Below are positions 1 through 64,000 of a DNA stretch of 64,000 nt, one piece after another; positions within the stretch are counted from its first letter, which is position 1; each line of letters starts with the position of its first letter. The notes below the pieces were generated by a model. That model was not told where the DNA came from. It did not search any database and saw only the letters and a list, made by a program, of their open reading frames with translations. A program made the translations under genes and the position numbers. The stretch covers positions 88,292 through 152,291 of the forward strand of contig CAZYCL010000004.1 in assembly GCA_964645795.1 (NCBI GenBank). The letters run 5' to 3'. Source of the DNA: an uncultured Planctomycetales bacterium (lineage in GTDB: Bacteria > Omnitrophota > Gorgyraeia > Gygaellales > Profunditerraquicolaceae).

Positions 1-339
1 GGCGCCGGTAAGATCATCGGAGTTACGGTCAATTCTTTGGAAGAAGCAAAGAAGGCGGCGCAGGAAGGCGCGGATTATTTGGGAGTGGGCCCGATATTCC
101 AGACCGCTACCAAAAAAGACGCCAAGGCGCCGGTTGGTCCGGTCCTGATACGCAGGATCAAACAAGCGCTGAATCTGCCGGTTGTGGCCATCGGAGGGAT
201 AAACCTCAATAATGCCGCAGGCATCATAAAGGCCGGGGCAGACGGGGTTTGCGCCATTTCGGCGGTCATGGGAAGCCGGGACATAAAGAAAGAGATAGCT
301 TCCTACCAGAAGCTTTTTAAAATACGGAGAGAGCCATGA
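1..339 (+). CDS. thiE: thiamine-phosphate synthase ThiE, 3' fragment (5' end lies outside the window)
   Basis: Frame 1 is open from base 1. The translation [33 protein letters not shown]...[29 protein letters not shown] is a typical ThiE/TMP-TENI C-terminal half (TIM-barrel phosphate-binding glycine stretch). Confidence 0.75.
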
Positions 340-1109
340 AGCTGGATGACATAAAGATATCGCGCGCAATAATCGAAAGCTACAGCAACAAACTGATCAA
401 GGCCCTGGACGTGGAGGTAGCTATTGTCGGGGCCGGCCCTGCAGGCATGAGCTGCGCCTATTACCTGGCCAGGCAGAAGAAAAACGTCGTTATCTTCGAA
501 AGTAAATTATCCGTCGGAGGCGGGATGTGGGGGGGCGGGGTGATGTTTAATGAAATAGTGGTCCAGGATAAGGCCATGCCGATCATGGATGAATTCGGAA
601 TAAGATGCACGACTTATGAAAAAGGCTATTATATCGCCGACTCTATCGAATCGGTGTCTACCATATGTTCTAAGACCGTAAAGGCCGGGGCCAGGATATT
701 CAATTTATTGAGCGCCGAAGACGTGATGATCAGGCGCGGCCGCATCTGTGGCCTGGTGCTCAACTGGACGGCCGTTGATATCGCCAGGCTCCATGTTGAC
801 CCGATCACCATGCGCGCGAAGTTCGTGGTAGACGCTACGGGGCACGCCGCGGAAGTAATCCATATCGCCGAGAGAAAGTCAGGGCTGAGATTAAAGACCA
901 GGACCGGCAAGATCATGGGGGAGCAGTCCATGTGGGCCGAGGCAGGGGAGGAGACGATCGTTAAAAACTCCAGGGAGGTTATGCCCGGTTTATACGCCTG
1001 CGGCATGTGCGCCAATGCCGTCTATGGCGCCCCGCGCATGGGGCCGATATTCGGCGGAATGCTTTTGTCTGGCAGAAAAGTCGCCTGCGAACTGTTAAAG
1101 AGGCTCTAA
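336..1109 (+). CDS. thi4: thiazole biosynthesis enzyme, Thi4/THI1 family (archaeal/anaerobe type)
   Basis: N-terminal FAD/NAD-binding glycine motif [18 protein letters not shown], conserved Thi4-like core and C-terminal PGLYACGM...[11 protein letters not shown]. Start ATGA-overlaps the thiE stop. Confidence 0.8.
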
Positions 1110-1115
1110 ATCCGC

Positions 1116-1793
1116 ATGTACCGTCCGCTTAAGCTAAAAGTCCGCCCTTCTAAGGCCGTAGTTTTCTTCGATTTCGACAGGACCATCGCCAGCATCGATA
1201 CCTTTGACGACCTGATCTTGCGCTACTCCGTTGACAAAAGATGGGTCAAGATCGAAGAGGACTGGAAGGAAGGCTTGATCGGTTCAAGGGTCTGCCTTTC
1301 AGAGCAGCTTAAGGGTGTCAGGATCCGCAAAAAAGAGCTGGATGCCTACCTCAAAAGGATCAAGATCGACCCCGGATTTAAGATGCTGCTGGGGTTCCTA
1401 AAGAAAAAAAAGATAAAGACATTCATCCTGAGCGATAACTTCGACTACATCCTTAAGAGCATACTTAAGAATAACGGGATCGGCCGCTTAAAGGTTTATT
1501 GCAATAAGCTTAAGATCCAGGGAGACAGGCTTGTGCCGTCTTTCCCGATGCAAAACAAAAAATGCCGCAAGTGCGGCCATTGCAAGGAAAAAAACCTCTT
1601 GGCAAATACAGGCGTGGATTCTATAATATATTATATAGGTGATGGACGTTGTGATATCTGCCCGGCTTTACAGGCAGATTTTGTTTTTGCCAAGGACAGC
1701 CTCCTTCAATACTTCAGGGGCGCGGGGCTGGAGTGCAGTCCTTTCGCAAACCTTGGTAGCGTGCACAGAGAATTGAAGAGGAGCATCGCATGA
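1116..1793 (+). CDS. HAD-superfamily (subfamily IB-like) hydrolase with C-terminal Cys cluster
   Basis: HAD motif I VVFFDFDRTI, downstream ILSDNF/GDGRCDICPA motifs, and a CRKCGHC cluster. Confidence 0.55.
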   Translation: MYRPLKLKVRPSKAVVFFDFDRTIASIDTFDDLILRYSVDKRWVKIEEDWKEGLIGSRVCLSEQLKGVRIRKKELDAYLKRIKIDPGFKMLLGFLKKKKIKTFILSDNFDYILKSILKNNGIGRLKVYCNKLKIQGDRLVPSFPMQNKKCRKCGHCKEKNLLANTGVDSIIYYIGDGRCDICPALQADFVFAKDSLLQYFRGAGLECSPFANLGSVHRELKRSIA

Positions 1794-3205
1794 GCCAAAG
1801 ACAGCTTCAGAAAACAGCCAAAAACGGTCAACAGCAAAAAAACAACAACCTGCTCGATATAGAAGCGCGTTACTGCTCCTGGGGAGATACTGTCCATTAC
1901 TCCCCCAATCCCACTATCTTCAAATCTTGCCAGGGAAGTTTTCTTTATGACCGGGAAGGCACGCCGTATCTTGACCTGCAGATGTGGTATTCGGCGGTCA
2001 ACTTCGGCTACCGCAACAAAAGGCTTAATTCAGCGCTTAAGAAACAGATCGATACCCTGCCGCAGCTGGCCTGTCAGTACCTGCATGAAGAAAAGATACG
2101 GCTGGCAACCAAGCTCTGTCAGAAGAACGAGATGGCCTTTGAAGAGAAAGGTAGGGTGCATTTTAACGTCGGCGGTTCCAGCGCCCTGGAAGATTCCCTG
2201 AAGCTGGTCAGGAACTACACCGGCAGAAGCCTGGTGTTTGCCTTTATGGGCGGCTACCACGGCAGGACCCTGGCAGCATCCGCTATCACCTCAAGCTTCC
2301 GCTACCGCGAGCGCTTCGGGCATTTCGGGGAGCGGGCCTTGTTTGTGCCTTATCCCTATTGTTTCCGTTGCCCCTACGATAAGAAGAGGGAGTTCTGTAA
2401 TTTTTACTGCCTTAAGCAGTTCGCCAGGCTTTTTGAGACCGAGTACCACGCGGTGGTCAACAAAAAGAACAACAAATGCGAGTTCGCCGCCTTTTATGTC
2501 GAGCCGGTGCAGGGGACCGGCGGCTATATCGTGCCGCCCCAGGATTATTTTACCGGCCTGAAGGAGATCCTGGATGCCTACAACATTCTGTTGGTAGACG
2601 ACGAGATCCAGATGGGCATATGCAGGACCGGCAAGTTCTGGGCCATCGAGCATTTCGGCGTTACTCCCGATATCATCGTTTTCGGCAAGGCCCTCACCAA
2701 CGGACTTAATCCCTTGTCCGGGGTATGGGCCAAAGATAAGCTTATCTCTCCGCAGGTTTTTCCTCCGGGGTCCACCCACTCTACCTTCTCTTCTAATCCG
2801 CTGGGGACAGCAGTAGCCCTGGAGACCATGAAGCTTATAGAGGAGTCGAACTTTTCGGTATCCATCCCCAAAAAGGGGGAGTATTTTATCGCCCGCCTTA
2901 AGAAGCTTCAGAAAAAATATCCCCAGATAGGGGACGTAGACGGCCTTGGGCTGGCCTTAAGGGTCGAGATCTGCCAGAAAGACGGCTACACTCCCAATAA
3001 GGAGCTGACCGACGCCATCACCGAGATAGGCCTGGGCGGCAGGCTCTCTGCCGGCGGAAAGCGCAAGGGTCTGATACTGGATGTCGGAGGATACTATAAG
3101 AACGTCTTTACCCTGGCCCCCTCTTTCTACATCAGCGAAAAAGAGATCGACCTTGGCGTTGAGCTCTTTGAAGAAGCCTTGATTAAGGCGCTAAAGGGTC
3201 TTTAG
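1790..3205 (+). CDS. class-III (PLP-dependent) aminotransferase
   Basis: 471 aa with an aminotransferase class-III fold signature: [15 protein letters not shown]-lysine region [15 protein letters not shown]...[12 protein letters not shown]-overlaps the upstream stop. Confidence 0.75.
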
Positions 3206-3312
3206 GGTTTGCCTTCTTCGCACTTCATGATAGATTTTCCCGCCAAAAATTTCGCTTCGTACGAATTAAAGGGAGGATTGTTCTGGAAAAGGCCATTCTT
3301 ACCATAGCGGGC

Positions 3313-5517
3313 ATGCATTGCGCTTCCTGCGCCGTTAATATCGAACGGGTGTTAAAAAATACTCCGGGCATTGAAACTGCGGCGGTAAACTTCGCGCTTG
3401 AGAAGGCCTATATCAAGTTTGACCCGCAGGCAATAACGCTCGCGGGCATAAAGAAAAAGATCGAGAATGCCGGGTATCTGGCGGTATTTGCGTATAGGCA
3501 CGATGCCGGCGATCCCCTTGACGCCGAAAGCCTCCTGCAGTCCAGAGAAATATCTTCATTAAAGTCAAAGTTCATCTCCTCGTTTTTGCTTTCCCTGCCC
3601 CTGGCTTTTATGGCTTTATCGGAAAGCTTCAACATCCGCCTTCCCGCCTTCTTTTCTCATAATGCCATACTGGCGCAATTCGCCCTGGCCAGCGCGGTCA
3701 TGCTTTTAGGCCACCAGTTCTTTATCCGCGGACTGGTCTCGGTGTTAAAGACAAGACTGGCGAACATGGATACCCTTATCAGCCTGGGCGTAGGCTCTGC
3801 CTATCTTTACAGCCTTATAGTCTCATTGCTTATCTGGTCCGGCTCAAGAGACAAGGGCCACCTCTATTATGACAGCGCCGCTTTTCTTATCAGTTTTATC
3901 CTCCTGGGCAAGTTTTTAGAGTCGGTGGCCCGCGGTAAAGCATCCGAGGCGATAAAAAAGCTTATTGATCTAAGGCCTAAGACCGCCCTGGTTATACGTC
4001 AGGGCAAGGAGGAAGAGATAGCGGTTAGTGATGTGGTAGCCGGGGATATCATAGTGGTCAAGCCCGGGCAAAGGATACCTGTCGACGGAGTGATCCTTGA
4101 AGGGCATTCCCGGGTGGATGAGTCGATGATCACCGGGGAGAGCATGCCGGTGGAAAAGCTCATCGGTCATGAGGTTATAGGCGCCACTATCAATAAGACC
4201 GGATCTTTTAAATTTAAGGCCGGGAAAGTAGGCAAAGATACGGTGCTTGCCCAGATCATAAAGCTGGTACAGGAGGCGCAGGGGTCAAAGGCGGCGATCC
4301 AGGAGATCGCCGATAAGGTCTCGGCGTATTTCGTGCCTTCGGTGCTGGTAATAGGGATAATTACTTTTTACGTATGGTTTTTGTCCGGCAAGGGCATTGC
4401 CTTTGCCCTGGACAACTTTATTTCGGTTTTGATCATCGCCTGCCCGTGCGCTTTGGGGCTGGCAACCCCCACTGCGGTTATCGTAGGTACGGCAGTTGCC
4501 GCGCGTAACGGCATCCTGATAAAGAATGCGCGCAGCCTGGAGCTGGCCCATAAGATACGTTCGGTGGTATTTGATAAGACCGGGACCCTGACGGAGGGCA
4601 AGCCCGTGGTCACCGACGTCATCGCGCTCCCCGGTCACGACCGCAAGGCGCTCTTGAAGTATGCAGCCATAGCCGAAAAGCGTTCGCAGCACCCTTTGGC
4701 AGAAGCGGTAGTGGCCGCGGCTAAAGAAGAAGGGCTGGATATCGAAGAGCCGGACGCATTTAATTCTCTCACCGCCAAAGGGGTGATCGCCCGTTTCAAA
4801 GGGGACATAATCCTTTTGGGTAACCGCGTGCTTTTCTCGGAAAGAAAAGTCGATATTGCGCCCATCCAGGATGAGCTGAAGAACTTGGAGTTACAGGGAA
4901 AGACTACGGTCGCGGTGTCTTTTAAAAATGAACTGCTGGGGGCGATCGCCTGCAGGGACGTGCTTAAAAAACAGGCTAAGAGGGCGGTAGATGTTCTTAA
5001 GAAATCCGCAAGGCAAGTATCTATGATCACCGGAGATAATTTCTCTACAGCCGCAGTCATAGCCAAAGAGGCCGGGATAACCGAAGTTTATGCCCAGCTT
5101 CTCCCGCAGGACAAGGTTGCCCAGATCAAGAAGCTGCAGGGTATGGGGCTGGAGGTAGCTATGGTAGGGGACGGGATCAATGATGCCCCGGCCCTGGCTG
5201 CCGCGGACATCGGTATTGCCATAGGCGCAGGTACCGATGTGGCGCTGGAGTCCGCAGACATTATCCTGATGAAAGATGACCCCATGGATGTTGCGGTGGC
5301 CCTGGACCTGTCGCGTTACTGCATGAAGAAGATAAAGCAGAATCTTTTTTGGGCCTTTGTCTATAATTTGACCGCTATTCCCCTGGCCGCAGGCTTGCTC
5401 TATCCCTTTACGGGCTTTCTTCTCAACCCCGTTATTGCCGCCGCGGCCATGGCTTTCAGTTCGGTAAGCGTAGTGACCAACTCGCTTTTTATGTATGGGT
5501 ACAGAAAAAATACTTGA
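3313..5517 (+). CDS. copA: copper-translocating P-type ATPase (CopA-like) with N-terminal HMA domain
   Basis: GMHCASC metal-binding motif, CPC transmembrane motif ([13 protein letters not shown]), DKTGTLT phosphorylation site, [10 protein letters not shown] hinge. The HMA domain continues in frame upstream of the first ATG, so a non-ATG start (ATT 3277 or CTG 3283, after SD AAAGGGAGGA) is possible. Confidence 0.85.
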
Positions 5518-5542
5518 CAAGTAGTATATTTTGGTCTATACT
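5514..5542 (+). promoter_or_regulatory. near-consensus sigma70 promoter (TTGACA-17 bp-TATACT) with overlapping imperfect palindrome
   Basis: TTGACA at 5514-5519, a 17-nt spacer and TATACT at 5537-5542, 34 bp upstream of the Rrf2 gene. AGTAGTATA...TATACTCTACT is an imperfect inverted repeat across the spacer and -10 element. Confidence 0.55.
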
Positions 5543-5575
5543 CTACTATGTTGATAGGGATTATAGGAGTTAGCT

Positions 5576-6016
5576 ATGCGCATTACTTACAAAGGCGATT
5601 ACGCCCTGAAGACCTTATTGAACCTGGCCCAGCATTACGGGGAGAGGCCGATAAGCATATCTGATTTGGCGGAGCGCGCGGATATCCCGATAAAGTTCCT
5701 GGAGCAGATATTGCTCGATCTTAAAAGAGGCGGATTTGTGGACAGCAGAAGAGGCAAGGTCGGAGGCTATCTCTTAGCCAGGCATCCGGGGAAGATAAAG
5801 CTGGGAGAGGTCATACGTTTTGTGGACGGGCCGATCGAGCCGGTTGCCTGCGTTAACGCCAAGTACAAAGGCTGCAACGATATCGGCAGGTGCGTGTTCC
5901 GCAGTATATGGAGAAAGATACATGACTCTACTTCACACATTGTCGATCAGATCAGCTTTGAGGAGCTGGTAAAAAGAGCAGGCACCAACAGCGTTAAATA
6001 CGACTACCAGATCTGA
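5576..6016 (+). CDS. Rrf2-family transcriptional regulator (IscR/CymR-like)
   Basis: 146 aa with an N-terminal winged-HTH typical of Rrf2 ([60 protein letters not shown]) and a Cys cluster at [15 protein letters not shown]. Confidence 0.85.
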
Positions 6017-6018
6017 TT

Positions 6019-6939
6019 ATGAAAATAGCCAAAGATATAACCAGGCTTATCGGCTCCACGCCGCTGGTGCGCCTGAACAGGATAACGGGAGGCTGCCTTG
6101 CGCAGGTGGTGGCAAAGCTTGAGTCTTTTAACCCCTGTTCTTCGGTCAAGGACCGGATTGGCTTGGCCATGATCGAGCAGGCAGAGAAGGACGCAAGGTT
6201 GCGCCAGGATTCCGTTATAGTCGAGCCTACCTCGGGCAATACGGGCATTGCACTGGCATTTGTAGCGGCGGTTAAGGGGTATAAATTGATACTGACCATG
6301 CCCGAGACGATGAGCATCGAGCGCCGCAAGCTCCTGTCCGCTTTTGGCGCCGAAATAATCCTGACCCCGGGGCCTGAAGGGATGCTGGGTGCGGTGCGCA
6401 AGGCAGAAGAGATCGCCCGCGGAAATAAGAAATATTTTATGCTTCAACAGTTTGAGAATCCGGCAAATCCAGATATCCACCGCAAGACCACGGCTTTGGA
6501 GATCTGGAAGGATACGCAAGGCAAAGTGGATATAGTAGTGGCGGGAGTGGGAACCGGAGGCACAATTACAGGCATCTCCCAGGTATTAAAAAAGAAAAAG
6601 CCTTCTTTGAAGGTCTTTGCTGTGGAGCCTGCCGATTCTCCTGTTTTATCAGGGGGTAAGGCATCTACGCACAAAATACAGGGTATCGGCGCCGGCTTTA
6701 TCCCCAAAGTGCTCGACCGCAGCGTTATCGATGAAGTTATACAGGTCGGCAATGACGAAGCCATAGATACCAGCCGGCAGCTTGCCAGGCAGGAGGGGAT
6801 ACTTGCCGGTATATCTTCGGGGGCGGCAGCCGCGGCTGCGATAAGGGTCGCTAAAAGAAAAGAATTCAAGGATAGGCTAATAGTGGTAATCTTTCCGGAC
6901 TCCGCAGAAAGGTATTTGAGTACGGAGTTGTTCGTTTAA
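6019..6939 (+). CDS. cysK: cysteine synthase A (O-acetylserine sulfhydrylase)
   Basis: PLP-lysine motif [20 protein letters not shown](ITG) loop, SSGAA. 306 aa. Confidence 0.9.
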
Positions 6940-6953
6940 CAAAGGAGGCGGTT

Positions 6954-7178
6954 ATGTTAAGGGAAAAAATCGAAAAAGCCCTGGACAGGGTCAGGCCGAT
7001 GCTGGCAGCAGACGGCGGCAATGTAGAGTTTGTGGATGTGAGCGAGGCGGGAGTGGTGAAACTGAGGCTTAAAGGCGCCTGCGGAAGTTGCCCGATGAGC
7101 CAGATGACCCTTAAGATGGGCATAGAAAAGGTATTAAAGCAGGAGGTCCCTGAAGTAAAAGAGGTTATCGCGGTTTAG
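6954..7178 (+). CDS. NifU-like (Nfu) Fe-S cluster scaffold/carrier domain protein
   Basis: 74 aa with the CGSCPMS (CxxC) motif in a Nfu/NifU C-terminal domain context (LRLKGACGSCPMSQMTLKMGIE). Confidence 0.8.
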   Translation: MLREKIEKALDRVRPMLAADGGNVEFVDVSEAGVVKLRLKGACGSCPMSQMTLKMGIEKVLKQEVPEVKEVIAV

Positions 7179-7201
7179 CAAACGCTAAAGGAGTAGCGGC
7201 C

Positions 7202-8404
7202 ATGAAGACGATCAAAGAGATAAATGAGAAGATAAAGAAAGGCCAGGCAGTGGTGGTGACTGCCGAAGAGATCATTGAGCTCGTAGAGAAAAAGGGCGCC
7301 AGGAAAGCCGCCCAGGAAGTCGACGTGGTCACTACCGGCACGTTCGGACCGATGTGTTCTTCGGGGGCATACTTCAATATCGGCCACTCCAAGCCCAGGA
7401 TAAAGCTGGGTGGCGGGGTTTGCAAGTTGAACGATGTCCCTGCCTACTGCGGTTTTGCGGCCGCGGACATTTACCTGGGGGCCACAGCCATACCGGATGA
7501 TGACCCGCGCAACAAAGTCTTTCCCGGCGAGTTTAAATACGGCGGCGGCCATGTCATCCAGGAGCTGGTAGAGGGAAAAGAGATCAGGCTTGAGGCCGCA
7601 ACCTATGGGACAGACTGTTACCCGCGTAAAAAGCTGGCTACCTATATAGACCTGAAAGGTTTGAATGAGGCGGTCCTTTTTAATATCCGCAACTGTTATC
7701 AAAACTATAATGTCGCAGTCAACTTATCGGAAAAGATGATCTATACCTATATGGGAGCCCTAAAGCCGAACCTCGGCAATGCCAATTATTGCTCCGCCGG
7801 CCAACTTTCTCCTTTATTGAAGGACCCGTACTATAAGACCATCGGAGTAGGCTCCAGGATATTTCTCGCAGGAGGAGTCGGATATGTTGCCTGGCACGGC
7901 ACACAGCATAATCCTTCGGTTGCCAGAAAGGCAAACGGCGTTCCCCAGGCAGGTGCCGGGACTCTTGCAGTAATCGGCGACCTAAAACAAATGAAACCGG
8001 AGTGGCTTTTAGGCACAAGCATGCTTGGTTATGGCTCCAGCCTTATAGTCGGCATCGGAGTGCCCATACCCGTGCTTGACGAGGAGGTAGCCAGGTTTGC
8101 GGCAGCCAAAGACGAAGAGATCTATGCCCAGGTTATCGACTACAGCAATAATTACCCGAATTGTATCGCCGGTTCCCTGGCCGAGGTAAATTACGCCCAG
8201 CTTCGTTCGGGCAAGATCGTCGTTAACGGCAAGTCCGCGCCCACCGGAACGCTCTCCAGTTACTCCAAGGCACGCCAGATCTGTGAAGAGCTTAAGTCTT
8301 GGATCAAGAGAGGAGAGTTCTTGCTTACCGAACCGGTAGCGCCTCTGCCCGGGGCAGAATCAGGCTATACCTTCAGGATGTTGGATGAAAAACCGTTAAG
8401 TTAA
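7202..8404 (+). CDS. COG1900/DUF39 family protein (sulfide-dependent homocysteine biosynthesis protein)
   Basis: 400 aa. Family assignment is by similarity pattern and by the conserved adjacency to a NIL-domain ferredoxin, as in the MA1821/MA1822 system. Confidence 0.6.
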   Translation: MKTIKEINEKIKKGQAVVVTAEEIIELVEKKGARKAAQEVDVVTTGTFGPMCSSGAYFNIGHSKPRIKLGGGVCKLNDVPAYCGFAAADIYLGATAIPDDDPRNKVFPGEFKYGGGHVIQELVEGKEIRLEAATYGTDCYPRKKLATYIDLKGLNEAVLFNIRNCYQNYNVAVNLSEKMIYTYMGALKPNLGNANYCSAGQLSPLLKDPYYKTIGVGSRIFLAGGVGYVAWHGTQHNPSVARKANGVPQAGAGTLAVIGDLKQMKPEWLLGTSMLGYGSSLIVGIGVPIPVLDEEVARFAAAKDEEIYAQVIDYSNNYPNCIAGSLAEVNYAQLRSGKIVVNGKSAPTGTLSSYSKARQICEELKSWIKRGEFLLTEPVAPLPGAESGYTFRMLDEKPLS

Positions 8405-8419
8405 AGGGGGAGAGCCAAG

Positions 8420-8827
8420 ATGGTTTCCACGAGGATCGTTCTGCATTTTCCTTACCGGCTGGTAGACCAGCCCATAGTTTATAAGCTGGTCAAAGAGTAT
8501 GACCTAAGCTTCAATATCCTGAAGGCCTATGTTACTCCCCAGGAAGAGGGGCTGATGGTTTTGGAGCTTACGGGCGAGAAGGACAACTTTGACAAGGGGA
8601 TAGAGTATCTGCAGAGCTGCGGGGTAAGGATCCAGCCCTTAAGCCAGGATGTCATCCGCAACCAGGCCAAATGTACCGATTGCGGCGTCTGCGTCCCCAT
8701 ATGTCCGGCAGAGGCATTGGTGGTCGATCCCAAATCCAAAAAAGTACTTTTCTACGATAATAAGTGCATCGCTTGCGAGCTCTGTGTCAAGATCTGTCCC
8801 ACCCGGGCCATGGAAGTCAGATTTTAG
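8420..8827 (+). CDS. NIL-domain protein fused to 2x[4Fe-4S] ferredoxin (partner of COG1900)
   Basis: N-terminal NIL-like domain (LSFNILKAYVTPQEEGLMVLELTG) followed by two CxxCxxCxxxCP motifs (CTDCGVCVPICP, CIACELCVKICP). Confidence 0.75.
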   Translation: MVSTRIVLHFPYRLVDQPIVYKLVKEYDLSFNILKAYVTPQEEGLMVLELTGEKDNFDKGIEYLQSCGVRIQPLSQDVIRNQAKCTDCGVCVPICPAEALVVDPKSKKVLFYDNKCIACELCVKICPTRAMEVRF

Positions 8828-8829
8828 TA

Positions 8830-9639
8830 ATGAAGGCCGCCGTCAGAAAACTAGCCAAGCTTGAGCGTATAATCAAGGGGTGCGGTTCCTGCGTGGTCGC
8901 TTATTCCGGAGGCCTGGACAGCAGTTTTCTTCTCCACGTCGCCAGCCGCCTGCTGGCTGCCCGTAGCGTCTTGGCAGTAACAGCCGACTCCGAACTTTAC
9001 CCCTCCAAAGAGCTGGAGTTCGCAAAATCAGTATGCGGCAAGCTCGGCATCAGGCAGAAGGTAATAAGAACAAGGCAGCTGCAAAACAAGGCTTTTATCA
9101 AAAATAGCCCCCAGCGCTGTTATATATGCAAAAAAGGGCTTTTGAAAGAATGCTGGAAGATCGCCAGGGCCAAGCGCCTAAAATACGTCTTTGATGCCGC
9201 CAATATTTCCGATAGGGCCGATTTTCGCCCCGGAGAAAAGGCAAAGAAAGAGCTTAGGGTCCGCTCTCCTCTGGTCGAGGCCCGGATAAATAAAGACGAG
9301 ATACGTTATCTTAGCCGCAGGCTAGGCCTTGCGACCTGGGATAAACCTGCACTGGCCTGCCTTGCCTCCAGGATACCTTATGGCAGACAGATAACTCATG
9401 CGGCGCTGTCACGGATAGGCAAGGCCGAGGATTATTTGCTCCGGCAAGGCTTCAGCCAGGCAAGGGCCAGGGACTATGGAGACATCTGCAGGATCGAAGT
9501 GCCAGTAAATAAATTAAAACAGCTGTTAAGAAAGAAAAACGCGGTGGTAAAGACCCTTAAGAAAGCAGGATATAAATATGTTACGGCGGATCTGGAAGGC
9601 TACCGCCAAGGCAGCCTGAATGAGGCGTTTAAAAAATGA
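8830..9639 (+). CDS. PP-loop ATP pyrophosphatase family protein (LarE-like / TIGR00268-type sulfur-transferase ATPase)
   Basis: SGGLDSS PP-loop motif near the N-terminus. Start reassigned to ATG 8830, which follows the NIL-Fd stop; the six-frame ORF begins at 8764 inside the upstream gene. Confidence 0.7.
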   Translation: MKAAVRKLAKLERIIKGCGSCVVAYSGGLDSSFLLHVASRLLAARSVLAVTADSELYPSKELEFAKSVCGKLGIRQKVIRTRQLQNKAFIKNSPQRCYICKKGLLKECWKIARAKRLKYVFDAANISDRADFRPGEKAKKELRVRSPLVEARINKDEIRYLSRRLGLATWDKPALACLASRIPYGRQITHAALSRIGKAEDYLLRQGFSQARARDYGDICRIEVPVNKLKQLLRKKNAVVKTLKKAGYKYVTADLEGYRQGSLNEAFKK

Positions 9640-10799
9640 AAAAGATATATTTTGATTACGCCGCCACCACCCCAACAGACCCGGAAGTCACAAGGGCCAT
9701 GGAGCCTTACTACTTTGAGAAGTTCGGCAACGCCTCCAGCTTCCACGGGTTCGGGCAAGAGGCAAAAAAAGGCGTGGAAGACGCACGGGAGGCGCTGGCT
9801 TCATTTCTGGGGGCCAGGCCCGAAGAGATAATCTTTACTTGCGGCGGGACAGAATCGAATAATTTCGTAATTCAGGGGGTTAGCGCGGCAATGAAAGAGA
9901 AGGGCAACCATATCATAACCAGCGCTATCGAACACCATTCTGTCGGCGAGCCCTGCCAGCACTTGGAGAAGAAGGGTTTTAAAGTGACTTATGTCGGCGT
10001 GGATAAGTACGGAGTGGTCTCTGCGCAGGAGATAAAACAAGCGATAACCGATAAGACCATACTTATAAGCGTAATGCACGCCAATAATGAGATCGGTTCG
10101 ATACAACCTATTGCCCAGATCGGCCGGATAGCCAGGGAAAAGGGGGTGTATTTCCATACTGATGCGGTGCAGACCGTCGGCCATATCCCTACCGACGTAA
10201 ACGAGCTTAATGTGGATTTTTTGTCGCTTTCAGCGCATAAATTCTACGGCCCCAAGGGCGTCGGCGCCTTATATGTAAGAAAGGGGAGTAAAATCCATCC
10301 GTATTTGCGCGGAGGGGGCCAGGAGAGAGGCAGGCGCGCATCAACGCTTAACAGCCCCGGTATCGTAGGCCTGGGTAAGGCTATCCAGATATGCGCCAAA
10401 GAAATGGAAAAGGAAGCCGGTTTTCAGTCCGGCCTTCGCGACAAGATCATCTTTGAGGTAAAAAAGCGCATCCCCGAGGTGTATCTTAACGGCCATCCGA
10501 CCGAAAGGCTGCCCAATAACGTAAATTTTTCGGTCAAATACATAGAAGGGGAGTCGATGCTTTTACGCCTTGATATGCAGGGTATCGCTGCTTCCAGTGG
10601 TTCGGCCTGCACTTCGGCTACGCTTGAGCCTTCGCACGTGCTCTTGGCAACGGGTCTGGAGCATGATCTGGCCCACGGCTCATTAAGGGTGACTCTGGGC
10701 AGGTGGAGCTGCCGGGAAGAAGTAGATTATTTTCTGGAGTGTTTTCCCGGGATAGTGGACAAGCTGCGCCGGATGTCGCCGCTTTACGAAGAAAAATAA
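9636..10799 (+). CDS. iscS: cysteine desulfurase (NifS/IscS family, class-V aminotransferase)
   Basis: PLP-lysine SLSAHKFYGPKGVGALY, active-site Cys loop SSGSACTS, 387 aa. ATGA-overlaps the upstream stop. Confidence 0.9.
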   Translation: MKKIYFDYAATTPTDPEVTRAMEPYYFEKFGNASSFHGFGQEAKKGVEDAREALASFLGARPEEIIFTCGGTESNNFVIQGVSAAMKEKGNHIITSAIEHHSVGEPCQHLEKKGFKVTYVGVDKYGVVSAQEIKQAITDKTILISVMHANNEIGSIQPIAQIGRIAREKGVYFHTDAVQTVGHIPTDVNELNVDFLSLSAHKFYGPKGVGALYVRKGSKIHPYLRGGGQERGRRASTLNSPGIVGLGKAIQICAKEMEKEAGFQSGLRDKIIFEVKKRIPEVYLNGHPTERLPNNVNFSVKYIEGESMLLRLDMQGIAASSGSACTSATLEPSHVLLATGLEHDLAHGSLRVTLGRWSCREEVDYFLECFPGIVDKLRRMSPLYEEK

Positions 10800-10901
10800 A
10801 CCGCATGCCGTGGCGCTCAAACATCCTCGCCGTGCCGAGATCGCCCCGCCTATGGCGGGGCCTTAGTCTATGTGAAAGGGCACTTTTAAATTTAGACCAA
10901 C

Positions 10902-11864
10902 ATGAACGAGAAGATAATTGAGTTTTTGAAGAAAAAAGAAGGGTATGTATCCGGGGACCAGATCGCCCACAGGCTCGGGATCAGCCGGCAGGCGCTCTGG
11001 AAGCATATTCAGGAGCTCAAAGATTTAGGTTACGATATTGTAGCCGTGCCGCATTTGGGTTACCGCCTGGACGCCGCTCCTGACCGGCTTTTTGATTTTG
11101 AAATAAAGAGCGCTCTCAATACCAGGTTCGTCGGCAGGCAAATACACTATTTTGAGAACGCTGCTTCCACGATGGAGATCGCCACAAGGCTTGCCCTTGG
11201 AGGCTGTCCGGAAGGGACGCTGGTCATAGCCGAAAGCCAGACTAGAGGCAAGGGGAGGATGGGCAGGAGTTGGTTTTCGCCCAGACATAAAGGGATTTAT
11301 GCATCCCTGATATTAAGGCCCAATACGCTGCCATCCCAGGTATCGGTCCTGACCTTATTAGCCGCGGTCAGTATCGTGGAGGCGCTAAACGAATTCTGCG
11401 GCGTCCCTTCAAAGATCAAGTGGCCAAACGATGTGGTCCTGGAGGGCAGGAAATTAGCCGGGATACTTACCGAGCTTAACGCCGAGATGGACAGGGTCAA
11501 CTTCGTGGTCCTTGGGATAGGCATTAATGTAAATAACGATAAAAAATCCCTGATAAGCGGGGCGGCATCCCTCAAGAGTTTCCTTGGCCATAGCCTAAAT
11601 TTGAACAGGGTGGGGCTCCTGCAGGCGATACTGCGCAGGATCGAAGACAATTATTCCTCTTTTCAAAAAGGCCATCTGCAGGGCATCCTGGAAAAATGGA
11701 AGCAGATGTCGGTAACGCTGGGCACAAGGGTCAAGGTCTATTGCCAGAATGAGCAGGTGGAGGGAGAGGCGGTGGATATAGATTCTGACGGGGGGCTCCT
11801 GGTAAGGCGCGACAGCGGGATCACCGAAAAGATAACCGCGGGCGATGTGGTGGCCTGCCGTTAA
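10902..11864 (+). CDS. birA: bifunctional biotin-[acetyl-CoA-carboxylase] ligase / repressor BirA
   Basis: N-terminal HTH (VSGDQIAHRLGISRQALWKHIQELKDLGY), catalytic QTRGKGRMGRSWFSP (GRGRxGR) motif, and a C-terminal SH3-like domain. Confidence 0.9.
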   Translation: MNEKIIEFLKKKEGYVSGDQIAHRLGISRQALWKHIQELKDLGYDIVAVPHLGYRLDAAPDRLFDFEIKSALNTRFVGRQIHYFENAASTMEIATRLALGGCPEGTLVIAESQTRGKGRMGRSWFSPRHKGIYASLILRPNTLPSQVSVLTLLAAVSIVEALNEFCGVPSKIKWPNDVVLEGRKLAGILTELNAEMDRVNFVVLGIGINVNNDKKSLISGAASLKSFLGHSLNLNRVGLLQAILRRIEDNYSSFQKGHLQGILEKWKQMSVTLGTRVKVYCQNEQVEGEAVDIDSDGGLLVRRDSGITEKITAGDVVACR

Positions 11865-11896
11865 CCATAGAATGTAAACTAATAATAATATCCGGG

Positions 11897-11937
11897 TTGA
11901 CATTTATATCGGCGCCTATTATAATAGGCGCCGATAT
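11897..11937 (+). promoter_or_regulatory. perfect consensus sigma70 promoter overlapped by a perfect 32-bp palindrome (operator-like; could also act as the birA terminator hairpin)
   Basis: TTGACA at 11897-11902, a 17-nt spacer and TATAAT at 11920-11925. ATATCGGCGCCTATTATAATAGGCGCCGATAT (11906-11937) is an exact inverted repeat centred on the -10 element, followed by TTTT and then the receptor gene ATG at 11941. Confidence 0.6.
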
Positions 11938-11940
11938 TTT

Positions 11941-13779
11941 ATGCGCTACTTATTTACCATGGGCATCCTGCTGTATTTATCGGTATTTATCCTTGCCTTT
12001 GCGGCTGTGGGCCTGGGGGCAGAAGGCGGCGATCTGGGCAGGATCGTGGTCAGGTCCCGAGCCATTGACGCAGAGGATGCCATTGGTCACTGTGCAATCG
12101 CCAAAGAATCGATAACCGGCCGGCAGCTCGAACAGGCCCATATCGGCTCGCTACAGGAAGCCCTTGATTATGTAAGCGGAGTTGATCTACGCGTGCGCTC
12201 TAGCCGCGGCATACAGGCGGATCTGTCCATGCGCGGCTCTACCTACGAGCAGGTAGCCGTGCTTATAGACGGGGTAAGGGTCGGGGACCCCCAAACCGGC
12301 CATCATAATCTGGACATACCGCTCACCGTAGCCGACATCGAGCGCATAGACGTGATCAAGGAGCCCGCCTCTTCGCTTTATGGACCGGGTGCCTTTGCCG
12401 GGGCCGTCAATATCATAACTAAGAAATCCGGCAAAAGCTCTTTGAGGGCGGAGTCAGTTTTCGGGGAGCATGCCCTCCGAGAGCAGGGCATATATTGCGA
12501 TCTGAACGCCGCCGGCTCTTTCTTTAAAAGCTCGTTTGAAAATAAATCTGCCAAGGCCGCGCGCCCCGATACCGATTTCGATTATCATACCGGGACAGTA
12601 TCGTTTAGCAGGCAGGAAGGCAGTTTTGATATCGATTCCTTCTTTGGCTACCAGGAAAAGGATTTTGGCGCAGGCAGCTTTTACTCCAACCTCTTCCCCG
12701 AAGAAGAGGAGCATACCCGGACCCTCTTTACCCGGACAGCCGTTAACTACGATCTTAAGCCCGGCGTATTCAAAAACAACCTCTATTTCAGGAGGCATTG
12801 GGATAAATTTATCCTGCGCCGCAGCATGCCCACAGGGGCCAATTACCACACCACTTATGTCTACGGCCTGGACTCCCAACTGCGCCTGCCCTTTGATTAT
12901 GGAGAGCTTATCCTGGGGGCAGAAGAGCATGAGGAGCGCATAGTTTCCAATAATCTGGGCAGGCATTCGAGGTTTAACCAGGGATTGGCTATCGGCCTTA
13001 TCCCAGATCTGGGCAAGGATTGGCGGGCGGCCGTTCGTTTCAGGGATGATTATCTGCAGGGTTGGGGCTGGAATGAATCTTTTAACTGCGGCCTGGGTTA
13101 TAGGCTCATCGATGGATTATGGCTGCGGTCTTCTGCCGGGCGCGCCTGGCGTATCCCCAGCTTTACCGAGCTTTATTACAATGATGCCGCCAACAAAGGC
13201 AACCCCAGCCTCGGGGCAGAGACCAGCGACAGCTTCTCGCTGGGGTTGGAGTTTGGGCGCGGGCCCTTCAAAATGTCCCTGGACCGCTACCTTCGACGGG
13301 CAAGGGATCTTATTGACTGGACGCGGGCTGATGCTTCCGGGCCCTGGCAGGCCTCGAATATCGGCAAGGCGGATTTTCAAGGGCTGGAGCTGGGCTTGTC
13401 ATGGACCGGGGCGTTTGAAGCCGGGCTGATCAGAGTAAATAAAATCCAGTTTTTCTACAATAACCTCGATACGCAAAATAAGCAGCAGGGTTTTTCCTCC
13501 AAGTATGCCCTTGATACGCTAAAACACCAGCTGGTCCTTAAAAGCAGCGCCGGCCTTTGCGGTATTGACTTCAACCTCCATCTTTCCTACAATCAGAGGT
13601 GTTTGGGGGAGAGCTACTTTGTGGGCAGCCTTTCCGTCTCGCGCCGCTTCAAATGCAAAGCTGTTCATTTTGAGCCGTTCGTCAAGGCAGACAATTTTAC
13701 CGATACAGAATATTCCGAGATCGGGGGAGTTATCCAGCCAGGCAGATGGCTTAAGTCGGGGGTAAAGTTCGAGTGGTGA
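11941..13779 (+). CDS. TonB-dependent outer-membrane receptor (small, ~610 aa)
   Basis: Signal peptide MRYLFTMGILLYLSVFILAFAA and a plug domain (DAIGHCAIAKESITGRQLEQ...GVDLRVRSSRG, IDGVRVGDPQTGHHNLDIPL, IERIDVIKEPASSLYGPGAFAGAVNIITK). A terminal Phe/Trp beta-barrel closing motif (KFEW) is present. Confidence 0.85.
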   Translation: MRYLFTMGILLYLSVFILAFAAVGLGAEGGDLGRIVVRSRAIDAEDAIGHCAIAKESITGRQLEQAHIGSLQEALDYVSGVDLRVRSSRGIQADLSMRGSTYEQVAVLIDGVRVGDPQTGHHNLDIPLTVADIERIDVIKEPASSLYGPGAFAGAVNIITKKSGKSSLRAESVFGEHALREQGIYCDLNAAGSFFKSSFENKSAKAARPDTDFDYHTGTVSFSRQEGSFDIDSFFGYQEKDFGAGSFYSNLFPEEEEHTRTLFTRTAVNYDLKPGVFKNNLYFRRHWDKFILRRSMPTGANYHTTYVYGLDSQLRLPFDYGELILGAEEHEERIVSNNLGRHSRFNQGLAIGLIPDLGKDWRAAVRFRDDYLQGWGWNESFNCGLGYRLIDGLWLRSSAGRAWRIPSFTELYYNDAANKGNPSLGAETSDSFSLGLEFGRGPFKMSLDRYLRRARDLIDWTRADASGPWQASNIGKADFQGLELGLSWTGAFEAGLIRVNKIQFFYNNLDTQNKQQGFSSKYALDTLKHQLVLKSSAGLCGIDFNLHLSYNQRCLGESYFVGSLSVSRRFKCKAVHFEPFVKADNFTDTEYSEIGGVIQPGRWLKSGVKFEW

Positions 13780-13794
13780 AGTTGAGCGGTAAAT

Positions 13795-15687
13795 ATGGAA
13801 AAATATTTTGAACTTCCCAGGATCAATCCGCAATACGTGCGCTCTAAGGATTACTTTTTTCTTTTTGAGACCTCTCGATGCAGCCGCCAGGATTTCATGA
13901 GCTATATTTTTAGTGATCCCGTAGAGGTCATAGTGGCGAGCGCTCCCCAGGATATAGAAGAGGCATTCGCCCGGCTCCAGAGGCGCTGTGAAAGGTTTTA
14001 TCTCTGCGGCTGGATTGCCTATGAGCTGGGGTATATTTTTGAGCGCGCGTCATTTTCTCATTCAGGCGTCTCTGGAAAACCCCTGGTCTGTTTTTGCGTT
14101 TTTAAAGATGCCCTAAGCTTTGACCATAGGAATGGCGAGGTTTGCGCAAATACCAAAGGCCTGTTTTCGCGCTCGTCCCGGCGCGCCGATTTTAGTGTGC
14201 GCCGGTTAAGGTTTGACATCGGCGAAGAAGATTACCGCAGAAAGGTCTCCAGGATCAAAGATTACATAAGAAAAGGCGATGCTTACCAGGTCAACTTCAC
14301 CAGCCGCTTTAACTTTAGATTTGCCGGCCAGCCTCTGGCTTTATACGAATCCCTAAGGGCCAGCCAAAGCGTTGCCTTCGGGGCTTTTTGTAAACTCAAG
14401 GACAGCTACGTTATATCTTTATCTCCGGAGTTGTTCTTCAGGATCGAAGGCAACCGCATCTATTCCAGGCCGATGAAAGGGACTATCTCGCGCGGCCCTA
14501 GCTGCGAGCTAGACGCTATCCAGGCAAAAAAACTTTTCTCCAGCGCCAAAGACCGCGCGGAAAATCTGATGATCACGGACCTGGTGCGTAACGACCTGGG
14601 CAGGATCTGCCGCACCGGCAGCGTAAAGACGGAGAATCTTTTTGATATCGAAAAGTACAACACGGTTTTTCAAATGACCTCGACCGTCAAAGGCAAGCTC
14701 AAGAGCAGCGTTTCCTATTACGACATATTCAAAAACATCTTTCCCGGCGGTTCGGTGACCGGCGCGCCGAAAATACGCTCGATGCAGATCATCAGGGAGC
14801 TGGAGAGAGGCAGGAGAGGCATTTACTGCGGGGCGCTGGGGATGATCTTTCCCGGCAAGAAGGCGGTGTTCAATCTTCCTATCCGCACGCTGGTATTATC
14901 AAAAGGCAGGGGGCATATGGGGGCAGGAAGCGGTGTGGTCATTGATTCCCGGGCAGAGGATGAGTTTCGCGAGTGCCTGCTTAAAGGCAGGTTCCTTAGC
15001 CACAGGTGCAAGGAGTTCGATCTTATTGAAACCATGCTTTGGGACAGAGAATACCGGCTTCTTGCCCTGCATCTAAGACGGCTTGCTTCTTCCGCGGCCT
15101 ACTTCGGATTTAACTTTGACCGCGGATACATTTTGTCGCGCCTGCGCAATGCCGAAGCAGGATTTAGCCGGGCACGCAAACATAGGGTCAGGCTTATTCT
15201 CGACAGGTCCGGCAGGGTTGAAATCACGGCCTCTGCCATAGGCGTCCAGGATCCTGCGCCGGCAAAGAAGGCAGCCGTATCCAGGCACAGGACAGATCCG
15301 CAGGATCCATTCCTTTACCATAAAACAACCAACCGTTTGTTATACGAACGCGAGCACGCCGTTTATAAGAAGAAAGGATTTTACGACGCGGTATTCCTTA
15401 ATAAAAGAAATGAATTTACAGAAGGCGCCATTTCCAATATAATTGTGGAAATAGGCGGCAATCTTTATACGCCGCCAGTTAGTTGCGGTTGCCTTCCCGG
15501 AGTATTCCGGCAGCATCTGCTGAGCCAGGGAAAACTGAAAGAAAGAATCATTAAACCTCAGGACCTCAATAAGGCAGACAGGGTGTTTTTGGCTAATTCC
15601 GTCAGAGGCCTGGTCGAGGTTAAAATCGATGTTCATCCATACCGTCCTCTTCGAGATAAAACCAAAAGAAGTCGCCGCTTACCGTAA
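13795..15687 (+). CDS. pabBC: fused aminodeoxychorismate synthase component I (PabB) / aminodeoxychorismate lyase (PabC, class-IV aminotransferase)
   Basis: N-terminal chorismate-binding domain (GDAYQVNFTSRF, NLMITDLVRNDLGRIC, GAPKIRSMQIIRELERGRRGIYCGALG). C-terminal class-IV aminotransferase fold (FDLIETMLWD...GFYDAVFLNKRNEFTEGAISNI). Confidence 0.85.
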   Translation: MEKYFELPRINPQYVRSKDYFFLFETSRCSRQDFMSYIFSDPVEVIVASAPQDIEEAFARLQRRCERFYLCGWIAYELGYIFERASFSHSGVSGKPLVCFCVFKDALSFDHRNGEVCANTKGLFSRSSRRADFSVRRLRFDIGEEDYRRKVSRIKDYIRKGDAYQVNFTSRFNFRFAGQPLALYESLRASQSVAFGAFCKLKDSYVISLSPELFFRIEGNRIYSRPMKGTISRGPSCELDAIQAKKLFSSAKDRAENLMITDLVRNDLGRICRTGSVKTENLFDIEKYNTVFQMTSTVKGKLKSSVSYYDIFKNIFPGGSVTGAPKIRSMQIIRELERGRRGIYCGALGMIFPGKKAVFNLPIRTLVLSKGRGHMGAGSGVVIDSRAEDEFRECLLKGRFLSHRCKEFDLIETMLWDREYRLLALHLRRLASSAAYFGFNFDRGYILSRLRNAEAGFSRARKHRVRLILDRSGRVEITASAIGVQDPAPAKKAAVSRHRTDPQDPFLYHKTTNRLLYEREHAVYKKKGFYDAVFLNKRNEFTEGAISNIIVEIGGNLYTPPVSCGCLPGVFRQHLLSQGKLKERIIKPQDLNKADRVFLANSVRGLVEVKIDVHPYRPLRDKTKRSRRLP

Positions 15688-15934
15688 AGACAGCCTGATG
15701 TGGGCGCGCTACGCCAAAAAAGCCAAAGGGTTTGTAGCGTATTTTACCATGAAGCGCTTCGGCCATAAGGGCCAGTATGCCTCAGTCTATGAGTGGCGCT
15801 CCAAGGCCGACCACGACCGCTTCATGAGCAAATTCCACGATTGGCTCGTCGCAAAATCCAGGGCCAAGGTGAAAGTCCTAGGCTACTATAATCTCAAGAA
15901 CATCGACCGCCTGCGCAACGGTTTCATCCAATAA
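15629..15934 (+). CDS. ABM (antibiotic-biosynthesis-monooxygenase / Dabb-like) domain protein
   Basis: 101 aa with a ferredoxin-like ABM pattern (MFIHTVLFEIKPKEV...YASVYEWRSKADHDRFMSK). Overlaps the pabBC 3' end by 59 nt. Confidence 0.5.
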   Translation: MFIHTVLFEIKPKEVAAYRKDSLMWARYAKKAKGFVAYFTMKRFGHKGQYASVYEWRSKADHDRFMSKFHDWLVAKSRAKVKVLGYYNLKNIDRLRNGFIQ

Positions 15935-15943
15935 CGAATAGCA

Positions 15944-16058
15944 GGGACGGTTCCCAAGCCAATTTAGAACTGTCCCCTGAGTTAGGCACCCAAGCCTATC
16001 GGATGGCTTGGTGCCCGCTCGTGCGGGACAGTTTTAGATTGTCCCAAGAACCGTCCCT
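15944..16058. repeat. ~115-nt multi-tier imperfect palindromic element (intergenic structured RNA/DNA element)
   Basis: Outer perfect 11-bp arms AGGGACGGTTC (15944-15954) and GAACCGTCCCT (16048-16058). Middle arms AATTTAGAACTGTCCC and GGGACAGTTTTAGATT pair at 14 of 16. Inner arms GGCACCCAAGCC and GGCTTGGTGCC close an 8-nt loop. Confidence 0.5.
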
Positions 16059-16067
16059 AATTTACAT

Positions 16068-17132
16068 ATGAGAAAACGTGTAGTTGTAGCGATGAGTGGA
16101 GGGGTGGACTCTTCGGTAGCCGCGGCGCTTCTTCAAAAAGAAGGCCATGAAGTCATCGGGATGACCATGTGCTTTGGCGTCGCCTCATCCGATGAAAAAC
16201 CCGGCTGTTGCGGCATGCAGGCAATAGAAGACGCCCGGCGCATCTGTCACAGGCTTGGCATCAGGCATTATGTAGTGGACCTGCAGAAGGTTTTTAAAGA
16301 AAAGGTGATAGGCCAGTTCTTGCAGGAGTATGCCGCCGGACGCACGCCCAACCCTTGCATAAGGTGCAACCAATTCGTCAAGTTCGATGCGCTCATGAAG
16401 AAGGCCCTGGCCCTGGATGCGGATTATCTGGCCACCGGCCATTACGCTCGGATCACAAAGCAGGCCGGTATCTTCCGGCTTAAAAAGGGTGTCGACAAGT
16501 TTAAGGACCAGTCGTATTTTCTTTACCGGTTTACCCAAAAACAACTGCGGCATACGCTTTTTCCGGTAGGCATTTACACCAAGGCTGAAGTCAGGAGCCT
16601 GGCAAGGGAGTTTGAGCTGCCGGTAGCAGATAAAAGGGAGAGCCAGGAGATATGTTTTTTAGGGGATGAGGGTTTAAAAGATTTTTTGCGCCGCCGGTTA
16701 ACGGCCGGGGTTTCGGCCGGTCATATCAAGGATAAATACGGCAGGCATCTGGGCAGGCACCAAGGCATAGCTTTTTATACCGTGGGCCAGCGCGAGGGCC
16801 TGGGCATTGCCGCAGGCTATCCGGTTTATATCAGCTCTATCAATGCCGCATCCAACCTGATAACCATAGGTCCCCGCAAAGACTGCCATGCCAGGGAGTT
16901 TCTGGTGAGGCAAGCCAATTTTATAACGGGCAGGCCAAAAAAGAAGGTTGTCCTCAAAGTCAAGATACGTTATAATCACAAGGAGTCGGCGGCAGAAGTC
17001 TTTGCCGTTGATAGCTGCGTCAAGGTCATATTCGGGAAACCTCAATTCGCCATAACTGCGGGGCAATCCGCGGTATTTTATGACCGGGATACAGTGGTCG
17101 GGGGAGGGATAATTAACAGGGTGATCAAATGA
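16068..17132 (+). CDS. mnmA: tRNA-specific 2-thiouridylase MnmA
   Basis: PP-loop AMSGGVDSSVAA, catalytic Cys region (NPCIRCNQFVKF), 354 aa. Confidence 0.9.
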   Translation: MRKRVVVAMSGGVDSSVAAALLQKEGHEVIGMTMCFGVASSDEKPGCCGMQAIEDARRICHRLGIRHYVVDLQKVFKEKVIGQFLQEYAAGRTPNPCIRCNQFVKFDALMKKALALDADYLATGHYARITKQAGIFRLKKGVDKFKDQSYFLYRFTQKQLRHTLFPVGIYTKAEVRSLAREFELPVADKRESQEICFLGDEGLKDFLRRRLTAGVSAGHIKDKYGRHLGRHQGIAFYTVGQREGLGIAAGYPVYISSINAASNLITIGPRKDCHAREFLVRQANFITGRPKKKVVLKVKIRYNHKESAAEVFAVDSCVKVIFGKPQFAITAGQSAVFYDRDTVVGGGIINRVIK

Positions 17133-18049
17133 CAAAGACCAAAAGCGATGAGCTGGAAAAAAAGATAGCGGAGCTTAAGAAGAAGCGCGACGCGGTTATC
17201 CTGGCGCATAATTACCAGCTGCCAGAAGTCCAGGATATCGCGGATTACCGCGGGGATTCCCTGGAGCTGTCCCGTATCGCCGCCCGAACGGAGGCCAAGG
17301 TCATTGTATTTTGCGGGGTGCACTTCATGGCCGAGACCGCATCCATCCTCTGTCCGGATAAAAAAGTTATTATGCCGGATAAGCTCTCCGGCTGCCCCAT
17401 GGCAAATATGATCACCGCGCTAGATCTGCGCAGGCTCAAAAAAGAACACCCCGAAGCCGTGGCCGTCGGCTACGTAAATACCTCCGCAGAAGTAAAAGCG
17501 GAGCTTGATTACTGCTGCACTTCTACCAACGCAGTAGCAGTGGTCAACGCCCTTAAAGACAAGAAAGAGATAATCTTCGTGCCGGACAAGTACCTGGCGG
17601 ATTTTACGGCTAAAAAGACCGGCCGCAAGCTGATCGTCTGGGACGGATTCTGCCCGACGCACATAAAGATACTTCCCGAAGACATCAAGCATGAGAAAAA
17701 GTTCCATCCTTTCGCCAAAGTAATGGTGCACCCGGAGTGCATCCCCGCGGTGCTCGACTTGGCGGATGCGGTGCTATCCACCAGCCAAATGGCCAAGTTC
17801 ACCAAGGACAGCGACGCGCACGAGTTTATCGTAGGGACCGAAGTGGGGATTATCTATCGCCTGAAACAGGACAATCCCAGGAAAGAGTTTTATCCGGCCT
17901 CCGAAAGGGCGGTCTGCCCCAATATGAAGCGAACCACGCAGGAGAAGGTGCTCTGGGCACTTGAGGAGCTCAAAGACGAAGTAAGGGTCTCTGATGATAT
18001 ACGCCAGCGTGCCCGCAAGGCCATTGACCGGATGATGGAGATCGTCTAA
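17129..18049 (+). CDS. nadA: quinolinate synthase NadA
   Basis: 306 aa with ILAHNYQ, VFCGVHFMAETA and PECIPAV motifs typical of NadA. ATGA overlap with mnmA. Confidence 0.9.
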   Translation: MTKTKSDELEKKIAELKKKRDAVILAHNYQLPEVQDIADYRGDSLELSRIAARTEAKVIVFCGVHFMAETASILCPDKKVIMPDKLSGCPMANMITALDLRRLKKEHPEAVAVGYVNTSAEVKAELDYCCTSTNAVAVVNALKDKKEIIFVPDKYLADFTAKKTGRKLIVWDGFCPTHIKILPEDIKHEKKFHPFAKVMVHPECIPAVLDLADAVLSTSQMAKFTKDSDAHEFIVGTEVGIIYRLKQDNPRKEFYPASERAVCPNMKRTTQEKVLWALEELKDEVRVSDDIRQRARKAIDRMMEIV

Positions 18050-18051
18050 GG

Positions 18052-18684
18052 GTGAACATCCCGATTGTCTTTGAAGATGATTGGATCATGGTCCTGGATA
18101 AACCCGCCGGGCTGCTGGTCATACCCACCCCACGCAAAGAAGCCCGCACCCTTACCAGCATATTAAACGATCATGCCGCATCACAAAATAAGAGCTACCG
18201 TCTTCATCCCTGCCATCGCCTTGACCGCGAGACTTCCGGTTTGATCATCTATGCCAAGGGCAAGGGGGCGCAGCAGAAAGTAATGGAGGAGTTCAAAAAC
18301 AGGCGCGTGGAAAAAAAATATATTGCCCTGGTGCAGGGGAGGCTTTCTCCAAGACAGGGGCAGATAAGCTCGCCTATCGAAGGAAAGAACGCCCTGACCG
18401 CCTACTCAACCGTTAAGGAGAAGGAGAAGTTGAGCGTAGTGGAGTTGTATGCCGTTACAGGCCGCACCAACCAGCTGCGCATACACCTGCAGAGGGCCGG
18501 CCATCCACTCGTCGGCGAGGCCAAGTTTGCCCGCCGCAGAGAATCTTCCGTGAAAGCAAAAAGGGCCTGCTTGCACGCAAAGTCCCTGTCGTTAGTCCAC
18601 CCTTTTACCGGCAAGAAGATCTTTCTTGATAGCGAGCTGCCCGCAGACATGAAGGCGCTATTGGGCGAGGAGGGCATAAGATGA
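18052..18684 (+). CDS. RluA-family pseudouridine synthase
   Basis: Catalytic HRLDRETSGLIIYAK motif, 210 aa, GTG start. Confidence 0.85.
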   Translation: MNIPIVFEDDWIMVLDKPAGLLVIPTPRKEARTLTSILNDHAASQNKSYRLHPCHRLDRETSGLIIYAKGKGAQQKVMEEFKNRRVEKKYIALVQGRLSPRQGQISSPIEGKNALTAYSTVKEKEKLSVVELYAVTGRTNQLRIHLQRAGHPLVGEAKFARRRESSVKAKRACLHAKSLSLVHPFTGKKIFLDSELPADMKALLGEEGIR

Positions 18685-20507
18685 GGCCAACTCCCAGGCA
18701 ATGGCTCGTGTCTGTGCTGCTTGCCTTTTCCGCGGCCCTGCTCTGGCTTAAGCTTGAATACCCGGCTTACATATTCATGGATTTTTCCGTTGGCAGGGAA
18801 AAGGCATTAGCGCTTTCCCGGGATTATCTAAGGTCTTTGGGGGTCAAAGACCGGGATTACTCCAGCGCCGTTGTCTTCGGCGCGGATGACTGGGCAGACA
18901 GGTATCTGCAAAGGTCGGTCGGCCTTGATGCGCAGGAAAAGTTTTTGCGCAGCCACGGCTTTGAAATATTCTACTGGCAGGTCAGGTTCTTCCGGCCGCA
19001 GGAAAAAGAGGAGTATCAGCTTTACATAAGCCCCGCTACAGGCAAGGTCAACAGGTTCAGGCATTTTATCGAAGATACCGAGCGCCGAGTGGATTTAAAA
19101 AAAGACCAGGCGCGGGCCCTGGCCTGGGATTTCCTTCGCCGCAGCTTCGGGTTAGACCCCGGGGATTACGATTTCCATCAGGAGAATGTCCAGCGCCACG
19201 ACAACAGGACCGACTACAGGTTTTCATGGGAGAAAAAAGGCGTCTACGTGCCTTGGGGCAAAGACAAAGGGGGAGCCAAGCTCTTGGCAGAGGCCACCGT
19301 CTCGGGCAGGGAGATCCGGGAGTTTCGCAAGGGCAGCCTCGAGATCCCCGAGAAGTTCCACCGCTACATCAACGACCAGTTGATGCTGGGGGAAGTCCTT
19401 TACGGGCTGGGGTTCGTGGTGATAGTAGCGATGCTGGGCTGGGCCGTGCTTATTTTGGTTGGCCGCAAGGACGAGCTGGCCATACGCTCAAGCTCTAGAT
19501 GCTATTACCTGTTTGGGGCGGCTTTTGTCATCATTTATCTGGCTGCGCAGGCAAATAACTTCCAGTCCGCGGTCATGTTCTACCCCACAAGCGTAAAACC
19601 CTCCTCTTACCTGGCTTACTATTTACTCAATGTATTTATGAACGCCGCTTTCATGGCCGCTTCCTTTATAATATTTGCCGGGGTAGGAGAGTTTATTCTT
19701 AGTCTCAGGCCTTCGGCAGACCGTTACGCGAGCATGCTCCATTTTATAAGGTCCAGCTTCCTAAACCGCAGCCTCGCTAATTCCATAATGCTGGGTTACC
19801 TCTTTTTCATCATGATAGCCGGGATACAGGCAGCGGTTTACTGGGCGGGACAGGAGTTCTGCGGGGTCTGGAAGGAATGGGAACGCTTAAGCGAATTTTC
19901 CAGCGCCTACATCCCGTTTTTAAGCGTTTTTGCCCTGGGTTTTACTGCCGCGACCAGCGAAGAGCTTAGTTACCGGCTTTTCGGCATAAACTTCGCCACA
20001 AGATACCTGCGTAAACGCTGGCTGGCGGTGATATTGGTCTCGGTGATCTGGGGGCTGGAGCATTCAAATTATCCGGTTTTCCCGGTGTGGTTCAGGATAA
20101 TCGAGATATCGCTGGTCGGGATATTCCTGGGCCTGGTGTATCTGAGGTTCGGCCTGATCGCCGTTTTGGCAGCGCACTACCTTTTTGACGTGTTCCTGTC
20201 TACCGCCGCGCATCTGTTCGGGCGCAGCCACCCCTATCTTTTTATAAGCGCCCTGGCCGCCCTGCTTATCCCGCTTGTTTTGGCCGCCGCCGCTTTTATG
20301 CTCAACAGGACGGAAAAAGAAAGAGAGTGCGGCCAGATGTTAAGCCCGGCCCAGAAGTACAATCTCCGGATACTCGAGGTCTTTATCGCCGACAGGAAGG
20401 GCCGCGGCTCGGATGCAGGGCAGCTGCGCAAGGAGCTCTTAAGCAATAATTGGGATCCCCTGCTCGTAGATTTTGCCCTCAAGAAGGATGCGGAGGCCGG
20501 ACAATGA
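18681..20507 (+). CDS. CPBP-family (CAAX-protease-like) intramembrane metalloprotease with large N-terminal extracytoplasmic domain
   Basis: TM-rich C-terminal half carries the EELSYRLFG (EExxxR) and WGLEHS (FxxxH) CPBP motifs. The N-terminal ~250 aa is a soluble domain that follows a signal-anchor. Confidence 0.7.
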   Translation: MRPTPRQWLVSVLLAFSAALLWLKLEYPAYIFMDFSVGREKALALSRDYLRSLGVKDRDYSSAVVFGADDWADRYLQRSVGLDAQEKFLRSHGFEIFYWQVRFFRPQEKEEYQLYISPATGKVNRFRHFIEDTERRVDLKKDQARALAWDFLRRSFGLDPGDYDFHQENVQRHDNRTDYRFSWEKKGVYVPWGKDKGGAKLLAEATVSGREIREFRKGSLEIPEKFHRYINDQLMLGEVLYGLGFVVIVAMLGWAVLILVGRKDELAIRSSSRCYYLFGAAFVIIYLAAQANNFQSAVMFYPTSVKPSSYLAYYLLNVFMNAAFMAASFIIFAGVGEFILSLRPSADRYASMLHFIRSSFLNRSLANSIMLGYLFFIMIAGIQAAVYWAGQEFCGVWKEWERLSEFSSAYIPFLSVFALGFTAATSEELSYRLFGINFATRYLRKRWLAVILVSVIWGLEHSNYPVFPVWFRIIEISLVGIFLGLVYLRFGLIAVLAAHYLFDVFLSTAAHLFGRSHPYLFISALAALLIPLVLAAAAFMLNRTEKERECGQMLSPAQKYNLRILEVFIADRKGRGSDAGQLRKELLSNNWDPLLVDFALKKDAEAGQ

Positions 20508-21247
20508 TCAAATACGCATTATTGGGAGTAGCTCAGGGGCTTACGGAGTTCTTGCCGGTGAGCAGCTCCGGGCACCTGGTTGTCATGCAGCAGCTTCTGG
20601 GTATGCGCGGGGAGGAGGTCGCCGTCTCCCTTATCCTGCATTTGGGCACGATACTTTCCTTGCTGGTTTTTTTCTTTAAGGATATCCTTGCGGCGCTGCG
20701 CCAGCGCAGGACGCTGCTTCTTATCCTTCTGGTGACGCTGGTTACCGGTGCGGTAGGGTTAGCGGGTAAAGATTTTTTCGAAAGCCTGTTCTCTTCGGCC
20801 CGTTATGTGGCGGCGGCGTGGCTGGTGACGGGGGCGGTGATGATTTTGACCAGGCGGGCAATGGAGGGCAAAAGAACTGTGCTGACAGCCAAAGATGCCC
20901 TGGTGCTGGGCTTAAGCCAGGCAGCGGCGATAATCCCGAGCCTGTCGCGCTCAGGACTGACCATCGCCTCGCTGTTATTTAGAAAGATCGATAAGGAAGC
21001 CGCCTTTAAGTTTTCCTTCCTTGCCGGCATGCCGGCGATAATGGGCGCGGCAATACTTGAGGCTAAAGAGATCGACCTGGCCCTGCGGTTGAACCCCCTG
21101 AATCTTGCCGCGGGGTTTATTTTTAGCTTTTTAAGCGGCCTGCTTGCCCTATGCCTGTTGCGCCAGGCGATAAATAAAGCACGGTTGCATTATTTCGGAT
21201 ATTATTGTATAGTAGTTGCGATAGCAGCTTTTCTCTTCGTAAGATAA
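20504..21247 (+). CDS. uppP: undecaprenyl-diphosphatase UppP (BacA)
   Basis: GLTEFLPVSSSGHL and SRSGLTI motifs. Start set at ATG 20504 (ATGA overlap with the upstream stop) rather than the six-frame ORF start at 20450. Confidence 0.85.
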   Translation: MIKYALLGVAQGLTEFLPVSSSGHLVVMQQLLGMRGEEVAVSLILHLGTILSLLVFFFKDILAALRQRRTLLLILLVTLVTGAVGLAGKDFFESLFSSARYVAAAWLVTGAVMILTRRAMEGKRTVLTAKDALVLGLSQAAAIIPSLSRSGLTIASLLFRKIDKEAAFKFSFLAGMPAIMGAAILEAKEIDLALRLNPLNLAAGFIFSFLSGLLALCLLRQAINKARLHYFGYYCIVVAIAAFLFVR

Positions 21248-21248
21248 T

Positions 21249-22151
21249 ATGAGCATAATCGTTTTAGGCACAGTAGCGCTGGATACGGTAAAGACCGCCT
21301 TTGGCATGCGCCGCCAGATGCTCGGCGGCTCGGCGGTGCATTTTTCCATGTCCTGTCGGCTTTTTACCAAAGTGCACCTGGTGGCGATTGTCGGAAAAGA
21401 TTTTCCCCAGAGGCATATAAGGTTTTTGGAGCAAAAAAGCCTGGACCTGACCAGCCTGATCCGCACCGAAGGAAAGACCTTTCAGTGGTCGGGCGAATAC
21501 CGGCCGCACGATTTAAACAGCGCCCTTACTTTAAGCACCGAGCTGGGGGTGTTGACCGGTTTCCGTCCCGCGGTCTGCGCCAGCCAGAAGTGCATACCGA
21601 ATATTTTTCTGGCCAATATCGACCCCGAACTTCAAGATTGTCTATTGAGCGGCATGTGCAAGAGGCGCCTGGTGGCCATGGATAGCATGAACTATTGGAT
21701 ACACAACAAGCGTAAGCCCCTTTTGAGGCTCTTAAAAAAGGTGGATATATATGTGGCCAACGATCAGGAGGCCAGGGACCTTTCGGGAGAATGCAATCTT
21801 ATTATGGCGGGGAAAAAACTGAAATCCCTCGGCCCGAAGATGGTGCTGATAAAAAAGGGCGAACACGGCGTCTTGTTCTGCGGGGCGGATTTTATTTTCT
21901 CGCTTCCCGCTTATCCGGTGGACAGGGTAGTCGATCCCACCGGCGCCGGAGACACCTTTGCCGGAGCCTTTATGGGTTACCTTTGCGCAGCCCCCAGGAT
22001 ATCAGCCGAAAGGATAAAGAAGGCCCTGGCCTACGGGACAGTGGCCGCATCTTTTAACATCGAAGGATTTGGCGTGGATAAGACATCCAGGCTGACCCGC
22101 AGCCACCTCGATAAGAGATTGGCGTGCTTTAAGAGGTGTTTTGATTTTTAA
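21249..22151 (+). CDS. PfkB-family carbohydrate/nucleoside kinase
   Basis: PfkB C-terminal signature DPTGAGDTFAGAF, 300 aa. Confidence 0.8.
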   Translation: MSIIVLGTVALDTVKTAFGMRRQMLGGSAVHFSMSCRLFTKVHLVAIVGKDFPQRHIRFLEQKSLDLTSLIRTEGKTFQWSGEYRPHDLNSALTLSTELGVLTGFRPAVCASQKCIPNIFLANIDPELQDCLLSGMCKRRLVAMDSMNYWIHNKRKPLLRLLKKVDIYVANDQEARDLSGECNLIMAGKKLKSLGPKMVLIKKGEHGVLFCGADFIFSLPAYPVDRVVDPTGAGDTFAGAFMGYLCAAPRISAERIKKALAYGTVAASFNIEGFGVDKTSRLTRSHLDKRLACFKRCFDF

Positions 22152-22167
22152 CCCGCAAGAGGTAAAG

Positions 22168-22626
22168 ATGTCTTTTGAAGAAAAGCTGCTCAACGATTAT
22201 AAAGAAGCGATGAAGGCCAGGGACAGCCTTAAGTCCGGGGTGTTGAATTTCCTGCGCGCGGAGATGATCAACGTCGCCCTCGCCAAAAAGAAGGGCAAGC
22301 TCGATGACAGCGAGGCCCTGACAGTGGTCAGAAAGCAGATCAAGTCGCGCCAGGATTCCATCGAGCAGTTTACCAAAGGCGGCCGTCTGGATTTGGCGGA
22401 AAAGGAGAAAAAAGAGGCCGAGATCCTGAAGGCTTATCTGCCCCGGCAGCTGGATATCGAACAGCTCAATAAGATCATAGATGAAGCCGCGGCCGAAACA
22501 GGCGCCTGCGAGTTAAAAGACATGGGGAGGTTAATGAAGGAAGTAAATACCAGGGTAGCCGGACAGGCCGACGGAAAGCTGATAAGCGACCTGGTCCGCA
22601 AGAAACTCTCTAAGGTAGCTGGATAA
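22168..22626 (+). CDS. GatB/YqeY domain protein
   Basis: Pattern MSFEEKLLNDYKEAMKARDSLKSGVLNFLRAEM...KQIKSRQDSIEQF...AEILKAYLP is typical of YqeY. Start moved to the ATG with SD AGAGGT. Confidence 0.8.
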   Translation: MSFEEKLLNDYKEAMKARDSLKSGVLNFLRAEMINVALAKKKGKLDDSEALTVVRKQIKSRQDSIEQFTKGGRLDLAEKEKKEAEILKAYLPRQLDIEQLNKIIDEAAAETGACELKDMGRLMKEVNTRVAGQADGKLISDLVRKKLSKVAG

Positions 22627-22656
22627 CCCTTAAGTTTTTATTTGGGATTCATAGCG

Positions 22657-22686
22657 AGCCGCCTGATGGTCAAGGCGGCTTTTTTG
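22657..22686 (+). terminator. Rho-independent terminator
   Basis: AGCCGCCT-gatggtca-AGGCGGCT hairpin followed by TTTTTTGTT, immediately after the yqeY stop. Confidence 0.7.
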
Positions 22687-22709
22687 TTGGCCGGTGCAAG
22701 GAGCAAGTA

Positions 22710-25034
22710 ATGAAGATCTATGCCAAGTCTGTGACGCTGCTTGTCCTTTTTGCCGTTTTTTTGACCACAGGCATCTTTTTGGATTTAAAAGCCGCAGGCC
22801 AGCCCGCAGGCAATAGCCGCTGTCTTGTGCATGCGGTATTTTACGGTCTTAGCTTAGCGGTATTTACGGCATTTGTCCTGGGCGTGGCGCGCAAGCTAAG
22901 GTTGGTTGCGGCCGGGTTAAAATCCCAAGATGCGCCCCTCTTTGCCAGGATGCGGGAAGGCAAAGACGAGTTCGCGGATATCGCCGGAACACTTACCCTG
23001 TATTTCTGGCAGAAGGAAGAGTTGGCCAGGCGGACCCAGGAGCGCATGACCACCGAGGAGGCCCTGCGTGATTCCGAGGTAAAGTACTCGGTGCTGGTGG
23101 AGTATGCCAAGGACGGGGTGGTCATAGTCCAGGACGGGCTGCTTAAGTTCACCAACCGCGCTATTGAAAACATACTCGGATATAATAATCAGGAGCTGGT
23201 AGACATGCCTCTGGAGGCGGTGCTGGCTCCGGAGTACCGGCAGATGACCATACGCATGTATATGCTGCGCATGGCCGGCGATAACGTGCCGAACTTTTAC
23301 GAGGCCAGGATGCTCTGTAAGGACGGCACGGTCAAAGACATCGAGATATCGGCCTCTATTATCCGTTATCAGGGAAAGAACGCGAGCATGGCGATATTAA
23401 GGGACGTCACGGAACGGAAAAAAATGGAGAACGAATTGCGGCAGGCAAAGGAGCAGGCGGAGTTTGCCAGCCGCGCCAAGAGCCAGTTCCTGGCGAACAT
23501 GTCGCATGAGATACGCACTCCCATGAACGCCATCGTGGGCTTCGCGGACCTCCTGCGTTACTCCAGCCTTGACCGGACCCAGAAATCATATCTGGATACG
23601 ATCTGCGCCAGCGGCGAAGCTTTGCTTACCGTCATAGACGATATACTGGATATCTCCAAGATCGAAGCCGGCAAGATACAGCTCGATAACATAGATTTTA
23701 ACCTTGAATATCTGGTCGAAAGCGTGATCAAAATAGTCAGCCACAGGCTTAAAAGCGGGCAGGTCGAGCTGTTCTATGAGTTCGCAGAAGATACGCCGCG
23801 GGATTACAAGGGGGATCCGGCCCGCGTACGTCAGATACTGCTTAACATCCTAAGCAATGCGGTCAAGTTCACGGAGAAGGGGGTGATCTCGGTCAGGGTC
23901 AGCCTCGAAGAGCCGATACCCGCGCCTCAAGAAGGCCCCTGCAGGCTACGCGTCTGCATCAAGGATACGGGCATAGGGATCGCCCGCGACAAGCAGGCCA
24001 AAATATTCCAGGCCTTCAGCCAGGCAGACGCTTCTACCGCCAAAGAATACGGAGGCACGGGGCTGGGGCTCTATATTTGCAAGACATTGGTTGAGCTGAT
24101 GAGCGGCAGGATCTGGCTGGAATCGCAGGAGGGCTCGGGCAGCGAGTTCATATTCACCGTCATGCTCACTAAGGCGCTGCCTGTAGTTGATAAAGACATC
24201 GCGCCGGTAAAGCCGCAGCTTTTAAAGGACAAAAAGGTAGCGATCATTGAGGCCAACCGGACGCTGCAGGGGCTGCTGGAGGACCACTGCCGCAATGCCC
24301 AGATGCGGGTATGCTTTAAATCCTCGAACATCAAAGACGCCCTGGAGTGGCTTTGCGCCCAGGCAGAGCTGCCCGATATCATGCTCTGCGACGTGCGGCT
24401 GGACAGCAGCGAAGGATACGCCCTGGCCAGGGTCCTAAAGCGGGAGGTAAAGTATAAGGACATAAAACTGGTCGCCATAACGACAGAAGCCAAGACCGGA
24501 GCCGCGCGCAGCCTTCAGGAAGCGGGCTTTGACGCGTATCTGCCCAAGCCCGTGATAAAGAACGACCTGATGAGCGTTATCCAGATCGTGCTGGGAGACA
24601 AGCGCGCTGAAAAGCAGATCATCACCCGGCACATGGCCCAGGAGCTGCTGTTAAAGGGCATAAGGGTGCTGGTAGTCGAAGACAACGAAGTGAATTCAAG
24701 GCTTATCAATATCATGCTGGCCAATCTCGGATGCATCGTTGAGACGGCGGTAAACGGCAGGGAGGCGATAGAAAAGATCAAGGCGGCTAACTTCGACATC
24801 ATACTAATGGATATCCAGATGCCGGAGCTTGACGGCATAGAAACTACCAAGTTTATCCGCAACCAGCTTAAAAGCAAGATCCCGGTAGTGGCATTTACTG
24901 CCGCGGTGATGAAGGACGACGAGCAGAAGGCGCTATCTGCCGGCATGGACGGGTTCCTCAGCAAACCCATCACCGTGGAAAAGCTTAAGAACATGTTCAT
25001 CCAGCAGCAGATCATCCTGCGCTCGCAAGAATGA
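22710..25034 (+). CDS. hybrid sensor histidine kinase (TM sensor, PAS, HisKA, HATPase, receiver-like and receiver domains)
   Basis: H-box LANMSHEIRTPMNAI, N/G boxes (ILSNAVKFT, DTGIGI, YGGTGLGLYIC) and a C-terminal receiver (VLVVEDNEVN...ILMDIQMPELDG...KP). Paralog of the gene at 37874-40177. Confidence 0.9.
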   Translation: MKIYAKSVTLLVLFAVFLTTGIFLDLKAAGQPAGNSRCLVHAVFYGLSLAVFTAFVLGVARKLRLVAAGLKSQDAPLFARMREGKDEFADIAGTLTLYFWQKEELARRTQERMTTEEALRDSEVKYSVLVEYAKDGVVIVQDGLLKFTNRAIENILGYNNQELVDMPLEAVLAPEYRQMTIRMYMLRMAGDNVPNFYEARMLCKDGTVKDIEISASIIRYQGKNASMAILRDVTERKKMENELRQAKEQAEFASRAKSQFLANMSHEIRTPMNAIVGFADLLRYSSLDRTQKSYLDTICASGEALLTVIDDILDISKIEAGKIQLDNIDFNLEYLVESVIKIVSHRLKSGQVELFYEFAEDTPRDYKGDPARVRQILLNILSNAVKFTEKGVISVRVSLEEPIPAPQEGPCRLRVCIKDTGIGIARDKQAKIFQAFSQADASTAKEYGGTGLGLYICKTLVELMSGRIWLESQEGSGSEFIFTVMLTKALPVVDKDIAPVKPQLLKDKKVAIIEANRTLQGLLEDHCRNAQMRVCFKSSNIKDALEWLCAQAELPDIMLCDVRLDSSEGYALARVLKREVKYKDIKLVAITTEAKTGAARSLQEAGFDAYLPKPVIKNDLMSVIQIVLGDKRAEKQIITRHMAQELLLKGIRVLVVEDNEVNSRLINIMLANLGCIVETAVNGREAIEKIKAANFDIILMDIQMPELDGIETTKFIRNQLKSKIPVVAFTAAVMKDDEQKALSAGMDGFLSKPITVEKLKNMFIQQQIILRSQE

Positions 25035-25047
25035 TGTTATAACCCCA

Positions 25048-25076
25048 TTGACTTTGCCCTCTGGCTGGAGTAGAAT
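25048..25076 (+). promoter_or_regulatory. candidate sigma70 promoter (TTGACT-17 bp-TAGAAT)
   Basis: TTGACT at 25048-25053, a 17-nt spacer and TAGAAT at 25071-25076, upstream of the second TonB-dependent receptor. Confidence 0.4.
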
Positions 25077-25111
25077 TCCTATTATTGTCGCAGCAGCCGG
25101 CCGGGGAGGAT

Positions 25112-26953
25112 ATGAGGCTTAGAGTATATTTATCACTGGCGTTGTTTCTATTATTGATTACCAGCCAGGTTTTCGCCCTTGAGCCGGAGGTGGAGCTGGA
25201 AAAGATACTGGTTACTAATCGCCGGGCGGACAGCTTTTTATCGCAAGCCACTGAGAATATTGAAGTTTTAAACGCGGGTAAGATCGAGAAGATACCCGCG
25301 CAAAACCTTTCCGAGGTCTTAAAGAGGATCGGCGCAGTGGACATCCAGCCGCGCCAGGGCTTTGGCCGGGCGACATCGATCAGTATCCAAGGCTGTGAAA
25401 GCCGGCAGGTCAAGATGCTCATTGACGGCATCCCCCTGAATACTCAATCCTCAGGCCAGGTCAACCCCGCTGAATTCCCCGTTGAATACATAAAGCGCAT
25501 CGAGGTCATTAAGGGCGCTGCTTCCAGCCTTTGGGGTTCGGGGCTGGGAGGGGTGATCAATATCGTCACCAAAGACACGGGTAAAGAGCTTGTTCCTACG
25601 GGAAGCATTACTTCGTCTTTTGCCGAGCATCGCAGCCGCAGGCAGGCCCTGGACCTGGCAGGCGCAGCCGGGGGCCTCGGTTATTATCTTTTTTCCAGCC
25701 TGACGGAATCGGGCGGCCGCGGCCGGCACGATGACGTTTTGGAGAAAAAGGCCTTTGGCAAAATATCCTACGACCTGAAAGAAGCGGGAAAACTCCTCTG
25801 TTCTTTCGGTTTCAGCCAGGCCGATGTCAACAGCGGCATATACCCTGACGGAAGCTGGGATTCCCAGCCTTACCGCGACCGTTACGGTAAAATAAGCTGG
25901 GAGAATAATATCGGAGCGGCTGACCTGAAGATAGAGGCAAAGCATTTCCGCAAGGATATCGTCACCAAATACTTCGCCACCGCCGAAGACAACGATGCGT
26001 ATATGCTGTTGCGTTTCAAAGACGTGTTGTATCAGTTGAGCGTCAGTTCGAGTTGGAAGCCCAGGGACAAAGACCTCCTGGTAATAGGCGCGGATTTCGA
26101 TTGCGATAATGTCAAAAGCGACGCTTATCTGGATAAGGCTAAAACAGTGCGCACGCAGGCGCCTTATCTTAACTATACCCTTGAATTAGGCCCATGGAGC
26201 CTTAACGCCGGGGCGCGTTACGATAATAACAGCGAATTCGGCGAAGCGCTCAGCCCTTCTCTGGGAGCGGTCTACCGTATTCAGGGTTTACCGGCTACCC
26301 TTATCCGCGCAAGCGTATCGCGCGCCTTTACTGCTCCGCCCCTGCTCTGGAAGCACAACCAGAATCCCAATCTATGGACCCTTCCCGCAACAGGCCTTAA
26401 GCCGGAAAGGGCCTGGGTATACGAACTGGGAGGGGAGAGTGAGCTTCAGCCCTGGCTGTGGGTCAAGCTCGGCCTTTACCGCGCCGACATTAAGGACGCC
26501 ATAGACGATGATTATACCGAGACCGGCGAGCGCTATAAAAGAAATTACTATAAATTCTTAAGGCAGGGCGCAGAGCTGCAGCTGCGCTGGAAGCTTAGCG
26601 AAGAATTCAGCTTCATGGGAGGGGCAGCCTTTAACGATATCAAGGACAAGACCACTAAACAAACCCTGCGCGGCGCAGGCAGGCCCAGGCAGAGCTTTGA
26701 CGCCGGGTTCGAGTATCAAAATAAATGGGGGCTGTCTATCGGGATATTCGGCAGCTATGACCGTTTCGGCGAGCCGCCGGCCTTTGAGCCCAATGACCGC
26801 AAGATGCTCTGGGATATGAAGATATCCTGGGAGAACAAGCACATCAAACCGTTCCTTAATATTTATAACCTTGGAAACAGCTCTTATTGGGATGATTACT
26901 GGTTCCCCGTTCCGGAAAGATACTTCGAAGGCGGGATCACCATTAAGTGGTAA
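25112..26953 (+). CDS. TonB-dependent outer-membrane receptor (paralog of 11941-13779)
   Basis: Signal peptide MRLRVYLSLALFLLLITSQVFA and plug motifs (IDGIPLN, IKRIEVIKGAASSLWGSGLGGVINIVTK). C-terminal barrel ends in W. ATG 25112 with SD GGGGAGGA is preferred over the TTG at 25085. Confidence 0.8.
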   Translation: MRLRVYLSLALFLLLITSQVFALEPEVELEKILVTNRRADSFLSQATENIEVLNAGKIEKIPAQNLSEVLKRIGAVDIQPRQGFGRATSISIQGCESRQVKMLIDGIPLNTQSSGQVNPAEFPVEYIKRIEVIKGAASSLWGSGLGGVINIVTKDTGKELVPTGSITSSFAEHRSRRQALDLAGAAGGLGYYLFSSLTESGGRGRHDDVLEKKAFGKISYDLKEAGKLLCSFGFSQADVNSGIYPDGSWDSQPYRDRYGKISWENNIGAADLKIEAKHFRKDIVTKYFATAEDNDAYMLLRFKDVLYQLSVSSSWKPRDKDLLVIGADFDCDNVKSDAYLDKAKTVRTQAPYLNYTLELGPWSLNAGARYDNNSEFGEALSPSLGAVYRIQGLPATLIRASVSRAFTAPPLLWKHNQNPNLWTLPATGLKPERAWVYELGGESELQPWLWVKLGLYRADIKDAIDDDYTETGERYKRNYYKFLRQGAELQLRWKLSEEFSFMGGAAFNDIKDKTTKQTLRGAGRPRQSFDAGFEYQNKWGLSIGIFGSYDRFGEPPAFEPNDRKMLWDMKISWENKHIKPFLNIYNLGNSSYWDDYWFPVPERYFEGGITIKW

Positions 26954-26980
26954 GGCTTAGCGTTTAATTACAGGAGCCGC

Positions 26981-28600
26981 ATGTTAAGAGCAATCCCCTG
27001 TCTTTTCCTGATCCTGGTCCTTCCTTTTAATATCAGCGCCAAAGATATCAATACGCAGTCCGGTCCTTACGGCGGCACCCTTGTCTGGGGCAGCTGTTAT
27101 CCTCCGACGATAATCAACCCTATCCTTACGACCCACAGTATTTCGATGACCCTGCAGGACCTTATTTTTAATAAGCTGATCCGCCTGAATTCTAAAGGAG
27201 AGCTGGAAGGCGACCTGGCTGAAAAGTGGGAAGTATCCGAAGACGGGCTGACCTACACTTTTTATCTGCGCCGGGGAGTGCGTTTTCATGACGGGGCAGA
27301 GCTGAGCTCCCAAGATGTGAAGTTTACCTTCGATAAGATCACTGATCCCCAAACCAGCTCGCCTTTTCGTTCGCTTTTTGACCTGGTCAAGGAGTTTAGA
27401 GCCAAAGATAAATACGTCTTCCAGGTCGAGCTGACCAAGGCCAGCCCTTCATTCATTTACCGGCTGATAAAGGAGATCGCGCCCAGGCATCTTCTGGAGA
27501 ATAAAGATTTGAATAAAGCCGCCTTTAATCGCTCACCCGTAGGCACCGGGCCGTTTAGATTCAGAGAGTGGAGCAAGGACGGAGAGATCATCCTTGAGTA
27601 CAACCCGGATTATTATGAGGGCAGGCCGTATTTAGACAGGATAATCGTAAAGACCTATCCTGATTCGCACAAGCTCTGCGCGGCAATGATGCGCCAGGAG
27701 GCAGACCTGGCTTTTTACATCGATAAAGATGATTATGAGATGATAAAGAAAGATCCTTCGTTTCACGCTTATGCCCTTGCGGTGGATACGTATTACGCCA
27801 TGGTCTATAATCTTGAGGATCCTATCCTGTCTGATATAAGGGTAAGGCAGGCAATCGTCCATGCTGTTAACCGTAAAGCCCTGATCGAAGAGGTAGCTTC
27901 CGGTTACGGTGAAGAGAGTATTGGGCCGTTTTCTTTCGCCTCCCCGGCTTTTAACCGCGGGATAAAACCTTTTGAGTTTGATCCGCAAAAGGCAAAGGCG
28001 CTCTTGGATACTGCGGGATGGAGGCATAGGGATGGAGACGGCATACGCGAAAAAAAAGGCATAAAGTTAGAATTACGGGTTTTAGTTGATTCCCGTCAGC
28101 CAGTGCTTAAACGTATTGCAATGGTCTTAAGGCAACAGCTACAGTCCGTGGGGCTGAAGCTTACCGTTCATTTGTACAATGATGATACTGAACTGACAGA
28201 GGATCGTTTGCAGAATAATGCGCAAGCTCAAATAATAACATTGATTTCAACAAGAGAAGACCCCGGGCAATTATTAGATTGGTCTCCAGAGGAGTACTCC
28301 GAGACTTATTGTCTGTGGATGTATAAAAACCCAGAAATAGCGAGATATTTTAGTTTAGGCAGGATTTGTAAAAGCGCAGAGAAAAGAAAACGGATTTATC
28401 AAAAAATCCACAACATCATTTATGCAGATCAGCCCGCCTGCTTTCTTTATTTCCCATCCTCTTTCTTTGCTTCTTCATCAAGAATCCAAAATATTGATGA
28501 GCTTTTTACGCATACCGTGCCGGTTTACACAATTAAAAACTGCACAATTAAAGAAGGTAGTTTGTCTCAAGACAGAAGGGAGGTGAGAAAATGGAGGTAA
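26981..28600 (+). CDS. ABC-transporter substrate-binding protein, family 5 (peptide/nickel/opine-type SBP)
   Basis: Signal peptide and an SBP_bac_5-like core (GPFRFREWSKDGEIILEYNPDYYEGRPYLDRI, AMVYNLEDP), 539 aa. No cognate permease or ATPase genes are adjacent. Confidence 0.75.
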   Translation: MLRAIPCLFLILVLPFNISAKDINTQSGPYGGTLVWGSCYPPTIINPILTTHSISMTLQDLIFNKLIRLNSKGELEGDLAEKWEVSEDGLTYTFYLRRGVRFHDGAELSSQDVKFTFDKITDPQTSSPFRSLFDLVKEFRAKDKYVFQVELTKASPSFIYRLIKEIAPRHLLENKDLNKAAFNRSPVGTGPFRFREWSKDGEIILEYNPDYYEGRPYLDRIIVKTYPDSHKLCAAMMRQEADLAFYIDKDDYEMIKKDPSFHAYALAVDTYYAMVYNLEDPILSDIRVRQAIVHAVNRKALIEEVASGYGEESIGPFSFASPAFNRGIKPFEFDPQKAKALLDTAGWRHRDGDGIREKKGIKLELRVLVDSRQPVLKRIAMVLRQQLQSVGLKLTVHLYNDDTELTEDRLQNNAQAQIITLISTREDPGQLLDWSPEEYSETYCLWMYKNPEIARYFSLGRICKSAEKRKRIYQKIHNIIYADQPACFLYFPSSFFASSSRIQNIDELFTHTVPVYTIKNCTIKEGSLSQDRREVRKWR

Positions 28601-28686
28601 TCAGGTTTGGGTCAGATGTAGTTTCGCAGATGACTCCAAGAGGTTGTTGTTACCCCGTAGGTTCAATGTCAGTTCGCGTAAGGTAA
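28591..28686 (+). CDS. small Cys-containing peptide ORF (31 aa: MEVIRFGSDVVSQMTPRGCCYPVGSMSVRVR), candidate RiPP precursor
   Basis: ATG 28591 is preceded by a strong SD GGGAGGTGA at 7-nt spacing. It lies 20 nt upstream of a radical-SAM/SPASM gene and was not in the six-frame track, which shows nothing shorter than 60 aa. It overlaps the last 10 nt of the SBP gene in another frame. Confidence 0.4.
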   Translation: MEVIRFGSDVVSQMTPRGCCYPVGSMSVRVR

Positions 28687-28706
28687 GAAAAGCATCCAAG
28701 TAGCGG

Positions 28707-30119
28707 ATGGATAAGGCTCTCGAAAGAGAGGCTTACCATCCTAAAAAATCAATTATGGAGCTTTCAAGGTTTAATTGCTGGGTCAAGGATCATCCGGGTA
28801 AGGGAGATTACCTGCTTTTTAACTGCCGCACGCAGGGCCTGATCAGGGTTAATCCGGAGTTTAAAGCCGCGTTAGAGTCGTTAGGGGCGGGCATTGTCCC
28901 GGAGCTATTAACCCCACATATTTTAGCGCTCAAGCAGAACGGGATGATCGTGGAGGACAGGGCTGAGGACGAGTCGAAGCTACGTGATTTTTTCCGGCAG
29001 CTAAAGGCCGGCCCCTGCGGCCTGAGCTTCGAGGTAAACATCCTTACCACTTATAACTGCAACTTCCGCTGCGTTTACTGCTTCGAAGAAGGCGCAAGGA
29101 GCAGGGCCAGGCTTAATAAAAAAACCAGCGAGCTTGTCGTCAGATGGCTTAAGGATTATATCCTTGCCAGGGGCCTGACAAAGCTTTACGTCGTCTATTA
29201 CGGAGGCGAGCCGCTCTTAAATACGTTCCCGATTTACGGGATCTCCGGAGAATTAAAAGAGTGGGCCGGCGTCAATAAAATAGATTTTGCTTTCGGCATC
29301 ATCACTAACGGCAGCCTGATCACCCCTAAGCTTGTCGAAGAGCTGCTGCCTTTGGGCTTACGCGACATCCGCGTAACCCTCGACGGCCCTGCCGAGGTGC
29401 ACGACCGCATGCGGCCGTTCTGCGACGGCTCGGCTACTTTTAACCGGATAATCGAGAATATCAAGAGCGTCATCGGCAAGGTGAACGTCGGCATTGCGGG
29501 AAACTTTGACCGCCGGAGCTTTCCGGCTATTCCCAGGCTTCTTGATTATTTAAAAGAAGAAGGATTATTCGAGCGCCTGGGTGAGCTCAACTTCGCCCCC
29601 ATTACTCCCAGGCTCGGCCCGAAAGGCAGTCCCGCATCCATAGAGCTGTCCGAGTGCATGAGCTTTATCGATGATAAAGACGGGCTGTTCGAAGAGACGG
29701 TCCTTATGAAAAGAGAGCTGGCCAGAAGAGGGAAGACGCCTGCCAGCGGGCTGAATATCAATGCCTGCCCTTTGTTCATGCAGGACATCGGTCTGACCAT
29801 CGACCCCAAGGGCGATATCTATAAATGCAACTCCCTGCTTGGGCACCAAGAGTTCAGCGTCGGTAACGTCCGCCAAAAAGGCTTTAACGGCAAGTTTGAA
29901 ATGTTTCGCAATATCGATGCCTGGGAGAAGTGCAGCGATGACTGCCCTTATGTGCCGATGTGCCAGGGCGGCTGCCGCTTCTTTTCCTATATCGAGAACA
30001 AAAACTTCACCGACCTTTTCTGCCGCAGGGAGTACTTTGACAGGATCATACCCGAGCTCATTAAATTAGAGTATAATAACCTGGCGCAGGCAAGGCAGGC
30101 GGCCGCAGGCAAACAATGA
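28707..30119 (+). CDS. radical SAM / SPASM-domain peptide-modifying enzyme
   Basis: CxxxCxxC (YNCNFRCVYCFEEG) radical-SAM cluster motif and a C-terminal Cys-rich SPASM region (CPLFMQD...CNSLLG...CSDDCPYVPMCQGGCRFF). The ~100-aa N-terminal extension is consistent with a peptide-recognition (RRE-like) domain. Confidence 0.8.
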   Translation: MDKALEREAYHPKKSIMELSRFNCWVKDHPGKGDYLLFNCRTQGLIRVNPEFKAALESLGAGIVPELLTPHILALKQNGMIVEDRAEDESKLRDFFRQLKAGPCGLSFEVNILTTYNCNFRCVYCFEEGARSRARLNKKTSELVVRWLKDYILARGLTKLYVVYYGGEPLLNTFPIYGISGELKEWAGVNKIDFAFGIITNGSLITPKLVEELLPLGLRDIRVTLDGPAEVHDRMRPFCDGSATFNRIIENIKSVIGKVNVGIAGNFDRRSFPAIPRLLDYLKEEGLFERLGELNFAPITPRLGPKGSPASIELSECMSFIDDKDGLFEETVLMKRELARRGKTPASGLNINACPLFMQDIGLTIDPKGDIYKCNSLLGHQEFSVGNVRQKGFNGKFEMFRNIDAWEKCSDDCPYVPMCQGGCRFFSYIENKNFTDLFCRREYFDRIIPELIKLEYNNLAQARQAAAGKQ

Positions 30120-31849
30120 AAAACTCCAAGACTCTCCTTAAACTGCTCTCCCCGTATAAAAAACACCTATTTCTGATCCTGCTTTCCGTGATCATCGCCA
30201 ATGCCGCCGGCCTGTTTTTGCCCTGGGCGCTAAAGCTCATTGTCGATGAGGTGGTAATAAAGAAGGAATTCGCGGCGCTGAACATGATCTGCCTGGCGCT
30301 TATCCTGGCATTTTTGGCCAGGTTCTGCTTCGGCTACCTTAGGGAGTACCTGTCTTCTTTTGTGGGGGAGAAGGTCGTCTGCGACCTGCGCGAAAAGATA
30401 TACTGGCAGCTGCAGCGGCTCTCGGTGCATTACGTTGACAGCACCCCGAAGGGCAGGATCATCTCGGGTATCACTTCGGATGTAGAGGATATCCGCGATT
30501 TTTTGTTCGGCGGGGCAATGGATTTCATATATGGGATTTTTAACATTGTTTTTGTCTTTACGGTCCTGGCAGCGCTTGACCGCGAACTGGCCCTGATCTC
30601 TTTCCTATATCTGCCTGTTTTTATCCTGGTTTTTCATCACGTCGCCCCGCAGCTCAAAGAAAGACACGGCCGGATCAGGGAGCATTTTAGCGCGCTGACT
30701 TCTACCGTTAACGAGTTCCTGCAGGGCATACGCGTAGTCGCCGGGTTCTCATCCCATGAAGCCGAAGCCAAAAAGTTTTGCAGCCGGCAAAGGGAGTTGT
30801 TCGGCGCCAGCATCGAGAGCCACAGGATGAGCATCCTTCTATGGGTCGGCGCCGAGTTCCTTAGCTCTCTGGCCCTGGCAACCGTAGTATGGTTCGGGGC
30901 CAGGCGCGTGATGAGCGGCTCGATCACCGTAGGAACGCTCATAGCGTTTTATTCGTACCTGGCGATGTTATTCTATCCCGTTGTCAGGATGGCGATCATC
31001 AACGATTATTACCAGCAGGCAAGCGCGGGGATCGAGCGGGTCCGCCAGATCCTGGAAGCCCGGCCCCGGGTAGTTGAGCCAAAAAACCCCGTCCGCCTGT
31101 CCGCGATAGACAAGGGCATAGTATTCTCGGGGGTAAGCTTTGGCTACAATGAGGCTAAAGAGGCGCTCTCGGATATAAACCTTAAGATAGATAAATCGCA
31201 GGTTGTGGCAATAGTCGGAAAGAGCGGCGCCGGAAAGACCACGCTTATCAACCTCCTCCTGAGATTCTACGATCCGCAAAAAGGGGAGATCCTCATCGAC
31301 GGGCATGACCTGAAGCACCTGGACCTGGGTTGTTACCGCCGCCGCATCGCCATGGTCATCCAGGACGATTATCTTTTTGCGGCGACCGTCAGGGAGAACA
31401 TCTCCTACGGCCGCCCCGACGCCACGCAAGAACAGGTCGTCGAGGCAGCCAGGAAGGCCAATGCCCATGATTTTATCATGCAGCTGGAATCGGGTTACTC
31501 TACCGGCATCGGCGAGCGCGGGGTCAGGCTTTCTTACGGGCAGAGGCAGCGCATCTCCATCGCCCGGGCAATACTCAGGGACCCGGAGATACTTATCCTC
31601 GATGAAGCCACCTCCAACGTAGATACCGAAACCGAAAAGGCGATCATCGAGCAGGCCTTCCGCAATCTGATTAAAGACAGGACTACGCTGATAGTCGCTC
31701 ACCGGATGTCCGCGATCAGCTATGCAAACAGAGTTGTATTTTTGGACGGCGGCAGGATAACCGAAGCAGGCTCGCCTTCCGAGCTGATCAGCAAGAAGGG
31801 TGATTATTGGAGGATGCTTTCCGGCCAGCAGGAGGCCGCAGCCATTTAA
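30116..31849 (+). CDS. ABC exporter, fused permease-ATPase (type I exporter)
   Basis: Six-TM N-terminal half, Walker A GKSGAGKTT, signature LSYGQRQR, Walker B ILILDEATS. ATGA overlap with the rSAM gene. Confidence 0.9.
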   Translation: MKNSKTLLKLLSPYKKHLFLILLSVIIANAAGLFLPWALKLIVDEVVIKKEFAALNMICLALILAFLARFCFGYLREYLSSFVGEKVVCDLREKIYWQLQRLSVHYVDSTPKGRIISGITSDVEDIRDFLFGGAMDFIYGIFNIVFVFTVLAALDRELALISFLYLPVFILVFHHVAPQLKERHGRIREHFSALTSTVNEFLQGIRVVAGFSSHEAEAKKFCSRQRELFGASIESHRMSILLWVGAEFLSSLALATVVWFGARRVMSGSITVGTLIAFYSYLAMLFYPVVRMAIINDYYQQASAGIERVRQILEARPRVVEPKNPVRLSAIDKGIVFSGVSFGYNEAKEALSDINLKIDKSQVVAIVGKSGAGKTTLINLLLRFYDPQKGEILIDGHDLKHLDLGCYRRRIAMVIQDDYLFAATVRENISYGRPDATQEQVVEAARKANAHDFIMQLESGYSTGIGERGVRLSYGQRQRISIARAILRDPEILILDEATSNVDTETEKAIIEQAFRNLIKDRTTLIVAHRMSAISYANRVVFLDGGRITEAGSPSELISKKGDYWRMLSGQQEAAAI

Positions 31850-31855
31850 ACCAGG

Positions 31856-33670
31856 ATGAAAATACCGAATCTCCAAAAGGCCTTCCTAAAGTTAGTAGTA
31901 AAGGTTTTTTACCGGCAAAGGCAGCTTAAGGCAGCGGCCCTGATATTTATCGTCATCGGCTCGGCGATCGTTTTCGGCGGTCTTATCTTTATGGGCGCTT
32001 TTTACTCCGCCGGCAAAAAAGCGATAATGGATAAACACGAGGCTATCGCCTCCAGCGCATCAGAAGAGATAAGGCATATACTAAGGCGGCACGAGGATTT
32101 ACTCGGTTCGGCCGCCTCGATCATCGGCAGCCTTGATAACGATCCCTGGCAACAGGAGACGATCTTGGTGGAGCTGGTGCTTAGAAATCCGGCGTTCCTG
32201 CGCGTCTCTTCATTTGACCTTAAATGCCGCCTCACCGCTACCTCCGATCTGGGCGAGGCGCCGCGATGCCCTGACGAAGACAAGGTGCTCGGCGGCATCA
32301 CCGCGGGCAACAGCTATGTCTCTGAGGCGCGGTTTTACAACAACGGCATCCCTTATGTCTCGATGGCCCTGCCCATAAAGAGGTCGGGAGAGGTCCGCGC
32401 CTTTTTATTGGCGGACATCGACATAAAGGAGGTCTGGAGCGCGATGGATAACGTGCATGTGGGCAGGAGTGGCTATATCGCGGTCGTTTCAAAAGACGGC
32501 TCCCTGATAACGCATAAGGATAAGAAGCTGGTGTTCAAGAAGGCCAATATCATCACAGATAAGGACGCTTCCTCGGTCCTGCAGGGCGAAGCCGCAAGCA
32601 AGGAGTGGTTTGACGATAAGGCTAAGACGCGCTGGCTAAGCAGTTACGTGCCGATAGGCAGCACCCCCTGGGGGCTTATGCTGCGCCAGGCCAGCGATGA
32701 GGCGTTCTTTTCTTTGAGGTTGCTGAGGATCCAGATGAGCGTGATCATTATTCTCGGCCTCATCATTGCGGCGGGGCTGTCTTTTTATTTAGGCAACCTC
32801 TTTGTTAAGCCGCTTCAGCTTTTGATCCTTCAGGCGCGCGGCATGGGCCTGGCCCCCCGGCCGGAAAAGGGTAATAGCGAAGACGAGCTAAGACAGCTGA
32901 CCAGCATATTCGACCGCCTCTCCTCAAGGCTAAAGGAGGCCGAAGCCACCCAGAGGTTTTCCGGGATCGGAGAGGCCACTGCCTGGGTGGCGCATGAGCT
33001 GAAGAACTCTCTTTTCTCCATAAAATCGTTTGTCCGTCTTTTTCCGCAGCGCCAGAATGACGAGCAGTTCGTCAGGAAGTTCAACACCCTTGTCCCCGAA
33101 GAGATCGAAAGGCTGGAGCGCATTTTAAGGGACCTGACATACTTCTCTGCGTCCGGGGAGATCGTCCGGGTGCCGGTGGATATCAGGGAGGTGATAACGC
33201 AGGTCGTGGGCCTTACCGAGGAGACGCTCAGGCAAAGGCATGTCTGCCTGCAGTGCAAGTTGCAATCCGCAGAGCTCATACTTGAGGCAGACGCGGAATT
33301 ATTGAAGCAGGTATTCCTCAACCTTATCATCAATGCCGTCCATGCCATGCCCCAGGGCGGCGAGATTACCATATCCGCCGAGCCGATAAATGCCGCCTAT
33401 CTGCAGTTAAGGGTCAGCGATACGGGCTGCGGTATCCCGCAAGAGCGCCTGAAAGATATCTTTGAGCCTTTTCGCTCCACCAAAAAAGACGGCTTCGGCT
33501 TGGGGCTCTTGATATGCCGCAAGATCATCCAGCAGCACGGCGGCTCGGTAGAGGTGGCAAGCCGCCCCAACCAGGGAACGACGTTTACGATAACCCTGCC
33601 CGTTAAGAACGTCCCGGAGTTCAATAAGCGCTTCGATCCGGTAACCGATAAAGACAGCGTCCATGGTTAA
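31856..33670 (+). CDS. sensor histidine kinase with periplasmic Cache-like sensor domain
   Basis: Two TM segments flank a ~250-aa extracytoplasmic domain. H-box VAHELKNSL, N-box LINAVHAM, G-boxes DTGCGI and GFGLGL. Confidence 0.85.
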   Translation: MKIPNLQKAFLKLVVKVFYRQRQLKAAALIFIVIGSAIVFGGLIFMGAFYSAGKKAIMDKHEAIASSASEEIRHILRRHEDLLGSAASIIGSLDNDPWQQETILVELVLRNPAFLRVSSFDLKCRLTATSDLGEAPRCPDEDKVLGGITAGNSYVSEARFYNNGIPYVSMALPIKRSGEVRAFLLADIDIKEVWSAMDNVHVGRSGYIAVVSKDGSLITHKDKKLVFKKANIITDKDASSVLQGEAASKEWFDDKAKTRWLSSYVPIGSTPWGLMLRQASDEAFFSLRLLRIQMSVIIILGLIIAAGLSFYLGNLFVKPLQLLILQARGMGLAPRPEKGNSEDELRQLTSIFDRLSSRLKEAEATQRFSGIGEATAWVAHELKNSLFSIKSFVRLFPQRQNDEQFVRKFNTLVPEEIERLERILRDLTYFSASGEIVRVPVDIREVITQVVGLTEETLRQRHVCLQCKLQSAELILEADAELLKQVFLNLIINAVHAMPQGGEITISAEPINAAYLQLRVSDTGCGIPQERLKDIFEPFRSTKKDGFGLGLLICRKIIQQHGGSVEVASRPNQGTTFTITLPVKNVPEFNKRFDPVTDKDSVHG

Positions 33671-34349
33671 GAACCCGCGGCAAGATACGGCAACAAAGAT
33701 AACCGTACTGCTGATAGATGACCACAAGATGATCAGGGAAGGCCTGCGTTTACTGCTGGAGGGGTCTTCGCATTTTGAGATCATCGCAGAGGCCGATAAC
33801 GGCCGGGACGGGGTTGAGGCCGCTTGCAGGCTTCTGCCCGAAGCGGTAGTGATGGATGTGTCTATGCCCGACCTTAACGGCATGGAAGCCTGCCGTAAAA
33901 TATCAGAGAGGGTCCCCAAGACCAAAATAATCGCCCTTTCCATGCACGCCGAGCGCCGGTTCGTCGAAGAGATGCTCAAGGCCGGCGCCAGCGCCTACGT
34001 GCTTAAGGATAACGCCTTCGATGAGCTGCTTCTGGCGATACGGGCTTCCCTTAACGGAGACTCCTACCTTTCTCCGGAGATCACCAGGTTAATGGTTTCC
34101 GAGTTCATCAGCCCCCGGGATAACGCCGGCCGCAAAAGCCCCGGGGCGCACGAGGCCCTGACTGCGCGGGAGAGGGAAGTGCTGCAGCTTGTTGCCGAAG
34201 GCGTCTCCACCAAGCTTATAGCCCGCAAGCTAAAAGTAAGCGTCAAGACCGTTGAAAGCCACCGTCAGCAGATCATGCACAAGCTCAAGCTCTACAGCGT
34301 CGCCGAGCTTACCAAATACGCCATCCGCGAAGGCATTACCTCCGTCTAA
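33663..34349 (+). CDS. NarL/FixJ-family response regulator (receiver + LuxR-type HTH)
   Basis: Receiver (VLLIDDH...VVMDVSMPDLNG...SMH) and a C-terminal LuxR HTH (LTAREREVLQLVAEGVSTKLIARKLKVSVKTVESHR). Confidence 0.9.
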   Translation: MVKNPRQDTATKITVLLIDDHKMIREGLRLLLEGSSHFEIIAEADNGRDGVEAACRLLPEAVVMDVSMPDLNGMEACRKISERVPKTKIIALSMHAERRFVEEMLKAGASAYVLKDNAFDELLLAIRASLNGDSYLSPEITRLMVSEFISPRDNAGRKSPGAHEALTAREREVLQLVAEGVSTKLIARKLKVSVKTVESHRQQIMHKLKLYSVAELTKYAIREGITSV

Positions 34350-34444
34350 CTTGCCCTAAGGTTTTTCGAACCCCCAAACAGGGAATACCCCGATTGCCTG
34401 CCCGTCAAAGTTAAAGTAAATTATGATCAGAGGATAGTCTATAT

Positions 34445-36562
34445 ATGCCAAAGAAACGCGTGTCTGTCTTCCACGGGATGCTTTTCTCTTATCTGCTTGT
34501 AGGCCTGGTAGCTGGCCTGGCCATCGGGCTGTGGCAGGGCCACCGCGTAGTTTCGATAACCGCTATCCTGATTTTTGCATATTTCCTGGCCATATTTGTT
34601 TCCCGCAAACTTTTACTGCCCCTTAACAAGATCTCCGATTATCTGGGGGAAGTGGCCGAAGGCAATTTCCTTAACCGGATCAATTTCAGGAGCTGGAAGG
34701 AGATAGAGGCGCTGACTTGCGGATTCAACAGGATGGCGGAGAAGCTCAACAGGCGCTTTATCCTGCGCGAAGAGCTGGCTAAAGAGGCCGAAGAGCGCAA
34801 GCGGCTGGAATCGGCGTTCCTTGAAAATGAGGCGCTAAACCGCGCGCTCTTCGAATATTCCGGGGACGGCATACTGCTGATCTATAAGGATATGATCGTC
34901 GACTGCAACGGCCGGAGCCTGGAGATGCTCGGCTGCCGGCGTCAGGATCTGATCGCCAGGCCCCTCTATTCATTTTCCCCGTTAATACAGCCGGACGGCT
35001 GTTCTTCCGAAGGCAAGGCCAGGAGGATGCTGGAAGAGGCGTTTTTAGGCAGGCGGCAGTCTTTTGAATGGGTCTACGACAGGCCTGACGGCCAGACGCT
35101 CTACGTAGAGCTGGCTTTAAACAGGGTTGAGGCAGGCAACAAAGCGATGGTCCAGGTAATACTGCGCGATATAACAAGGCGTAAGCTCTGCGAAGAGAAG
35201 ATGCGCAAAATCAGCCTTCTGCAGGCAGAGATGCTTAAGCCCGGTTCGATAAAGGAAAAGACCGCGGTCGTAGCACAGGAAGTGTCCAAGATGTTTAAGG
35301 CGCAGCTATGCTGCATCTGGATAGCGGGGCCGGCGGATATATGCGAGCGCGGCTGCGCGTACGCATCAGCAAAAGAAGGCTGCCCCTGCAGTAGCCGCCG
35401 GCAGTGCCTTCATCTGGCCGCCAGCGCCGGTGATCATGAGGATGCCGTGCAGGAGTGGGCCCGGCGGCTGCCCCTGGAGTCATCCAGGATTGGCGCCGTC
35501 GCCACCGGTCATCAGCGCGGTTTCTTTAGCAATGATCCTGCCGGATGGCCCCTGCCCGGCGCAGTTGAATGGGCAAGCGGGCTGGGCATCGAGTCTTGCG
35601 CCGCCTGCCAGCTTTGTCCTTGCGAGGATAATCTGGCCGGGGCGCTGGCCATATTTTGCCGCAGCGAAATATCAGCCGAAGATTACCGGCTTATCGAGGG
35701 GCTGAGCAATACCGTCGCCCTTATGGTGCAGTCAGCGCGAGCGCAGGAATCCGTCATTAATTACGCCTGCCGGATCCAGGCGGTTAACCGGGAGCTGGAT
35801 GATTTTACCTACATCGTCAGCCACGACCTGAAAGAGCCGCTTAGGAGTATCAACGCCTTCTCCAAATTCCTGGAGGATGATTACGGCCCCGCGTTCGACG
35901 AGAACGCCAGGCGATACATCCAGCGCATCAAGGCCAATACCGATCATATGCACGCGCTGATCGAGGACCTGCTTGAGATATCGCGCATCGAAAGGAAGTT
36001 AAATCCGATGGAGGAGGCCGACATCGGCGCCATCATCGATGAGGCAAGGCGCCGTCTTGAGTATTCGATCCAGGAAAAAAATGTCGTCGTCGACATCAAA
36101 GGCGATCTGCCCAGGATTTACTGCGACAGGACAAGGATCACCGAGGTCTTCGCCAACCTTTTTTCCAACGCCATCAAGTTTAACGACAAGCCCGAGCCGC
36201 GCATAGAAGTAGGCTATTCGCTGGAGGGCGCATACCACCAGTTTTACGTCAGGGACAACGGCCCGGGCATCGAGGAGCAGTATTTTGAGAAGATATTCTC
36301 CATTTTTCAGAGGCTGGTCAAGAAGGAGGATTACGAGGGCACCGGGGCCGGGCTTACGATAGTCAAAAAGATCATAGGTATGCACCGGGGCAGGGTTTGG
36401 GTAGAATCAAGACCCGGAGAGTTCAGCGCGTTTTATTTTACTATACCGGCGGCAAAAGAAGCGATATACGCCAGGAAAAAGCTGGGAGAGATACTGCTGG
36501 ACAAAAAGATGGTCACCGAAACACAGCTTAACCTGGCGCTGGAGGAACAGGCCGGTTTATAG
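34445..36562 (+). CDS. sensor histidine kinase (TM-HAMP, PAS, GAF-like, HisKA, HATPase)
   Basis: HAMP-like linker, H-box VSHDLKEPLRSI (phytochrome-type HisKA), N-box LFSNAIKFN, G-boxes DNGPGI and GTGAGL. Confidence 0.85.
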   Translation: MPKKRVSVFHGMLFSYLLVGLVAGLAIGLWQGHRVVSITAILIFAYFLAIFVSRKLLLPLNKISDYLGEVAEGNFLNRINFRSWKEIEALTCGFNRMAEKLNRRFILREELAKEAEERKRLESAFLENEALNRALFEYSGDGILLIYKDMIVDCNGRSLEMLGCRRQDLIARPLYSFSPLIQPDGCSSEGKARRMLEEAFLGRRQSFEWVYDRPDGQTLYVELALNRVEAGNKAMVQVILRDITRRKLCEEKMRKISLLQAEMLKPGSIKEKTAVVAQEVSKMFKAQLCCIWIAGPADICERGCAYASAKEGCPCSSRRQCLHLAASAGDHEDAVQEWARRLPLESSRIGAVATGHQRGFFSNDPAGWPLPGAVEWASGLGIESCAACQLCPCEDNLAGALAIFCRSEISAEDYRLIEGLSNTVALMVQSARAQESVINYACRIQAVNRELDDFTYIVSHDLKEPLRSINAFSKFLEDDYGPAFDENARRYIQRIKANTDHMHALIEDLLEISRIERKLNPMEEADIGAIIDEARRRLEYSIQEKNVVVDIKGDLPRIYCDRTRITEVFANLFSNAIKFNDKPEPRIEVGYSLEGAYHQFYVRDNGPGIEEQYFEKIFSIFQRLVKKEDYEGTGAGLTIVKKIIGMHRGRVWVESRPGEFSAFYFTIPAAKEAIYARKKLGEILLDKKMVTETQLNLALEEQAGL

Positions 36563-36581
36563 CCTGAAGGAGGAGAATCCC

Positions 36582-37058
36582 ATGGCGCAAAAGATCAGGG
36601 GCGCGGTGAAGATCCTGCTGGTAGAGGATACGCCCGATGATGTCATGATCACGCAGAGGGCGCTCAAAGAGGCTAAGCTCCTCAACAGGCTGCACGTTGC
36701 CAGGGACGGGCAGGAGGCCCTGGATTACCTCTGGCATTGCGAGGCAGCGGATAAGGACGCCGGCCCCCTTCCCGGATTGATACTTTTGGATATCAATATG
36801 CCCAAGATGAGCGGATTGGATGTCCTCAGGCGCATAAAAAGCGACAATAATCTGAAGAAGATACCGACGGTGATCCTCACCGTCTCCCAGAAAGAGGAGG
36901 ACATCGAAAAGGGTTACTACTACGGCTGCAACAGCTTTATCCAGAAACCTGTGGAGTTTGAGAAGTTCGTGGAGGTAGTCAAGCAAATCGGTCTCTATTG
37001 GGGTTTTATAAACGTGAATATACCGGAAGGCCTGGAAAGGGGGGCGCCCAAGTCATGA
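36582..37058 (+). CDS. single-domain response regulator (CheY-like)
   Basis: KILLVEDTPDD...LILLDINMPKMSG...TVS...K receiver motifs, 158 aa. Confidence 0.85.
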   Translation: MAQKIRGAVKILLVEDTPDDVMITQRALKEAKLLNRLHVARDGQEALDYLWHCEAADKDAGPLPGLILLDINMPKMSGLDVLRRIKSDNNLKKIPTVILTVSQKEEDIEKGYYYGCNSFIQKPVEFEKFVEVVKQIGLYWGFINVNIPEGLERGAPKS

Positions 37059-37756
37059 TCGTTTCTGCTCATCAACCGCAGTATTTGCCGTGGTCAGGCT
37101 ACTTCGATAAGATAGCCAAAAGCGACTGCTTTGTTTTCCTGGATCAGGTGCAGTACAAACAACGCGAATTTCAGAATCGTAATAAGATAAAGGTCAAAGA
37201 CGGATGGGCGTGGCTGACCGTGCCGGTAAAGACCAAGTACAGGTACAAGCAGCCGATCCGGGATGCCCTTGTTGATAATGGGCTAAGCTGGGGCAGGGAG
37301 CATTTGCATCTGATCAAGGCCTGGTACGCCGATGCGCCGTATTTTGGCCGCTACAAGGCTTTTCTCGAAGATGTGTATTGGCGTTCGTGGGAGAAGCTCA
37401 GAGATTTGAATGCATTCCTGATCAAATACGTGATGAAGGAGCTTGATATAGACAGGCCAGTATACTTTGAATCTGAGCTGAGCATATCCAGCGACAGGAC
37501 GGATAGGATCATCGATATCTGCAGGCGCCTCGGGGCCAACACGTATCTGGCGGGCGTCGGTTGCAGGGCCTACCTTCAGGAGGATAAGTTCATCTCTGCC
37601 GGCATAAAGCTGGTATACCACGAGTTTAAGCATCCGGAATATAAACAGCTGCACGGCGCAAGGTTTATCCCGTGCCTGTCGGTCTTCGACCTGCTTTTGA
37701 ACGAAGGCGATAACGCAAAAAGCATACTCGGCTTAAAACAGGCCACTGCGGTCTAA
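37055..37756 (+). CDS. WbqC-like family protein
   Basis: MIVSAHQPQYLPWSGYFDKIAKSDCFVFLDQVQY N-terminus is typical of WbqC-like proteins. ATGA overlap with the upstream receiver gene. Confidence 0.65.
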   Translation: MIVSAHQPQYLPWSGYFDKIAKSDCFVFLDQVQYKQREFQNRNKIKVKDGWAWLTVPVKTKYRYKQPIRDALVDNGLSWGREHLHLIKAWYADAPYFGRYKAFLEDVYWRSWEKLRDLNAFLIKYVMKELDIDRPVYFESELSISSDRTDRIIDICRRLGANTYLAGVGCRAYLQEDKFISAGIKLVYHEFKHPEYKQLHGARFIPCLSVFDLLLNEGDNAKSILGLKQATAV

Positions 37757-37873
37757 GGCATAAAATTCCCGGCCGGCTTCAGGCGAAGCCGCATTTCTTG
37801 TTTGAAGTATCCGATCTTTATGTTAAAATGAAAGCGTCCTTTCCCCGATCAAGAACCTACATACCTTATAGAG

Positions 37874-40177
37874 ATGCGGAAAAACCCGAAGACCCTTTCT
37901 TTGATAATCGCAGTCTTTCTCTATTTTACCCTGGCCGCAGTTCTTGCGATCGCCTTTCTCTACTTGCGGAATGTTCTATCCGGATTCATCCGCGAAAACC
38001 CTGATATAAACTGGTCTTCTTTTTCGGCAAGCCTCCAGCAGTTACAGCTCATAGGCGCGGTTTTGCTGGCATCGGCGGCGTTGCTGGTCTTTTTCCGTTT
38101 TCGGGCAGCCGCTAAGGCCGTTAGCAATAGGCAGGTGCCGGCAGAGGATCGCGCCGGCATACAACAGCCTTTGGTCAAGCAGGCGGTCAAGGGTGAGGCA
38201 GTTGACCAGGGGCGGGAAGACAGCTTTGACTTGTACGCCAGCCTCATTGAGCATTCGCCGGTCAGCATGCTGGTCGTGCAGGGCGGTGCGCTGCAATTTT
38301 CCAACAAAGCCCTTTCCCAAATGCTGGGTTACTCTGGCAGCGAACTTTCGAGCATGCCCTTAGAGAACATTTTCGTTGACTCCGACCGAAAAGTCGTCAT
38401 CGGCATGTATACGCTGCGCATGGCCGGCAGGAACCCCCCCTACTCTTATGAAGCAAGGATCCAGTGTAAAGACGGCTCATCCCGGGTAGTCGAAGTGCTG
38501 GCCTCTTTGATCGAGTATAAAGGCAAGCCTGCGGACCTGGTGATGCTGCGCGATATTACAGAGAAGAAAAAACTTGAGGACGAGCTTAAGCGCGCCAGGG
38601 ATCATGCGGAGCTAAGCAACCGGCAGAAGAGCAGGTTCTTTGCCAGCATCTCCCATGAGATCCGCAACCCCATGAACGCCATAATCGGTTTTACCGACCT
38701 CTTGAAGGGGTCGGAGCTCAACAACCTGCAAAAAAGATACCTCGATATCATTTCGGAGAGCGGCCAGATGATCATCGCCGTCATCAACGATATCCTGGAT
38801 ATCTCCAAGATCGAGGCAGGAAAGATCCAGCTTGAAACGATAGATTTTAACCTGGAGTACCTTATCGATAGTGCGATCAAGATCGTCAGCCCGCGCCTGA
38901 ACAGGGAGATGGTGGAGTTGGTCTATGATTATCCTCAGAGCCTGCCGCGCAACTTCCGCGGGGATCCGGGGAGGCTGCGCCAAATACTGGTCAACCTCCT
39001 GGGCAATGCCGCTAAATTCACCGAAAAGGGGGGGATTTTCATCAGCGTCTCATCACCCGAACCGCAGGAGCTGCTTTCTCAGGATGGAACGCACTTCATG
39101 CGCATATCGGTAAGGGATACCGGAATAGGCATCCCTAAAGACAAACTCACAGACATCTTCGATGCCTTCAGCCAGAAAGAGGCATCTGTCGCCAGGGAGT
39201 ACGGAGGTACGGGCCTGGGGCTTTATATCTGCAGGAATATGGTCGAGCTTATGGGCGGGGAGATCTCCGTCTCTTCCGAAGAAGGAAAGGGCAGCGAGTT
39301 TGTTTTTAGCGTGAAGCTTTTTAAGATCGATCCCGCCATAGACAGGGAGGCTTCATCGGCAGCCACCGACCTGCTTAAGGATAAAAAGGTCCTTATTATC
39401 GAAGAGGGCAGGGATGTCTTGAATTTGCTTGAGCAGTACTGTCAGAATGCGGGTATGCAGGTCTGCTCCAAGGCCCCGAGCATAAAAGACGGGCTGGAGT
39501 GGCTGTGTTTTCAGTCGGAGCTGCCGGATGCGGTCATCTGCGCTCTCAAATCCCGCAATCCCGAAGGTTACGCCTTTGCCAAGGTTTTAAAGCGCGAATC
39601 CAGGTATAAAAAGATAAAGCTGGTGGCGCTGGTGATGGACGCAGACGCGGGGACCGCCAGGCTCCTGCAGGATGCCGGCTTCGACGGGTATCTGCCCAAG
39701 CCCGTAACCCGGACCGACCTTATCCAGGTTATGCATCTGCTATTCGGAGAGAAGAGAAGGAGCATCGAGATCATCACCCGGCACATGGCCCAGGAAGCCA
39801 TCCTTAAAGGGCTACGGGCCCTGATCGTCGATGACAACTCCATTAATGTAAAGCTTTTACAGAACGTCCTGCACAGCTTCGGCTGTCAGACCGAATCGGC
39901 CTCCAACGGAAAGGAAGCGATAAGTTTGCTTGGCAGCCGCAGCTTTGACGTCATATTCATGGATGTGAATATGCCGGTGATGGACGGGGTAGAGGCCACC
40001 CGCTTCATCCGTTCGCGCATGGACCGCGATATACCGATAATTGCGCTTAGCGGTTCGGCCACAGAGCCTGCCAGGGAAAGGGTCATAGACGCCGGCATGA
40101 CCGATCTCCTGGCCAAGCCTATAACGCTGGCGCAGCTAAAAGAGATGTTCGTCAAGATCAAGTTGATAAGGAGCTAG
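37874..40177 (+). CDS. hybrid sensor histidine kinase (paralog of 22710-25034)
   Basis: Same architecture and long identical stretches (DILDISKIEAGKIQL, YGGTGLGLYIC, IITRHMAQE). H-box ASISHEIRNPMNAI. C-terminal receiver ALIVDDNSINV...IFMDVNMPVMDG. Confidence 0.9.
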   Translation: MRKNPKTLSLIIAVFLYFTLAAVLAIAFLYLRNVLSGFIRENPDINWSSFSASLQQLQLIGAVLLASAALLVFFRFRAAAKAVSNRQVPAEDRAGIQQPLVKQAVKGEAVDQGREDSFDLYASLIEHSPVSMLVVQGGALQFSNKALSQMLGYSGSELSSMPLENIFVDSDRKVVIGMYTLRMAGRNPPYSYEARIQCKDGSSRVVEVLASLIEYKGKPADLVMLRDITEKKKLEDELKRARDHAELSNRQKSRFFASISHEIRNPMNAIIGFTDLLKGSELNNLQKRYLDIISESGQMIIAVINDILDISKIEAGKIQLETIDFNLEYLIDSAIKIVSPRLNREMVELVYDYPQSLPRNFRGDPGRLRQILVNLLGNAAKFTEKGGIFISVSSPEPQELLSQDGTHFMRISVRDTGIGIPKDKLTDIFDAFSQKEASVAREYGGTGLGLYICRNMVELMGGEISVSSEEGKGSEFVFSVKLFKIDPAIDREASSAATDLLKDKKVLIIEEGRDVLNLLEQYCQNAGMQVCSKAPSIKDGLEWLCFQSELPDAVICALKSRNPEGYAFAKVLKRESRYKKIKLVALVMDADAGTARLLQDAGFDGYLPKPVTRTDLIQVMHLLFGEKRRSIEIITRHMAQEAILKGLRALIVDDNSINVKLLQNVLHSFGCQTESASNGKEAISLLGSRSFDVIFMDVNMPVMDGVEATRFIRSRMDRDIPIIALSGSATEPARERVIDAGMTDLLAKPITLAQLKEMFVKIKLIRS

Positions 40178-40180
40178 GGT

Positions 40181-40519
40181 ATGGACGCGCGGGAGAAAGA
40201 GAAGATTCTGAAAGAGCTGGGGGATATTCCGCAGGAGACTTACGATGAGCTGGTGCGTTTTTTCATAGGGCAGCTTGCCCAGGCCATCCCGCAGTTAAAG
40301 GGCCTGGTTGCTTGCGGTGACTGGCAGTCTTTGGCAAAGGCCGCCCACTCCCTCAAGGGCTCCTCCGGCAATCTGCGTCTTTCCAGGGTCTACGAGGCTG
40401 CCATCCGTATCAATGACCTGGCAAAACAGTGCAGGGGCAAAGACGATATCATCAAGGATATTGCACTCCTGGAAGAGTCCATCCCGCAGCTTAAGAATGA
40501 GTTCGGGGTCGGTCAATAA
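40181..40519 (+). CDS. Hpt (histidine phosphotransfer) domain protein
   Basis: 112 aa with the HSLKGSSGNL phospho-histidine motif. Confidence 0.8.
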   Translation: MDAREKEKILKELGDIPQETYDELVRFFIGQLAQAIPQLKGLVACGDWQSLAKAAHSLKGSSGNLRLSRVYEAAIRINDLAKQCRGKDDIIKDIALLEESIPQLKNEFGVGQ

Positions 40520-40535
40520 AATAAAAGGGGGGTTT

Positions 40536-40928
40536 ATGTGGAAGATACTGGTAGTCGATGATAACTTCGTGGACAGAAAACTGATCGTTGAGATCCTTAA
40601 AAACAGGGCTGATTGCGATATTGCCGCCAGCGCCCGCGAGGCGGTGGAGGCCTGCAATCTTGCTATCAATGAAAAGAAGCCCTACGATTGCATCCTTCTT
40701 GATATAGAGATGCCCGAGGTCAACGGCATAGAGTTCCTGGAGAGCGTGCGGGATATCGAGGAGGATGCCGGCATCCCTTTGGGTAAGGGCATACCTATCG
40801 TTATGGTCACCGCCCACAAAAAAGAGTTCATGAAGGCGTTCAGGGAAGGCTGCGACGATTATATCCTCAAGCCCATCAGCGCCGATACGCTGATCGCCAA
40901 GTTGGAAAACGTCATTAAAAAGAAATAG
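40536..40928 (+). CDS. single-domain response regulator (CheY-like)
   Basis: KILVVDDNFVDRK...ILLDIEMPEVNG...VTAH...K. Start set at the ATG after SD AAAAGGGGGG; the six-frame ORF at 40308 extends through the Hpt gene in another frame. Confidence 0.8.
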   Translation: MWKILVVDDNFVDRKLIVEILKNRADCDIAASAREAVEACNLAINEKKPYDCILLDIEMPEVNGIEFLESVRDIEEDAGIPLGKGIPIVMVTAHKKEFMKAFREGCDDYILKPISADTLIAKLENVIKKK

Positions 40929-40935
40929 GGATATT

Positions 40936-42132
40936 ATGCCCGAACCGGCAACGATAATGGTCGTCGATGACGATGAGATTTCACTGAGGCTCATCGCCTC
41001 CAGCCTCCAGAACGCAGGTTACCGCTTGCGCCCCATAAAAGACAGCCGCCAGGTGCCGGCCGCCCTTAAAGACGGGCTGCCGGATCTCTTCCTGTTGGAT
41101 GTGTTGATGCCGGAGCTCGACGGCATACAGCTTTGCAAGCTCCTTAAGGATAGAAGCGATACCCGGGATATACCCGTGATCTTCCTTACCGCCGCCGAAG
41201 AGACCGATCAGAAGATCGACGCTTTTAAAGCGGGCGCCGAGGATTATATAACCAAACCCGTCAACGCCGTTGAGTTGAATTTACGCATCAAGACGCACCT
41301 GGAGTTATTCTTTGCCCGCCGCAAGCTTCAGGATTACGCCAGCGATATGGAGAATCTCGCCCGGCAACGCGCAGACCAGCTGATACACGCTGACCGCCTG
41401 GCGCTTTTGGGGGCGTTATCGGCGGGGGTTGCCCACGAGATCAACAATCCTACGACCTTCATCAGCGGCAACGTCCAGACCCTTGAGCGTTTCTGGGAGA
41501 TCTTGGGCAGGGAAGTTTCCGGCCTGAAACAGCCATCCTCTGCGACTAAGGATCAGCTGGATTTTATCGCGCTCGAGATGCCCGAGCTTTTAAAAGGCAT
41601 AAAAGACGGGGTCATCAGGATAAAGCAGATAGTGCAGAGTTTGACGTTCTTCGCGCGTAAAGAAGAAGGGAAAAGGGAGGTTTTTTATTTCAAGGACAGC
41701 CTTAACAAGGCCCTTGAGCTTTGCAATAAAATACTCAAAGACAATGTGAGGCTGGATTTGGATATCGATGAGGGTATCAGACTGCTGGGAGATAACCAGC
41801 AGATCGAGCAAGTGCTGGTTAACCTCATCGTCAATGCGGTGGACGCGATGGAGAAAACCGCAAACCCCTTTATCGCCATCAAGGCCAAGGCCGGATCAGG
41901 CAAGGTAATGGTTTCTTTGGCTGATAACGGCCCAGGCATAGACCAGGCGCTTGCCGATAGGATCTGGGAGCCGTTCTTTACCACAAAGGATTCGGGTAAG
42001 GGGACGGGCCTGGGTTTGTCGATCGTGCGCTCGATCATCGAAGCTCACGGAGGCCGGGTCTGCGCTTTCAATGTTGGAGAAGGCGGTTTCCGGGTAGAGA
42101 TTTCTCTACCCGCACCAACCGGCCAGAGTTGA
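40936..42132 (+). CDS. response-regulator-receiver / histidine kinase fusion protein
   Basis: N-terminal receiver (IMVVDDDEISL...FLLDVLMPELDG). H-box AHEINNPTTFI, N-box LIVNAVDAM, G-boxes DNGPGI and GTGLGL. Confidence 0.85.
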   Translation: MPEPATIMVVDDDEISLRLIASSLQNAGYRLRPIKDSRQVPAALKDGLPDLFLLDVLMPELDGIQLCKLLKDRSDTRDIPVIFLTAAEETDQKIDAFKAGAEDYITKPVNAVELNLRIKTHLELFFARRKLQDYASDMENLARQRADQLIHADRLALLGALSAGVAHEINNPTTFISGNVQTLERFWEILGREVSGLKQPSSATKDQLDFIALEMPELLKGIKDGVIRIKQIVQSLTFFARKEEGKREVFYFKDSLNKALELCNKILKDNVRLDLDIDEGIRLLGDNQQIEQVLVNLIVNAVDAMEKTANPFIAIKAKAGSGKVMVSLADNGPGIDQALADRIWEPFFTTKDSGKGTGLGLSIVRSIIEAHGGRVCAFNVGEGGFRVEISLPAPTGQS

Positions 42133-42145
42133 GAAAAAAGGAGGT

Positions 42146-42580
42146 ATGATATTGTTACCGGGAGAAGATAAATTCCGAATTCTCGTCGTGGATGATGAAA
42201 AGAACATCCAGGAGATGCTCAGCCGGCATTTCCGCTTTTTAGGCTATGATGTGCTCACCGCATCCAACGGCAGGGAAGCGCTGGAGTTGATGGATAAGAA
42301 AAGATGCGACGTGGTGATCACCGATATCAAGATGCCGGTCATGGACGGCGTGGAGCTCATAAGGCAGGTGCACAAGCAGTATCCCATGACGCACGTGATC
42401 GTGATCACCGGCTATGTCACCATGGAGAATGTCTTGGCCTGCATGCGCCATGGCGCGGACACCTGCGTGTATAAGCCCCTGGAAGACCTGAAAGAGCTCG
42501 AAGGCGCGGTCGGCCAGGCAGTAGAGCACCTTAAACACTGGCAGGAGAAGCTCAAGAGCCTTCTTAAGCTGAAGGATTGA
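42146..42580 (+). CDS. single-domain response regulator (CheY-like)
   Basis: ILVVDDEKNIQEM...VITDIKMPVMDG...ITG...KP motifs. Confidence 0.85.
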   Translation: MILLPGEDKFRILVVDDEKNIQEMLSRHFRFLGYDVLTASNGREALELMDKKRCDVVITDIKMPVMDGVELIRQVHKQYPMTHVIVITGYVTMENVLACMRHGADTCVYKPLEDLKELEGAVGQAVEHLKHWQEKLKSLLKLKD

Positions 42581-42585
42581 CGCTT

Positions 42586-44229
42586 ATGCCCGAGAACAAG
42601 TATAACCTGGATCCGGAGCTGACGCGGGAGTTCATCGATGAGTCCCTGGAGTTATTGGACAAGTCCGCCGGCCTGCTTTTGGCCGCTGGCGTGCCCGGAC
42701 ACGAGGATATCCACGCGATCTTCAGGACGGTCCATAGCATAAAGGGCAATGCCGCTTTCTTTAATCTGCTTAAAGTTAAGTCGCTGGCCCACGCCATCGA
42801 AGATATTTTCAATCTATTGCGGGAGGACAAAGCGTGTTTTTCCGCCCAGATCGCAGAACTTGCGCTTTCCGGGATAAACGAATTGAAACTGATCCTCTCG
42901 GGGGTAAAATCCGGAAAGCCGGAAGTGCAGGATGAGGCCCGTTATGCCGCGACAATCGAGAAGATAAAGTCCGAACTGGACCGGCAGGCTACGGCCAGGT
43001 CAGCGCCGGCCCAGGCGGCCGTAAGCTTGCAGGAGCAAAAACCCCAGCCGTCTAAAGATGCGTCTAAGACCATGCGCATATCGGAGGAGACCATCGACAG
43101 GTTCCTGGACCATGTGGGAGAGCTGGTGATCGTCGGAGAGATGTACGACCATATCCACAAGCGCCTCATGCAGGAGCTCGGCGTAAGCCGTGCGGCCATC
43201 GATTTCAAGAAGAACAACGACGCGTTCAATCTTCTTTCGCTTAACCTTCAGAAGAGCATCCTTGATATCCGCAAGGTCCCCATAGGCAACCTGCTGGCAA
43301 GGGCCCCCCTGATCGTCCATGAAGTATCCTCTGGCAGGGGCAAGCGCGTGCGCGTGCTTACGCAGGGCTCCGAGGTATTGATCGATAAAAGCCTCATCGA
43401 AAACCTGGAAGCCCCTTTCATGCATATACTCAGGAATTGCGTCGACCACGGCATTGAGGCCCCGGAAAAAAGGGCCAGCCTCGGCAAGCCACCCGAGGGC
43501 AGCATCAGGCTGGCGGTCAGCGAAGAGGAGGAAAAGGTACAGCTTGTGATCGAGGATGACGGGGCGGGGCTGGATAAGGAGGCCATACTCAAAAAGGCCG
43601 CGAACCAGGGGTTGTTGGGCGTAGAAGATCCGGCGAAGCTATCGGAAGAAGAGATCTACCAGTTTATCTTTCTGCCCGGGTTCTCCACCGCCAGCCAGGT
43701 CACCGATATCTCCGGAAGAGGCGTGGGCATGGATGTGGTCAAGAAGAACGTGGAGGGCTGCGGCGGCAAGATCATCATCAACAGTAACAGCGGCAAAGGG
43801 ACGAAGTTCACCATCATCCTGCCTAAGAGCATAACCGTCAAGATAATGGAGGGGGTGCTGGTATCCTCGAGCCAGCAGCGATTTGTGCTGCCGATGGTAG
43901 CGGTGGGAGAGTCTTTTGAGATCGATGTTGGCTCCATCTCCCGGCTGCCCGATGGCAGCGAATGCATCATGCTCCACGATAAAGTCATGCCTCTGGTCAG
44001 GCTGGCCGGCATTTTAGGCCTGCCGGCGCAGGCCGGCGCTTCAGGCATAGGCATGGTGATCCTTAACGCAAAAAAGCCCCTGGTATTGGCGGTAGATGAG
44101 ATTTTAGGCCTGCAGCAGGTAGTGGTTAAAAAGATCGAAGGCATAGGCAATTTCGCAGGCTTTATCGCGGGCGGGGCGATCCTGGGTGATGAGGCGGTGG
44201 CAATCGTACTGGATACCGAAAAGCTCTAA
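42586..44229 (+). CDS. CheA-like histidine kinase (Hpt/P1, dimerisation, HATPase, C-terminal CheW-like domain)
   Basis: P1 phosphorylation motif HSIKGNAAFF, HATPase N/G boxes (HILRNCVDHGIE, DDGAGL, GRGVGMDVV) and a C-terminal CheW-like domain. The start could instead be the TTG at 42577. Confidence 0.8.
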   Translation: MPENKYNLDPELTREFIDESLELLDKSAGLLLAAGVPGHEDIHAIFRTVHSIKGNAAFFNLLKVKSLAHAIEDIFNLLREDKACFSAQIAELALSGINELKLILSGVKSGKPEVQDEARYAATIEKIKSELDRQATARSAPAQAAVSLQEQKPQPSKDASKTMRISEETIDRFLDHVGELVIVGEMYDHIHKRLMQELGVSRAAIDFKKNNDAFNLLSLNLQKSILDIRKVPIGNLLARAPLIVHEVSSGRGKRVRVLTQGSEVLIDKSLIENLEAPFMHILRNCVDHGIEAPEKRASLGKPPEGSIRLAVSEEEEKVQLVIEDDGAGLDKEAILKKAANQGLLGVEDPAKLSEEEIYQFIFLPGFSTASQVTDISGRGVGMDVVKKNVEGCGGKIIINSNSGKGTKFTIILPKSITVKIMEGVLVSSSQQRFVLPMVAVGESFEIDVGSISRLPDGSECIMLHDKVMPLVRLAGILGLPAQAGASGIGMVILNAKKPLVLAVDEILGLQQVVVKKIEGIGNFAGFIAGGAILGDEAVAIVLDTEKL

Positions 44230-44326
44230 CCCCCCCTCTTTTTTATAGACAACCCACGCTTAATATGTTATTTTAAATACTTAATTATTCCCTGCTGGAA
44301 AAAGCCCGAAAACTTTCGAAATCCGA

Positions 44327-45421
44327 ATGAAGACCTATTTCCTTAAAGCAGAAGACCTGATAAAATTCTATGATCGCATAGCCGAAGAGTTTGACCTGTT
44401 CGTCCCAACGCTGGTCAAGACCCCTTTTCGCATAAAATGCGACTCCGCCCCTAACCTGCCGCAAGACGATTATCAGCTGAAACGTTACACCGAAACCGCA
44501 AAGGCCGAGGTCGTCTTCAACGATTACCGCGCCATTGAGCCGATAAGGGCATACCTGGTTTATTACAAGGAGCTGGCCTGCGGCTATTTTGAAACCGAGG
44601 CGCCTGAGGCGCGCCAAAAACCTCGCGCCTTAATGGGGGTGAAGAACTGTGATCTTTTCGCGCTTAAGGTGCTTGATTACGTGTTCCTGGGAGGAGATGA
44701 GCCCGACCCGCTTTATAAACAGAGAAGGGAGAGCACATTTATTATCACGGGTGACTGTCCGGCTTTTAAAGAGACCTGTTTCTGCCGGGCCTTCGATATA
44801 AACCCCTTTGCCGTCGAAGGCTTCGATATGAATCTGTCCCCGCTTACCAGCGGCTATGTTGTGGATGTTGCGGGAGACAGGGCCGAGAGGCTGGCCGCAG
44901 GTTTCAGGGAGATCTTAAGCCCTGCTAGCGCCGCGCAGTTATCGGGGAGGGCGGCAAAGAGGGATGCGCTCGTACGCAGGCTCGAGGAGCACCTTTGTAG
45001 CCACAAGATCCCCAAAAAAGAAACCCTCAAAGATATCGTTACCTACGGTTATAACTCTCCCGTATGGCAGGAACAGATGCGCACATGCGTGGAGTGCGGA
45101 GGCTGCGTCTTCGCCTGCGATACCTGCCACTGTTTTCTGCTGGCCGATGAGCCGGCAGGGGAAAAGGCGCGCAGGATACGGCTATGGGACGGCTGTCTTT
45201 ATAAGAACTTCACTACCGTGGCCGGCGGGGCCAATCCCCTGAAGCTACGCTACATGAGGCTGCGTAACCGTTACCTTAAAAAATTCGATTTTTTCATCGA
45301 TAATCTGGGATTTCAGGCCTGCTGCGGTTGCGGCAGATGCATCGATGTCTGTCCCGGCAAGATCGACATTCGTTATATATTGAGAAAGCTTTATGAAGAG
45401 AAATATCTACCAGCCCGTTAA
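44327..45421 (+). CDS. AsrA / sulfhydrogenase-beta (HydB)-like iron-sulfur protein
   Basis: 364 aa with Cys clusters CPAFKETCFCRAF, CVECGGCVFACDTCHC and CCGCGRCIDVCP. Always paired with the following AsrB/HydG-like flavoprotein. Confidence 0.65.
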   Translation: MKTYFLKAEDLIKFYDRIAEEFDLFVPTLVKTPFRIKCDSAPNLPQDDYQLKRYTETAKAEVVFNDYRAIEPIRAYLVYYKELACGYFETEAPEARQKPRALMGVKNCDLFALKVLDYVFLGGDEPDPLYKQRRESTFIITGDCPAFKETCFCRAFDINPFAVEGFDMNLSPLTSGYVVDVAGDRAERLAAGFREILSPASAAQLSGRAAKRDALVRRLEEHLCSHKIPKKETLKDIVTYGYNSPVWQEQMRTCVECGGCVFACDTCHCFLLADEPAGEKARRIRLWDGCLYKNFTTVAGGANPLKLRYMRLRNRYLKKFDFFIDNLGFQACCGCGRCIDVCPGKIDIRYILRKLYEEKYLPAR

Positions 45422-46211
45422 GGCGACTATCGAAGGCATAAAGCAGGAGACCTCCAACATCAAGACCTTCAGCTTAAGCCTGGATGAGCAGTTTTCGTTT
45501 CGTACCGGACAGTTCGTGGAGATGACCGTCCCGGGCTTCGGTGAGGCGCCGTTTACCCCTTCCTCTGACCCGGGCGAGCATGGCAGGTTTGAGCTGACGG
45601 TAATGAAAGCGGGCAGGGTCACTGACAGGCTCCACAGGATGAATCCGGGCGATACCCTCGGTATCCGCGGCCCTTATGGCAAAGGCTATCCCCTGGATTA
45701 TTTCAAGGGCAAGGACATCCTGGTCGTCGGCGGAGGCGTGGGTCTGGCGCCGTTGCGCTCGCTTTTGTTGAGCCTTTTTTCGAATATCGACGCTTACCGC
45801 AGCGTGCTGCTCAGATACGGGGCGCGTACCTCCTCCGATATAGTATATAAAGATTTGATTCCCACATGGCAGAAGCCCGGAAAGACCGATATCGTTACTA
45901 CCGTAGATATCGGGGACCCTTCCTGGGCAGGCAGGGTGGGGCTGGTCACGACGGTATTGAACGACCTGCCGGTTGATATCACAAAAGCTGTATCAGTGGT
46001 CTGCGGGCCGCCGATCATGATGAAGTTCGTGACCCTGAAGCTTCTGGATCTGGGGTTCAGGCCTGCGGATATATTCCTGTCCATGGAGAAGAACATGTCC
46101 TGCGGCCTGGGTAAATGCGGACACTGCCGCGTAGGCAGGTACTACGCCTGCAAAGACGGCCCGGTGTTCACCTACGAAGAATTAAAGGATATACACGACA
46201 TCTGGGACTGA
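45393..46211 (+). CDS. AsrB / sulfhydrogenase-gamma (HydG)-like FAD/NAD(P)-binding oxidoreductase with C-terminal 2Fe-2S
   Basis: FAD-binding RFELTVMKAGRVTDRL, NAD-binding VVGGGVGLAPL and C-terminal CGLGKCGHCRVG...C 2Fe-2S motifs, as in PyrK/HydG/AsrB. Confidence 0.7.
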   Translation: MKRNIYQPVKATIEGIKQETSNIKTFSLSLDEQFSFRTGQFVEMTVPGFGEAPFTPSSDPGEHGRFELTVMKAGRVTDRLHRMNPGDTLGIRGPYGKGYPLDYFKGKDILVVGGGVGLAPLRSLLLSLFSNIDAYRSVLLRYGARTSSDIVYKDLIPTWQKPGKTDIVTTVDIGDPSWAGRVGLVTTVLNDLPVDITKAVSVVCGPPIMMKFVTLKLLDLGFRPADIFLSMEKNMSCGLGKCGHCRVGRYYACKDGPVFTYEELKDIHDIWD

Positions 46212-46297
46212 TCGTTAACCGTTGATCGGTTGCGTAGCTGGAAACCTCATGCGTAAAGATTTGAGCTACGAAACCCAAATGCGCAACACGGCTAAAC

Positions 46298-46792
46298 ATG
46301 AAACGACTCTTTATCGACCTGGAAGTTTGCGCGAAATGCCGGGAATGCAGGGTAGCCTGCGATTATTTCTGGCATGCGCAGAATAACGGCATCACTTCGT
46401 TAAGGGAGTATGCCATATTCGCCCTCCTTTGCCGCCATTGCGAAGAGGCGCCCTGTGTCAACGCCTGTTATCATAATGCGCTGGAGAGGACCGAAGACGG
46501 GCATCTGCGCAGGTACCGCATGCGCTGCACCAGCTGCCGGTCCTGCACCGTTGCCTGTCCGTTTGGGGTGATCTTCGAGGATTTTATTCCTTATCTTGAT
46601 TCCAGCTGCGATTATTGTCTGACTAAGGGCAGCCAGATCCCCCTTTGCGCAAAAACCTGCCCGGAGCATGCCATAGAGTTTAAAGAGGTCGGGGAGGATT
46701 TGGAAAAAGATATTTATCTGGTCGGCGAACACCTGGCCGTGCATACAAAGAGGTGGTCGCGCGAAGACGCACAGCCGCCCAAGAGAAAATAG
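46298..46792 (+). CDS. 4Fe-4S poly-ferredoxin (HycB/MbhN-like electron-transfer subunit)
   Basis: Multiple CxxCxxCxxxC clusters (CAKCRECRVAC, CRHCEEAPCVNAC, CTSCRSCTVACP, CDYCL...CAKTCP). Confidence 0.8.
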   Translation: MKRLFIDLEVCAKCRECRVACDYFWHAQNNGITSLREYAIFALLCRHCEEAPCVNACYHNALERTEDGHLRRYRMRCTSCRSCTVACPFGVIFEDFIPYLDSSCDYCLTKGSQIPLCAKTCPEHAIEFKEVGEDLEKDIYLVGEHLAVHTKRWSREDAQPPKRK

Positions 46793-46793
46793 G

Positions 46794-47708
46794 ATGGCAA
46801 AGTACATTTTTCAATACTTGGTTTTCCCCGGATTTCTGTTTGCGGCCTGTATGGGGCTTTTTGCCGGATGGTTTGACCGCAAGCTCTCCGCCCGCCTGCA
46901 ATGGAGGCTAGGTCCGCCCTGGTATCAGAATTTCATCGATATTATCAAGCTTCTGGGAAAGGAGACCATTATTCCCGAAGGGGCAGGGCTGACTTTTCTT
47001 CTCTCTCCTGCCCTGGCGCTGTTGAGCACTACCCTCGTGGCTACGCTGCTGGGCAGGGCCATTGCCATGCCTTTAGAGAGCGTTGTGGGAGACTTGATCG
47101 TCGCCTTGTATCTTTTGACCGTACCGGCGATAGCCCTGATTTGCGGCGCCAGCGCATCCCGTAATCCCCTGGCTTCAGTGGGTGCCTCCAGAGAGATGAA
47201 GATGGTCCTGGGATATGAGCTGCCGTTTCTTTTGTCGGTAGTCACCGTCATCATTAAAAGCAAAGGCTCTATACAATTAGGCCAGATCATCAATAACCAG
47301 ATAAACTTCGGCTCTACCATTTTCTCGTTATCCGGTATGCTGGCCTTTGTGGTGGCCGTATTCTGCGTGCAGGCAAAGCTCGGCTTTGTGCCCTTCGACG
47401 CCTCCGAAGCGGATCAGGAGATAATGGGCGGCACTTTGATCGAATACTCCGGAGCGGCGCTGGCGCTTTTTAAGCTGACAAGGGCAGTAGCGCTTTATAC
47501 GCTTGTGCTTTTTCTTATCGTATTATTCATGGGCCGGGATACAAGGGCGGCGTTCGTATTCATAAAGTTTGTCGGGATACTTACGGTATTTATACTTATT
47601 AAGAACACCAATCCGCGCCTGCGCATAGAGCAGGCGTTGAGGTTCTTCTGGGGGCCGATGACTGTGCTGGGGATAATTTCCGTGGTCCTGGCGGTTTTCG
47701 GAAGGTAG
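46794..47708 (+). CDS. group-4 hydrogenase membrane subunit (NuoH/HycD/MbhM-like)
   Basis: 304-aa polytopic protein with a NuoH-family pattern (RKLSARLQWRLGP...YLLTVP...GFVPFDASEADQEIMGG). Confidence 0.8.
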   Translation: MAKYIFQYLVFPGFLFAACMGLFAGWFDRKLSARLQWRLGPPWYQNFIDIIKLLGKETIIPEGAGLTFLLSPALALLSTTLVATLLGRAIAMPLESVVGDLIVALYLLTVPAIALICGASASRNPLASVGASREMKMVLGYELPFLLSVVTVIIKSKGSIQLGQIINNQINFGSTIFSLSGMLAFVVAVFCVQAKLGFVPFDASEADQEIMGGTLIEYSGAALALFKLTRAVALYTLVLFLIVLFMGRDTRAAFVFIKFVGILTVFILIKNTNPRLRIEQALRFFWGPMTVLGIISVVLAVFGR

Positions 47709-47711
47709 AAA

Positions 47712-48140
47712 ATGGACCTAAGGACAAAAGCGCTGCTTAATTCGATCTGGGTCTTTCACATAAGCGCCGGTTCCTGCAATAACTGCGATATCGAGATACT
47801 TGATTGCCTGACACCCAGGCACGATGTCGAGAGGTTCGGCATCCAGCTTGTCGGCAGCGTCCGCCATGCGGACGCTTTGCTTATTACCGGGGCGATGAAC
47901 AAAAAAGCCGTGCCGCGCATGAAAAAGCTCTATGAGCAGGCCCCCAAGCCCTGCGTCGTGATAGCTGTCGGCCAGTGCGCCCTTTCACAGCATATGTTCA
48001 AGGATAGTTACAACATGGTTGGGCCCCTGGATACGATACTGCCGGTGGATCTTTATATTCCGGGCTGCCCTCCGAAGCCGGAGGCGATAATCTCGGGAAT
48101 AGTCAAGCTTGTAAACAAAATAAAAGGCAGCAAGGTCTAA
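47712..48140 (+). CDS. [NiFe] hydrogenase small subunit (NuoB/HycG/MbhJ-like)
   Basis: Proximal-cluster Cys: GSCNNCDIE...AVGQCA...PGCPP. 142 aa. Confidence 0.85.
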   Translation: MDLRTKALLNSIWVFHISAGSCNNCDIEILDCLTPRHDVERFGIQLVGSVRHADALLITGAMNKKAVPRMKKLYEQAPKPCVVIAVGQCALSQHMFKDSYNMVGPLDTILPVDLYIPGCPPKPEAIISGIVKLVNKIKGSKV

Positions 48141-48141
48141 A

Positions 48142-48573
48142 ATGGATATGAGGGAGAAGGTAAAAGAGGAGCTGGGTTCTAAGATCAGGCAGTGGCAGGA
48201 ACGTTCCAGCAGGCGCATCTATATCAGTATCGATCAAGACCAGATAGTGCCTGCTGTAGATTTGTTCTTTAAGAAGCTGGAACTGAGGTTTTGCACGGCC
48301 AGCGCCTGCCAGAACCCCGAAGGCTTTGAAATGCTGTATTTCTTCAGCCACGATAAGGCGGGAGAGGTGTATGTCTTGCGCACTTTTCTTAACGACAAGG
48401 ACAAGCCGCAAATAAACTCCATTACCCCGCTTTTTGCGGGCGCCGAGTGGATAGAGCGCGAGATCTGGGAGTTGATGGGGATAGATTTTGCCGGTCACCC
48501 CAACCTTAAAAGGCTGCTTTTGGCGGATGAGTGGCCGCAGGGCGAGTACCCGCTAAGGAAAGAGAAGCATTAA
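48142..48573 (+). CDS. NuoC/HycE-N-terminal (30-kDa) like subunit of group-4 hydrogenase
   Basis: 143-aa NuoC-family fold pattern (TPLFAGAEWIEREIWELMGIDFAGHP). Confidence 0.75.
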   Translation: MDMREKVKEELGSKIRQWQERSSRRIYISIDQDQIVPAVDLFFKKLELRFCTASACQNPEGFEMLYFFSHDKAGEVYVLRTFLNDKDKPQINSITPLFAGAEWIEREIWELMGIDFAGHPNLKRLLLADEWPQGEYPLRKEKH

Positions 48574-48574
48574 T

Positions 48575-49765
48575 ATGTCGCATAAAGTCATAGTCCCGAT
48601 AGGGCCGTATCACCCTCTGCAGGAAGAGCCGGAGTTCTTCCGTCTTTATGTCGAGGGAGAGAAGGTCGTAGATATCGATATTATCATCGGTTACAATCAT
48701 CGCGGCATAGAAAAGCTTTCCGAATCCAAGCATTATGACCAGGTCGCCTATCTTGTAGAGAGGATCTGCGGGATATGCTCTTCCAGCCACCCTTACGCAT
48801 ACGTGTTGGCAGTGGAAGACATCCTGGGCGGTGAGCATAATATAGTTCCCGAGAGGGCCCTGTATATCCGCACGATAGTGGATGAGCTTCAGAGGATCCA
48901 CAGCCATCTTCTCTGGCTGGGGCTGGCCGGCCACTTCATCGGATACAATACGGTCTGGATGTGGGCCTGGAAGCACCGCGAGCCGGTATTGGATATGTTC
49001 GAGGCCATCACCGGCAACCGCAACAATTACGCGATGTTCAAGGTAGGCGGGGTGCGCCGCGACATAGAGGAAAACGATATCCCGATGCTTAAAAAAATGC
49101 TGGATGAGCTTGTGCCGGGGCTGGAGCTGTTCCGGGGGGCGGTCATGGATGACCCGGTAATACAGGCAAGGCTTAAAGGCGTGGGCATCCTTACCAAACA
49201 ACAGGCCATAGACTGGTGCGTGGTGGGCCCGACCGCAAGGGCCTCCGGGGTCAATATCGACGTGCGCCGCGATGAGCCTTACGGGGCTTACGAGAAAGTC
49301 AATTGGACCGTATTTTTGGAGAAAGACGGGGATGTTTTTGCCAAGACCATTATAAGGATCCTGGAGATGCTTGACAGCGTGCATATTATCCGCCAGTGCC
49401 TGGATAAGATGCCCAGGGGCCCGATAGACGCGGATGTAAAGGAGGTCCCTGTCGGAGAGGGTGTAGGCCGGGTCGAAGCGCCCCGGGGAGAATGTTTTCA
49501 TTATGTTGTAAGCGACGGCACAAACCGGCCGGTAAGGCACAAGATCAGGGCCCCAAGTTTTATGAACGTCGCCTCCGATAAGGTATCCGCTGTAGGCGGC
49601 ACGATATCCGATGCCGCCATAACCCTGGCGGCAGTAGACCCCTGTTACTGCTGCACGGAACGGGTGGCGGTCCTGAAAAAGAGCGATAGCAGCCGGATAT
49701 TGAACGGCTGGGATCTGATACGGCTTTCCCGGGAGAAGACCGATAGCCTGAAAAGAGGGGTATAA
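48575..49765 (+). CDS. group-4 [NiFe] hydrogenase large (catalytic) subunit
   Basis: N-terminal Ni-binding motif RICGICSSSH and C-terminal DPCYCCTER (DPCxxC) motif. NuoD/HycE/MbhL-like, 396 aa. Confidence 0.9.
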   Translation: MSHKVIVPIGPYHPLQEEPEFFRLYVEGEKVVDIDIIIGYNHRGIEKLSESKHYDQVAYLVERICGICSSSHPYAYVLAVEDILGGEHNIVPERALYIRTIVDELQRIHSHLLWLGLAGHFIGYNTVWMWAWKHREPVLDMFEAITGNRNNYAMFKVGGVRRDIEENDIPMLKKMLDELVPGLELFRGAVMDDPVIQARLKGVGILTKQQAIDWCVVGPTARASGVNIDVRRDEPYGAYEKVNWTVFLEKDGDVFAKTIIRILEMLDSVHIIRQCLDKMPRGPIDADVKEVPVGEGVGRVEAPRGECFHYVVSDGTNRPVRHKIRAPSFMNVASDKVSAVGGTISDAAITLAAVDPCYCCTERVAVLKKSDSSRILNGWDLIRLSREKTDSLKRGV

Positions 49766-49768
49766 AAA

Positions 49769-50389
49769 ATGCAGGAGCCGGAGAACGTCAAGGCAAAGAT
49801 TTCCGAGATGTCCGAGCTTGCACTGGCCATGTGGCAGCTGACGCACCGCGCGTTTATGGAGCACAACCTGGAGTTGTTTCCCTGGATATTGGATAAAGAG
49901 AACAGGCTTAACAATCTTGAGAAAGAGGTGAGCTCCGGACTTGTGGAATTCGGAAAAATGACCCACTCCGAAGAAGAAAAATCCAGGGCCATGCTTTACT
50001 CCGGGATAGCCGGAGATTTTGAGCTTATCGGTGATTACTGTAAGGATATGCTGGAGCGCGTCCAGATCAAGATAGAGGAGAAGCTGCTTTTCGCGCAAGA
50101 GTCGGTAGACGAGTATCAGGTGCTCTACAAGAGGACGGAGGACGCCCTTGCCGAGGTGGACTTCGCCTTAAAGCGCAGCAATCCTTCGCTGGTAAAAGAG
50201 GTGGCCCGCAAGGACGAGCATATCGATGCCCTGGTGGACGAGTACAGGAATAAGCACAATCAGCGCCTTATCGAAGGCAAATGCAGCCCTTTTGCCTGCA
50301 ATATGTTCCTTAATATGCTCGACTTTACCGCCGCCGTTTATTACCACACCAAGAAAATAGCCAGGAGCATGCTTAAGCTAAAAGAATGA
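49769..50389 (+). CDS. PhoU-like (DUF47 / Na-Pi-cotransporter-associated-type) helical protein
   Basis: 206-aa all-helical protein with paired PhoU-like repeats (…HRAFMEHNLELFPWILDKENRLNNLEKEV…, …ARKDEHIDALVDEYRNKHNQRL…). Confidence 0.45.
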   Translation: MQEPENVKAKISEMSELALAMWQLTHRAFMEHNLELFPWILDKENRLNNLEKEVSSGLVEFGKMTHSEEEKSRAMLYSGIAGDFELIGDYCKDMLERVQIKIEEKLLFAQESVDEYQVLYKRTEDALAEVDFALKRSNPSLVKEVARKDEHIDALVDEYRNKHNQRLIEGKCSPFACNMFLNMLDFTAAVYYHTKKIARSMLKLKE

Positions 50390-52062
50390 ACGGTATTTTT
50401 GTCCAGCCACTCTTCAAGTTTGATTATCTCAGCGCCCCGATAGCCGTGGCGATAGGGGTATTCTTTATTTTCACGCTTATCTACTCCCTGGCTTATATGC
50501 GCCAGAAGAAGGCAGGGCCCCTTTATTACCTTTACATTATTCTTACGGCAGCGGTATCCGTGGCGGCGGTTGCATCCAATAACCTTATCATGTTATTGGT
50601 ATTTTGGGGTTTCCTTGGGTTGCTTTTGTATCTTTTGATCAACTTCGGGGACGAAGAGGCGCCGAAAGCGGCAAAAAAAGCGATGGTGATAGTGGGCGGC
50701 ACCGATGCGATGATGGTCCTGGGGGTAGCGCTTATCTATTATCTGGGTTCAAGTTTTCAGTTTGATTCCGCGAGGCTGGCGATGGACAACGGCCTGGCGG
50801 CGCTGGCATATGTTTGTATCGCCATAGGTTGTTTTGCCAAGGCCGGCGCTATGCCTTTTCATTCCTGGATACCGGATTGCGCCCAGAGCGCGCCTATTCC
50901 GGTCACCGCATATCTGCCGGCTTCCCTTGATAAACTTCTGGGGATATACCTGTTGATACGCTGTATCGGGATATTCGAGATGAACACCGCCGCCAACGTA
51001 TTCCTGGTGATAGTCGGGATGGTGACGATCGTGGCGGCGGTGATGATGGCGCTGGTGCAGCATAACCTAAAGAGGCTTCTTGGGTATCACGCCGTCTCTC
51101 AGGTCGGCTATATGGTACTGGGTATAGGGACAGGCAACCCCATCGGCATTGCCGGCGGGCTGTTCCATATGCTCAACCACGCGCTCTATAAATCCTGCCT
51201 TTTCTTTACCGCCGGAAACGTAGAGCAGCGTACCAGGAGCCTGGAGCTGGATAAGCTCGGCGGCCTGGCCAAACGCATGCCCCTGACCTATGCGAGCGCG
51301 GTCATCTCCAGCTTCTCAATATCCGGGATACCGCCGCTCAACGGATTCTTTTCAAAATGGATGATCTATCAGGGGATAATCTACTGTTTGATAAAAAACT
51401 CCGGTAAACCGCTCAACTTTGTTTATATCTTTGCGATACTGGCAGCGATGTTCGGCAGCGTCCTGACCCTGGCCAGTTTTATGAAGATGCTGCACGCCGT
51501 CTTCCTGGGCCAGAGGCTTGATTCCGGGTGCGAGAATATAAAAGAGGTCTCCTGGCTGATGTGGCTGCCGTGCGTATTCTTTTCGCTGACCTGCGTGTTA
51601 TTCGGGGTATTCGCCTTCTCCTTGCCGCTAAAACATTTTATCTTTCCCGCCGTATCCCTCTATCAGCCGGTTAGCGAGCAGGGGTTGTTCGGCAGATGGT
51701 CTCCGGTGCTGGCGACCTGCCTCATGCTGGCGGGATTGGTGTTGGGGATGCTGTTTTTTTATTTAGGCAATCTCAAAAAGCTTCTTCGTCGGGATTCAAG
51801 CTTTACCGGAGGCGAATGGGAGCAGTTAGAGGGGTCCGATATAGTCAGCGGGACGGAGTTTTACAACTCCATAAAGGAGTACGGCGCGCTTTCAACGGTT
51901 TATAAGCTGGCCCAGAAAGGGACGTTCGATATCTACGCCCAGGCAAAGAAGATCTTCATATTTTCAAAAGGCCTTATTTTCCTGCATAACGGTATATTGC
52001 CTACGTATCTGGTGTGGATGCTTCTGGGTATGATCGGGCTTTTTGCTTTTCTGACGCTCTAA
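50386..52062 (+). CDS. Mrp/NuoL-like antiporter-type membrane subunit (MnhA/MbhH-like)
   Basis: 558-aa polytopic protein with NuoL/MnhA family motifs (FHSWIPDCAQSAPIPVTAYL, FHMLNHALYKSCLFFTAGNV). Confidence 0.85.
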   Translation: MNGIFVQPLFKFDYLSAPIAVAIGVFFIFTLIYSLAYMRQKKAGPLYYLYIILTAAVSVAAVASNNLIMLLVFWGFLGLLLYLLINFGDEEAPKAAKKAMVIVGGTDAMMVLGVALIYYLGSSFQFDSARLAMDNGLAALAYVCIAIGCFAKAGAMPFHSWIPDCAQSAPIPVTAYLPASLDKLLGIYLLIRCIGIFEMNTAANVFLVIVGMVTIVAAVMMALVQHNLKRLLGYHAVSQVGYMVLGIGTGNPIGIAGGLFHMLNHALYKSCLFFTAGNVEQRTRSLELDKLGGLAKRMPLTYASAVISSFSISGIPPLNGFFSKWMIYQGIIYCLIKNSGKPLNFVYIFAILAAMFGSVLTLASFMKMLHAVFLGQRLDSGCENIKEVSWLMWLPCVFFSLTCVLFGVFAFSLPLKHFIFPAVSLYQPVSEQGLFGRWSPVLATCLMLAGLVLGMLFFYLGNLKKLLRRDSSFTGGEWEQLEGSDIVSGTEFYNSIKEYGALSTVYKLAQKGTFDIYAQAKKIFIFSKGLIFLHNGILPTYLVWMLLGMIGLFAFLTL

Positions 52063-52066
52063 GGCT

Positions 52067-52588
52067 ATGGAAATACATCTAATCCTGATATTCATGATCT
52101 GTTCGAGCATCGTGGCCGTAAGGACCAGGGATCTTATCTCAAGCGTTATCGCCCTGAGCGCAACCGGCCTGGGCCTGTGCCTGGCGTTCCTTGTGCTTAA
52201 GGCGCCCAACCTGGCCATAACCAGGCTGGTCATCGAGATACTTTGCGTGATCATCCTTATCAGGGCCACGATCAATAAAGACCTGCCTCTGGTAAAGGAC
52301 GGCCGCTGGATGTTCAACACCGTATCGACCCTGGTGTTTATCGCCGTTTTCCTGGCTTTTGCCTACATTGCGCTAAAGCACTTGCCTGAATTCGGCTCGC
52401 CCCTTATGCTCGTCTCCCGGGATTATCTGGCTATGGGCGTTGAAAAAACCGGCTCCGCCAATATCGTTACCGCCATAAGCTTTGATTTTCGCGGGCTCGA
52501 CGCCCTGGGCGAGGCAGCCATATTGTTTGCAGCAATACTTGGTGTCCTGGCCATAACTAGAAGGACGGGCAAGACCGATGAAAAATAA
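52067..52588 (+). CDS. Mrp antiporter subunit B-like membrane protein (MnhB/MbhD-like)
   Basis: Small polytopic protein in the position and shape of MnhB-domain subunits. Confidence 0.6.
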   Translation: MEIHLILIFMICSSIVAVRTRDLISSVIALSATGLGLCLAFLVLKAPNLAITRLVIEILCVIILIRATINKDLPLVKDGRWMFNTVSTLVFIAVFLAFAYIALKHLPEFGSPLMLVSRDYLAMGVEKTGSANIVTAISFDFRGLDALGEAAILFAAILGVLAITRRTGKTDEK

Positions 52589-53012
52589 AGAACCCGGAAT
52601 GACCCTGATAGTCAAGACCATAACGCGCCTGACCGTAGGCCTCATCTTGATCTACGCCATCTACATAGTCCTGCAGGGGCATATGAGCCCGGGCGGCGGT
52701 TTTGACGGCGGGGTGATCATCGCGCTCTCTTTTATCCATTTGATGCTGGCTTTCGGCAAAGATAAGGTCGTGGCTACCATAAGCGAGAAAAGAGGCCTGT
52801 TGCTCTCAAGCGTCGGCCTGACCTTGTTCTTATTCCTGGCGCGCCTGGGTTTTGTCAGGGAGGGCATCATACATAGCGAGTCGGGGCACTTCAAGCTATT
52901 CGGCGGCGGGCTCATTCCGTTATACGAAGTGTTTATCGCCCTTATGGTGGGGGCGGGGCTTTTTACCATATTCCTGGCACTGGCTTTGTTTACCGGAGAG
53001 AAGAAGCAATGA
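52578..53012 (+). CDS. Mrp antiporter subunit B-like membrane protein (MnhB/MbhE-like)
   Basis: 144 aa, 4 TM, the second MnhB-domain paralog as in Mbh operons. Confidence 0.6.
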   Translation: MKNKEPGMTLIVKTITRLTVGLILIYAIYIVLQGHMSPGGGFDGGVIIALSFIHLMLAFGKDKVVATISEKRGLLLSSVGLTLFLFLARLGFVREGIIHSESGHFKLFGGGLIPLYEVFIALMVGAGLFTIFLALALFTGEKKQ

Positions 53013-53347
53013 GCGCGTATTTTCTGTGTCTGGTGATGTTTGGCATCGGGCTTTACTGCATTTTGAGGAAAAGGAACATTATCAAGATGATCATTGGGCT
53101 TGGGATAATCGATTATTCGGTCAACCTGTTTTTTGTCCTGATCGGCTACCGCTCTAACGGCCGTTCCCCGATATTGGCGCCTGACCAGGACATCCTTAAT
53201 ATGGTCGATCCCCTGCCGCAAGCGGTGGTTCTGACCACCATAGTCATAGGATTGGCGGTAACGATGGTGGTAGTGGCGATAGCGGTAAGGATCTATGAGA
53301 AGTACGGCACATTCGATATCACCAAAATAAAGAGGCTGAAAGGTTGA
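53009..53347 (+). CDS. Mrp antiporter subunit C (MnhC/NuoK-like)
   Basis: 112 aa, 3 TM, NuoK/MnhC-like (MIIGLGIIDYSVNLFFVLIGY). Confidence 0.7.
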   Translation: MSAYFLCLVMFGIGLYCILRKRNIIKMIIGLGIIDYSVNLFFVLIGYRSNGRSPILAPDQDILNMVDPLPQAVVLTTIVIGLAVTMVVVAIAVRIYEKYGTFDITKIKRLKG

Positions 53348-54834
53348 AGACGCTCATATTCTTTATATTCATACCGCTGGGTTTTGCCTGCGCGATAGCC
53401 CTGGCAGGCCCCCGGTCCCGGCGCTTTGCCGAGGCCGCCGCAAACCTCGCCGGCCTGGTAATGGCGTCCTTTTCGCTCTACCTGGTGCAGATAGTCGCCG
53501 CGCATAAAAGCGTTGTCTACAAGATCGGCGGATGGTCATCGAGCCTGGGGATATGCCTGGTCGCCGACGGGCTGTCGGCCCTGATGCTGTTGCTGATCAA
53601 CTGCGTGTCAATGCTTGTGATGGTCTACTCCGTAACTTACATGAACGGGTACAGCGACCGGTGGAAGTTCTACGCGCTTTTCATGCTTTTATTGGCCGGG
53701 CTTAACGGCTTGGCTTTAAGCGGCGACATGTTCAACCTCTACGTATTCCTGGAGCTTACCTCCATTACCGCTTATATATTGGTGGCCTTCGGCATCTCCC
53801 CCGAGAGCCTGGAGGCATCCTTTAAATATGCGATCATGGGGACGCTAGCTTCTCTTTTTATCCTGCTGGGCATCGCTTTCGTGTACGCCCACGCCTCGAC
53901 CCTTAACATGGCCGGCATTGCCGCAGCGTTAACAGAGAGGCCCAACCCTGTCCTTACGGGCTTCGTATCGGTTTTGTTCCTGGCCGGCTTCGGGTTGAAG
54001 GCCGCGCTCGTGCCGTTCCACGCCTGGCTTGCCGACGCCCACTCGTCGGCGCCCTCTCCGGTCTCGGCACTGCTTTCGGGAGTGGTGATCAAGACCCTCG
54101 GCGTCTATGCAATAATGCGCGTTTTCTTCAATGTGCTTGGGGTTTCTGATAAGCTTGGCCTGGCATTGATGGTCCTGGGTTCGCTATCGATGATATTGGG
54201 GGCGCTTATGGCCATAGCCCAGAACGACATAAAAAGGATGTTTGCTTATTCAAGCGTTAGTCAGGTCGGCTACATAATCTTTGCCCTTGGCATAAACACG
54301 CCCCTGGCGATATTGGGCGCGGTATTCCATATGCTTAACCACGCCATCTTCAAGCCGCTGCTGTTTTTAAATGCCGGCTCCATCGAACGCGCCACCGGCA
54401 CGCGCGAGTTAAGCAGGATGGGAGGATTGAATAAAGATCTCCACTTTAGCGGATTTGCCGGCCTGATAGGCGCGATGAGTATTTCCGGAGTGCCTCCTTT
54501 TGGAGGATTCTGGAGCAAATTGATCATAATTATCGCTGCCCTGCAATCAGGGCACCTGGCATTCGCCATTATAGCGGTACTGGTAAGCATCGTGACCCTT
54601 GCTTATTACCTGAAATTCCAGACTTTTGCTTTCTTCGGTTCTCCCCGCCAGAAGCACGCGCAGTTAAAGGAAGCCTCTTGGTTCATGAAGCTGGCGATGT
54701 TTATTTTGGTGCTGGGCTGCGTCTTTTCGGCGCTGCTGGTCATACCGGGATTCGGACAGCTTATTGACTCGGCGGCGCAGGCGCTGCTATCGGGTGCCTA
54801 TTATAAAGAAACGGTTTTGGGGTTGTCGGGATGA
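53344..54834 (+). CDS. Mrp antiporter subunit D (MnhD/NuoM/N-like)
   Basis: 496 aa with FHAWLADAHSSAPSPVSALLSGV and FHMLNHAIFKPLLFLNAG motifs. TTG start overlapping the upstream stop. Confidence 0.85.
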   Translation: MKTLIFFIFIPLGFACAIALAGPRSRRFAEAAANLAGLVMASFSLYLVQIVAAHKSVVYKIGGWSSSLGICLVADGLSALMLLLINCVSMLVMVYSVTYMNGYSDRWKFYALFMLLLAGLNGLALSGDMFNLYVFLELTSITAYILVAFGISPESLEASFKYAIMGTLASLFILLGIAFVYAHASTLNMAGIAAALTERPNPVLTGFVSVLFLAGFGLKAALVPFHAWLADAHSSAPSPVSALLSGVVIKTLGVYAIMRVFFNVLGVSDKLGLALMVLGSLSMILGALMAIAQNDIKRMFAYSSVSQVGYIIFALGINTPLAILGAVFHMLNHAIFKPLLFLNAGSIERATGTRELSRMGGLNKDLHFSGFAGLIGAMSISGVPPFGGFWSKLIIIIAALQSGHLAFAIIAVLVSIVTLAYYLKFQTFAFFGSPRQKHAQLKEASWFMKLAMFILVLGCVFSALLVIPGFGQLIDSAAQALLSGAYYKETVLGLSG

Positions 54835-55328
54835 ACAAGATAAGGATAATACTGTTTTTAGAAACTTTCGCGCTCTGGCTGTTATTGAGCGGCTCCATAG
54901 ACCTTGAGCATGTAGCGGTAGCGGTTGCCTTGGGCGTGCTGGTCTCATATCTGACGGCTGACCTGTTTTCGCCGAAGCTTAAGGTATTCAGGGAGCCGAA
55001 GCGTTATTGCTGGCTCGTTTATTATATAGGCCTGTTCATCTGGGAGTGTATAAAGGCAAACATCGACGGCGCCTATCGCGTGATACATCCGCAGCTCCCC
55101 ATAAACCCCGGGATAGTCAAGGTCAAAACTACGCTTCAGTCCAATCTGGGGCTTACTTTCCTGGCTAACTCCCTTACCCTTAAACCGGGCACCATGACGG
55201 TGGACGTGGATAAGGAGGGCGGGTTTTTGTATATACACTGGGCCAATGTCGAGGCGACAGACGTGGATAAGGCCACTGAGCTTATCGTCAGGAAATTCGA
55301 GACGGTGCTTAAGAGGGTGTTCGAATGA
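54831..55328 (+). CDS. Mrp antiporter subunit E (MnhE-like)
   Basis: 165 aa with an N-terminal 2-TM region plus a soluble domain, MnhE-like. Position in the Mrp module supports the call. Confidence 0.6.
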   Translation: MNKIRIILFLETFALWLLLSGSIDLEHVAVAVALGVLVSYLTADLFSPKLKVFREPKRYCWLVYYIGLFIWECIKANIDGAYRVIHPQLPINPGIVKVKTTLQSNLGLTFLANSLTLKPGTMTVDVDKEGGFLYIHWANVEATDVDKATELIVRKFETVLKRVFE

Positions 55329-55684
55329 GAAGGGCGCGCTGGTTTTTCGGTTTGCTGGGTATAGCGGGAGTTTTCGCGGGGATCGTTATCCTGCCTTTGC
55401 CGTCTCTTTTGGAATGGCAATCGCCGCTTTCAAGAGTGATGTTCTTTTTCCTGGTTTTTTGCGGGACGTTCTGCCTGTGGCGCATACTAAAAGGCCCGAC
55501 CGCCGCGGACAGGGCGGTGGCGCTGGACATACTGGGGATACTCATCGTCGGTTTCTGCGCGATACTGGGGATAAATACCGGCAGGGACTGGTATATCGAT
55601 ATCGGCATCGCCTGGGTGCTCCAGAGCTTTATTTCGATACTGGCCCTGAGCAAATATTTGGAAGGCAAGGGATTCGATGAATGA
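55325..55684 (+). CDS. Mrp antiporter subunit F (MnhF-like)
   Basis: 119 aa, 3 TM, in the MnhF position. Confidence 0.6.
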   Translation: MRRARWFFGLLGIAGVFAGIVILPLPSLLEWQSPLSRVMFFFLVFCGTFCLWRILKGPTAADRAVALDILGILIVGFCAILGINTGRDWYIDIGIAWVLQSFISILALSKYLEGKGFDE

Positions 55685-56012
55685 AACGATAGGGTTCATT
55701 TTCATAATTATCGGGATAACCTTCGATTTCTTCGGTTGTTTGGGGCTCGTAAGGTTTCCCGATGTGTATAACCGGCTGCACTCTTCGATAAAATGCGTGA
55801 CCCTTGGGACCTGCAGCATCCTCTTCGGGCTGTTTTTATACAAAGGTTTTTCGCCTTGCGGCATCAAGGCGCTGCTTTGTATCGTGTTTTTGGTTTTGAC
55901 CGCTCCGGTTTCGGCGCACGCGCTGGCGCGTTCCGCGCATCGGTCCGGGGCCAAGCTCTGGGAAAAATCGGTTTGCGATAAGTATGCAGAGGACAAAGAT
56001 GCGCTATCCTAA
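55677..56012 (+). CDS. Mrp antiporter subunit G (MnhG-like)
   Basis: 111 aa, 3 TM, MnhG-like (MNETIGFIFIIIGITFDFFGCLGLVRFPDVYNRLH). Confidence 0.7.
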   Translation: MNETIGFIFIIIGITFDFFGCLGLVRFPDVYNRLHSSIKCVTLGTCSILFGLFLYKGFSPCGIKALLCIVFLVLTAPVSAHALARSAHRSGAKLWEKSVCDKYAEDKDALS

Positions 56013-56610
56013 GCTAAGAGAGTTAAAAGAAGCGATAAAGGCGCTTATCAGGGGGCCGTATACCAGCCGCTTCCCGCGCCAGCCGCACCGGCCTTATGAG
56101 AAGTTCAGGGGAAGGCCGTACTTCTATGAAGAAGAATGTACGGGTTGCGGCGCCTGCGCGCAGGTCTGTCCTACGGGGGCCATAAGCCTTGAGGATATAG
56201 TGGATGAGAAAGGGGCAAGGCGCGTCTTGACCATACGCTGGGATATCTGTATTTTTTGCGGTAACTGTCAGGCAAACTGCCTTACCGCAAAAGGGATAGT
56301 GCTTTCCCGGGAGTTTGATTTCTCGACCGTCGGCAAGAGAGAGGATCTGAGGCAGAAGATCGAAAAGAGGTTTGTTCTATGCGAATGCTGCGGGGCCCCC
56401 ATCGTGCCGGCCGATCAGTATAAATGGGTAAGCTTGCGGCTTGGGCCGCTATGTTTTGCCAATGCCTCGCTCTTGCTTTCTTATTTACGGCTCCAGGGGC
56501 TGGCCGAACCGGATACGGGCGAGCGCCCCAAGGAAGCCGGATTACTTCGTTCTGACCGCATAAGGCTTTTGTGCCCTGCCTGCCGCCGCCAGGCGGTAAT
56601 CACTTCATAG
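55984..56610 (+). CDS. NuoI/MbhN-like 2x[4Fe-4S] ferredoxin subunit
   Basis: CTGCGACAQVCP and CIFCGNCQANC motifs. An alternative ATG start lies at 55999. Confidence 0.8.
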   Translation: MQRTKMRYPKLRELKEAIKALIRGPYTSRFPRQPHRPYEKFRGRPYFYEEECTGCGACAQVCPTGAISLEDIVDEKGARRVLTIRWDICIFCGNCQANCLTAKGIVLSREFDFSTVGKREDLRQKIEKRFVLCECCGAPIVPADQYKWVSLRLGPLCFANASLLLSYLRLQGLAEPDTGERPKEAGLLRSDRIRLLCPACRRQAVITS

Positions 56611-56618
56611 AACTGCGC

Positions 56619-57803
56619 ATGTTCTCATCGCTAAGGGTAAAGAATTACAGGATCTATTGGATAGGGATGTTTGTTTCGCTTATCGGCACCTGGATCCAGC
56701 AGATCGCCCAAAGCTGGCTGGTATTCGAGCTTACCGGCTCATCATTGCTTTTGGGCCTTAACGGCTTCCTTAGCACTATACCGATATTCATGCTGTCTTT
56801 AGCCGGAGGGGTATTGGCTGACCGGCTGCCCAAGAGGAAGATACTTCTTTATACCCAGACCGCGTTCATGCTCCTGGCGTTCATTCTGGCGGCCCTGACA
56901 TTTATGAAACTAATAAGGCCGGTCCATATAATGATCATCTCTTTTTTAAATGGGATAGTCATGGCTTTTGACGCGCCATCGCGGCAGGCGATGGTAGTGG
57001 AGCTGGCGGGAAGGGAGAACCTGCCTAACGCCATCGCCCTTAACTCCGTCGCATTTAACTCTTCCAGGATCATCGGCCCGGCCGTGGCGGGCGTGCTTAT
57101 AGCCCTGGTCGGCATGGCCGGCTGTTTTCTGATAAACGGCATAAGCTTTTTGGCGGTGATAACGGCGCTCGCCTTTATCCGCATAAGCTATCGCCCCGGA
57201 AAAAGAAGCAAAAATCCTTTAGAGGATTTGAAGGAAGGGTTGCTTTTTGTAAAAAGCCACCGCAGCATATGTTCGTTGATAATAATGGTCGGCCTGATAA
57301 GCCTTTTCGGCACCTCCTACGTCATTTTGATGCCGGTATTCGCGGATAACGTGCTCAAGACCGATATCGGCGGCATGGGAGGGCTAATGTCGGCGGCGGG
57401 GTTCGGCGCGCTGTGCGGGGCGCTCCTGTTGGCGCGGCTCGGGGATTTTGCGGGCAAGGGAAAGTTTTTATACTTCTCATGCGTAATATTCTCGGCGGCC
57501 CTGACCGTTTTAGCGCTTGCCAGGGTCTATTGGGCCTCGATGGCGGTCCTGGCGCTGATAGGCGCCAGTGCCGTGACAGCCGTTTCTTTGATCAACACGC
57601 TCCTGCAGACCACCGTAGCCGATAATTTCCGGGGCAGGGTGATGGGCGTATTCATGATCACCTTCGCCGGGCTTACCCCTTTCGGCAACCTCATCTCCGG
57701 CGCGCTGGCCCAGAGAGTAGGGGTGGCCGCGGCCCTCATGATTAGCGGCTCAGCGTGCCTGGTGTTTTTTATTTTTCTGGTCCGGGCGCCCAGGGACCTT
57801 TAG
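56619..57803 (+). CDS. MFS transporter
   Basis: 12-TM pattern with the MFS signature loop GGVLADRLPKRK. Start set at ATG 56619. Confidence 0.8.
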   Translation: MFSSLRVKNYRIYWIGMFVSLIGTWIQQIAQSWLVFELTGSSLLLGLNGFLSTIPIFMLSLAGGVLADRLPKRKILLYTQTAFMLLAFILAALTFMKLIRPVHIMIISFLNGIVMAFDAPSRQAMVVELAGRENLPNAIALNSVAFNSSRIIGPAVAGVLIALVGMAGCFLINGISFLAVITALAFIRISYRPGKRSKNPLEDLKEGLLFVKSHRSICSLIIMVGLISLFGTSYVILMPVFADNVLKTDIGGMGGLMSAAGFGALCGALLLARLGDFAGKGKFLYFSCVIFSAALTVLALARVYWASMAVLALIGASAVTAVSLINTLLQTTVADNFRGRVMGVFMITFAGLTPFGNLISGALAQRVGVAAALMISGSACLVFFIFLVRAPRDL

Positions 57804-57940
57804 ATTATTTTTATTTGAATTGTCTGCGGCATTTTGCTAAAATTAATCGACAGGAGGTGAAGGGGCAGGAACAGGTTTTTCTAGCGGGTTTAACGCGGGT
57901 GATATTGACACCGTCATCATAACGATAAAAGGAGAACAGG

Positions 57941-58402
57941 ATGAAAAAATGTGCGGTAGTGTTGGGCGTGCTGGTTTTGGCCATTGCGGTTACGGGTTGC
58001 TCTAAGAATGACGATATGATGGGGGAACCGCCTGAGAATATGACCATGGATGAGTTGGGGGTTATCGGCAGCGATCAGAAGGCCCCCGGAGCACAGGCTG
58101 CGGCTTCAGCGCAAGGGGATCCGGCATCCGCACAGGAGATGCCCGCGGTCGCCCAGCCCGTGATTCCTGATCCGCAAGCAATGCCGATATCAGCCGGCGT
58201 GGGTTCGCCGCAAGAGATACAGGCAGCGCTAAAGAACGCCGGTTTTTACAGCGGCAAGATTGACGGTAAGATCGGGCCGATGACGAAGCAGGCGATTATC
58301 GAGTTCCAGAAAGCCAATAAGCTGAAAGCCGACGGAAAAGTGGGGCCCAGGACCTGGGAAGTTTTAAGCAGGCATCTGGGCGAGTCCGCTTCTTCGCGAT
58401 AG
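57941..58402 (+). CDS. lipoprotein with C-terminal peptidoglycan-binding (PG_binding_1) domain
   Basis: Lipobox LAIAVTGC and a C-terminal AALKNAGFYSGKIDGKIGPMTKQAIIEFQKANKLKADGKVGPRTWEVL repeat typical of PG-binding domain 1. Confidence 0.8.
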   Translation: MKKCAVVLGVLVLAIAVTGCSKNDDMMGEPPENMTMDELGVIGSDQKAPGAQAAASAQGDPASAQEMPAVAQPVIPDPQAMPISAGVGSPQEIQAALKNAGFYSGKIDGKIGPMTKQAIIEFQKANKLKADGKVGPRTWEVLSRHLGESASSR

Positions 58403-58448
58403 CGGCTTTACTTGAAAATATATAAATAATATAGTATAATTGTCTTAG

Positions 58449-58632
58449 CCGATAAAGGTAAACCTCTGCTTTAACAAGCAGACACGCCGCAAGCCCTGCG
58501 GCGCGCATTGAAAAATGGGGGCACAAAGCTACAGACCTAAGCCCGCCAGCTCCAGGGCGGGTATGGTGGCTGGGTTGCCGAGATAAAAGGAAGGGCAGAA
58601 GCTTATTCTGCTTGCCTTTATCGGCTTTTTAT
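58449..58632 (+). ncRNA. candidate ~185-nt structured small RNA (6S-RNA-like closed architecture; identity unconfirmed)
   Basis: ORF-free 360-bp gap. A 5' AGCCGATAAAGG pairs perfectly with a 3' CCTTTATCGGCT that is followed by TTTTT. Internal hairpins TCTGCTT-taac-AAGCAGA, CCCGCC-agctccag-GGCGGG and GCAGAA-gctta-TTCTGC. Confidence 0.35.
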
Positions 58633-58762
58633 CATATCCCAACAGACCCGGGTTGCCGGGATTGCCGCCAGAAATCCGGCGCCAATATTTTGTTGGGATT
58701 TTTTATTTTTCCTCCCACAAATTGTCTGTTCATTTAATTTCCTAAATGTTATAATAACGGTA

Positions 58763-59983
58763 ATGACAAGATTCCCGAACGGTTTTCTATGGGGGGCGGC
58801 GACAAGCGCCCATCAGGTCGAAGGCAATAATACCAATAGTGACTGGTGGGAATGGGAGCAGCGCGGGCTCCTGAAATATCCTTCCGGAGTATCCTGCCGC
58901 CAATATGAATTGTTCCGCCAGGATTTTGATTTGGCCGGCTCTCTTGGCCACAACGCTCACCGTTTTTCCGTGGAGTGGGCCCGCATCGAGCCCGCCGAAG
59001 GCCGTTACTCGGATATAGAGATCGATCATTACCGGCAGGTTGTTTCGGCATTAAGAGAGCGTGATTTAGAGCCGATCGTGACCCTGCATCATTTTACCAA
59101 TCCTGCATGGTTTCTTAAAAAAGGCGGCTGGGCTAACGCAGCCAGCGCAGACATCTTTCTGGGCTATGCCCGCAGGGTGATCGAGGCCCTGGCAGGGCAG
59201 GTTCGTTTCTGGGTTACCATAAACGAGCCGACGATTTATACATATTTTTCCTACCTGGAAGGAACCTGGCCTCCTCAGGTAAGATCCGTTTATAAGGCCT
59301 GGAAGGTCATGCGCAACATGCGGCGTGCCCATATCAAGGTTTACCGGTTCCTGCACAGCTATTATAAGGATAAAGGACTGGCGCCTCCCCTTGCAGGCGC
59401 GGCCAATAATATGCAGTTTTACCAGCCGTCACCCGATACGGCCCGGAACAGGTTCTGCGCTTATTTAAGGGACCGCCTGTTCAATCTCGGATTCACGAAA
59501 AAGCTCTTCAGGGCAGGCGCCCTTGACTATATCGGCCTTAATTACTACAGCAGGTGCCTGGTTGACGCAAGACGCTGGTCTTTAAAAAGCATGCTTACGG
59601 ATAACGGTTTTGACGGATCGGGCACCGTGAAAAAGAACTCTCTGGGTTGGGACATCTATCCGCAAGGCCTATACCGGGTGCTCATGGGGCTCAAACGCTT
59701 CGCAGTCCCGGTGCTGATACTTGAAAACGGCATCTGTACTCACGACGACGAGTTGCGCTGGGAGTTTATCCGGGAGCATCTGCAGCAGGCAGCCAGGGCC
59801 ATGCAGGAGGGAGTAAGGCTATTGGGTTATATTTACTGGTCATTGACGGACAACTTCGAATGGGACAAAGGCTTTGAGCCGCGTTTCGGGCTTATTGAGG
59901 TTGATTACGATACTTCAAAACGCACCGTCCGCGCCAGCTCCCGGAGTTTTTGCCGGGTCTGCCGGACTAATGAGCTGATATGA
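58763..59983 (+). CDS. glycoside hydrolase family 1 beta-glucosidase
   Basis: N-terminal FLWGAATSAHQVEGN, acid/base NEP (VTINEP) and nucleophile ENG (LILENGI) motifs. Confidence 0.9.
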   Translation: MTRFPNGFLWGAATSAHQVEGNNTNSDWWEWEQRGLLKYPSGVSCRQYELFRQDFDLAGSLGHNAHRFSVEWARIEPAEGRYSDIEIDHYRQVVSALRERDLEPIVTLHHFTNPAWFLKKGGWANAASADIFLGYARRVIEALAGQVRFWVTINEPTIYTYFSYLEGTWPPQVRSVYKAWKVMRNMRRAHIKVYRFLHSYYKDKGLAPPLAGAANNMQFYQPSPDTARNRFCAYLRDRLFNLGFTKKLFRAGALDYIGLNYYSRCLVDARRWSLKSMLTDNGFDGSGTVKKNSLGWDIYPQGLYRVLMGLKRFAVPVLILENGICTHDDELRWEFIREHLQQAARAMQEGVRLLGYIYWSLTDNFEWDKGFEPRFGLIEVDYDTSKRTVRASSRSFCRVCRTNELI

Positions 59984-61977
59984 TACCGCTGGATAAAGAC
60001 GCCATCCTCCAGGAAATACCCCTCTTTTCATCGCTTGCCGAATCCGAACGCGAGCTGGTCAAGGAGAGGATGCGGTTCGTCGAACATAAAAAAGGGGAGA
60101 TGGTCTATCGCGAGAACGACCCTCCTGATGCTTTTTATTGCCTGGTGCAGGGAAGGGTCGAGATCTACACTCAGGACGAAAACGGCAACAAGACTGTCCT
60201 CGAATACCTGCATCACGGCAAGTACTTCGGGATCATATCGCTGTTGACCAATGAACCCCACTCCGTCTCCGCGCAGGCGTTGAACGACTGCCTTACCCTT
60301 CTGATAAAGAAAGACGATTTTAACGTTCTGCTTAAAAGCATCCCGTCTCTTTCCATAGACCTCAGCCGCACTCTCTCCCGCCGCCTGAAAAGAAAAGACG
60401 TGCATCAGAAGAGGGTATTCGAGAGCACCATAATCTCCGTATTCAGCTCGTACTCTCAGGCCGGAAAGACCGTTTATGCGCTGAACCTCGCCATAAGCCT
60501 GAGCAATGAGACCCGTAAATCGGTGGTCATTCTTGATGTCGCTCCCCGCGACAAGGTCCATAGCCTGCCCCGCAGGCTCAAGGTCGAAGAGTACAGGGTG
60601 ATGGATCTTTCGGACAATGCCGCGGACAACGCCGCCGTGGTCAGGGATTACATCTGCCGCGACCGGTTCGGCATAGATATGGCTTGTTTTTCTTACGAAC
60701 CTCAGGATGACTCCTGCGTAAGCAGGCTGGTCGCTATCTTAAGCCTTCTGGTCAATGACTACCATTACCTTATCCTTGACCTGCCGTCGCTTTTGGACCG
60801 TCCGGTATACAGCATGCTCAACCAATCCGACCTCATCCATACCCTTACCAGCCCGGAACCGGTAGATTTAAGCCGCACCCATCAGCTGATCGAAAGGCTG
60901 AAAACCGAGTTCGGGTTCCATGAAGACAAGATAAAGATCATCATCAACGAGTATAAGTATTCCAAGCTTTCGCATGAAGAGCAGATGGAGCTTCTGGATT
61001 GCCAGGTATTCGCCACCCTTCCCAAGATCGACTTCGAAGCCCCGGATATCCTTATACTTGACGATCCGGCTTGCGAATACTCCAAGGTCATCAAGCGCAT
61101 AGCGCGCAGGATAGGGGATTGTCTTGTGGGGCTGGTGCTGGGAGTGGGGCTGGGTTACGGTTTCTGCCATATCGGGGTGCTCAAGGTCATAGAGGAGGAA
61201 AAGATCCCCATAGATGTCATCGCCGGCTCCAGCATCGGAGCGCTTATCGCCAGCCTCTGGGTCATCGGCAAGTCCAGCTCCGAGATACTCGAGATTACCA
61301 GCGAATTCAAAGAGCCCAAGCATATCTGGAATCTCATTGACCTTACTTTCCCGCGCCTTGGTTTTATCAAGGGCAACAAGCTTCACAGGTTCCTTAAGAA
61401 GCACCTGGGCAATAAGAGTTTTCATGACATAAAGCTGCCGCTTAAGATCATCGCCAGCGACTTAAAGAGGAAGGAGCCGAGGATCCTGGACAAGGGGTCG
61501 TTGGTCGATGCGATAATGGCCAGCTGCGCCATGCCGGGAGTATTTATGCCGATGAGGCAAAAAGAGGAGTTTCTCTTCGACGGAGGAGTGATCAATCCGT
61601 TGCCTACCGAGCCGTTATTCAGGATGGGCGTAAAAAAGATCATTGCCGTCAATGTCACCCCTTCACGCGAGGACATAATGCGTCAATATGAAAGGCTCAG
61701 GCAGCAGATGGGGGTAACCGAGAACGAGCGTCCGGGATGGAAGCAGCGCATAAAAAATATTTTCAAAAATAATATTGTGGATATAATATTCAGCAGCTTC
61801 GAGGTCCTTCAGTCCGAGGTGGCCGAAAAGGAGGGGCTGCTGGCCGATGTTGTGCTGCATCCGGATACCCACGGGCTTTATTGGCTGGAGCTGCATAAGG
61901 CAGCGGAGTTCTCCAGAAGGGGGGAAGACGAGGCGCGCAGGCAGATCGATAAGATAAAGCAGTTGGTAGAAGAGTGA
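59980..61977 (+). CDS. cyclic-nucleotide-binding domain / P-loop (MinD/CpaE-like) domain / patatin-like phospholipase fusion protein
   Basis: N-terminal cNMP-binding fold (FYCLVQGRVEIY...GKYFGIISLLTNEPHSVSAQAL). Central deviant P-loop (SSYSQAGKTVYALNLAISL). C-terminal patatin with oxyanion hole GVGLGYGF, GxSxG nucleophile AGSSIGA and catalytic DGG (FDGGVINPLP). Confidence 0.75.
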   Translation: MIPLDKDAILQEIPLFSSLAESERELVKERMRFVEHKKGEMVYRENDPPDAFYCLVQGRVEIYTQDENGNKTVLEYLHHGKYFGIISLLTNEPHSVSAQALNDCLTLLIKKDDFNVLLKSIPSLSIDLSRTLSRRLKRKDVHQKRVFESTIISVFSSYSQAGKTVYALNLAISLSNETRKSVVILDVAPRDKVHSLPRRLKVEEYRVMDLSDNAADNAAVVRDYICRDRFGIDMACFSYEPQDDSCVSRLVAILSLLVNDYHYLILDLPSLLDRPVYSMLNQSDLIHTLTSPEPVDLSRTHQLIERLKTEFGFHEDKIKIIINEYKYSKLSHEEQMELLDCQVFATLPKIDFEAPDILILDDPACEYSKVIKRIARRIGDCLVGLVLGVGLGYGFCHIGVLKVIEEEKIPIDVIAGSSIGALIASLWVIGKSSSEILEITSEFKEPKHIWNLIDLTFPRLGFIKGNKLHRFLKKHLGNKSFHDIKLPLKIIASDLKRKEPRILDKGSLVDAIMASCAMPGVFMPMRQKEEFLFDGGVINPLPTEPLFRMGVKKIIAVNVTPSREDIMRQYERLRQQMGVTENERPGWKQRIKNIFKNNIVDIIFSSFEVLQSEVAEKEGLLADVVLHPDTHGLYWLELHKAAEFSRRGEDEARRQIDKIKQLVEE

Positions 61978-61995
61978 TCCATAAGGAGGAATAAG

Positions 61996-62484
61996 ATGGG
62001 GGCGTGCGGAAAAAGGGGATCGGTTGGCATGTGGCTTCGGCCCGTTGCTCTATTGTTTGCATTCATGATGGGCTTGACAGGTTGCGCTTCAGTCTGCGAG
62101 GTGGGCCGCGGCATTGCCGGTACTTCCACCAAGATACTGGAGGAGGGCAGGGCAAATGCCTTAAAACAGGATTTCAATTGCCAATACCCTATTTGTTACG
62201 ACCTGGTAAAGGGCTGCCTGAAGAAGGCCGGCGCTTATATCTATCGCGAAGACAGGGCCGCAGGCATGATAGCGTTTTATGTCTCTGAAACGGATACTAC
62301 GCCGGTAGGCATTTTCTTCCGGGACGGATCGGGCGTTACGTCCGTGGAGGTATCCAGCCCCAGTACTTTCGCCAAAGAGATGATCATGGAAAAGATAAGC
62401 GCGGACCTCAAGGACATGGCGGTCAAGAATGAAAAAATGGCTCCGGCGCAGGAAAGCGAGGCAATGGCCGATGAAACAAAATAA
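61996..62484 (+). CDS. lipoprotein, function unknown
   Basis: Signal peptide with lipobox LTGCASV, 162 aa. Confidence 0.55.
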   Translation: MGACGKRGSVGMWLRPVALLFAFMMGLTGCASVCEVGRGIAGTSTKILEEGRANALKQDFNCQYPICYDLVKGCLKKAGAYIYREDRAAGMIAFYVSETDTTPVGIFFRDGSGVTSVEVSSPSTFAKEMIMEKISADLKDMAVKNEKMAPAQESEAMADETK

Positions 62485-62779
62485 AAAAGATATCAAGTCG
62501 CTTATCGCGGACTGTCATGCGATAGCCAGGGATAAAGGGTGGTGGGAGGCGGATCGTAACGACGGAGAGCTCATCGCCCTTATGCACTCCGAGCTTTCCG
62601 AGGCCCTCGAGGCGATGCGCAATCACGCAAACCTTGAGCTTATAGCCGAAGAGCTGGCCGATTGCTGCATACGTATCTTCGATTACTGCGGGGCGCGCGG
62701 CATCGATCTTGAAGCGGCGCTGGCCAAGAAGATAGAGTACAACAAGGGCCGTCCCTACAGGCATGGCAAGAAATTTTAA
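62471..62779 (+). CDS. MazG-like nucleotide pyrophosphohydrolase domain protein
   Basis: LIALMHSELSEALEA...EELADCCIRIFD EExx(E/D) metal-binding helix pair. ~100 aa. ATG 62471 overlaps the upstream gene end. Confidence 0.65.
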   Translation: MKQNKKDIKSLIADCHAIARDKGWWEADRNDGELIALMHSELSEALEAMRNHANLELIAEELADCCIRIFDYCGARGIDLEAALAKKIEYNKGRPYRHGKKF

Positions 62780-62789
62780 GGTTTTTTGC

Positions 62790-62969
62790 CAAACGTTTGA
62801 CAAAAAGCAAATAAATTGATTATCCGGTTTAATAAATATGGTTACAGCGATTTCAAAACTGATTACGGTGATTAAAACAAATTGCGCAAGTTCAAAAGTA
62901 CTGATATTTAATCACTGAAATCATTCTTTAAATGACTGTAATCAAAACTTTCCCTGTGGATTTATCCTG
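62790..62969. promoter_or_regulatory. AT-rich intergenic regulatory island with repeated TGATTA/TAATCA motifs and a 9-bp inverted repeat
   Basis: ~30% GC against a ~55% GC background. TTGACA at 62797. GTGATTAAA...(30 nt)...TTTAATCAC is a perfect inverted repeat. At least five GATTA/TAATC hexamers. Confidence 0.4.
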
Positions 62970-63656
62970 ATGCGTAAAATAAAACCCATTGTAGGCCCGG
63001 GCAAGCCTCATTTTAGAACTTTAACCGCCGCTCAGGCCAGGTCGATCGACCTCCTGGCCCGGGATAAGTTGAAGATGCCGGTGGTCGCGCTTATGGAGAA
63101 CGCCGGAAGAGGGGTCTGCGAAGAGGCGCTGGGCATGCTGGGGGGTGAAAAAAGCGTTGCCGTATTCTGCGGCCGGGGCAATAACGGAGGAGACGGATTT
63201 GTCGCCGCCCGGCACTTGCTGGCTGCAGGGGTAAAGCCCCGGGTCTTTTTCTGCGGACCGCTGGCAGGCCTGAGCCCTGAAGCCGGCATCAACCTGGTGA
63301 TACTGCTTAAGCTTAAACAGAAGATCATCCGCATCAGGGCCGCAAACACTTCTTCGATCAGGAGCAAGATAGCAGGTTGCGCTCTGGTGATCGATGCGCT
63401 TTTGGGGGTAGGCCTTAACAAGGAAGTTGCGGGGGTTTACCGGCAGGCGATAGAACTGATAAACCGTTCCTGCAGGCCGGTCTTGTCGGTGGACCTGCCT
63501 TCGGGCTTGGATGCGACAACAGGATGCGTACTCGGGGCGGCGGTAAAGGCTGAGAGGACCGTCACCTTTGTGGCCCCTAAGCGCGGGATGTTTTTAAGAG
63601 ACGGATTGAAAATTTGTGGTAAAATAGTAGTCAAAGGCCTGGGGTTGCCTTTATAG
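62970..63656 (+). CDS. nnr: NAD(P)H-hydrate epimerase (YjeF N-terminal domain, Nnr)
   Basis: FCGRGNNGGDGFVAARHL motif typical of YjeF-N, 228 aa. Confidence 0.85.
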   Translation: MRKIKPIVGPGKPHFRTLTAAQARSIDLLARDKLKMPVVALMENAGRGVCEEALGMLGGEKSVAVFCGRGNNGGDGFVAARHLLAAGVKPRVFFCGPLAGLSPEAGINLVILLKLKQKIIRIRAANTSSIRSKIAGCALVIDALLGVGLNKEVAGVYRQAIELINRSCRPVLSVDLPSGLDATTGCVLGAAVKAERTVTFVAPKRGMFLRDGLKICGKIVVKGLGLPL

Positions 63657-63691
63657 TATATTTTCGAGGACAAATCAAATAAGGAGGGGTT

Positions 63692-63925
63692 ATGCCGTAT
63701 GACAGCAGCCTGGACACGCAGATTTTTGCCAAGACCTATGATTATGACGCGGGCAAGATTATAGTCTCTGTTTATTCCTACAATAACGGCCCCAAAAAAC
63801 TGCAGATCACCCGCGAAGTCAAGGACAGAGAGGGCAAGTTCACCTTTACCAAGCTGGGAAGGCTGGCCAAGGATGAGATCGAGAACATCCTGCCTTTGAT
63901 AAAAGAAGCGATGCAGGCAATGTAG
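63692..63925 (+). CDS. hypothetical small protein (77 aa)
   Basis: ORF with SD AAGGAGGGG 5 nt upstream of the ATG. No recognisable motif. Confidence 0.4.
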   Translation: MPYDSSLDTQIFAKTYDYDAGKIIVSVYSYNNGPKKLQITREVKDREGKFTFTKLGRLAKDEIENILPLIKEAMQAM

Positions 63926-63928
63926 TAA

Positions 63929-64000
63929 ATGCTTGAGCATCTCCGGGCGCACCTGACCGGGAAAGTCGTCATCTTGGGCATTGGCAATACCTTGCGCGGC
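63929..64000 (+). CDS. 5' start of a CDS, possibly a hydrogenase maturation protease (HycI/HyaD-like); 3' end lies outside the window
   Basis: MLEHLRAHLTGKVVILGIGNTLRG resembles the (V/I)LG(I/V)GN N-terminus of hydrogenase maturation endopeptidases. Only 24 codons are visible. Confidence 0.3.
   Translation, partial: MLEHLRAHLTGKVVILGIGNTLRG

Follow-up and report, generated by a model that had tools for sequence, protein, structure and literature searches.

The window analysed here is a 64-kb stretch of DNA, in which an intergenic gap of 360 nt extends from the stop codon of a gene for a PG-binding lipoprotein (58400-58402) to the ATG of a gene for a GH1 glycoside hydrolase (58763). The closest relatives of the GH1 protein (52-59% identity) were all encoded in metagenome-assembled genomes of Candidatus Omnitrophota. 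The first-pass annotation had proposed a structured RNA in this gap and had described the gap as free of ORFs; its length was correct, but two ORFs, and only two, are found mechanically within it (41 aa with a TTG start on the + strand, and 76 aa on the - strand). The features of the locus are listed below in window positions.

57941-58402, + strand: gene for a lipoprotein with a PG_binding_1 domain (Pfam PF01471, E = 1.6e-19).
58412-58440, + strand: predicted sigma-70-type promoter of the riboswitch RNA (TTGAAA, 17-nt spacer, TATAAT; 11 of 12 consensus matches).
58447-58582, + strand: predicted c-di-GMP-I (GEMM-I) aptamer (RF01051, 48.9 bits against a gathering score of 35).
58447-58458, + strand: strand a, the 5' arm of the long helix, comprising the P1 5' strand AGCCG (58447-51), J1/2 AUAAAG (58452-57) and G58458 (equivalent to G21).
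58463-58521, + strand: P2, expanded to a four-way junction (51-nt insert in the Rfam alignment).
58525, + strand: equivalent of A47 (Rfam alignment GACGCAAAgC / GGCACAAAGC).
58527-58576, + strand: P3 with the presumed 11-nt GAAA-tetraloop receptor (CCUAAG 58536-41 and UAUGG 58562-66; Rfam alignment and sequence).
58577-58581, + strand: proximal tail GCCGA, which holds C92 and C93 and doubles as the 5' side of the basal stem of the local terminator hairpin.
58582-58592, + strand: purine-rich decoy a'2 (GAUAAAAGGAA), the alternative partner (P5) of CCUUU in constrained folds.
58593-58613, + strand: hairpin P4, found by folding, with stem GGGCAGAA/UUCUGCUU and loop GCUUA.
58615-58626, + strand: strand a* (CCUUUAUCGGCU), the 3' arm of the long helix, of which a*1 (CCUUUAU) would swap and a*2 (CGGCU) is the P1 3' strand.
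58626-58630, + strand: U-run in the sequence after the helix; helix and U-run together form the intrinsic-terminator-like site T1.
58636-58710, + strand: predicted terminator T, with stem AUCCCAACA/UGUUGGGAU, a 46-nt loop and the tail U6AU5 (-32.2 kcal/mol, z = -4.4).
58747-58755, + strand: extended -10 element TGtTATAAT of a separate putative GH1 promoter, read from the sequence and ending 7 nt before the ATG.
58763-59983, + strand: GH1 glycoside hydrolase gene (Pfam PF00232, E = 1.4e-78).
59980-61977: gene for a cNMP-binding/patatin protein (PF01734 and PF00027), whose start overlaps the GH1 stop codon.

The Rfam scan that the first-pass annotation had called for returned RF01051 above its gathering threshold at 58447-58582, and this was the sole match at gathering threshold in the whole window. 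The match spans the full model of 87 positions, with E = 1.6e-6 when the 64-kb window is searched. Residue numbers and roles were taken from the contact table of the Vc2 structure 3IRW (PMC5049679 Table 1); A47 intercalates between the two ligand guanines, and in Vc2 P1 closes with G14-C93 and J1/2 (C15-G20) touches the ligand (PMC5049679). In the Rfam alignment the ligand-contacting residues are retained, with G58457 corresponding to G20, A58525 to A47 and C58578 to C92; C58579 corresponds to C93, and G58458-C58524 to the G21-C46 closing pair on P2. The C22-G45 pair in P2 is represented by a compensated version, U58459-A58523. A G instead of an A at position 20 would favour c-di-GMP over cGAMP. 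The P2 junction carries hairpins at 58465-58482, 58485-58503 and ~58506-58517, the third of which bears a GAAA tetraloop (58510-13), and P3 contains the CCUAAG and UAUGG segments that we take to be its 11-nt receptor; at the level of sequence, a GNRA tetraloop on P2 and a receptor on P3 correspond to the type 1 architecture. The four-way junction is common to 7 family members, with compensatory changes in 10 of its 19 pairs.

A c-di-GMP-I match, or a match to its GGC variant in Rfam, lies just 5' of the GH1 orthologue in 12 Omnitrophota loci, and the orthologous aptamers score 70-82 bits. Because the RF01051 match exceeds the gathering score, G20, A47, C92 and C93 are intact, the tetraloop and receptor are in place and orthologues match the same family, the element is almost certainly a class-I cyclic-di-GMP riboswitch (c-di-GMP-I aptamer), and the aptamer would be expected to bind the ligand. 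The contiguous tail permits only two P1 pairs (G58451-C58579 and C58450-G58580); a 5-bp P1 (AGCCG:CGGCU) requires the distal strand 58622-26.

This distal strand belongs to a long closing helix, formed by the perfect 12-bp pairing of AGCCGATAAAGG (58447-58458) with CCTTTATCGGCT (58615-58626). The pairing had been noticed before, with coordinates that were 2 nt too high. No inverted repeat in the gap is longer than the one to which it belongs, whose 15-nt arms are 93% complementary and separated by 150 nt. The U-run that had been noted at the end of the RNA is present as TTTTT at 58626-58630, immediately after the helix, and its first T is still able to pair with A58447. At least three hairpins had been claimed for an interior of ~160 nt, and five were found in ~156 nt: the three of the P2 junction, P3 and P4. 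The internal hairpins seen originally are P3 and the four-way-junction expansion of P2. For the 190-nt stretch the folding energy is -84.2 kcal/mol (z = -5.2), a value that none of 200 shuffled sequences reached. The predicted +1 of the sigma-70-type promoter is A58447, which is also the first base of the helix. In homologous loci TTGAAA-N16-17-TATACT is kept, with the -10 element ending 6-9 nt (mostly 7-8 nt) before GCCG. By prediction, then, a discrete transcript has its own promoter and terminator, and the earlier description of an independently terminated RNA was a fair one for a discrete structured RNA with a predicted +1 at the start of the helix and with the helix and U-run at its end.

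The family comprises 19 full members, of which 12 were identified by Rfam, 3 by eye and 4 from a metagenome scan with the motif CTTTATCGGC-N4-30-CCCAACA. The scan gave 4 real members (L112, L131, L140 and L151) among the 120 matches listed, nearly all others being chance matches. A scan of viral contigs for the 5' strand motif gave 34 matches, all of them chance occurrences inside coding DNA, and a literature search on Omnitrophota riboswitches found nothing relevant in a limited literature set. The 18 other Omnitrophota loci share the layout of the window: PG-binding gene, promoter, aptamer, CCUUUAUCGGC strand, CCCAACA/UGUUGGG terminator and GH1. Within the RNA, the order in the 19 members is (N)GCCGAUAAAGG, the aptamer with variable inserts, the tail UUGCCGAA, a purine-rich stretch, a variable hairpin and CCUUUAUCGGC. 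This is followed by a U/A-rich spacer of 9-23 nt, the CCCAACA...UGUUGGG hairpin with a U-run, usually TGnTATAAT, and the GH1 start codon.

The long helix was compared across 18 distinct sequences. Its 11 core pairs are invariant or nearly so and are 100% paired, while slid controls of the helix were only 26-50% paired. The outermost pair covaries (AU 5, GU 4, GC 2, UA 2, UG 2; paired in 15 of 18), as does the innermost (CG 6, UA 4, UG 4; paired in 14 of 18). The conservation that had been proposed as a check of the pairing was thus found in 18 other loci, with two covarying flanking pairs, and since the core pairs are always paired there, the pairing is more than chance. Of the 19 loci that were folded, 18 adopt the helix as their minimum free energy (MFE) structure. 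Within it, CCUUUAU is paired to J1/2 (including G20), to G21 and often to the P2 base that comes next. Because this pairing buries J1/2 and G20, which the ligand pocket needs, the full helix is, as modelled, the ligand-free anti-aptamer state. The strand a motif GCCGAUAAAGG is invariant or nearly so across the 19 loci, the CCUUUAUCGGC strand is kept in all of them, and the 5' strand GCCGAUAAAGG is nearly identical to the tail-plus-decoy sequence GCCGAAGUAAAGG. We infer that the core of the helix is conserved in sequence without covariation because one 3' strand must fit two partners; one of these two partners of a* contains aptamer-invariant bases, which would limit covariation of the helix.

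The second partner of a* was seen in constrained folds, in which J1/2 and the G-C92 tail (J3/1) were forced to stay unpaired, in rough imitation of the occupied pocket. When the pocket was forced open, a*1 CCUUU(A) re-paired with the purine-rich stretch in 14 of 16 loci, and GCCG:CGGC persisted as a short P1. In the window, the swapped pairing joins 58586-90 with 58615-19 and is stacked on hairpin P4; most homologues have a hairpin of unrelated sequence at the P4 position. When the 5' strand was blocked, most loci formed one continuous local hairpin with GCCGA (C92/C93) paired with UCGGC at its base (58577-81 with 58621-25 in the window), a shape like that of a classical riboswitch terminator. 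The energies in the window were -84.2 kcal/mol for the closed rod, -70.8 kcal/mol with the pocket open and -72.1 kcal/mol for the local hairpin. The local hairpin was more stable than those of shuffled linkers (mean z = -2.7), and in 17 of 19 loci five or more of the seven bases of a*1 find a local partner. Both alternative pairings, like their conservation, were observed at these loci, and a two-state strand swap between them is probable on the basis of the modelled folds.

In all modelled states the a* strand stays paired beside the U-run. For this reason an effect of the ligand on T1 would rest on helix length and kinetics, with no clear antiterminator. The contrast at T1 would be between 13 contiguous pairs, or a continuous local hairpin, and a P1 of 3-5 bp at a junction. 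A U-run (at least 4 U within 2 nt of the helix) is present in 8 of 20 family members (P ~0.04 versus spacer composition). As judged from these sequences it is a facultative feature, weakly enriched over a U-rich spacer, and a family-wide regulated terminator at this position was rejected.

Downstream of T1 lies T. A second hairpin had been reported at about 58650-58682; it is real (GCCGGGATT, 58655-63, with AATCCGGC, 58673-80), but it is merely the inner part, within the loop of T, of a larger hairpin whose arms are ATCCCAACA (58636-44) and TGTTGGGAT (58691-99), followed by T6AT5. The stem CCCAACA/UGUUGGG is invariant in 23 Omnitrophota loci, including the riboswitch-less L001, L008 and L012, and L020 has a compensatory change (CCCAGCA/UGCUGGG). 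An RNA hairpin is therefore more likely than a DNA operator palindrome, which was rejected on account of the variable arm spacing (3-53 nt) and the change in L020. That T is a generic genome repeat or terminator was likewise rejected, given its single occurrence in 64 kb. The T stem forms in the free and ligand-mimic folds in 18 of 18 loci. No segment complementary to T that could serve as a ligand-dependent antiterminator was found by inspection, and an antiterminator acting on T was rejected in view of the formation of T in both constrained states.

GH1 in the window has no Shine-Dalgarno (SD) sequence; other genes of the window often have one of the GGAG type. Because the extended -10 element ends 7 nt before the ATG and an SD sequence is absent, the GH1 mRNA is predicted from the sequence to be leaderless and to start at its own promoter. 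In 19 of 29 Omnitrophota loci, the start codon of GH1 is preceded by a TATAAT that ends 6-12 nt before it; 17 of these 19 elements are TG-extended, and the pattern is independent of the presence of a riboswitch. The 3' arm of T (TTGGGA) lies 17-19 nt upstream of the GH1 -10 element in 17 loci, in the manner of a -35 element. With a leaderless-type promoter and no SD sequence, a riboswitch in a 5'-UTR cannot act on the GH1 transcript from GH1's own promoter. The RNA is co-oriented with GH1 and upstream of it in 18 of 19 loci, with T and GH1's own promoter between them. In L017, an insertion of ~450 nt with inverted ends separates T from the GH1 promoter; in L112, the next gene encodes a YdjM-like hydrolase instead of GH1; and in L001, where GH1 lies behind T and lacks its own promoter, T must be leaky. 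A real effect of the riboswitch on GH1 expression would, in our judgement, be rather unlikely.

Two further roles for the linker were considered. A small ORF or leader peptide was rejected, as frames and lengths differ between loci and a start codon is missing there from the window, L013, L015 and L140. Pairing in trans with the 5' end of the GH1 mRNA was rejected as well, as the energies were generally no better than those of shuffled sequences and the sites were not conserved. It was also observed that AUG or GUG codons follow the SD-like purine tract of the linker in several loci, and that CsrA-type GGA/GGAUG motifs are present in the linker of about half of the loci.

We lean, if only slightly, towards a ligand-gated c-di-GMP-I riboswitch in which the long helix is the expression platform and T1 is read through with ligand. 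Transcription would begin at the RNA's own promoter, with +1 at A58447. The extreme 5' end (AGCCG, J1/2 AUAAAG with G20, and the first P2 bases) would pair with CCUUUAUCGGCU to form the expression-platform helix, which without ligand is the predicted global minimum-energy fold and adjoins the U-run as T1. Polymerase would then stop at T1, giving a closed RNA of 184 nt. Binding of c-di-GMP in the pocket would require J1/2 and C92 to be free, and CCUUUAU would move to the decoy at 58586-90, stacked on P4. Only a short P1 (AGCCG:CGGCU or less) would be left beside the U-run, and with the helix so weakened more polymerases would reach T (58636-58710), a fraction of them entering the GH1-patatin operon, which would also be served by its own leaderless promoter. 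The direction of the switch in this scheme is inferred. Ligand-dependent read-through at T1 in this window may occur, with our confidence in it somewhat less than even.

The same RNA could instead be a self-contained c-di-GMP-sensing small RNA that is always terminated (at T1 or T) and exerts no cis control of GH1. In this case c-di-GMP would toggle it between a closed rod, with the purine-rich stretch 58580-58592 exposed, and a compact bound fold in which that strand is hidden, and it would exert its effect through its own stability or abundance, by titrating a factor or by buffering c-di-GMP, along the lines proposed for the Bdellovibrio merRNA and shown for the sRNAs that end in Vc2. This alternative is credible, although on balance doubtful. 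The formation of T in both states, the pairing of a* in every modelled state and GH1's own leaderless-type promoter all argue for it. Loci that lack the riboswitch still have the PG-binding gene, T, the promoter and GH1 in this order, so that the RNA looks like an inserted module, and the insertion in L017 and the different downstream gene in L112 point the same way. The +1 coincides with the helix end, as in stable RNAs, and precedents exist in merRNA (PMC3627812) and in the Vc2 3'-riboswitch sRNAs (bioRxiv 10.1101/617340). A pure sponge is disfavoured, however, by an anti-aptamer helix that is 4-14 kcal/mol more stable than the ligand-competent fold. The search for a trans target found none, and the exposed linker has no conserved pairing to the GH1 5' end. 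Nearly all characterised c-di-GMP-I members act in cis, and the leakiness of T in L001 also weighs against this alternative. A wider form of this idea, an always-terminated c-di-GMP sensor RNA across Omnitrophota in which strand exchange gates the purine-rich strand and T doubles as the GH1 -35 element in most species, is speculative and, as we see it, unlikely. If true, c-di-GMP would act through RNA abundance or conformation, or through polymerase traffic at the overlap of terminator and promoter, and not by attenuation, and the RNA would have its 5' end sealed in the closing helix.

No terminator lies between the stop codon of the PG-binding gene (58402) and the aptamer, and 18 of the 19 members, L112 included, have this gene immediately 5' of the RNA. 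The aptamer might accordingly be read as a 3'-UTR element of the PG-binding gene, in which c-di-GMP binding controls the stability of the upstream mRNA, as there is a precedent in Vibrio cholerae for Vc2 acting on upstream RNA (bioRxiv 10.1101/617340). Against this, the conserved near-consensus promoter sets +1 at the first paired base, and the covarying terminal pair includes that same base; both argue that the short independent RNA is the selected form, and we consider a 3'-UTR role improbable. The resemblance to 6S RNA suggested in the first-pass annotation did not hold up. What speaks for 6S RNA, or for another rod-like RNA polymerase-binding sRNA, is only a length of ~185 nt, a closing helix in which the 5' and 3' ends are mutually paired, and a U-run. 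No 6S model matched at gathering score within the 64-kb window, and none matched 58380-58780 even at E <= 10, where the permissive scan gave RF01051, a chance STnc560 match and nothing else. In place of a rod with a central open-promoter-like bubble, the MFE topology is a closing helix around a multi-branched aptamer interior of five hairpins, and RF01051 accounts fully for the region. With no covariance-model match and the wrong topology, 6S RNA was ruled out, and we give this class of explanation practically no credence.

The ligand-gated riboswitch that we favour shares with Vc2 of Vibrio cholerae (RF01051, 3IRW) the two-hairpin aptamer, the G20, A47, C92 and C93 residues, a G21-C46-type pair, and the GAAA tetraloop with its 11-nt receptor. 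It differs from Vc2 in the 51-nt insert that makes P2 a four-way junction, in a contiguous P1 of only ~2 bp, and in the distal strand, set apart by a decoy and a hairpin, whose partner is the entire 5' end and which would either complete P1 or bury J1/2. In Bc1 of the Bacillus cereus group, tandem terminator hairpins are present, the first of which is unfolded by the ligand while the intact second masks the response (PMC11218506). Bc1 is the precedent for a dual-terminator c-di-GMP-I platform that was counted in favour of the ligand-gated reading. The present RNA resembles it in having a long platform with two tandem terminator-like hairpins, of which T forms in both modelled states. Bc1 also controls a ribosome binding site, whereas GH1 here has no SD sequence and has its own putative promoter at the start codon; moreover, a 5'-3' closing anti-aptamer helix is not described for Bc1, and the phylum differs.

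The Bdellovibrio merRNA carries a c-di-GMP-I aptamer on a discrete non-coding RNA, for which its authors propose no classical cis regulation; it is 445 nt long, has no conserved downstream ORF and is massively expressed (PMC3627812). The aptamer here is also on a discrete, in this case predicted, RNA. In contrast to merRNA, the predicted RNA has a co-oriented gene behind it in 18 of 19 loci, and the built-in anti-aptamer helix speaks against a simple sponge. For the sRNAs that end in Vc2, ligand compacts the RNA and is reported to protect it from degradation (bioRxiv 10.1101/617340). These too are short RNAs containing a c-di-GMP-I aptamer, but their aptamer is at the 3' end and their 3' ends do not arise from termination, whereas the aptamer here would start at +1 and the RNA would end at terminator-like hairpins. 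The aptamer is a detectable member of a well-known class, set in a nearly self-contained architecture, and the lineage-specific platform and the leaderless neighbour, as read from the sequence and the modelled folds, are what is unusual.

If the element were an ordinary attenuator only, its description would be a routine annotation, one that was out of reach of a first reading made without Rfam. The finding places a riboswitch class known mainly from cultured phyla such as Proteobacteria and Firmicutes in the uncultured phylum Omnitrophota as well, and it ties c-di-GMP signalling to a conserved cluster that encodes a PG-binding lipoprotein, a GH1 glycoside hydrolase and a cNMP-binding patatin protein. 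The family combines an anti-aptamer helix of the 5'-3' kind with a decoy, with a terminator seen in both modelled states and with a seemingly leaderless downstream gene that has its own promoter, and it would offer a natural test case for the question raised by merRNA, Bc1 and Vc2, namely whether the function of some c-di-GMP-I riboswitches is that of a discrete RNA instead of a 5'-UTR attenuator.

The terminator hairpin T lies between the predicted c-di-GMP-I riboswitch and the GH1 gene.

58636-58710, terminator T: hairpin (A)UCCCAACA...UGUUGGGA(U) followed by a U-run

The stem sequence of T was invariant in 23 Omnitrophota loci (L001, L008, L012, L020 and 19 others), some of which have no riboswitch, and the GH1 proteins of the T-bearing loci were each only 52-59% identical to the GH1 of the window. 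The 64-kb window has one copy of the hairpin. In 17 loci, the TTGGGA of the 3' arm of T was located 17-19 nt upstream of the GH1 -10 element, which indicates that T and the GH1 promoter overlap. Of 29 Omnitrophota loci (window 58747-58765 and 28 others), 19 have a TG-extended TATAAT 6-12 nt before the GH1 start codon and lack a Shine-Dalgarno sequence there; this is a predicted promoter of the leaderless type, conserved among these loci. Two loci, L008 and L012, differ, having a longer GH1 leader with GGAG.

The loop of T carries an insert of 41-53 nt in six loci (window 58645-58690, L002, L007, L011, L022 and L038), which is modeled to fold into two inner hairpins. The "second hairpin" reported downstream of the long pairing in the first-pass annotation corresponds to one of these two. 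The CAACA/UGUUG stem motif of T is repeated inside the insert in L002, L007 and L038.

Two further perfect complementarities were observed in the window. Positions 58475-58482 are complementary to 58607-58614 (CAAGCAGA, the 3' arm of the first P2 aptamer hairpin, to TCTGCTTG, the 3' arm of the P4 hairpin), and 58582-58588 to 58627-58633 (GATAAAA to TTTTATC, as read in the window sequence), where GATAAAA is the decoy, the predicted purine-rich alternative partner for the 3' strand of the long helix, and TTTTATC is the U-run after that helix. In the linker from the aptamer tail to CCUUUAUCGGC (L002, L005, L006, L009, L016, L017, L022, L112 and the window, 58582-58595), the decoy often appears similar to a Shine-Dalgarno or CsrA site (AAGGAGG, AAGGAUG, GGGAUG). 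Short ORFs follow the decoy in several loci; neither their frame nor their length was conserved among the loci compared, and four loci had no start codon in the linker.

In L017, an insertion of ~450 nt (about 2535-2990), bounded by terminal inverted repeats (...ATATTTTGTGGGGCC.../...CCACCCACAAAATAT...), separates the terminator from the GH1 promoter and looks like a MITE in sequence. The best Rfam model for L017 2353-2450 and L038 2749-2852 was the c-di-GMP-I-GGC variant (RF03167); despite this match, both share the platform common to the family, and the ligand-intercalating A47 position is still GCAAAGCC. In the aptamers of L015 and L140, GGGGGCG is separated from CAAAGCC by a large insert (~80-90 nt) that directly precedes the A47 position. 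This insert differs from the one at the P2 junction in the window; the L015 aptamer nevertheless scored 35.9 bits in Rfam.

One further gene belongs to the GH1 cluster.

59980-61977, gene overlapping the GH1 stop codon, 665-aa product

The encoded protein combines three domains, of the cNMP-binding, the CbiA/ParA-like and the patatin phospholipase type. Because of the cNMP-binding domain, the GH1 cluster is predicted to hold a second cyclic-nucleotide-sensing component beside the c-di-GMP RNA.

Follow-up and report, generated by a model that had tools for sequence, protein, structure and literature searches.

The open reading frame at 59980..61977 of the window (the whole 64,000-nucleotide stretch of DNA that was analysed; all features below lie on its + strand) encodes a 665-aa protein that joins a cyclic-nucleotide-binding (CNB)-type sensor, a MinD/ParA-like P-loop domain and a patatin-like lipase. 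The best reading is that it is predicted to be cytoplasmic and ligand-gated, a member of the cNMP-patatin (NTE-like) kind in a previously undescribed variant with an inserted MinD-like domain; its most probable role, held with some reserve, is that of a sensor-gated lipid acyl hydrolase, lineage-defining in Omnitrophota, acting at the point where lipid catabolism begins. The proposal made from the sequence that these three domains share a single polypeptide was confirmed by Pfam and by an AF2 model (pLDDT 85.1). The N-terminal CAP/CRP-like CNB-type domain with its C-helix (residues 8-136, 60001..60387) is connected by a low-confidence linker (residues 139-146, 60394..60417; pLDDT <50) running from the C-helix to the central MinD/ParA-like (SIMIBI) P-loop domain (residues 149-380, 60424..61119); this is followed by an RssA/PlpD-type patatin-like lipid acyl hydrolase module (residues 383-664, 61126..61971). 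Full-text searches of the literature returned no description of a CNB-MinD-patatin architecture or of the Omnitrophota protein, which bears out the earlier remark that a P-loop insertion belongs to neither the NTE nor the CapV architecture as described. According to sequence inspection and the AF2 model, the protein is globular, carries no signal peptide or membrane segment and begins with its CNB domain. A secreted lipase used in predation was also considered and rejected on these grounds, namely the missing signal peptide and the CNB domain at the start of the protein.

The family to which this protein belongs is deep and almost entirely confined to one phylum. It counts at least 947 homologues, and clustering at 50% identity splits it into over 100 groups, whose representatives align end to end at identities down to 28%; the lowest identities in the family reach 25%. 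The named members from 82% to 30% identity are all Omnitrophota, save one labelled just “bacterium”, and in a scan of species-representative genomes the full-length matches fell almost solely in the same phylum. The 64-kb window is itself ordinary chromosome. The family is vertically inherited, strongly constrained, chromosomal and lineage-defining for Omnitrophota. The sequence-only reading had allowed that the orthologues might be conserved housekeeping esterases; within a single phylum they do form one chromosomal family, widely conserved, syntenic and passed on vertically, a pattern that favours a housekeeping or metabolic function. As the family is inherited across Omnitrophota and usually found beside fat-breakdown genes, a regulated enzyme of lipid catabolism is to be preferred to an anti-phage weapon.

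The association with fat breakdown is seen in the divergent members of the family. Of 34 divergent loci, 20 have genes for beta-oxidation or fatty-acid activation at most 7 kb from the target gene and on its strand. At least five different arrangements occur, and these locus counts are not fully independent, as many loci come from related MAGs; in the other 14 loci, some of which are short contigs, no lipid gene was recognised over this distance. The genes nearby encode a VLCAD-type acyl-CoA dehydrogenase, enoyl-CoA hydratase, 3-hydroxyacyl-CoA dehydrogenase, ETF alpha and beta, acyl-CoA synthetase and an alpha/beta-hydrolase; an ACAD gene is directly upstream of the target in eight loci, and the target often overlaps its beta-oxidation or activation neighbours. 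Some loci add glycerophosphodiester phosphodiesterase (GDPD) and glycerol kinase, or MlaEFD. The gene order of locus L007 (glycerol kinase, GDPD, target, 3HCDH, ECH, ETF-beta, ETF-alpha, an unassigned gene, acyl-CoA synthetase, alpha/beta-hydrolase) reads as a near-complete phospholipid catabolic route. In such a route, the predicted enzyme would strip acyl chains from phospho- or glycolipids by NTE-like phospholipase B or lysophospholipase chemistry; the freed fatty acids would go on to activation and beta-oxidation, and GDPD or a GH1 glycosidase would handle the head group. The N-terminal CNB-type domain would gate the lipase activity, and the MinD/ParA-like domain, which is always retained, would couple sensor to lipase as a dimerisation or scaffold module.

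A different use of the same chemistry, to which we give a minor though real share of the probability, is membrane-lipid homeostasis, whereby an NTE/PNPLA6-like housekeeping phospholipase B would turn over or remodel the cell's own membrane lipids on an intracellular signal, for instance together with Mla retrograde transport or the synthesis of phospholipids, instead of serving as an entry to catabolism for energy. The family is annotated by JGI as “NTE family protein”, and NTE and PNPLA7 are CNB-bearing hydrolases of phospholipids and lysophospholipids (PMC5704489). Several neighbourhoods would suit this role: in locus L008 the target adjoins Mla genes (target, MlaE, an unassigned gene, MlaF, MlaD), in L001 and L003 genes for a CDP-alcohol phosphatidyltransferase and a PAP2 protein are found a few genes away from it, and the cluster conserved in the query's lineage holds peptidoglycan-binding and DUF3568-like envelope lipoproteins. 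The strong conservation of the target across the phylum is likewise what a housekeeping enzyme would display. However, the dominant and repeatedly rearranged association is that with beta-oxidation and acyl-CoA synthetase genes, in the 20 of 34 loci described above, which is more naturally explained by catabolism. The two readings overlap, since the released fatty acids could be recycled under both.

In the query's own lineage, the target is preceded in 13 of 13 loci by a gene for a GH1 glycosidase of the BGPh type (58763..59983; PF00232, E 1.4e-78), with lipoprotein and MazG-like genes downstream; an ATGA overlap at the junction translationally couples the GH1 gene to the target. The glycosidase matches PDB 1vff, the membrane-associated BGPh, end to end with an E-value of 4.8e-98, the next best match being at 6.9e-72. 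BGPh is a membrane-associated GH1 enzyme of the hydrophobic-aglycone type (PMC4687101), and the GH1 protein of the cluster is predicted, from sequence similarity, to share its preference for glycosides with lipid-like aglycones. No beta-oxidation genes were found among the ORFs scanned in the query's window; the link to lipids in this lineage is therefore drawn from the type of the GH1 enzyme and from homology to the clades linked to beta-oxidation. The conserved lipoprotein encoded downstream of the target (61996..62484; lipobox LTGC) is DUF3568/Flpp3-like with a KA1-like fold. Next to it, a small conserved MazG-like protein of 102 aa (62429..62779, likely start ATG at 62471) matches Pfam MazG with an E-value of 0.0043, below the cutoff, PDB 1vmg with 0.0034 and MazZ with 0.038. 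Upstream of GH1 lies a PG_binding_1 lipoprotein gene (57941..58402; PF01471, E 1.6e-19), usually conserved there by synteny, and the best sigma-70-like promoter match (58412..58440; 11/12), also upstream of GH1, may tentatively be taken as an operon start. Identity within the cluster is highest for the MazG-like protein (72.5%), followed by the target (63.8%), GH1 (55.1%) and the lipoprotein (45.7%), and the identities of the cluster genes rise and fall in step.

The sensor domain of the target has the CNB beta-barrel fold and matches the PF00027 profile; its binding pocket is derived. In the phosphate-binding cassette (FGIISLLTNEPHSVSA; 60226..60273), aligned with HMMER to a solved CNB domain, the ribose-binding Glu is replaced by Ile85 and the phosphate-binding Arg by His94. 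Whether the pocket retains these two residues had been singled out as a point to verify, and both are gone. His94 is invariant across 77 sequences of the query's clade and, among 106 deep representatives, His occupies this position in 83 and Arg in 13; the canonical Glu and Arg are kept only in the deepest relatives, and His94 is the mark of a large clade. Nitrospirota P0263 is one example of a deep relative with the canonical cassette. With a pocket derived in this way, classical binding of cAMP or cGMP as the ligand is improbable. A more elaborate arrangement, which appears unlikely, would be a three-input switch wherein the CNB domain, retuned through Arg to His and Glu to Ile, responds to some metabolite that is neither cAMP nor cGMP and whose level the co-conserved MazG-like pyrophosphohydrolase may control, and the MinD-like domain acts as a nucleotide-dependent dimerisation or membrane-docking module that licenses the patatin at the membrane. 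If true, such a switch would set the rate at which phospho- or glycolipids are consumed as fuel in Omnitrophota, many of which are ultra-small and host-dependent, and the family would record the turning of an ATPase switch into a passive scaffold through decay of the MinD-like domain in several clades.

The central region has the SIMIBI P-loop fold and is therefore more than the regulatory linker without such a fold that the sequence-only reading had named as its alternative. The description of this region as a deviant MinD-like P-loop stands for the fold and for the retained GKT, and falls for the signature Lys and the Gly-Gly pair, which are missing. When aligned to Soj (8jmj), the Walker A variant SSYSQAGKT (60445..60471) keeps Gly162-Lys163-Thr164, has Tyr158 for the signature Lys and Ser159-Gln160 for Gly-Gly, and so departs from the deviant Walker A motif KGGxxGK[ST] with its signature Lys; Asp186 of Walker A' (60535-60537) and Asp267 in the Walker B region YLILDLP (60766..60786) match the Asp residues of Soj. 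SSYSQAGKT is invariant and both Asp residues are kept in the query's clade, and all are variable in the deep family, where the Walker A motif reads, depending on the clade, KGIGKT, KGSGSST or SSYSxAGKT, or is degenerate. KGIGKT is the form of L008-type members and KGSGSST that of ACAD-linked ones. These clade-specific differences imply that many members are pseudo-ATPases: the domain may bind nucleotide in the query's clade, with GKT, Asp186 and Asp267 in place, and is a putative pseudo-ATPase in many other clades. By comparison with MinD, FlhG, FleN, ParA, BcsQ and TadZ (PDB 3ea0), the SIMIBI deviant-Walker-A ATPases to which its fold is related, the domain of the target has neither the signature Lys nor the Gly-Gly pair of KGGxxGK[ST] and is internal to a larger enzyme. 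An active MinD/FlhG-type ATPase switch, in which ATP-dependent dimerisation would position the lipase at the membrane or at some specific site in the cell and the CNB domain would modulate the cycle, with spatial targeting rather than allostery as the main control, has little to recommend it: the ATP-sandwich dimer needs the signature Lys, and the target has Tyr158 there; the P-loop Lys is present in just 31 of 106 deep representatives and the Walker B Asp in about half, yet the domain itself is always retained; and, the MinD-like domain being internal, there is no identifiable amphipathic helix at a C-terminus for membrane targeting. The helix at residues 366-378 (EYSKVIKRIARRIG) was considered as a membrane-targeting helix of the MinD type and rejected because it occupies the ordinary last-helix position of the fold; we take it to be the normal last helix of the ParA/MinD fold, directly preceding the patatin domain.

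The patatin module, whose alpha/beta fold is present and whose PF01734 match exceeds the gathering threshold, bears the GxSxG and DGG catalytic motifs that had been recognised from the sequence. The nucleophile elbow GSSIG (G416-S-S418-I-G420; 61225..61239) provides Ser418 and the DGG motif (61579..61587) the catalytic Asp534; this Ser418-Asp534 dyad is invariant in 106 of 106 deep representatives, as is Gly535. The glycine-rich oxyanion loop GVGLGYG (61141..61161), placed by manual register against an alignment to PlpD, is atypical: Gly390 and Gly394 are invariant, Val389 stands for Gly and Tyr393 for Arg/Lys. At position 393, the 106 deep representatives carry L in 28, F in 27, Y in 18, R in 17 and K in 5 (L/F/Y 73, R/K 22). 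With Val389 and Tyr393 in this loop, substrate or activity could differ from those of characterised patatins. The module scores 106.1 bits with the RssA equivalog NF007623, whose cutoff is 272, and is thus related to RssA without being its orthologue; with the CBASS lipase equivalog NF041079, it scores 24.2 bits against a cutoff of 200, and PlpD and RssA are clearly closer to it.

These scores bear on the analogy to second-messenger-activated defence effectors that the sequence-only reading had drawn, and the analogy did not hold up: the pocket lacks Glu and Arg, no cyclase was found in the ORFs and loci examined and the patatin is RssA/PlpD-like, not CapV-like. The search for nucleotide cyclases in the wider neighbourhood gave none, either among the scanned ORFs of the window or beside the target in 48 full-length loci. 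The window has 57 ORFs in all, target included, and no Guanylate_cyc, GGDEF or DisA-type domain was found by Pfam in the 40 longest of the 56 others; nor was a cyclase found among the called genes of L001, L003, L005 and L007-L011, the remaining loci having been compared only against a reference set of neighbour proteins together with ten Pfam-scanned ORFs. In the ORFs and loci thus compared, the target does not sit next to a CD-NTase in a defence operon, as would be expected of CapV/CapE, and the Pycsar arrangement of a CNB domain with a TIR or TM effector and an adjacent PycC pyrimidine cyclase is absent as well. An anti-phage abortive-infection effector, that is, a cyclic-nucleotide-activated phospholipase that wrecks the membrane upon infection in the manner of CapV/CapE and the Pycsar CNB effectors, is consequently very improbable, given also the conserved synteny with metabolic genes, the co-varying identities of the cluster, the loss of the canonical cNMP contacts and a phylum-wide rather than patchy distribution; the PADLOC matches are at domain level only and the context is metabolic, and a defence system was rejected.

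What can be said of the physiology of Omnitrophota, a phylum both uncultured and widespread, is drawn almost wholly from genomes, of which 176 complete ones are reported (bioRxiv 10.64898/2026.06.07.730766); the phylum-level genome studies searched make no mention of lipases, phospholipids or lipids, and mention fatty acids once, in connection with short-chain acids. That a strongly conserved, sensor-gated lipase is tied repeatedly to genes of beta-oxidation suggests that the phylum has the regulated use of lipids among its core traits, and offers experiments a concrete handle in one protein with one catalytic serine. For enzymology, two natural cases are predicted in it: a patatin lipase whose control passes through a module of MinD/ParA fold, and a CNB pocket no longer tuned to cAMP or cGMP; both bear on the regulation of NTE-type lipases, which is still unclear even in mammals. 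If the protein is in fact a constitutive esterase of the ordinary sort, the gain would lie mainly in better annotation.

Like NTE/PNPLA6 and PNPLA7, the target places a CNB domain N-terminal to a patatin with a Ser-Asp dyad and has a cytoplasm-facing catalytic domain. NTE and PNPLA7 deacylate phospholipids and lysophospholipids, and PNPLA7 has an N-terminal transmembrane anchor and three CNB domains before the patatin (PMC5704489). In comparison, the target has no TM anchor, judging from inspection of its N-terminus, a single CNB domain where those proteins have three, an intervening domain of MinD/ParA fold that separates sensor from lipase, a patatin closest to RssA/PlpD and His for the cassette Arg. 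RssA (YchK) stands alone, without CNB or P-loop domains, and the target falls far below its cutoff; PlpD, again without CNB or P-loop, is carried as the passenger in a secreted protein of autotransporter-like type, and with respect to both the glycine loop of the target has Tyr for Arg. In CapV/CapE, it is the patatin protein itself that binds the signal, and both CNB and P-loop domains are missing; their genes adjoin that of a CD-NTase in mobile defence islands, and their action is lethal to the cell, whereas the target has no cyclase nearby in the loci examined and displays conserved metabolic synteny. The predicted control of an output domain by an N-terminal CNB domain is shared with the CNB-regulated EAL phosphodiesterase Bd1971 of Bdellovibrio and with the Pycsar CNB effectors, and PDB 6hq4 and 8jsk are among the matches; the output domains differ, however, and the solved structures listed show the CNB domains of Bd1971 and Pycsar with cAMP/cGMP or cCMP/cUMP as ligands, whereas in the target both the canonical Glu and Arg are replaced. 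The cNMP-patatin architecture also occurs in Rv2565 and Rv3728 of Mycobacterium tuberculosis. Both are listed as uncharacterised lipolytic enzymes (PMC10865251).

The gene at window positions 59980-61977 (+ strand, ATG start) encodes a single 665-residue polypeptide in which a cyclic-nucleotide-binding (CNB) domain (Pfam cNMP_binding, residues 34-119, E 1.7e-23) is followed by a domain of the MinD/ParA nucleotide-binding family (CbiA, residues 152-349, E 9.4e-8) and a patatin domain (residues 385-546, E 2.2e-29). The sequence-only reading had proposed these three domains in this order within one ORF, and the Pfam scan bears it out; the central P-loop fold that it claimed also holds, both through the CbiA match and in NCBIfam, where the region lies nearest to archaeal MinD (E 8.7e-9) and bacterial MinD (E 3.8e-6), the Pfam AAA_31 match falling below threshold. 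Residues 383-664 cover nearly the whole NCBIfam RssA model (positions 6-298 of 301), but the score of 106 bits is under the 272-bit cutoff for RssA equivalogs. The predicted catalytic Ser-Asp dyad is intact: GSSIG (Ser418) and DGG (Asp534) are present and both are invariant in all 106 deep representatives, the divergent family members that were aligned. The glycine-rich loop reads GVGLGYG, with Val389 in place of Gly and Tyr393 in place of Arg/Lys by manual reading against a PlpD alignment; position 393 is mostly Leu, Phe or Tyr across the family and Arg/Lys in 22/106 deep representatives.

Fusions of cNMP-binding and patatin domains are of a known kind, Rv2565 and Rv3728 presumably being bacterial examples, and nucleotide-gated patatins are also known (CapV, CapE). 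Rv2565 and Rv3728 are listed only as uncharacterised lipolytic enzymes (PMC10865251). NTE/PNPLA6-7, a lysophospholipase, combines its patatin domain with three CNB domains and a transmembrane anchor (PMC5704489); in contrast to NTE, the target shows no transmembrane anchor in its sequence and has one CNB domain. Public databases hold the family only under generic automatic names (the JGI label on homologues is “NTE family protein”), and a full-text literature search found no description of the CNB/MinD-like/patatin architecture or of this Omnitrophota family. The target is a real, widespread and uncharacterised protein, built of familiar parts and with a plausible metabolic role.

The phylogenetic breadth of the family is evident from several searches. 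A word-indexed search returned at least 947 homologues, the best 120 of which are full-length at 65-82% identity and, wherever an organism is named, belong to Candidatus Omnitrophota/Omnitrophica. Searched exhaustively, a set of 1.84 billion 50%-identity representatives yielded more than 100 whose alignment spans the whole protein (about residues 5-665), their identity falling from 66% to 28%. A profile search, look-ups of clusters and a scan that took one genome for each GTDB species again place the members in Omnitrophota down to about 30% identity, together with a few MAGs whose automatic label reads Planctomycetes or Verrucomicrobia. Full-length outliers are rare (Desulfobacteraceae, Anaerolineae, Nitrospirota), and all remaining matches are stand-alone RssA-like patatins. 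Architectural variants carry four CNB domains and a patatin, or REC, CNB and patatin. Among the 80 loci listed, no isolate name appears twice, which is consistent with one copy per genome.

In divergent clades (25-43% identity) the neighbouring genes change, but the theme does not. At one homologous locus (L007) the order is glycerol kinase, GDPD, target homologue, 3-hydroxyacyl-CoA dehydrogenase, enoyl-CoA hydratase, ETF-beta, ETF-alpha, one unassigned gene, acyl-CoA synthetase and alpha/beta-hydrolase; in L010, L011 and L021 the homologue precedes the dehydrogenase, hydratase and synthetase (with the alpha/beta-hydrolase too in L010 and L011), in L009 ETF-beta and ETF-alpha, and in L008 MlaE, one unassigned gene, MlaF and MlaD. 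Immediately upstream of the homologue, eight loci carry a gene for a VLCAD/ACAD9-type acyl-CoA dehydrogenase, whose stop overlaps the target start in L027. Altogether, 20 of the 34 divergent loci have genes of beta-oxidation or fatty-acid activation no more than 7 kb away on the target's strand, in at least five arrangements, and such rearranged yet persistent linkage is a classic signature of functional coupling. A role in membrane homeostasis, through NTE-like lipid turnover, is rather unlikely but deserves weight, as Mla genes and phospholipid synthesis genes are also linked to the target; it overlaps with the catabolic reading.

In the simplest catabolic model, the target would hydrolyse acyl lipids in the cytoplasm, its chemistry that of an NTE-like phospholipase B or lysophospholipase, and its products would feed acyl-CoA synthetase and beta-oxidation, the head group being handled by GDPD and glycerol kinase or, in the query's lineage, by a lipid-glycoside GH1. 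Since a phospholipase left unchecked in the cytoplasm is lethal, its activity would be gated: the CNB-type domain would sense a ligand and the signal may be relayed via the MinD-like module. By analogy the protein probably acts as a dimer, as oligomers are formed by CRP-type C-helices, by MinD-like domains and by PlpD/CapV-type patatins alike. The substrate, the ligand, the direction in which regulation runs and the oligomeric state are features that we infer.

The P-loop of the MinD-like domain reads SSYSQAGKT. Aligned to Soj, and in contrast to canonical MinD/ParA ATPases, it has Tyr158 in the place of the signature Lys and Ser159-Gln160 in that of Gly-Gly; the domain keeps Gly162-Lys163-Thr164 as well as Asp186 (Walker A') and Asp267 (Walker B). 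Within the query's clade these motif residues vary little or not at all. By alignment, P-loop states are clade-specific: the motif is KGIGKT in L008, KGSGSST (the P-loop Lys gone) in the acyl-CoA-dehydrogenase-linked clade and wholly decayed in further clades, Lys163 being kept in only 31/106 deep representatives and Asp267 in 52/106. The domain is always retained despite these changes, and even 570-630-aa forms without a Pfam-detectable CbiA have about 180-250 residues between the cNMP and patatin matches. This suggests a conserved structural or coupling role, nucleotide binding being plausible only in some clades, the query's included. An active MinD-type ATP switch targeting the enzyme is possible in the query's clade, but the P-loop states across the deep family mean that it cannot be the family-wide mechanism.

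The CNB domain has FGIISLLTNEPHSVSA as its phosphate-binding cassette. When the domain is aligned by HMMER to one of solved structure, Ile85 falls at the ribose-binding Glu and His94 at the phosphate-binding Arg, so that the check proposed by the sequence-only reading turns out negative: neither pocket residue is kept, and the cNMP pocket is not intact. His94 is invariant among 77 aligned members; across the deep representatives the position is His in 83/106 and Arg in 13/106. In the deepest relatives (25-31% identity), which include proteins of Nitrospirota, Desulfobacteraceae and Anaerolineae, the cassette is still the canonical FGEM[AS]LL..[EQL]PR[SN]A[ST], which marks the pocket of the target as derived: Arg-to-His is a hallmark of the large Omnitrophota clade and Glu-to-Ile a further change in a sub-clade including the query. 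Given His94 and Ile85, the ligand is probably not cAMP or cGMP bound canonically. The second-messenger or defence flavour of the earlier reading likewise falls away, and a CBASS- or Pycsar-like abortive-infection effector is very improbable: no cyclase was found among the 40 other window ORFs scanned (of 57) or next to the gene in the 48 full-length loci examined, the canonical cNMP contacts are gone, metabolic synteny is conserved, the distribution is phylum-wide, PlpD/RssA is nearer than CapV/CapE, and scores are under the model cutoffs (CBASS_lipase, 24 vs 200 bits).

Several other genes lie near the homologues. In several divergent Omnitrophota loci the target is surrounded by a cluster of PilZ-domain genes, of the c-di-GMP receptor type, with a YajQ gene and a PilZ-M48 peptidase fusion (L007 3890-4249, 4249-4746, 5190-5543; L009 2729-3109, 5062-5457, 10926-11369; L011 13990-15615), a hint of second-messenger signalling in the vicinity but not of a cyclase. 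In L009 (11620-12291), a metallo-beta-lactamase-fold protein encoded 2.6 kb downstream of the homologue matches Pfam Anti-Pycsar_Apyc1, a family of the cyclic-nucleotide phosphodiesterase type. An adh_short gene (short-chain dehydrogenase/reductase) is directly upstream in L022, L023 and L030 (about 6100-6990) and a few kb upstream in six other divergent loci. Giant ORFs directly adjoin the homologue in some Omnitrophota (L025 9219-14672, 1817 aa; L037 9235-15492, 2085 aa), as does part of a 2440-aa ARMT1-like protein (L011 1-4096), in line with the very long proteins reported from this phylum. In Acidobacteriota (L056-L088), many Terriglobales MAGs encode a stand-alone RssA-like patatin and, 2-6 kb upstream of it on the other strand, a homologue of 3-hydroxyacyl-CoA dehydrogenase; the arrangement, probably inherited synteny within one lineage, echoes the lipase/beta-oxidation link.

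In the window, the target's cluster runs PG_binding_1 lipoprotein, GH1, target, lipoprotein, MazG-like gene. The stop codon of GH1 and the start codon of the target share bases (ATGA), the ribosome-binding site AAGGAGGA of the downstream lipoprotein gene lies 18 nt past the target stop, and the top promoter-like match is just 5' of GH1. The whole cluster is conserved in the query's clade, GH1 being directly upstream in 13/13 loci having upstream sequence; mean identities there (target 63.8%, GH1 55.1%, lipoprotein 45.7%, PG-binding protein 42.0%) give the pattern of a chromosomal gene cluster that is under constraint and passed on by vertical descent, and in which the MazG-like protein is most conserved (72.5%). 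The GH1 (58763-59983), which the earlier reading had passed over, is a glycosidase of the BGPh type (1vff, E 4.8e-98), short at 406 aa, and its gene is coupled in translation to that of the target; this type shows membrane association and a preference for lipid-like aglycones (PMC4687101). The MazG-like gene (62429-62779, likely start 62471) overlaps the end of the lipoprotein gene and matches MazG weakly (Pfam E 0.0043; PDB 1vmg E 0.0034). The Omnitrophota-specific lipoprotein (61996-62484) has no Pfam match and a confident predicted fold (pLDDT 86.8), a KA1/DUF3568 (Flpp3)/BamC-like alpha+beta domain. Such folds are related to hydrophobic-ligand-binding ones.

Elsewhere, too, the window is ordinary chromosome, with genes for the biosynthesis of thiamine, NAD, folate and homocysteine and for BirA, TonB receptors and histidine kinases; no beta-oxidation gene was found among the 40 other ORFs scanned. 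A signalling-rich block (about 22.7-44.2 kb) holds two paralogous PAS-HisKA-HATPase-REC-REC hybrid histidine kinases (22710-25031, 774 aa; 37874-40174, 767 aa), further kinases and a CheA-like protein (42577-44226). Between it and the cluster, at about 44300-56600, lies an Mrp/Mbx-type multi-subunit membrane complex with NADHdh, two Proton_antipo_M subunits, MnhE/F/G and ferredoxin-like subunits. Genes on the + strand predominate in the window, and its GC skew is positive nearly throughout.
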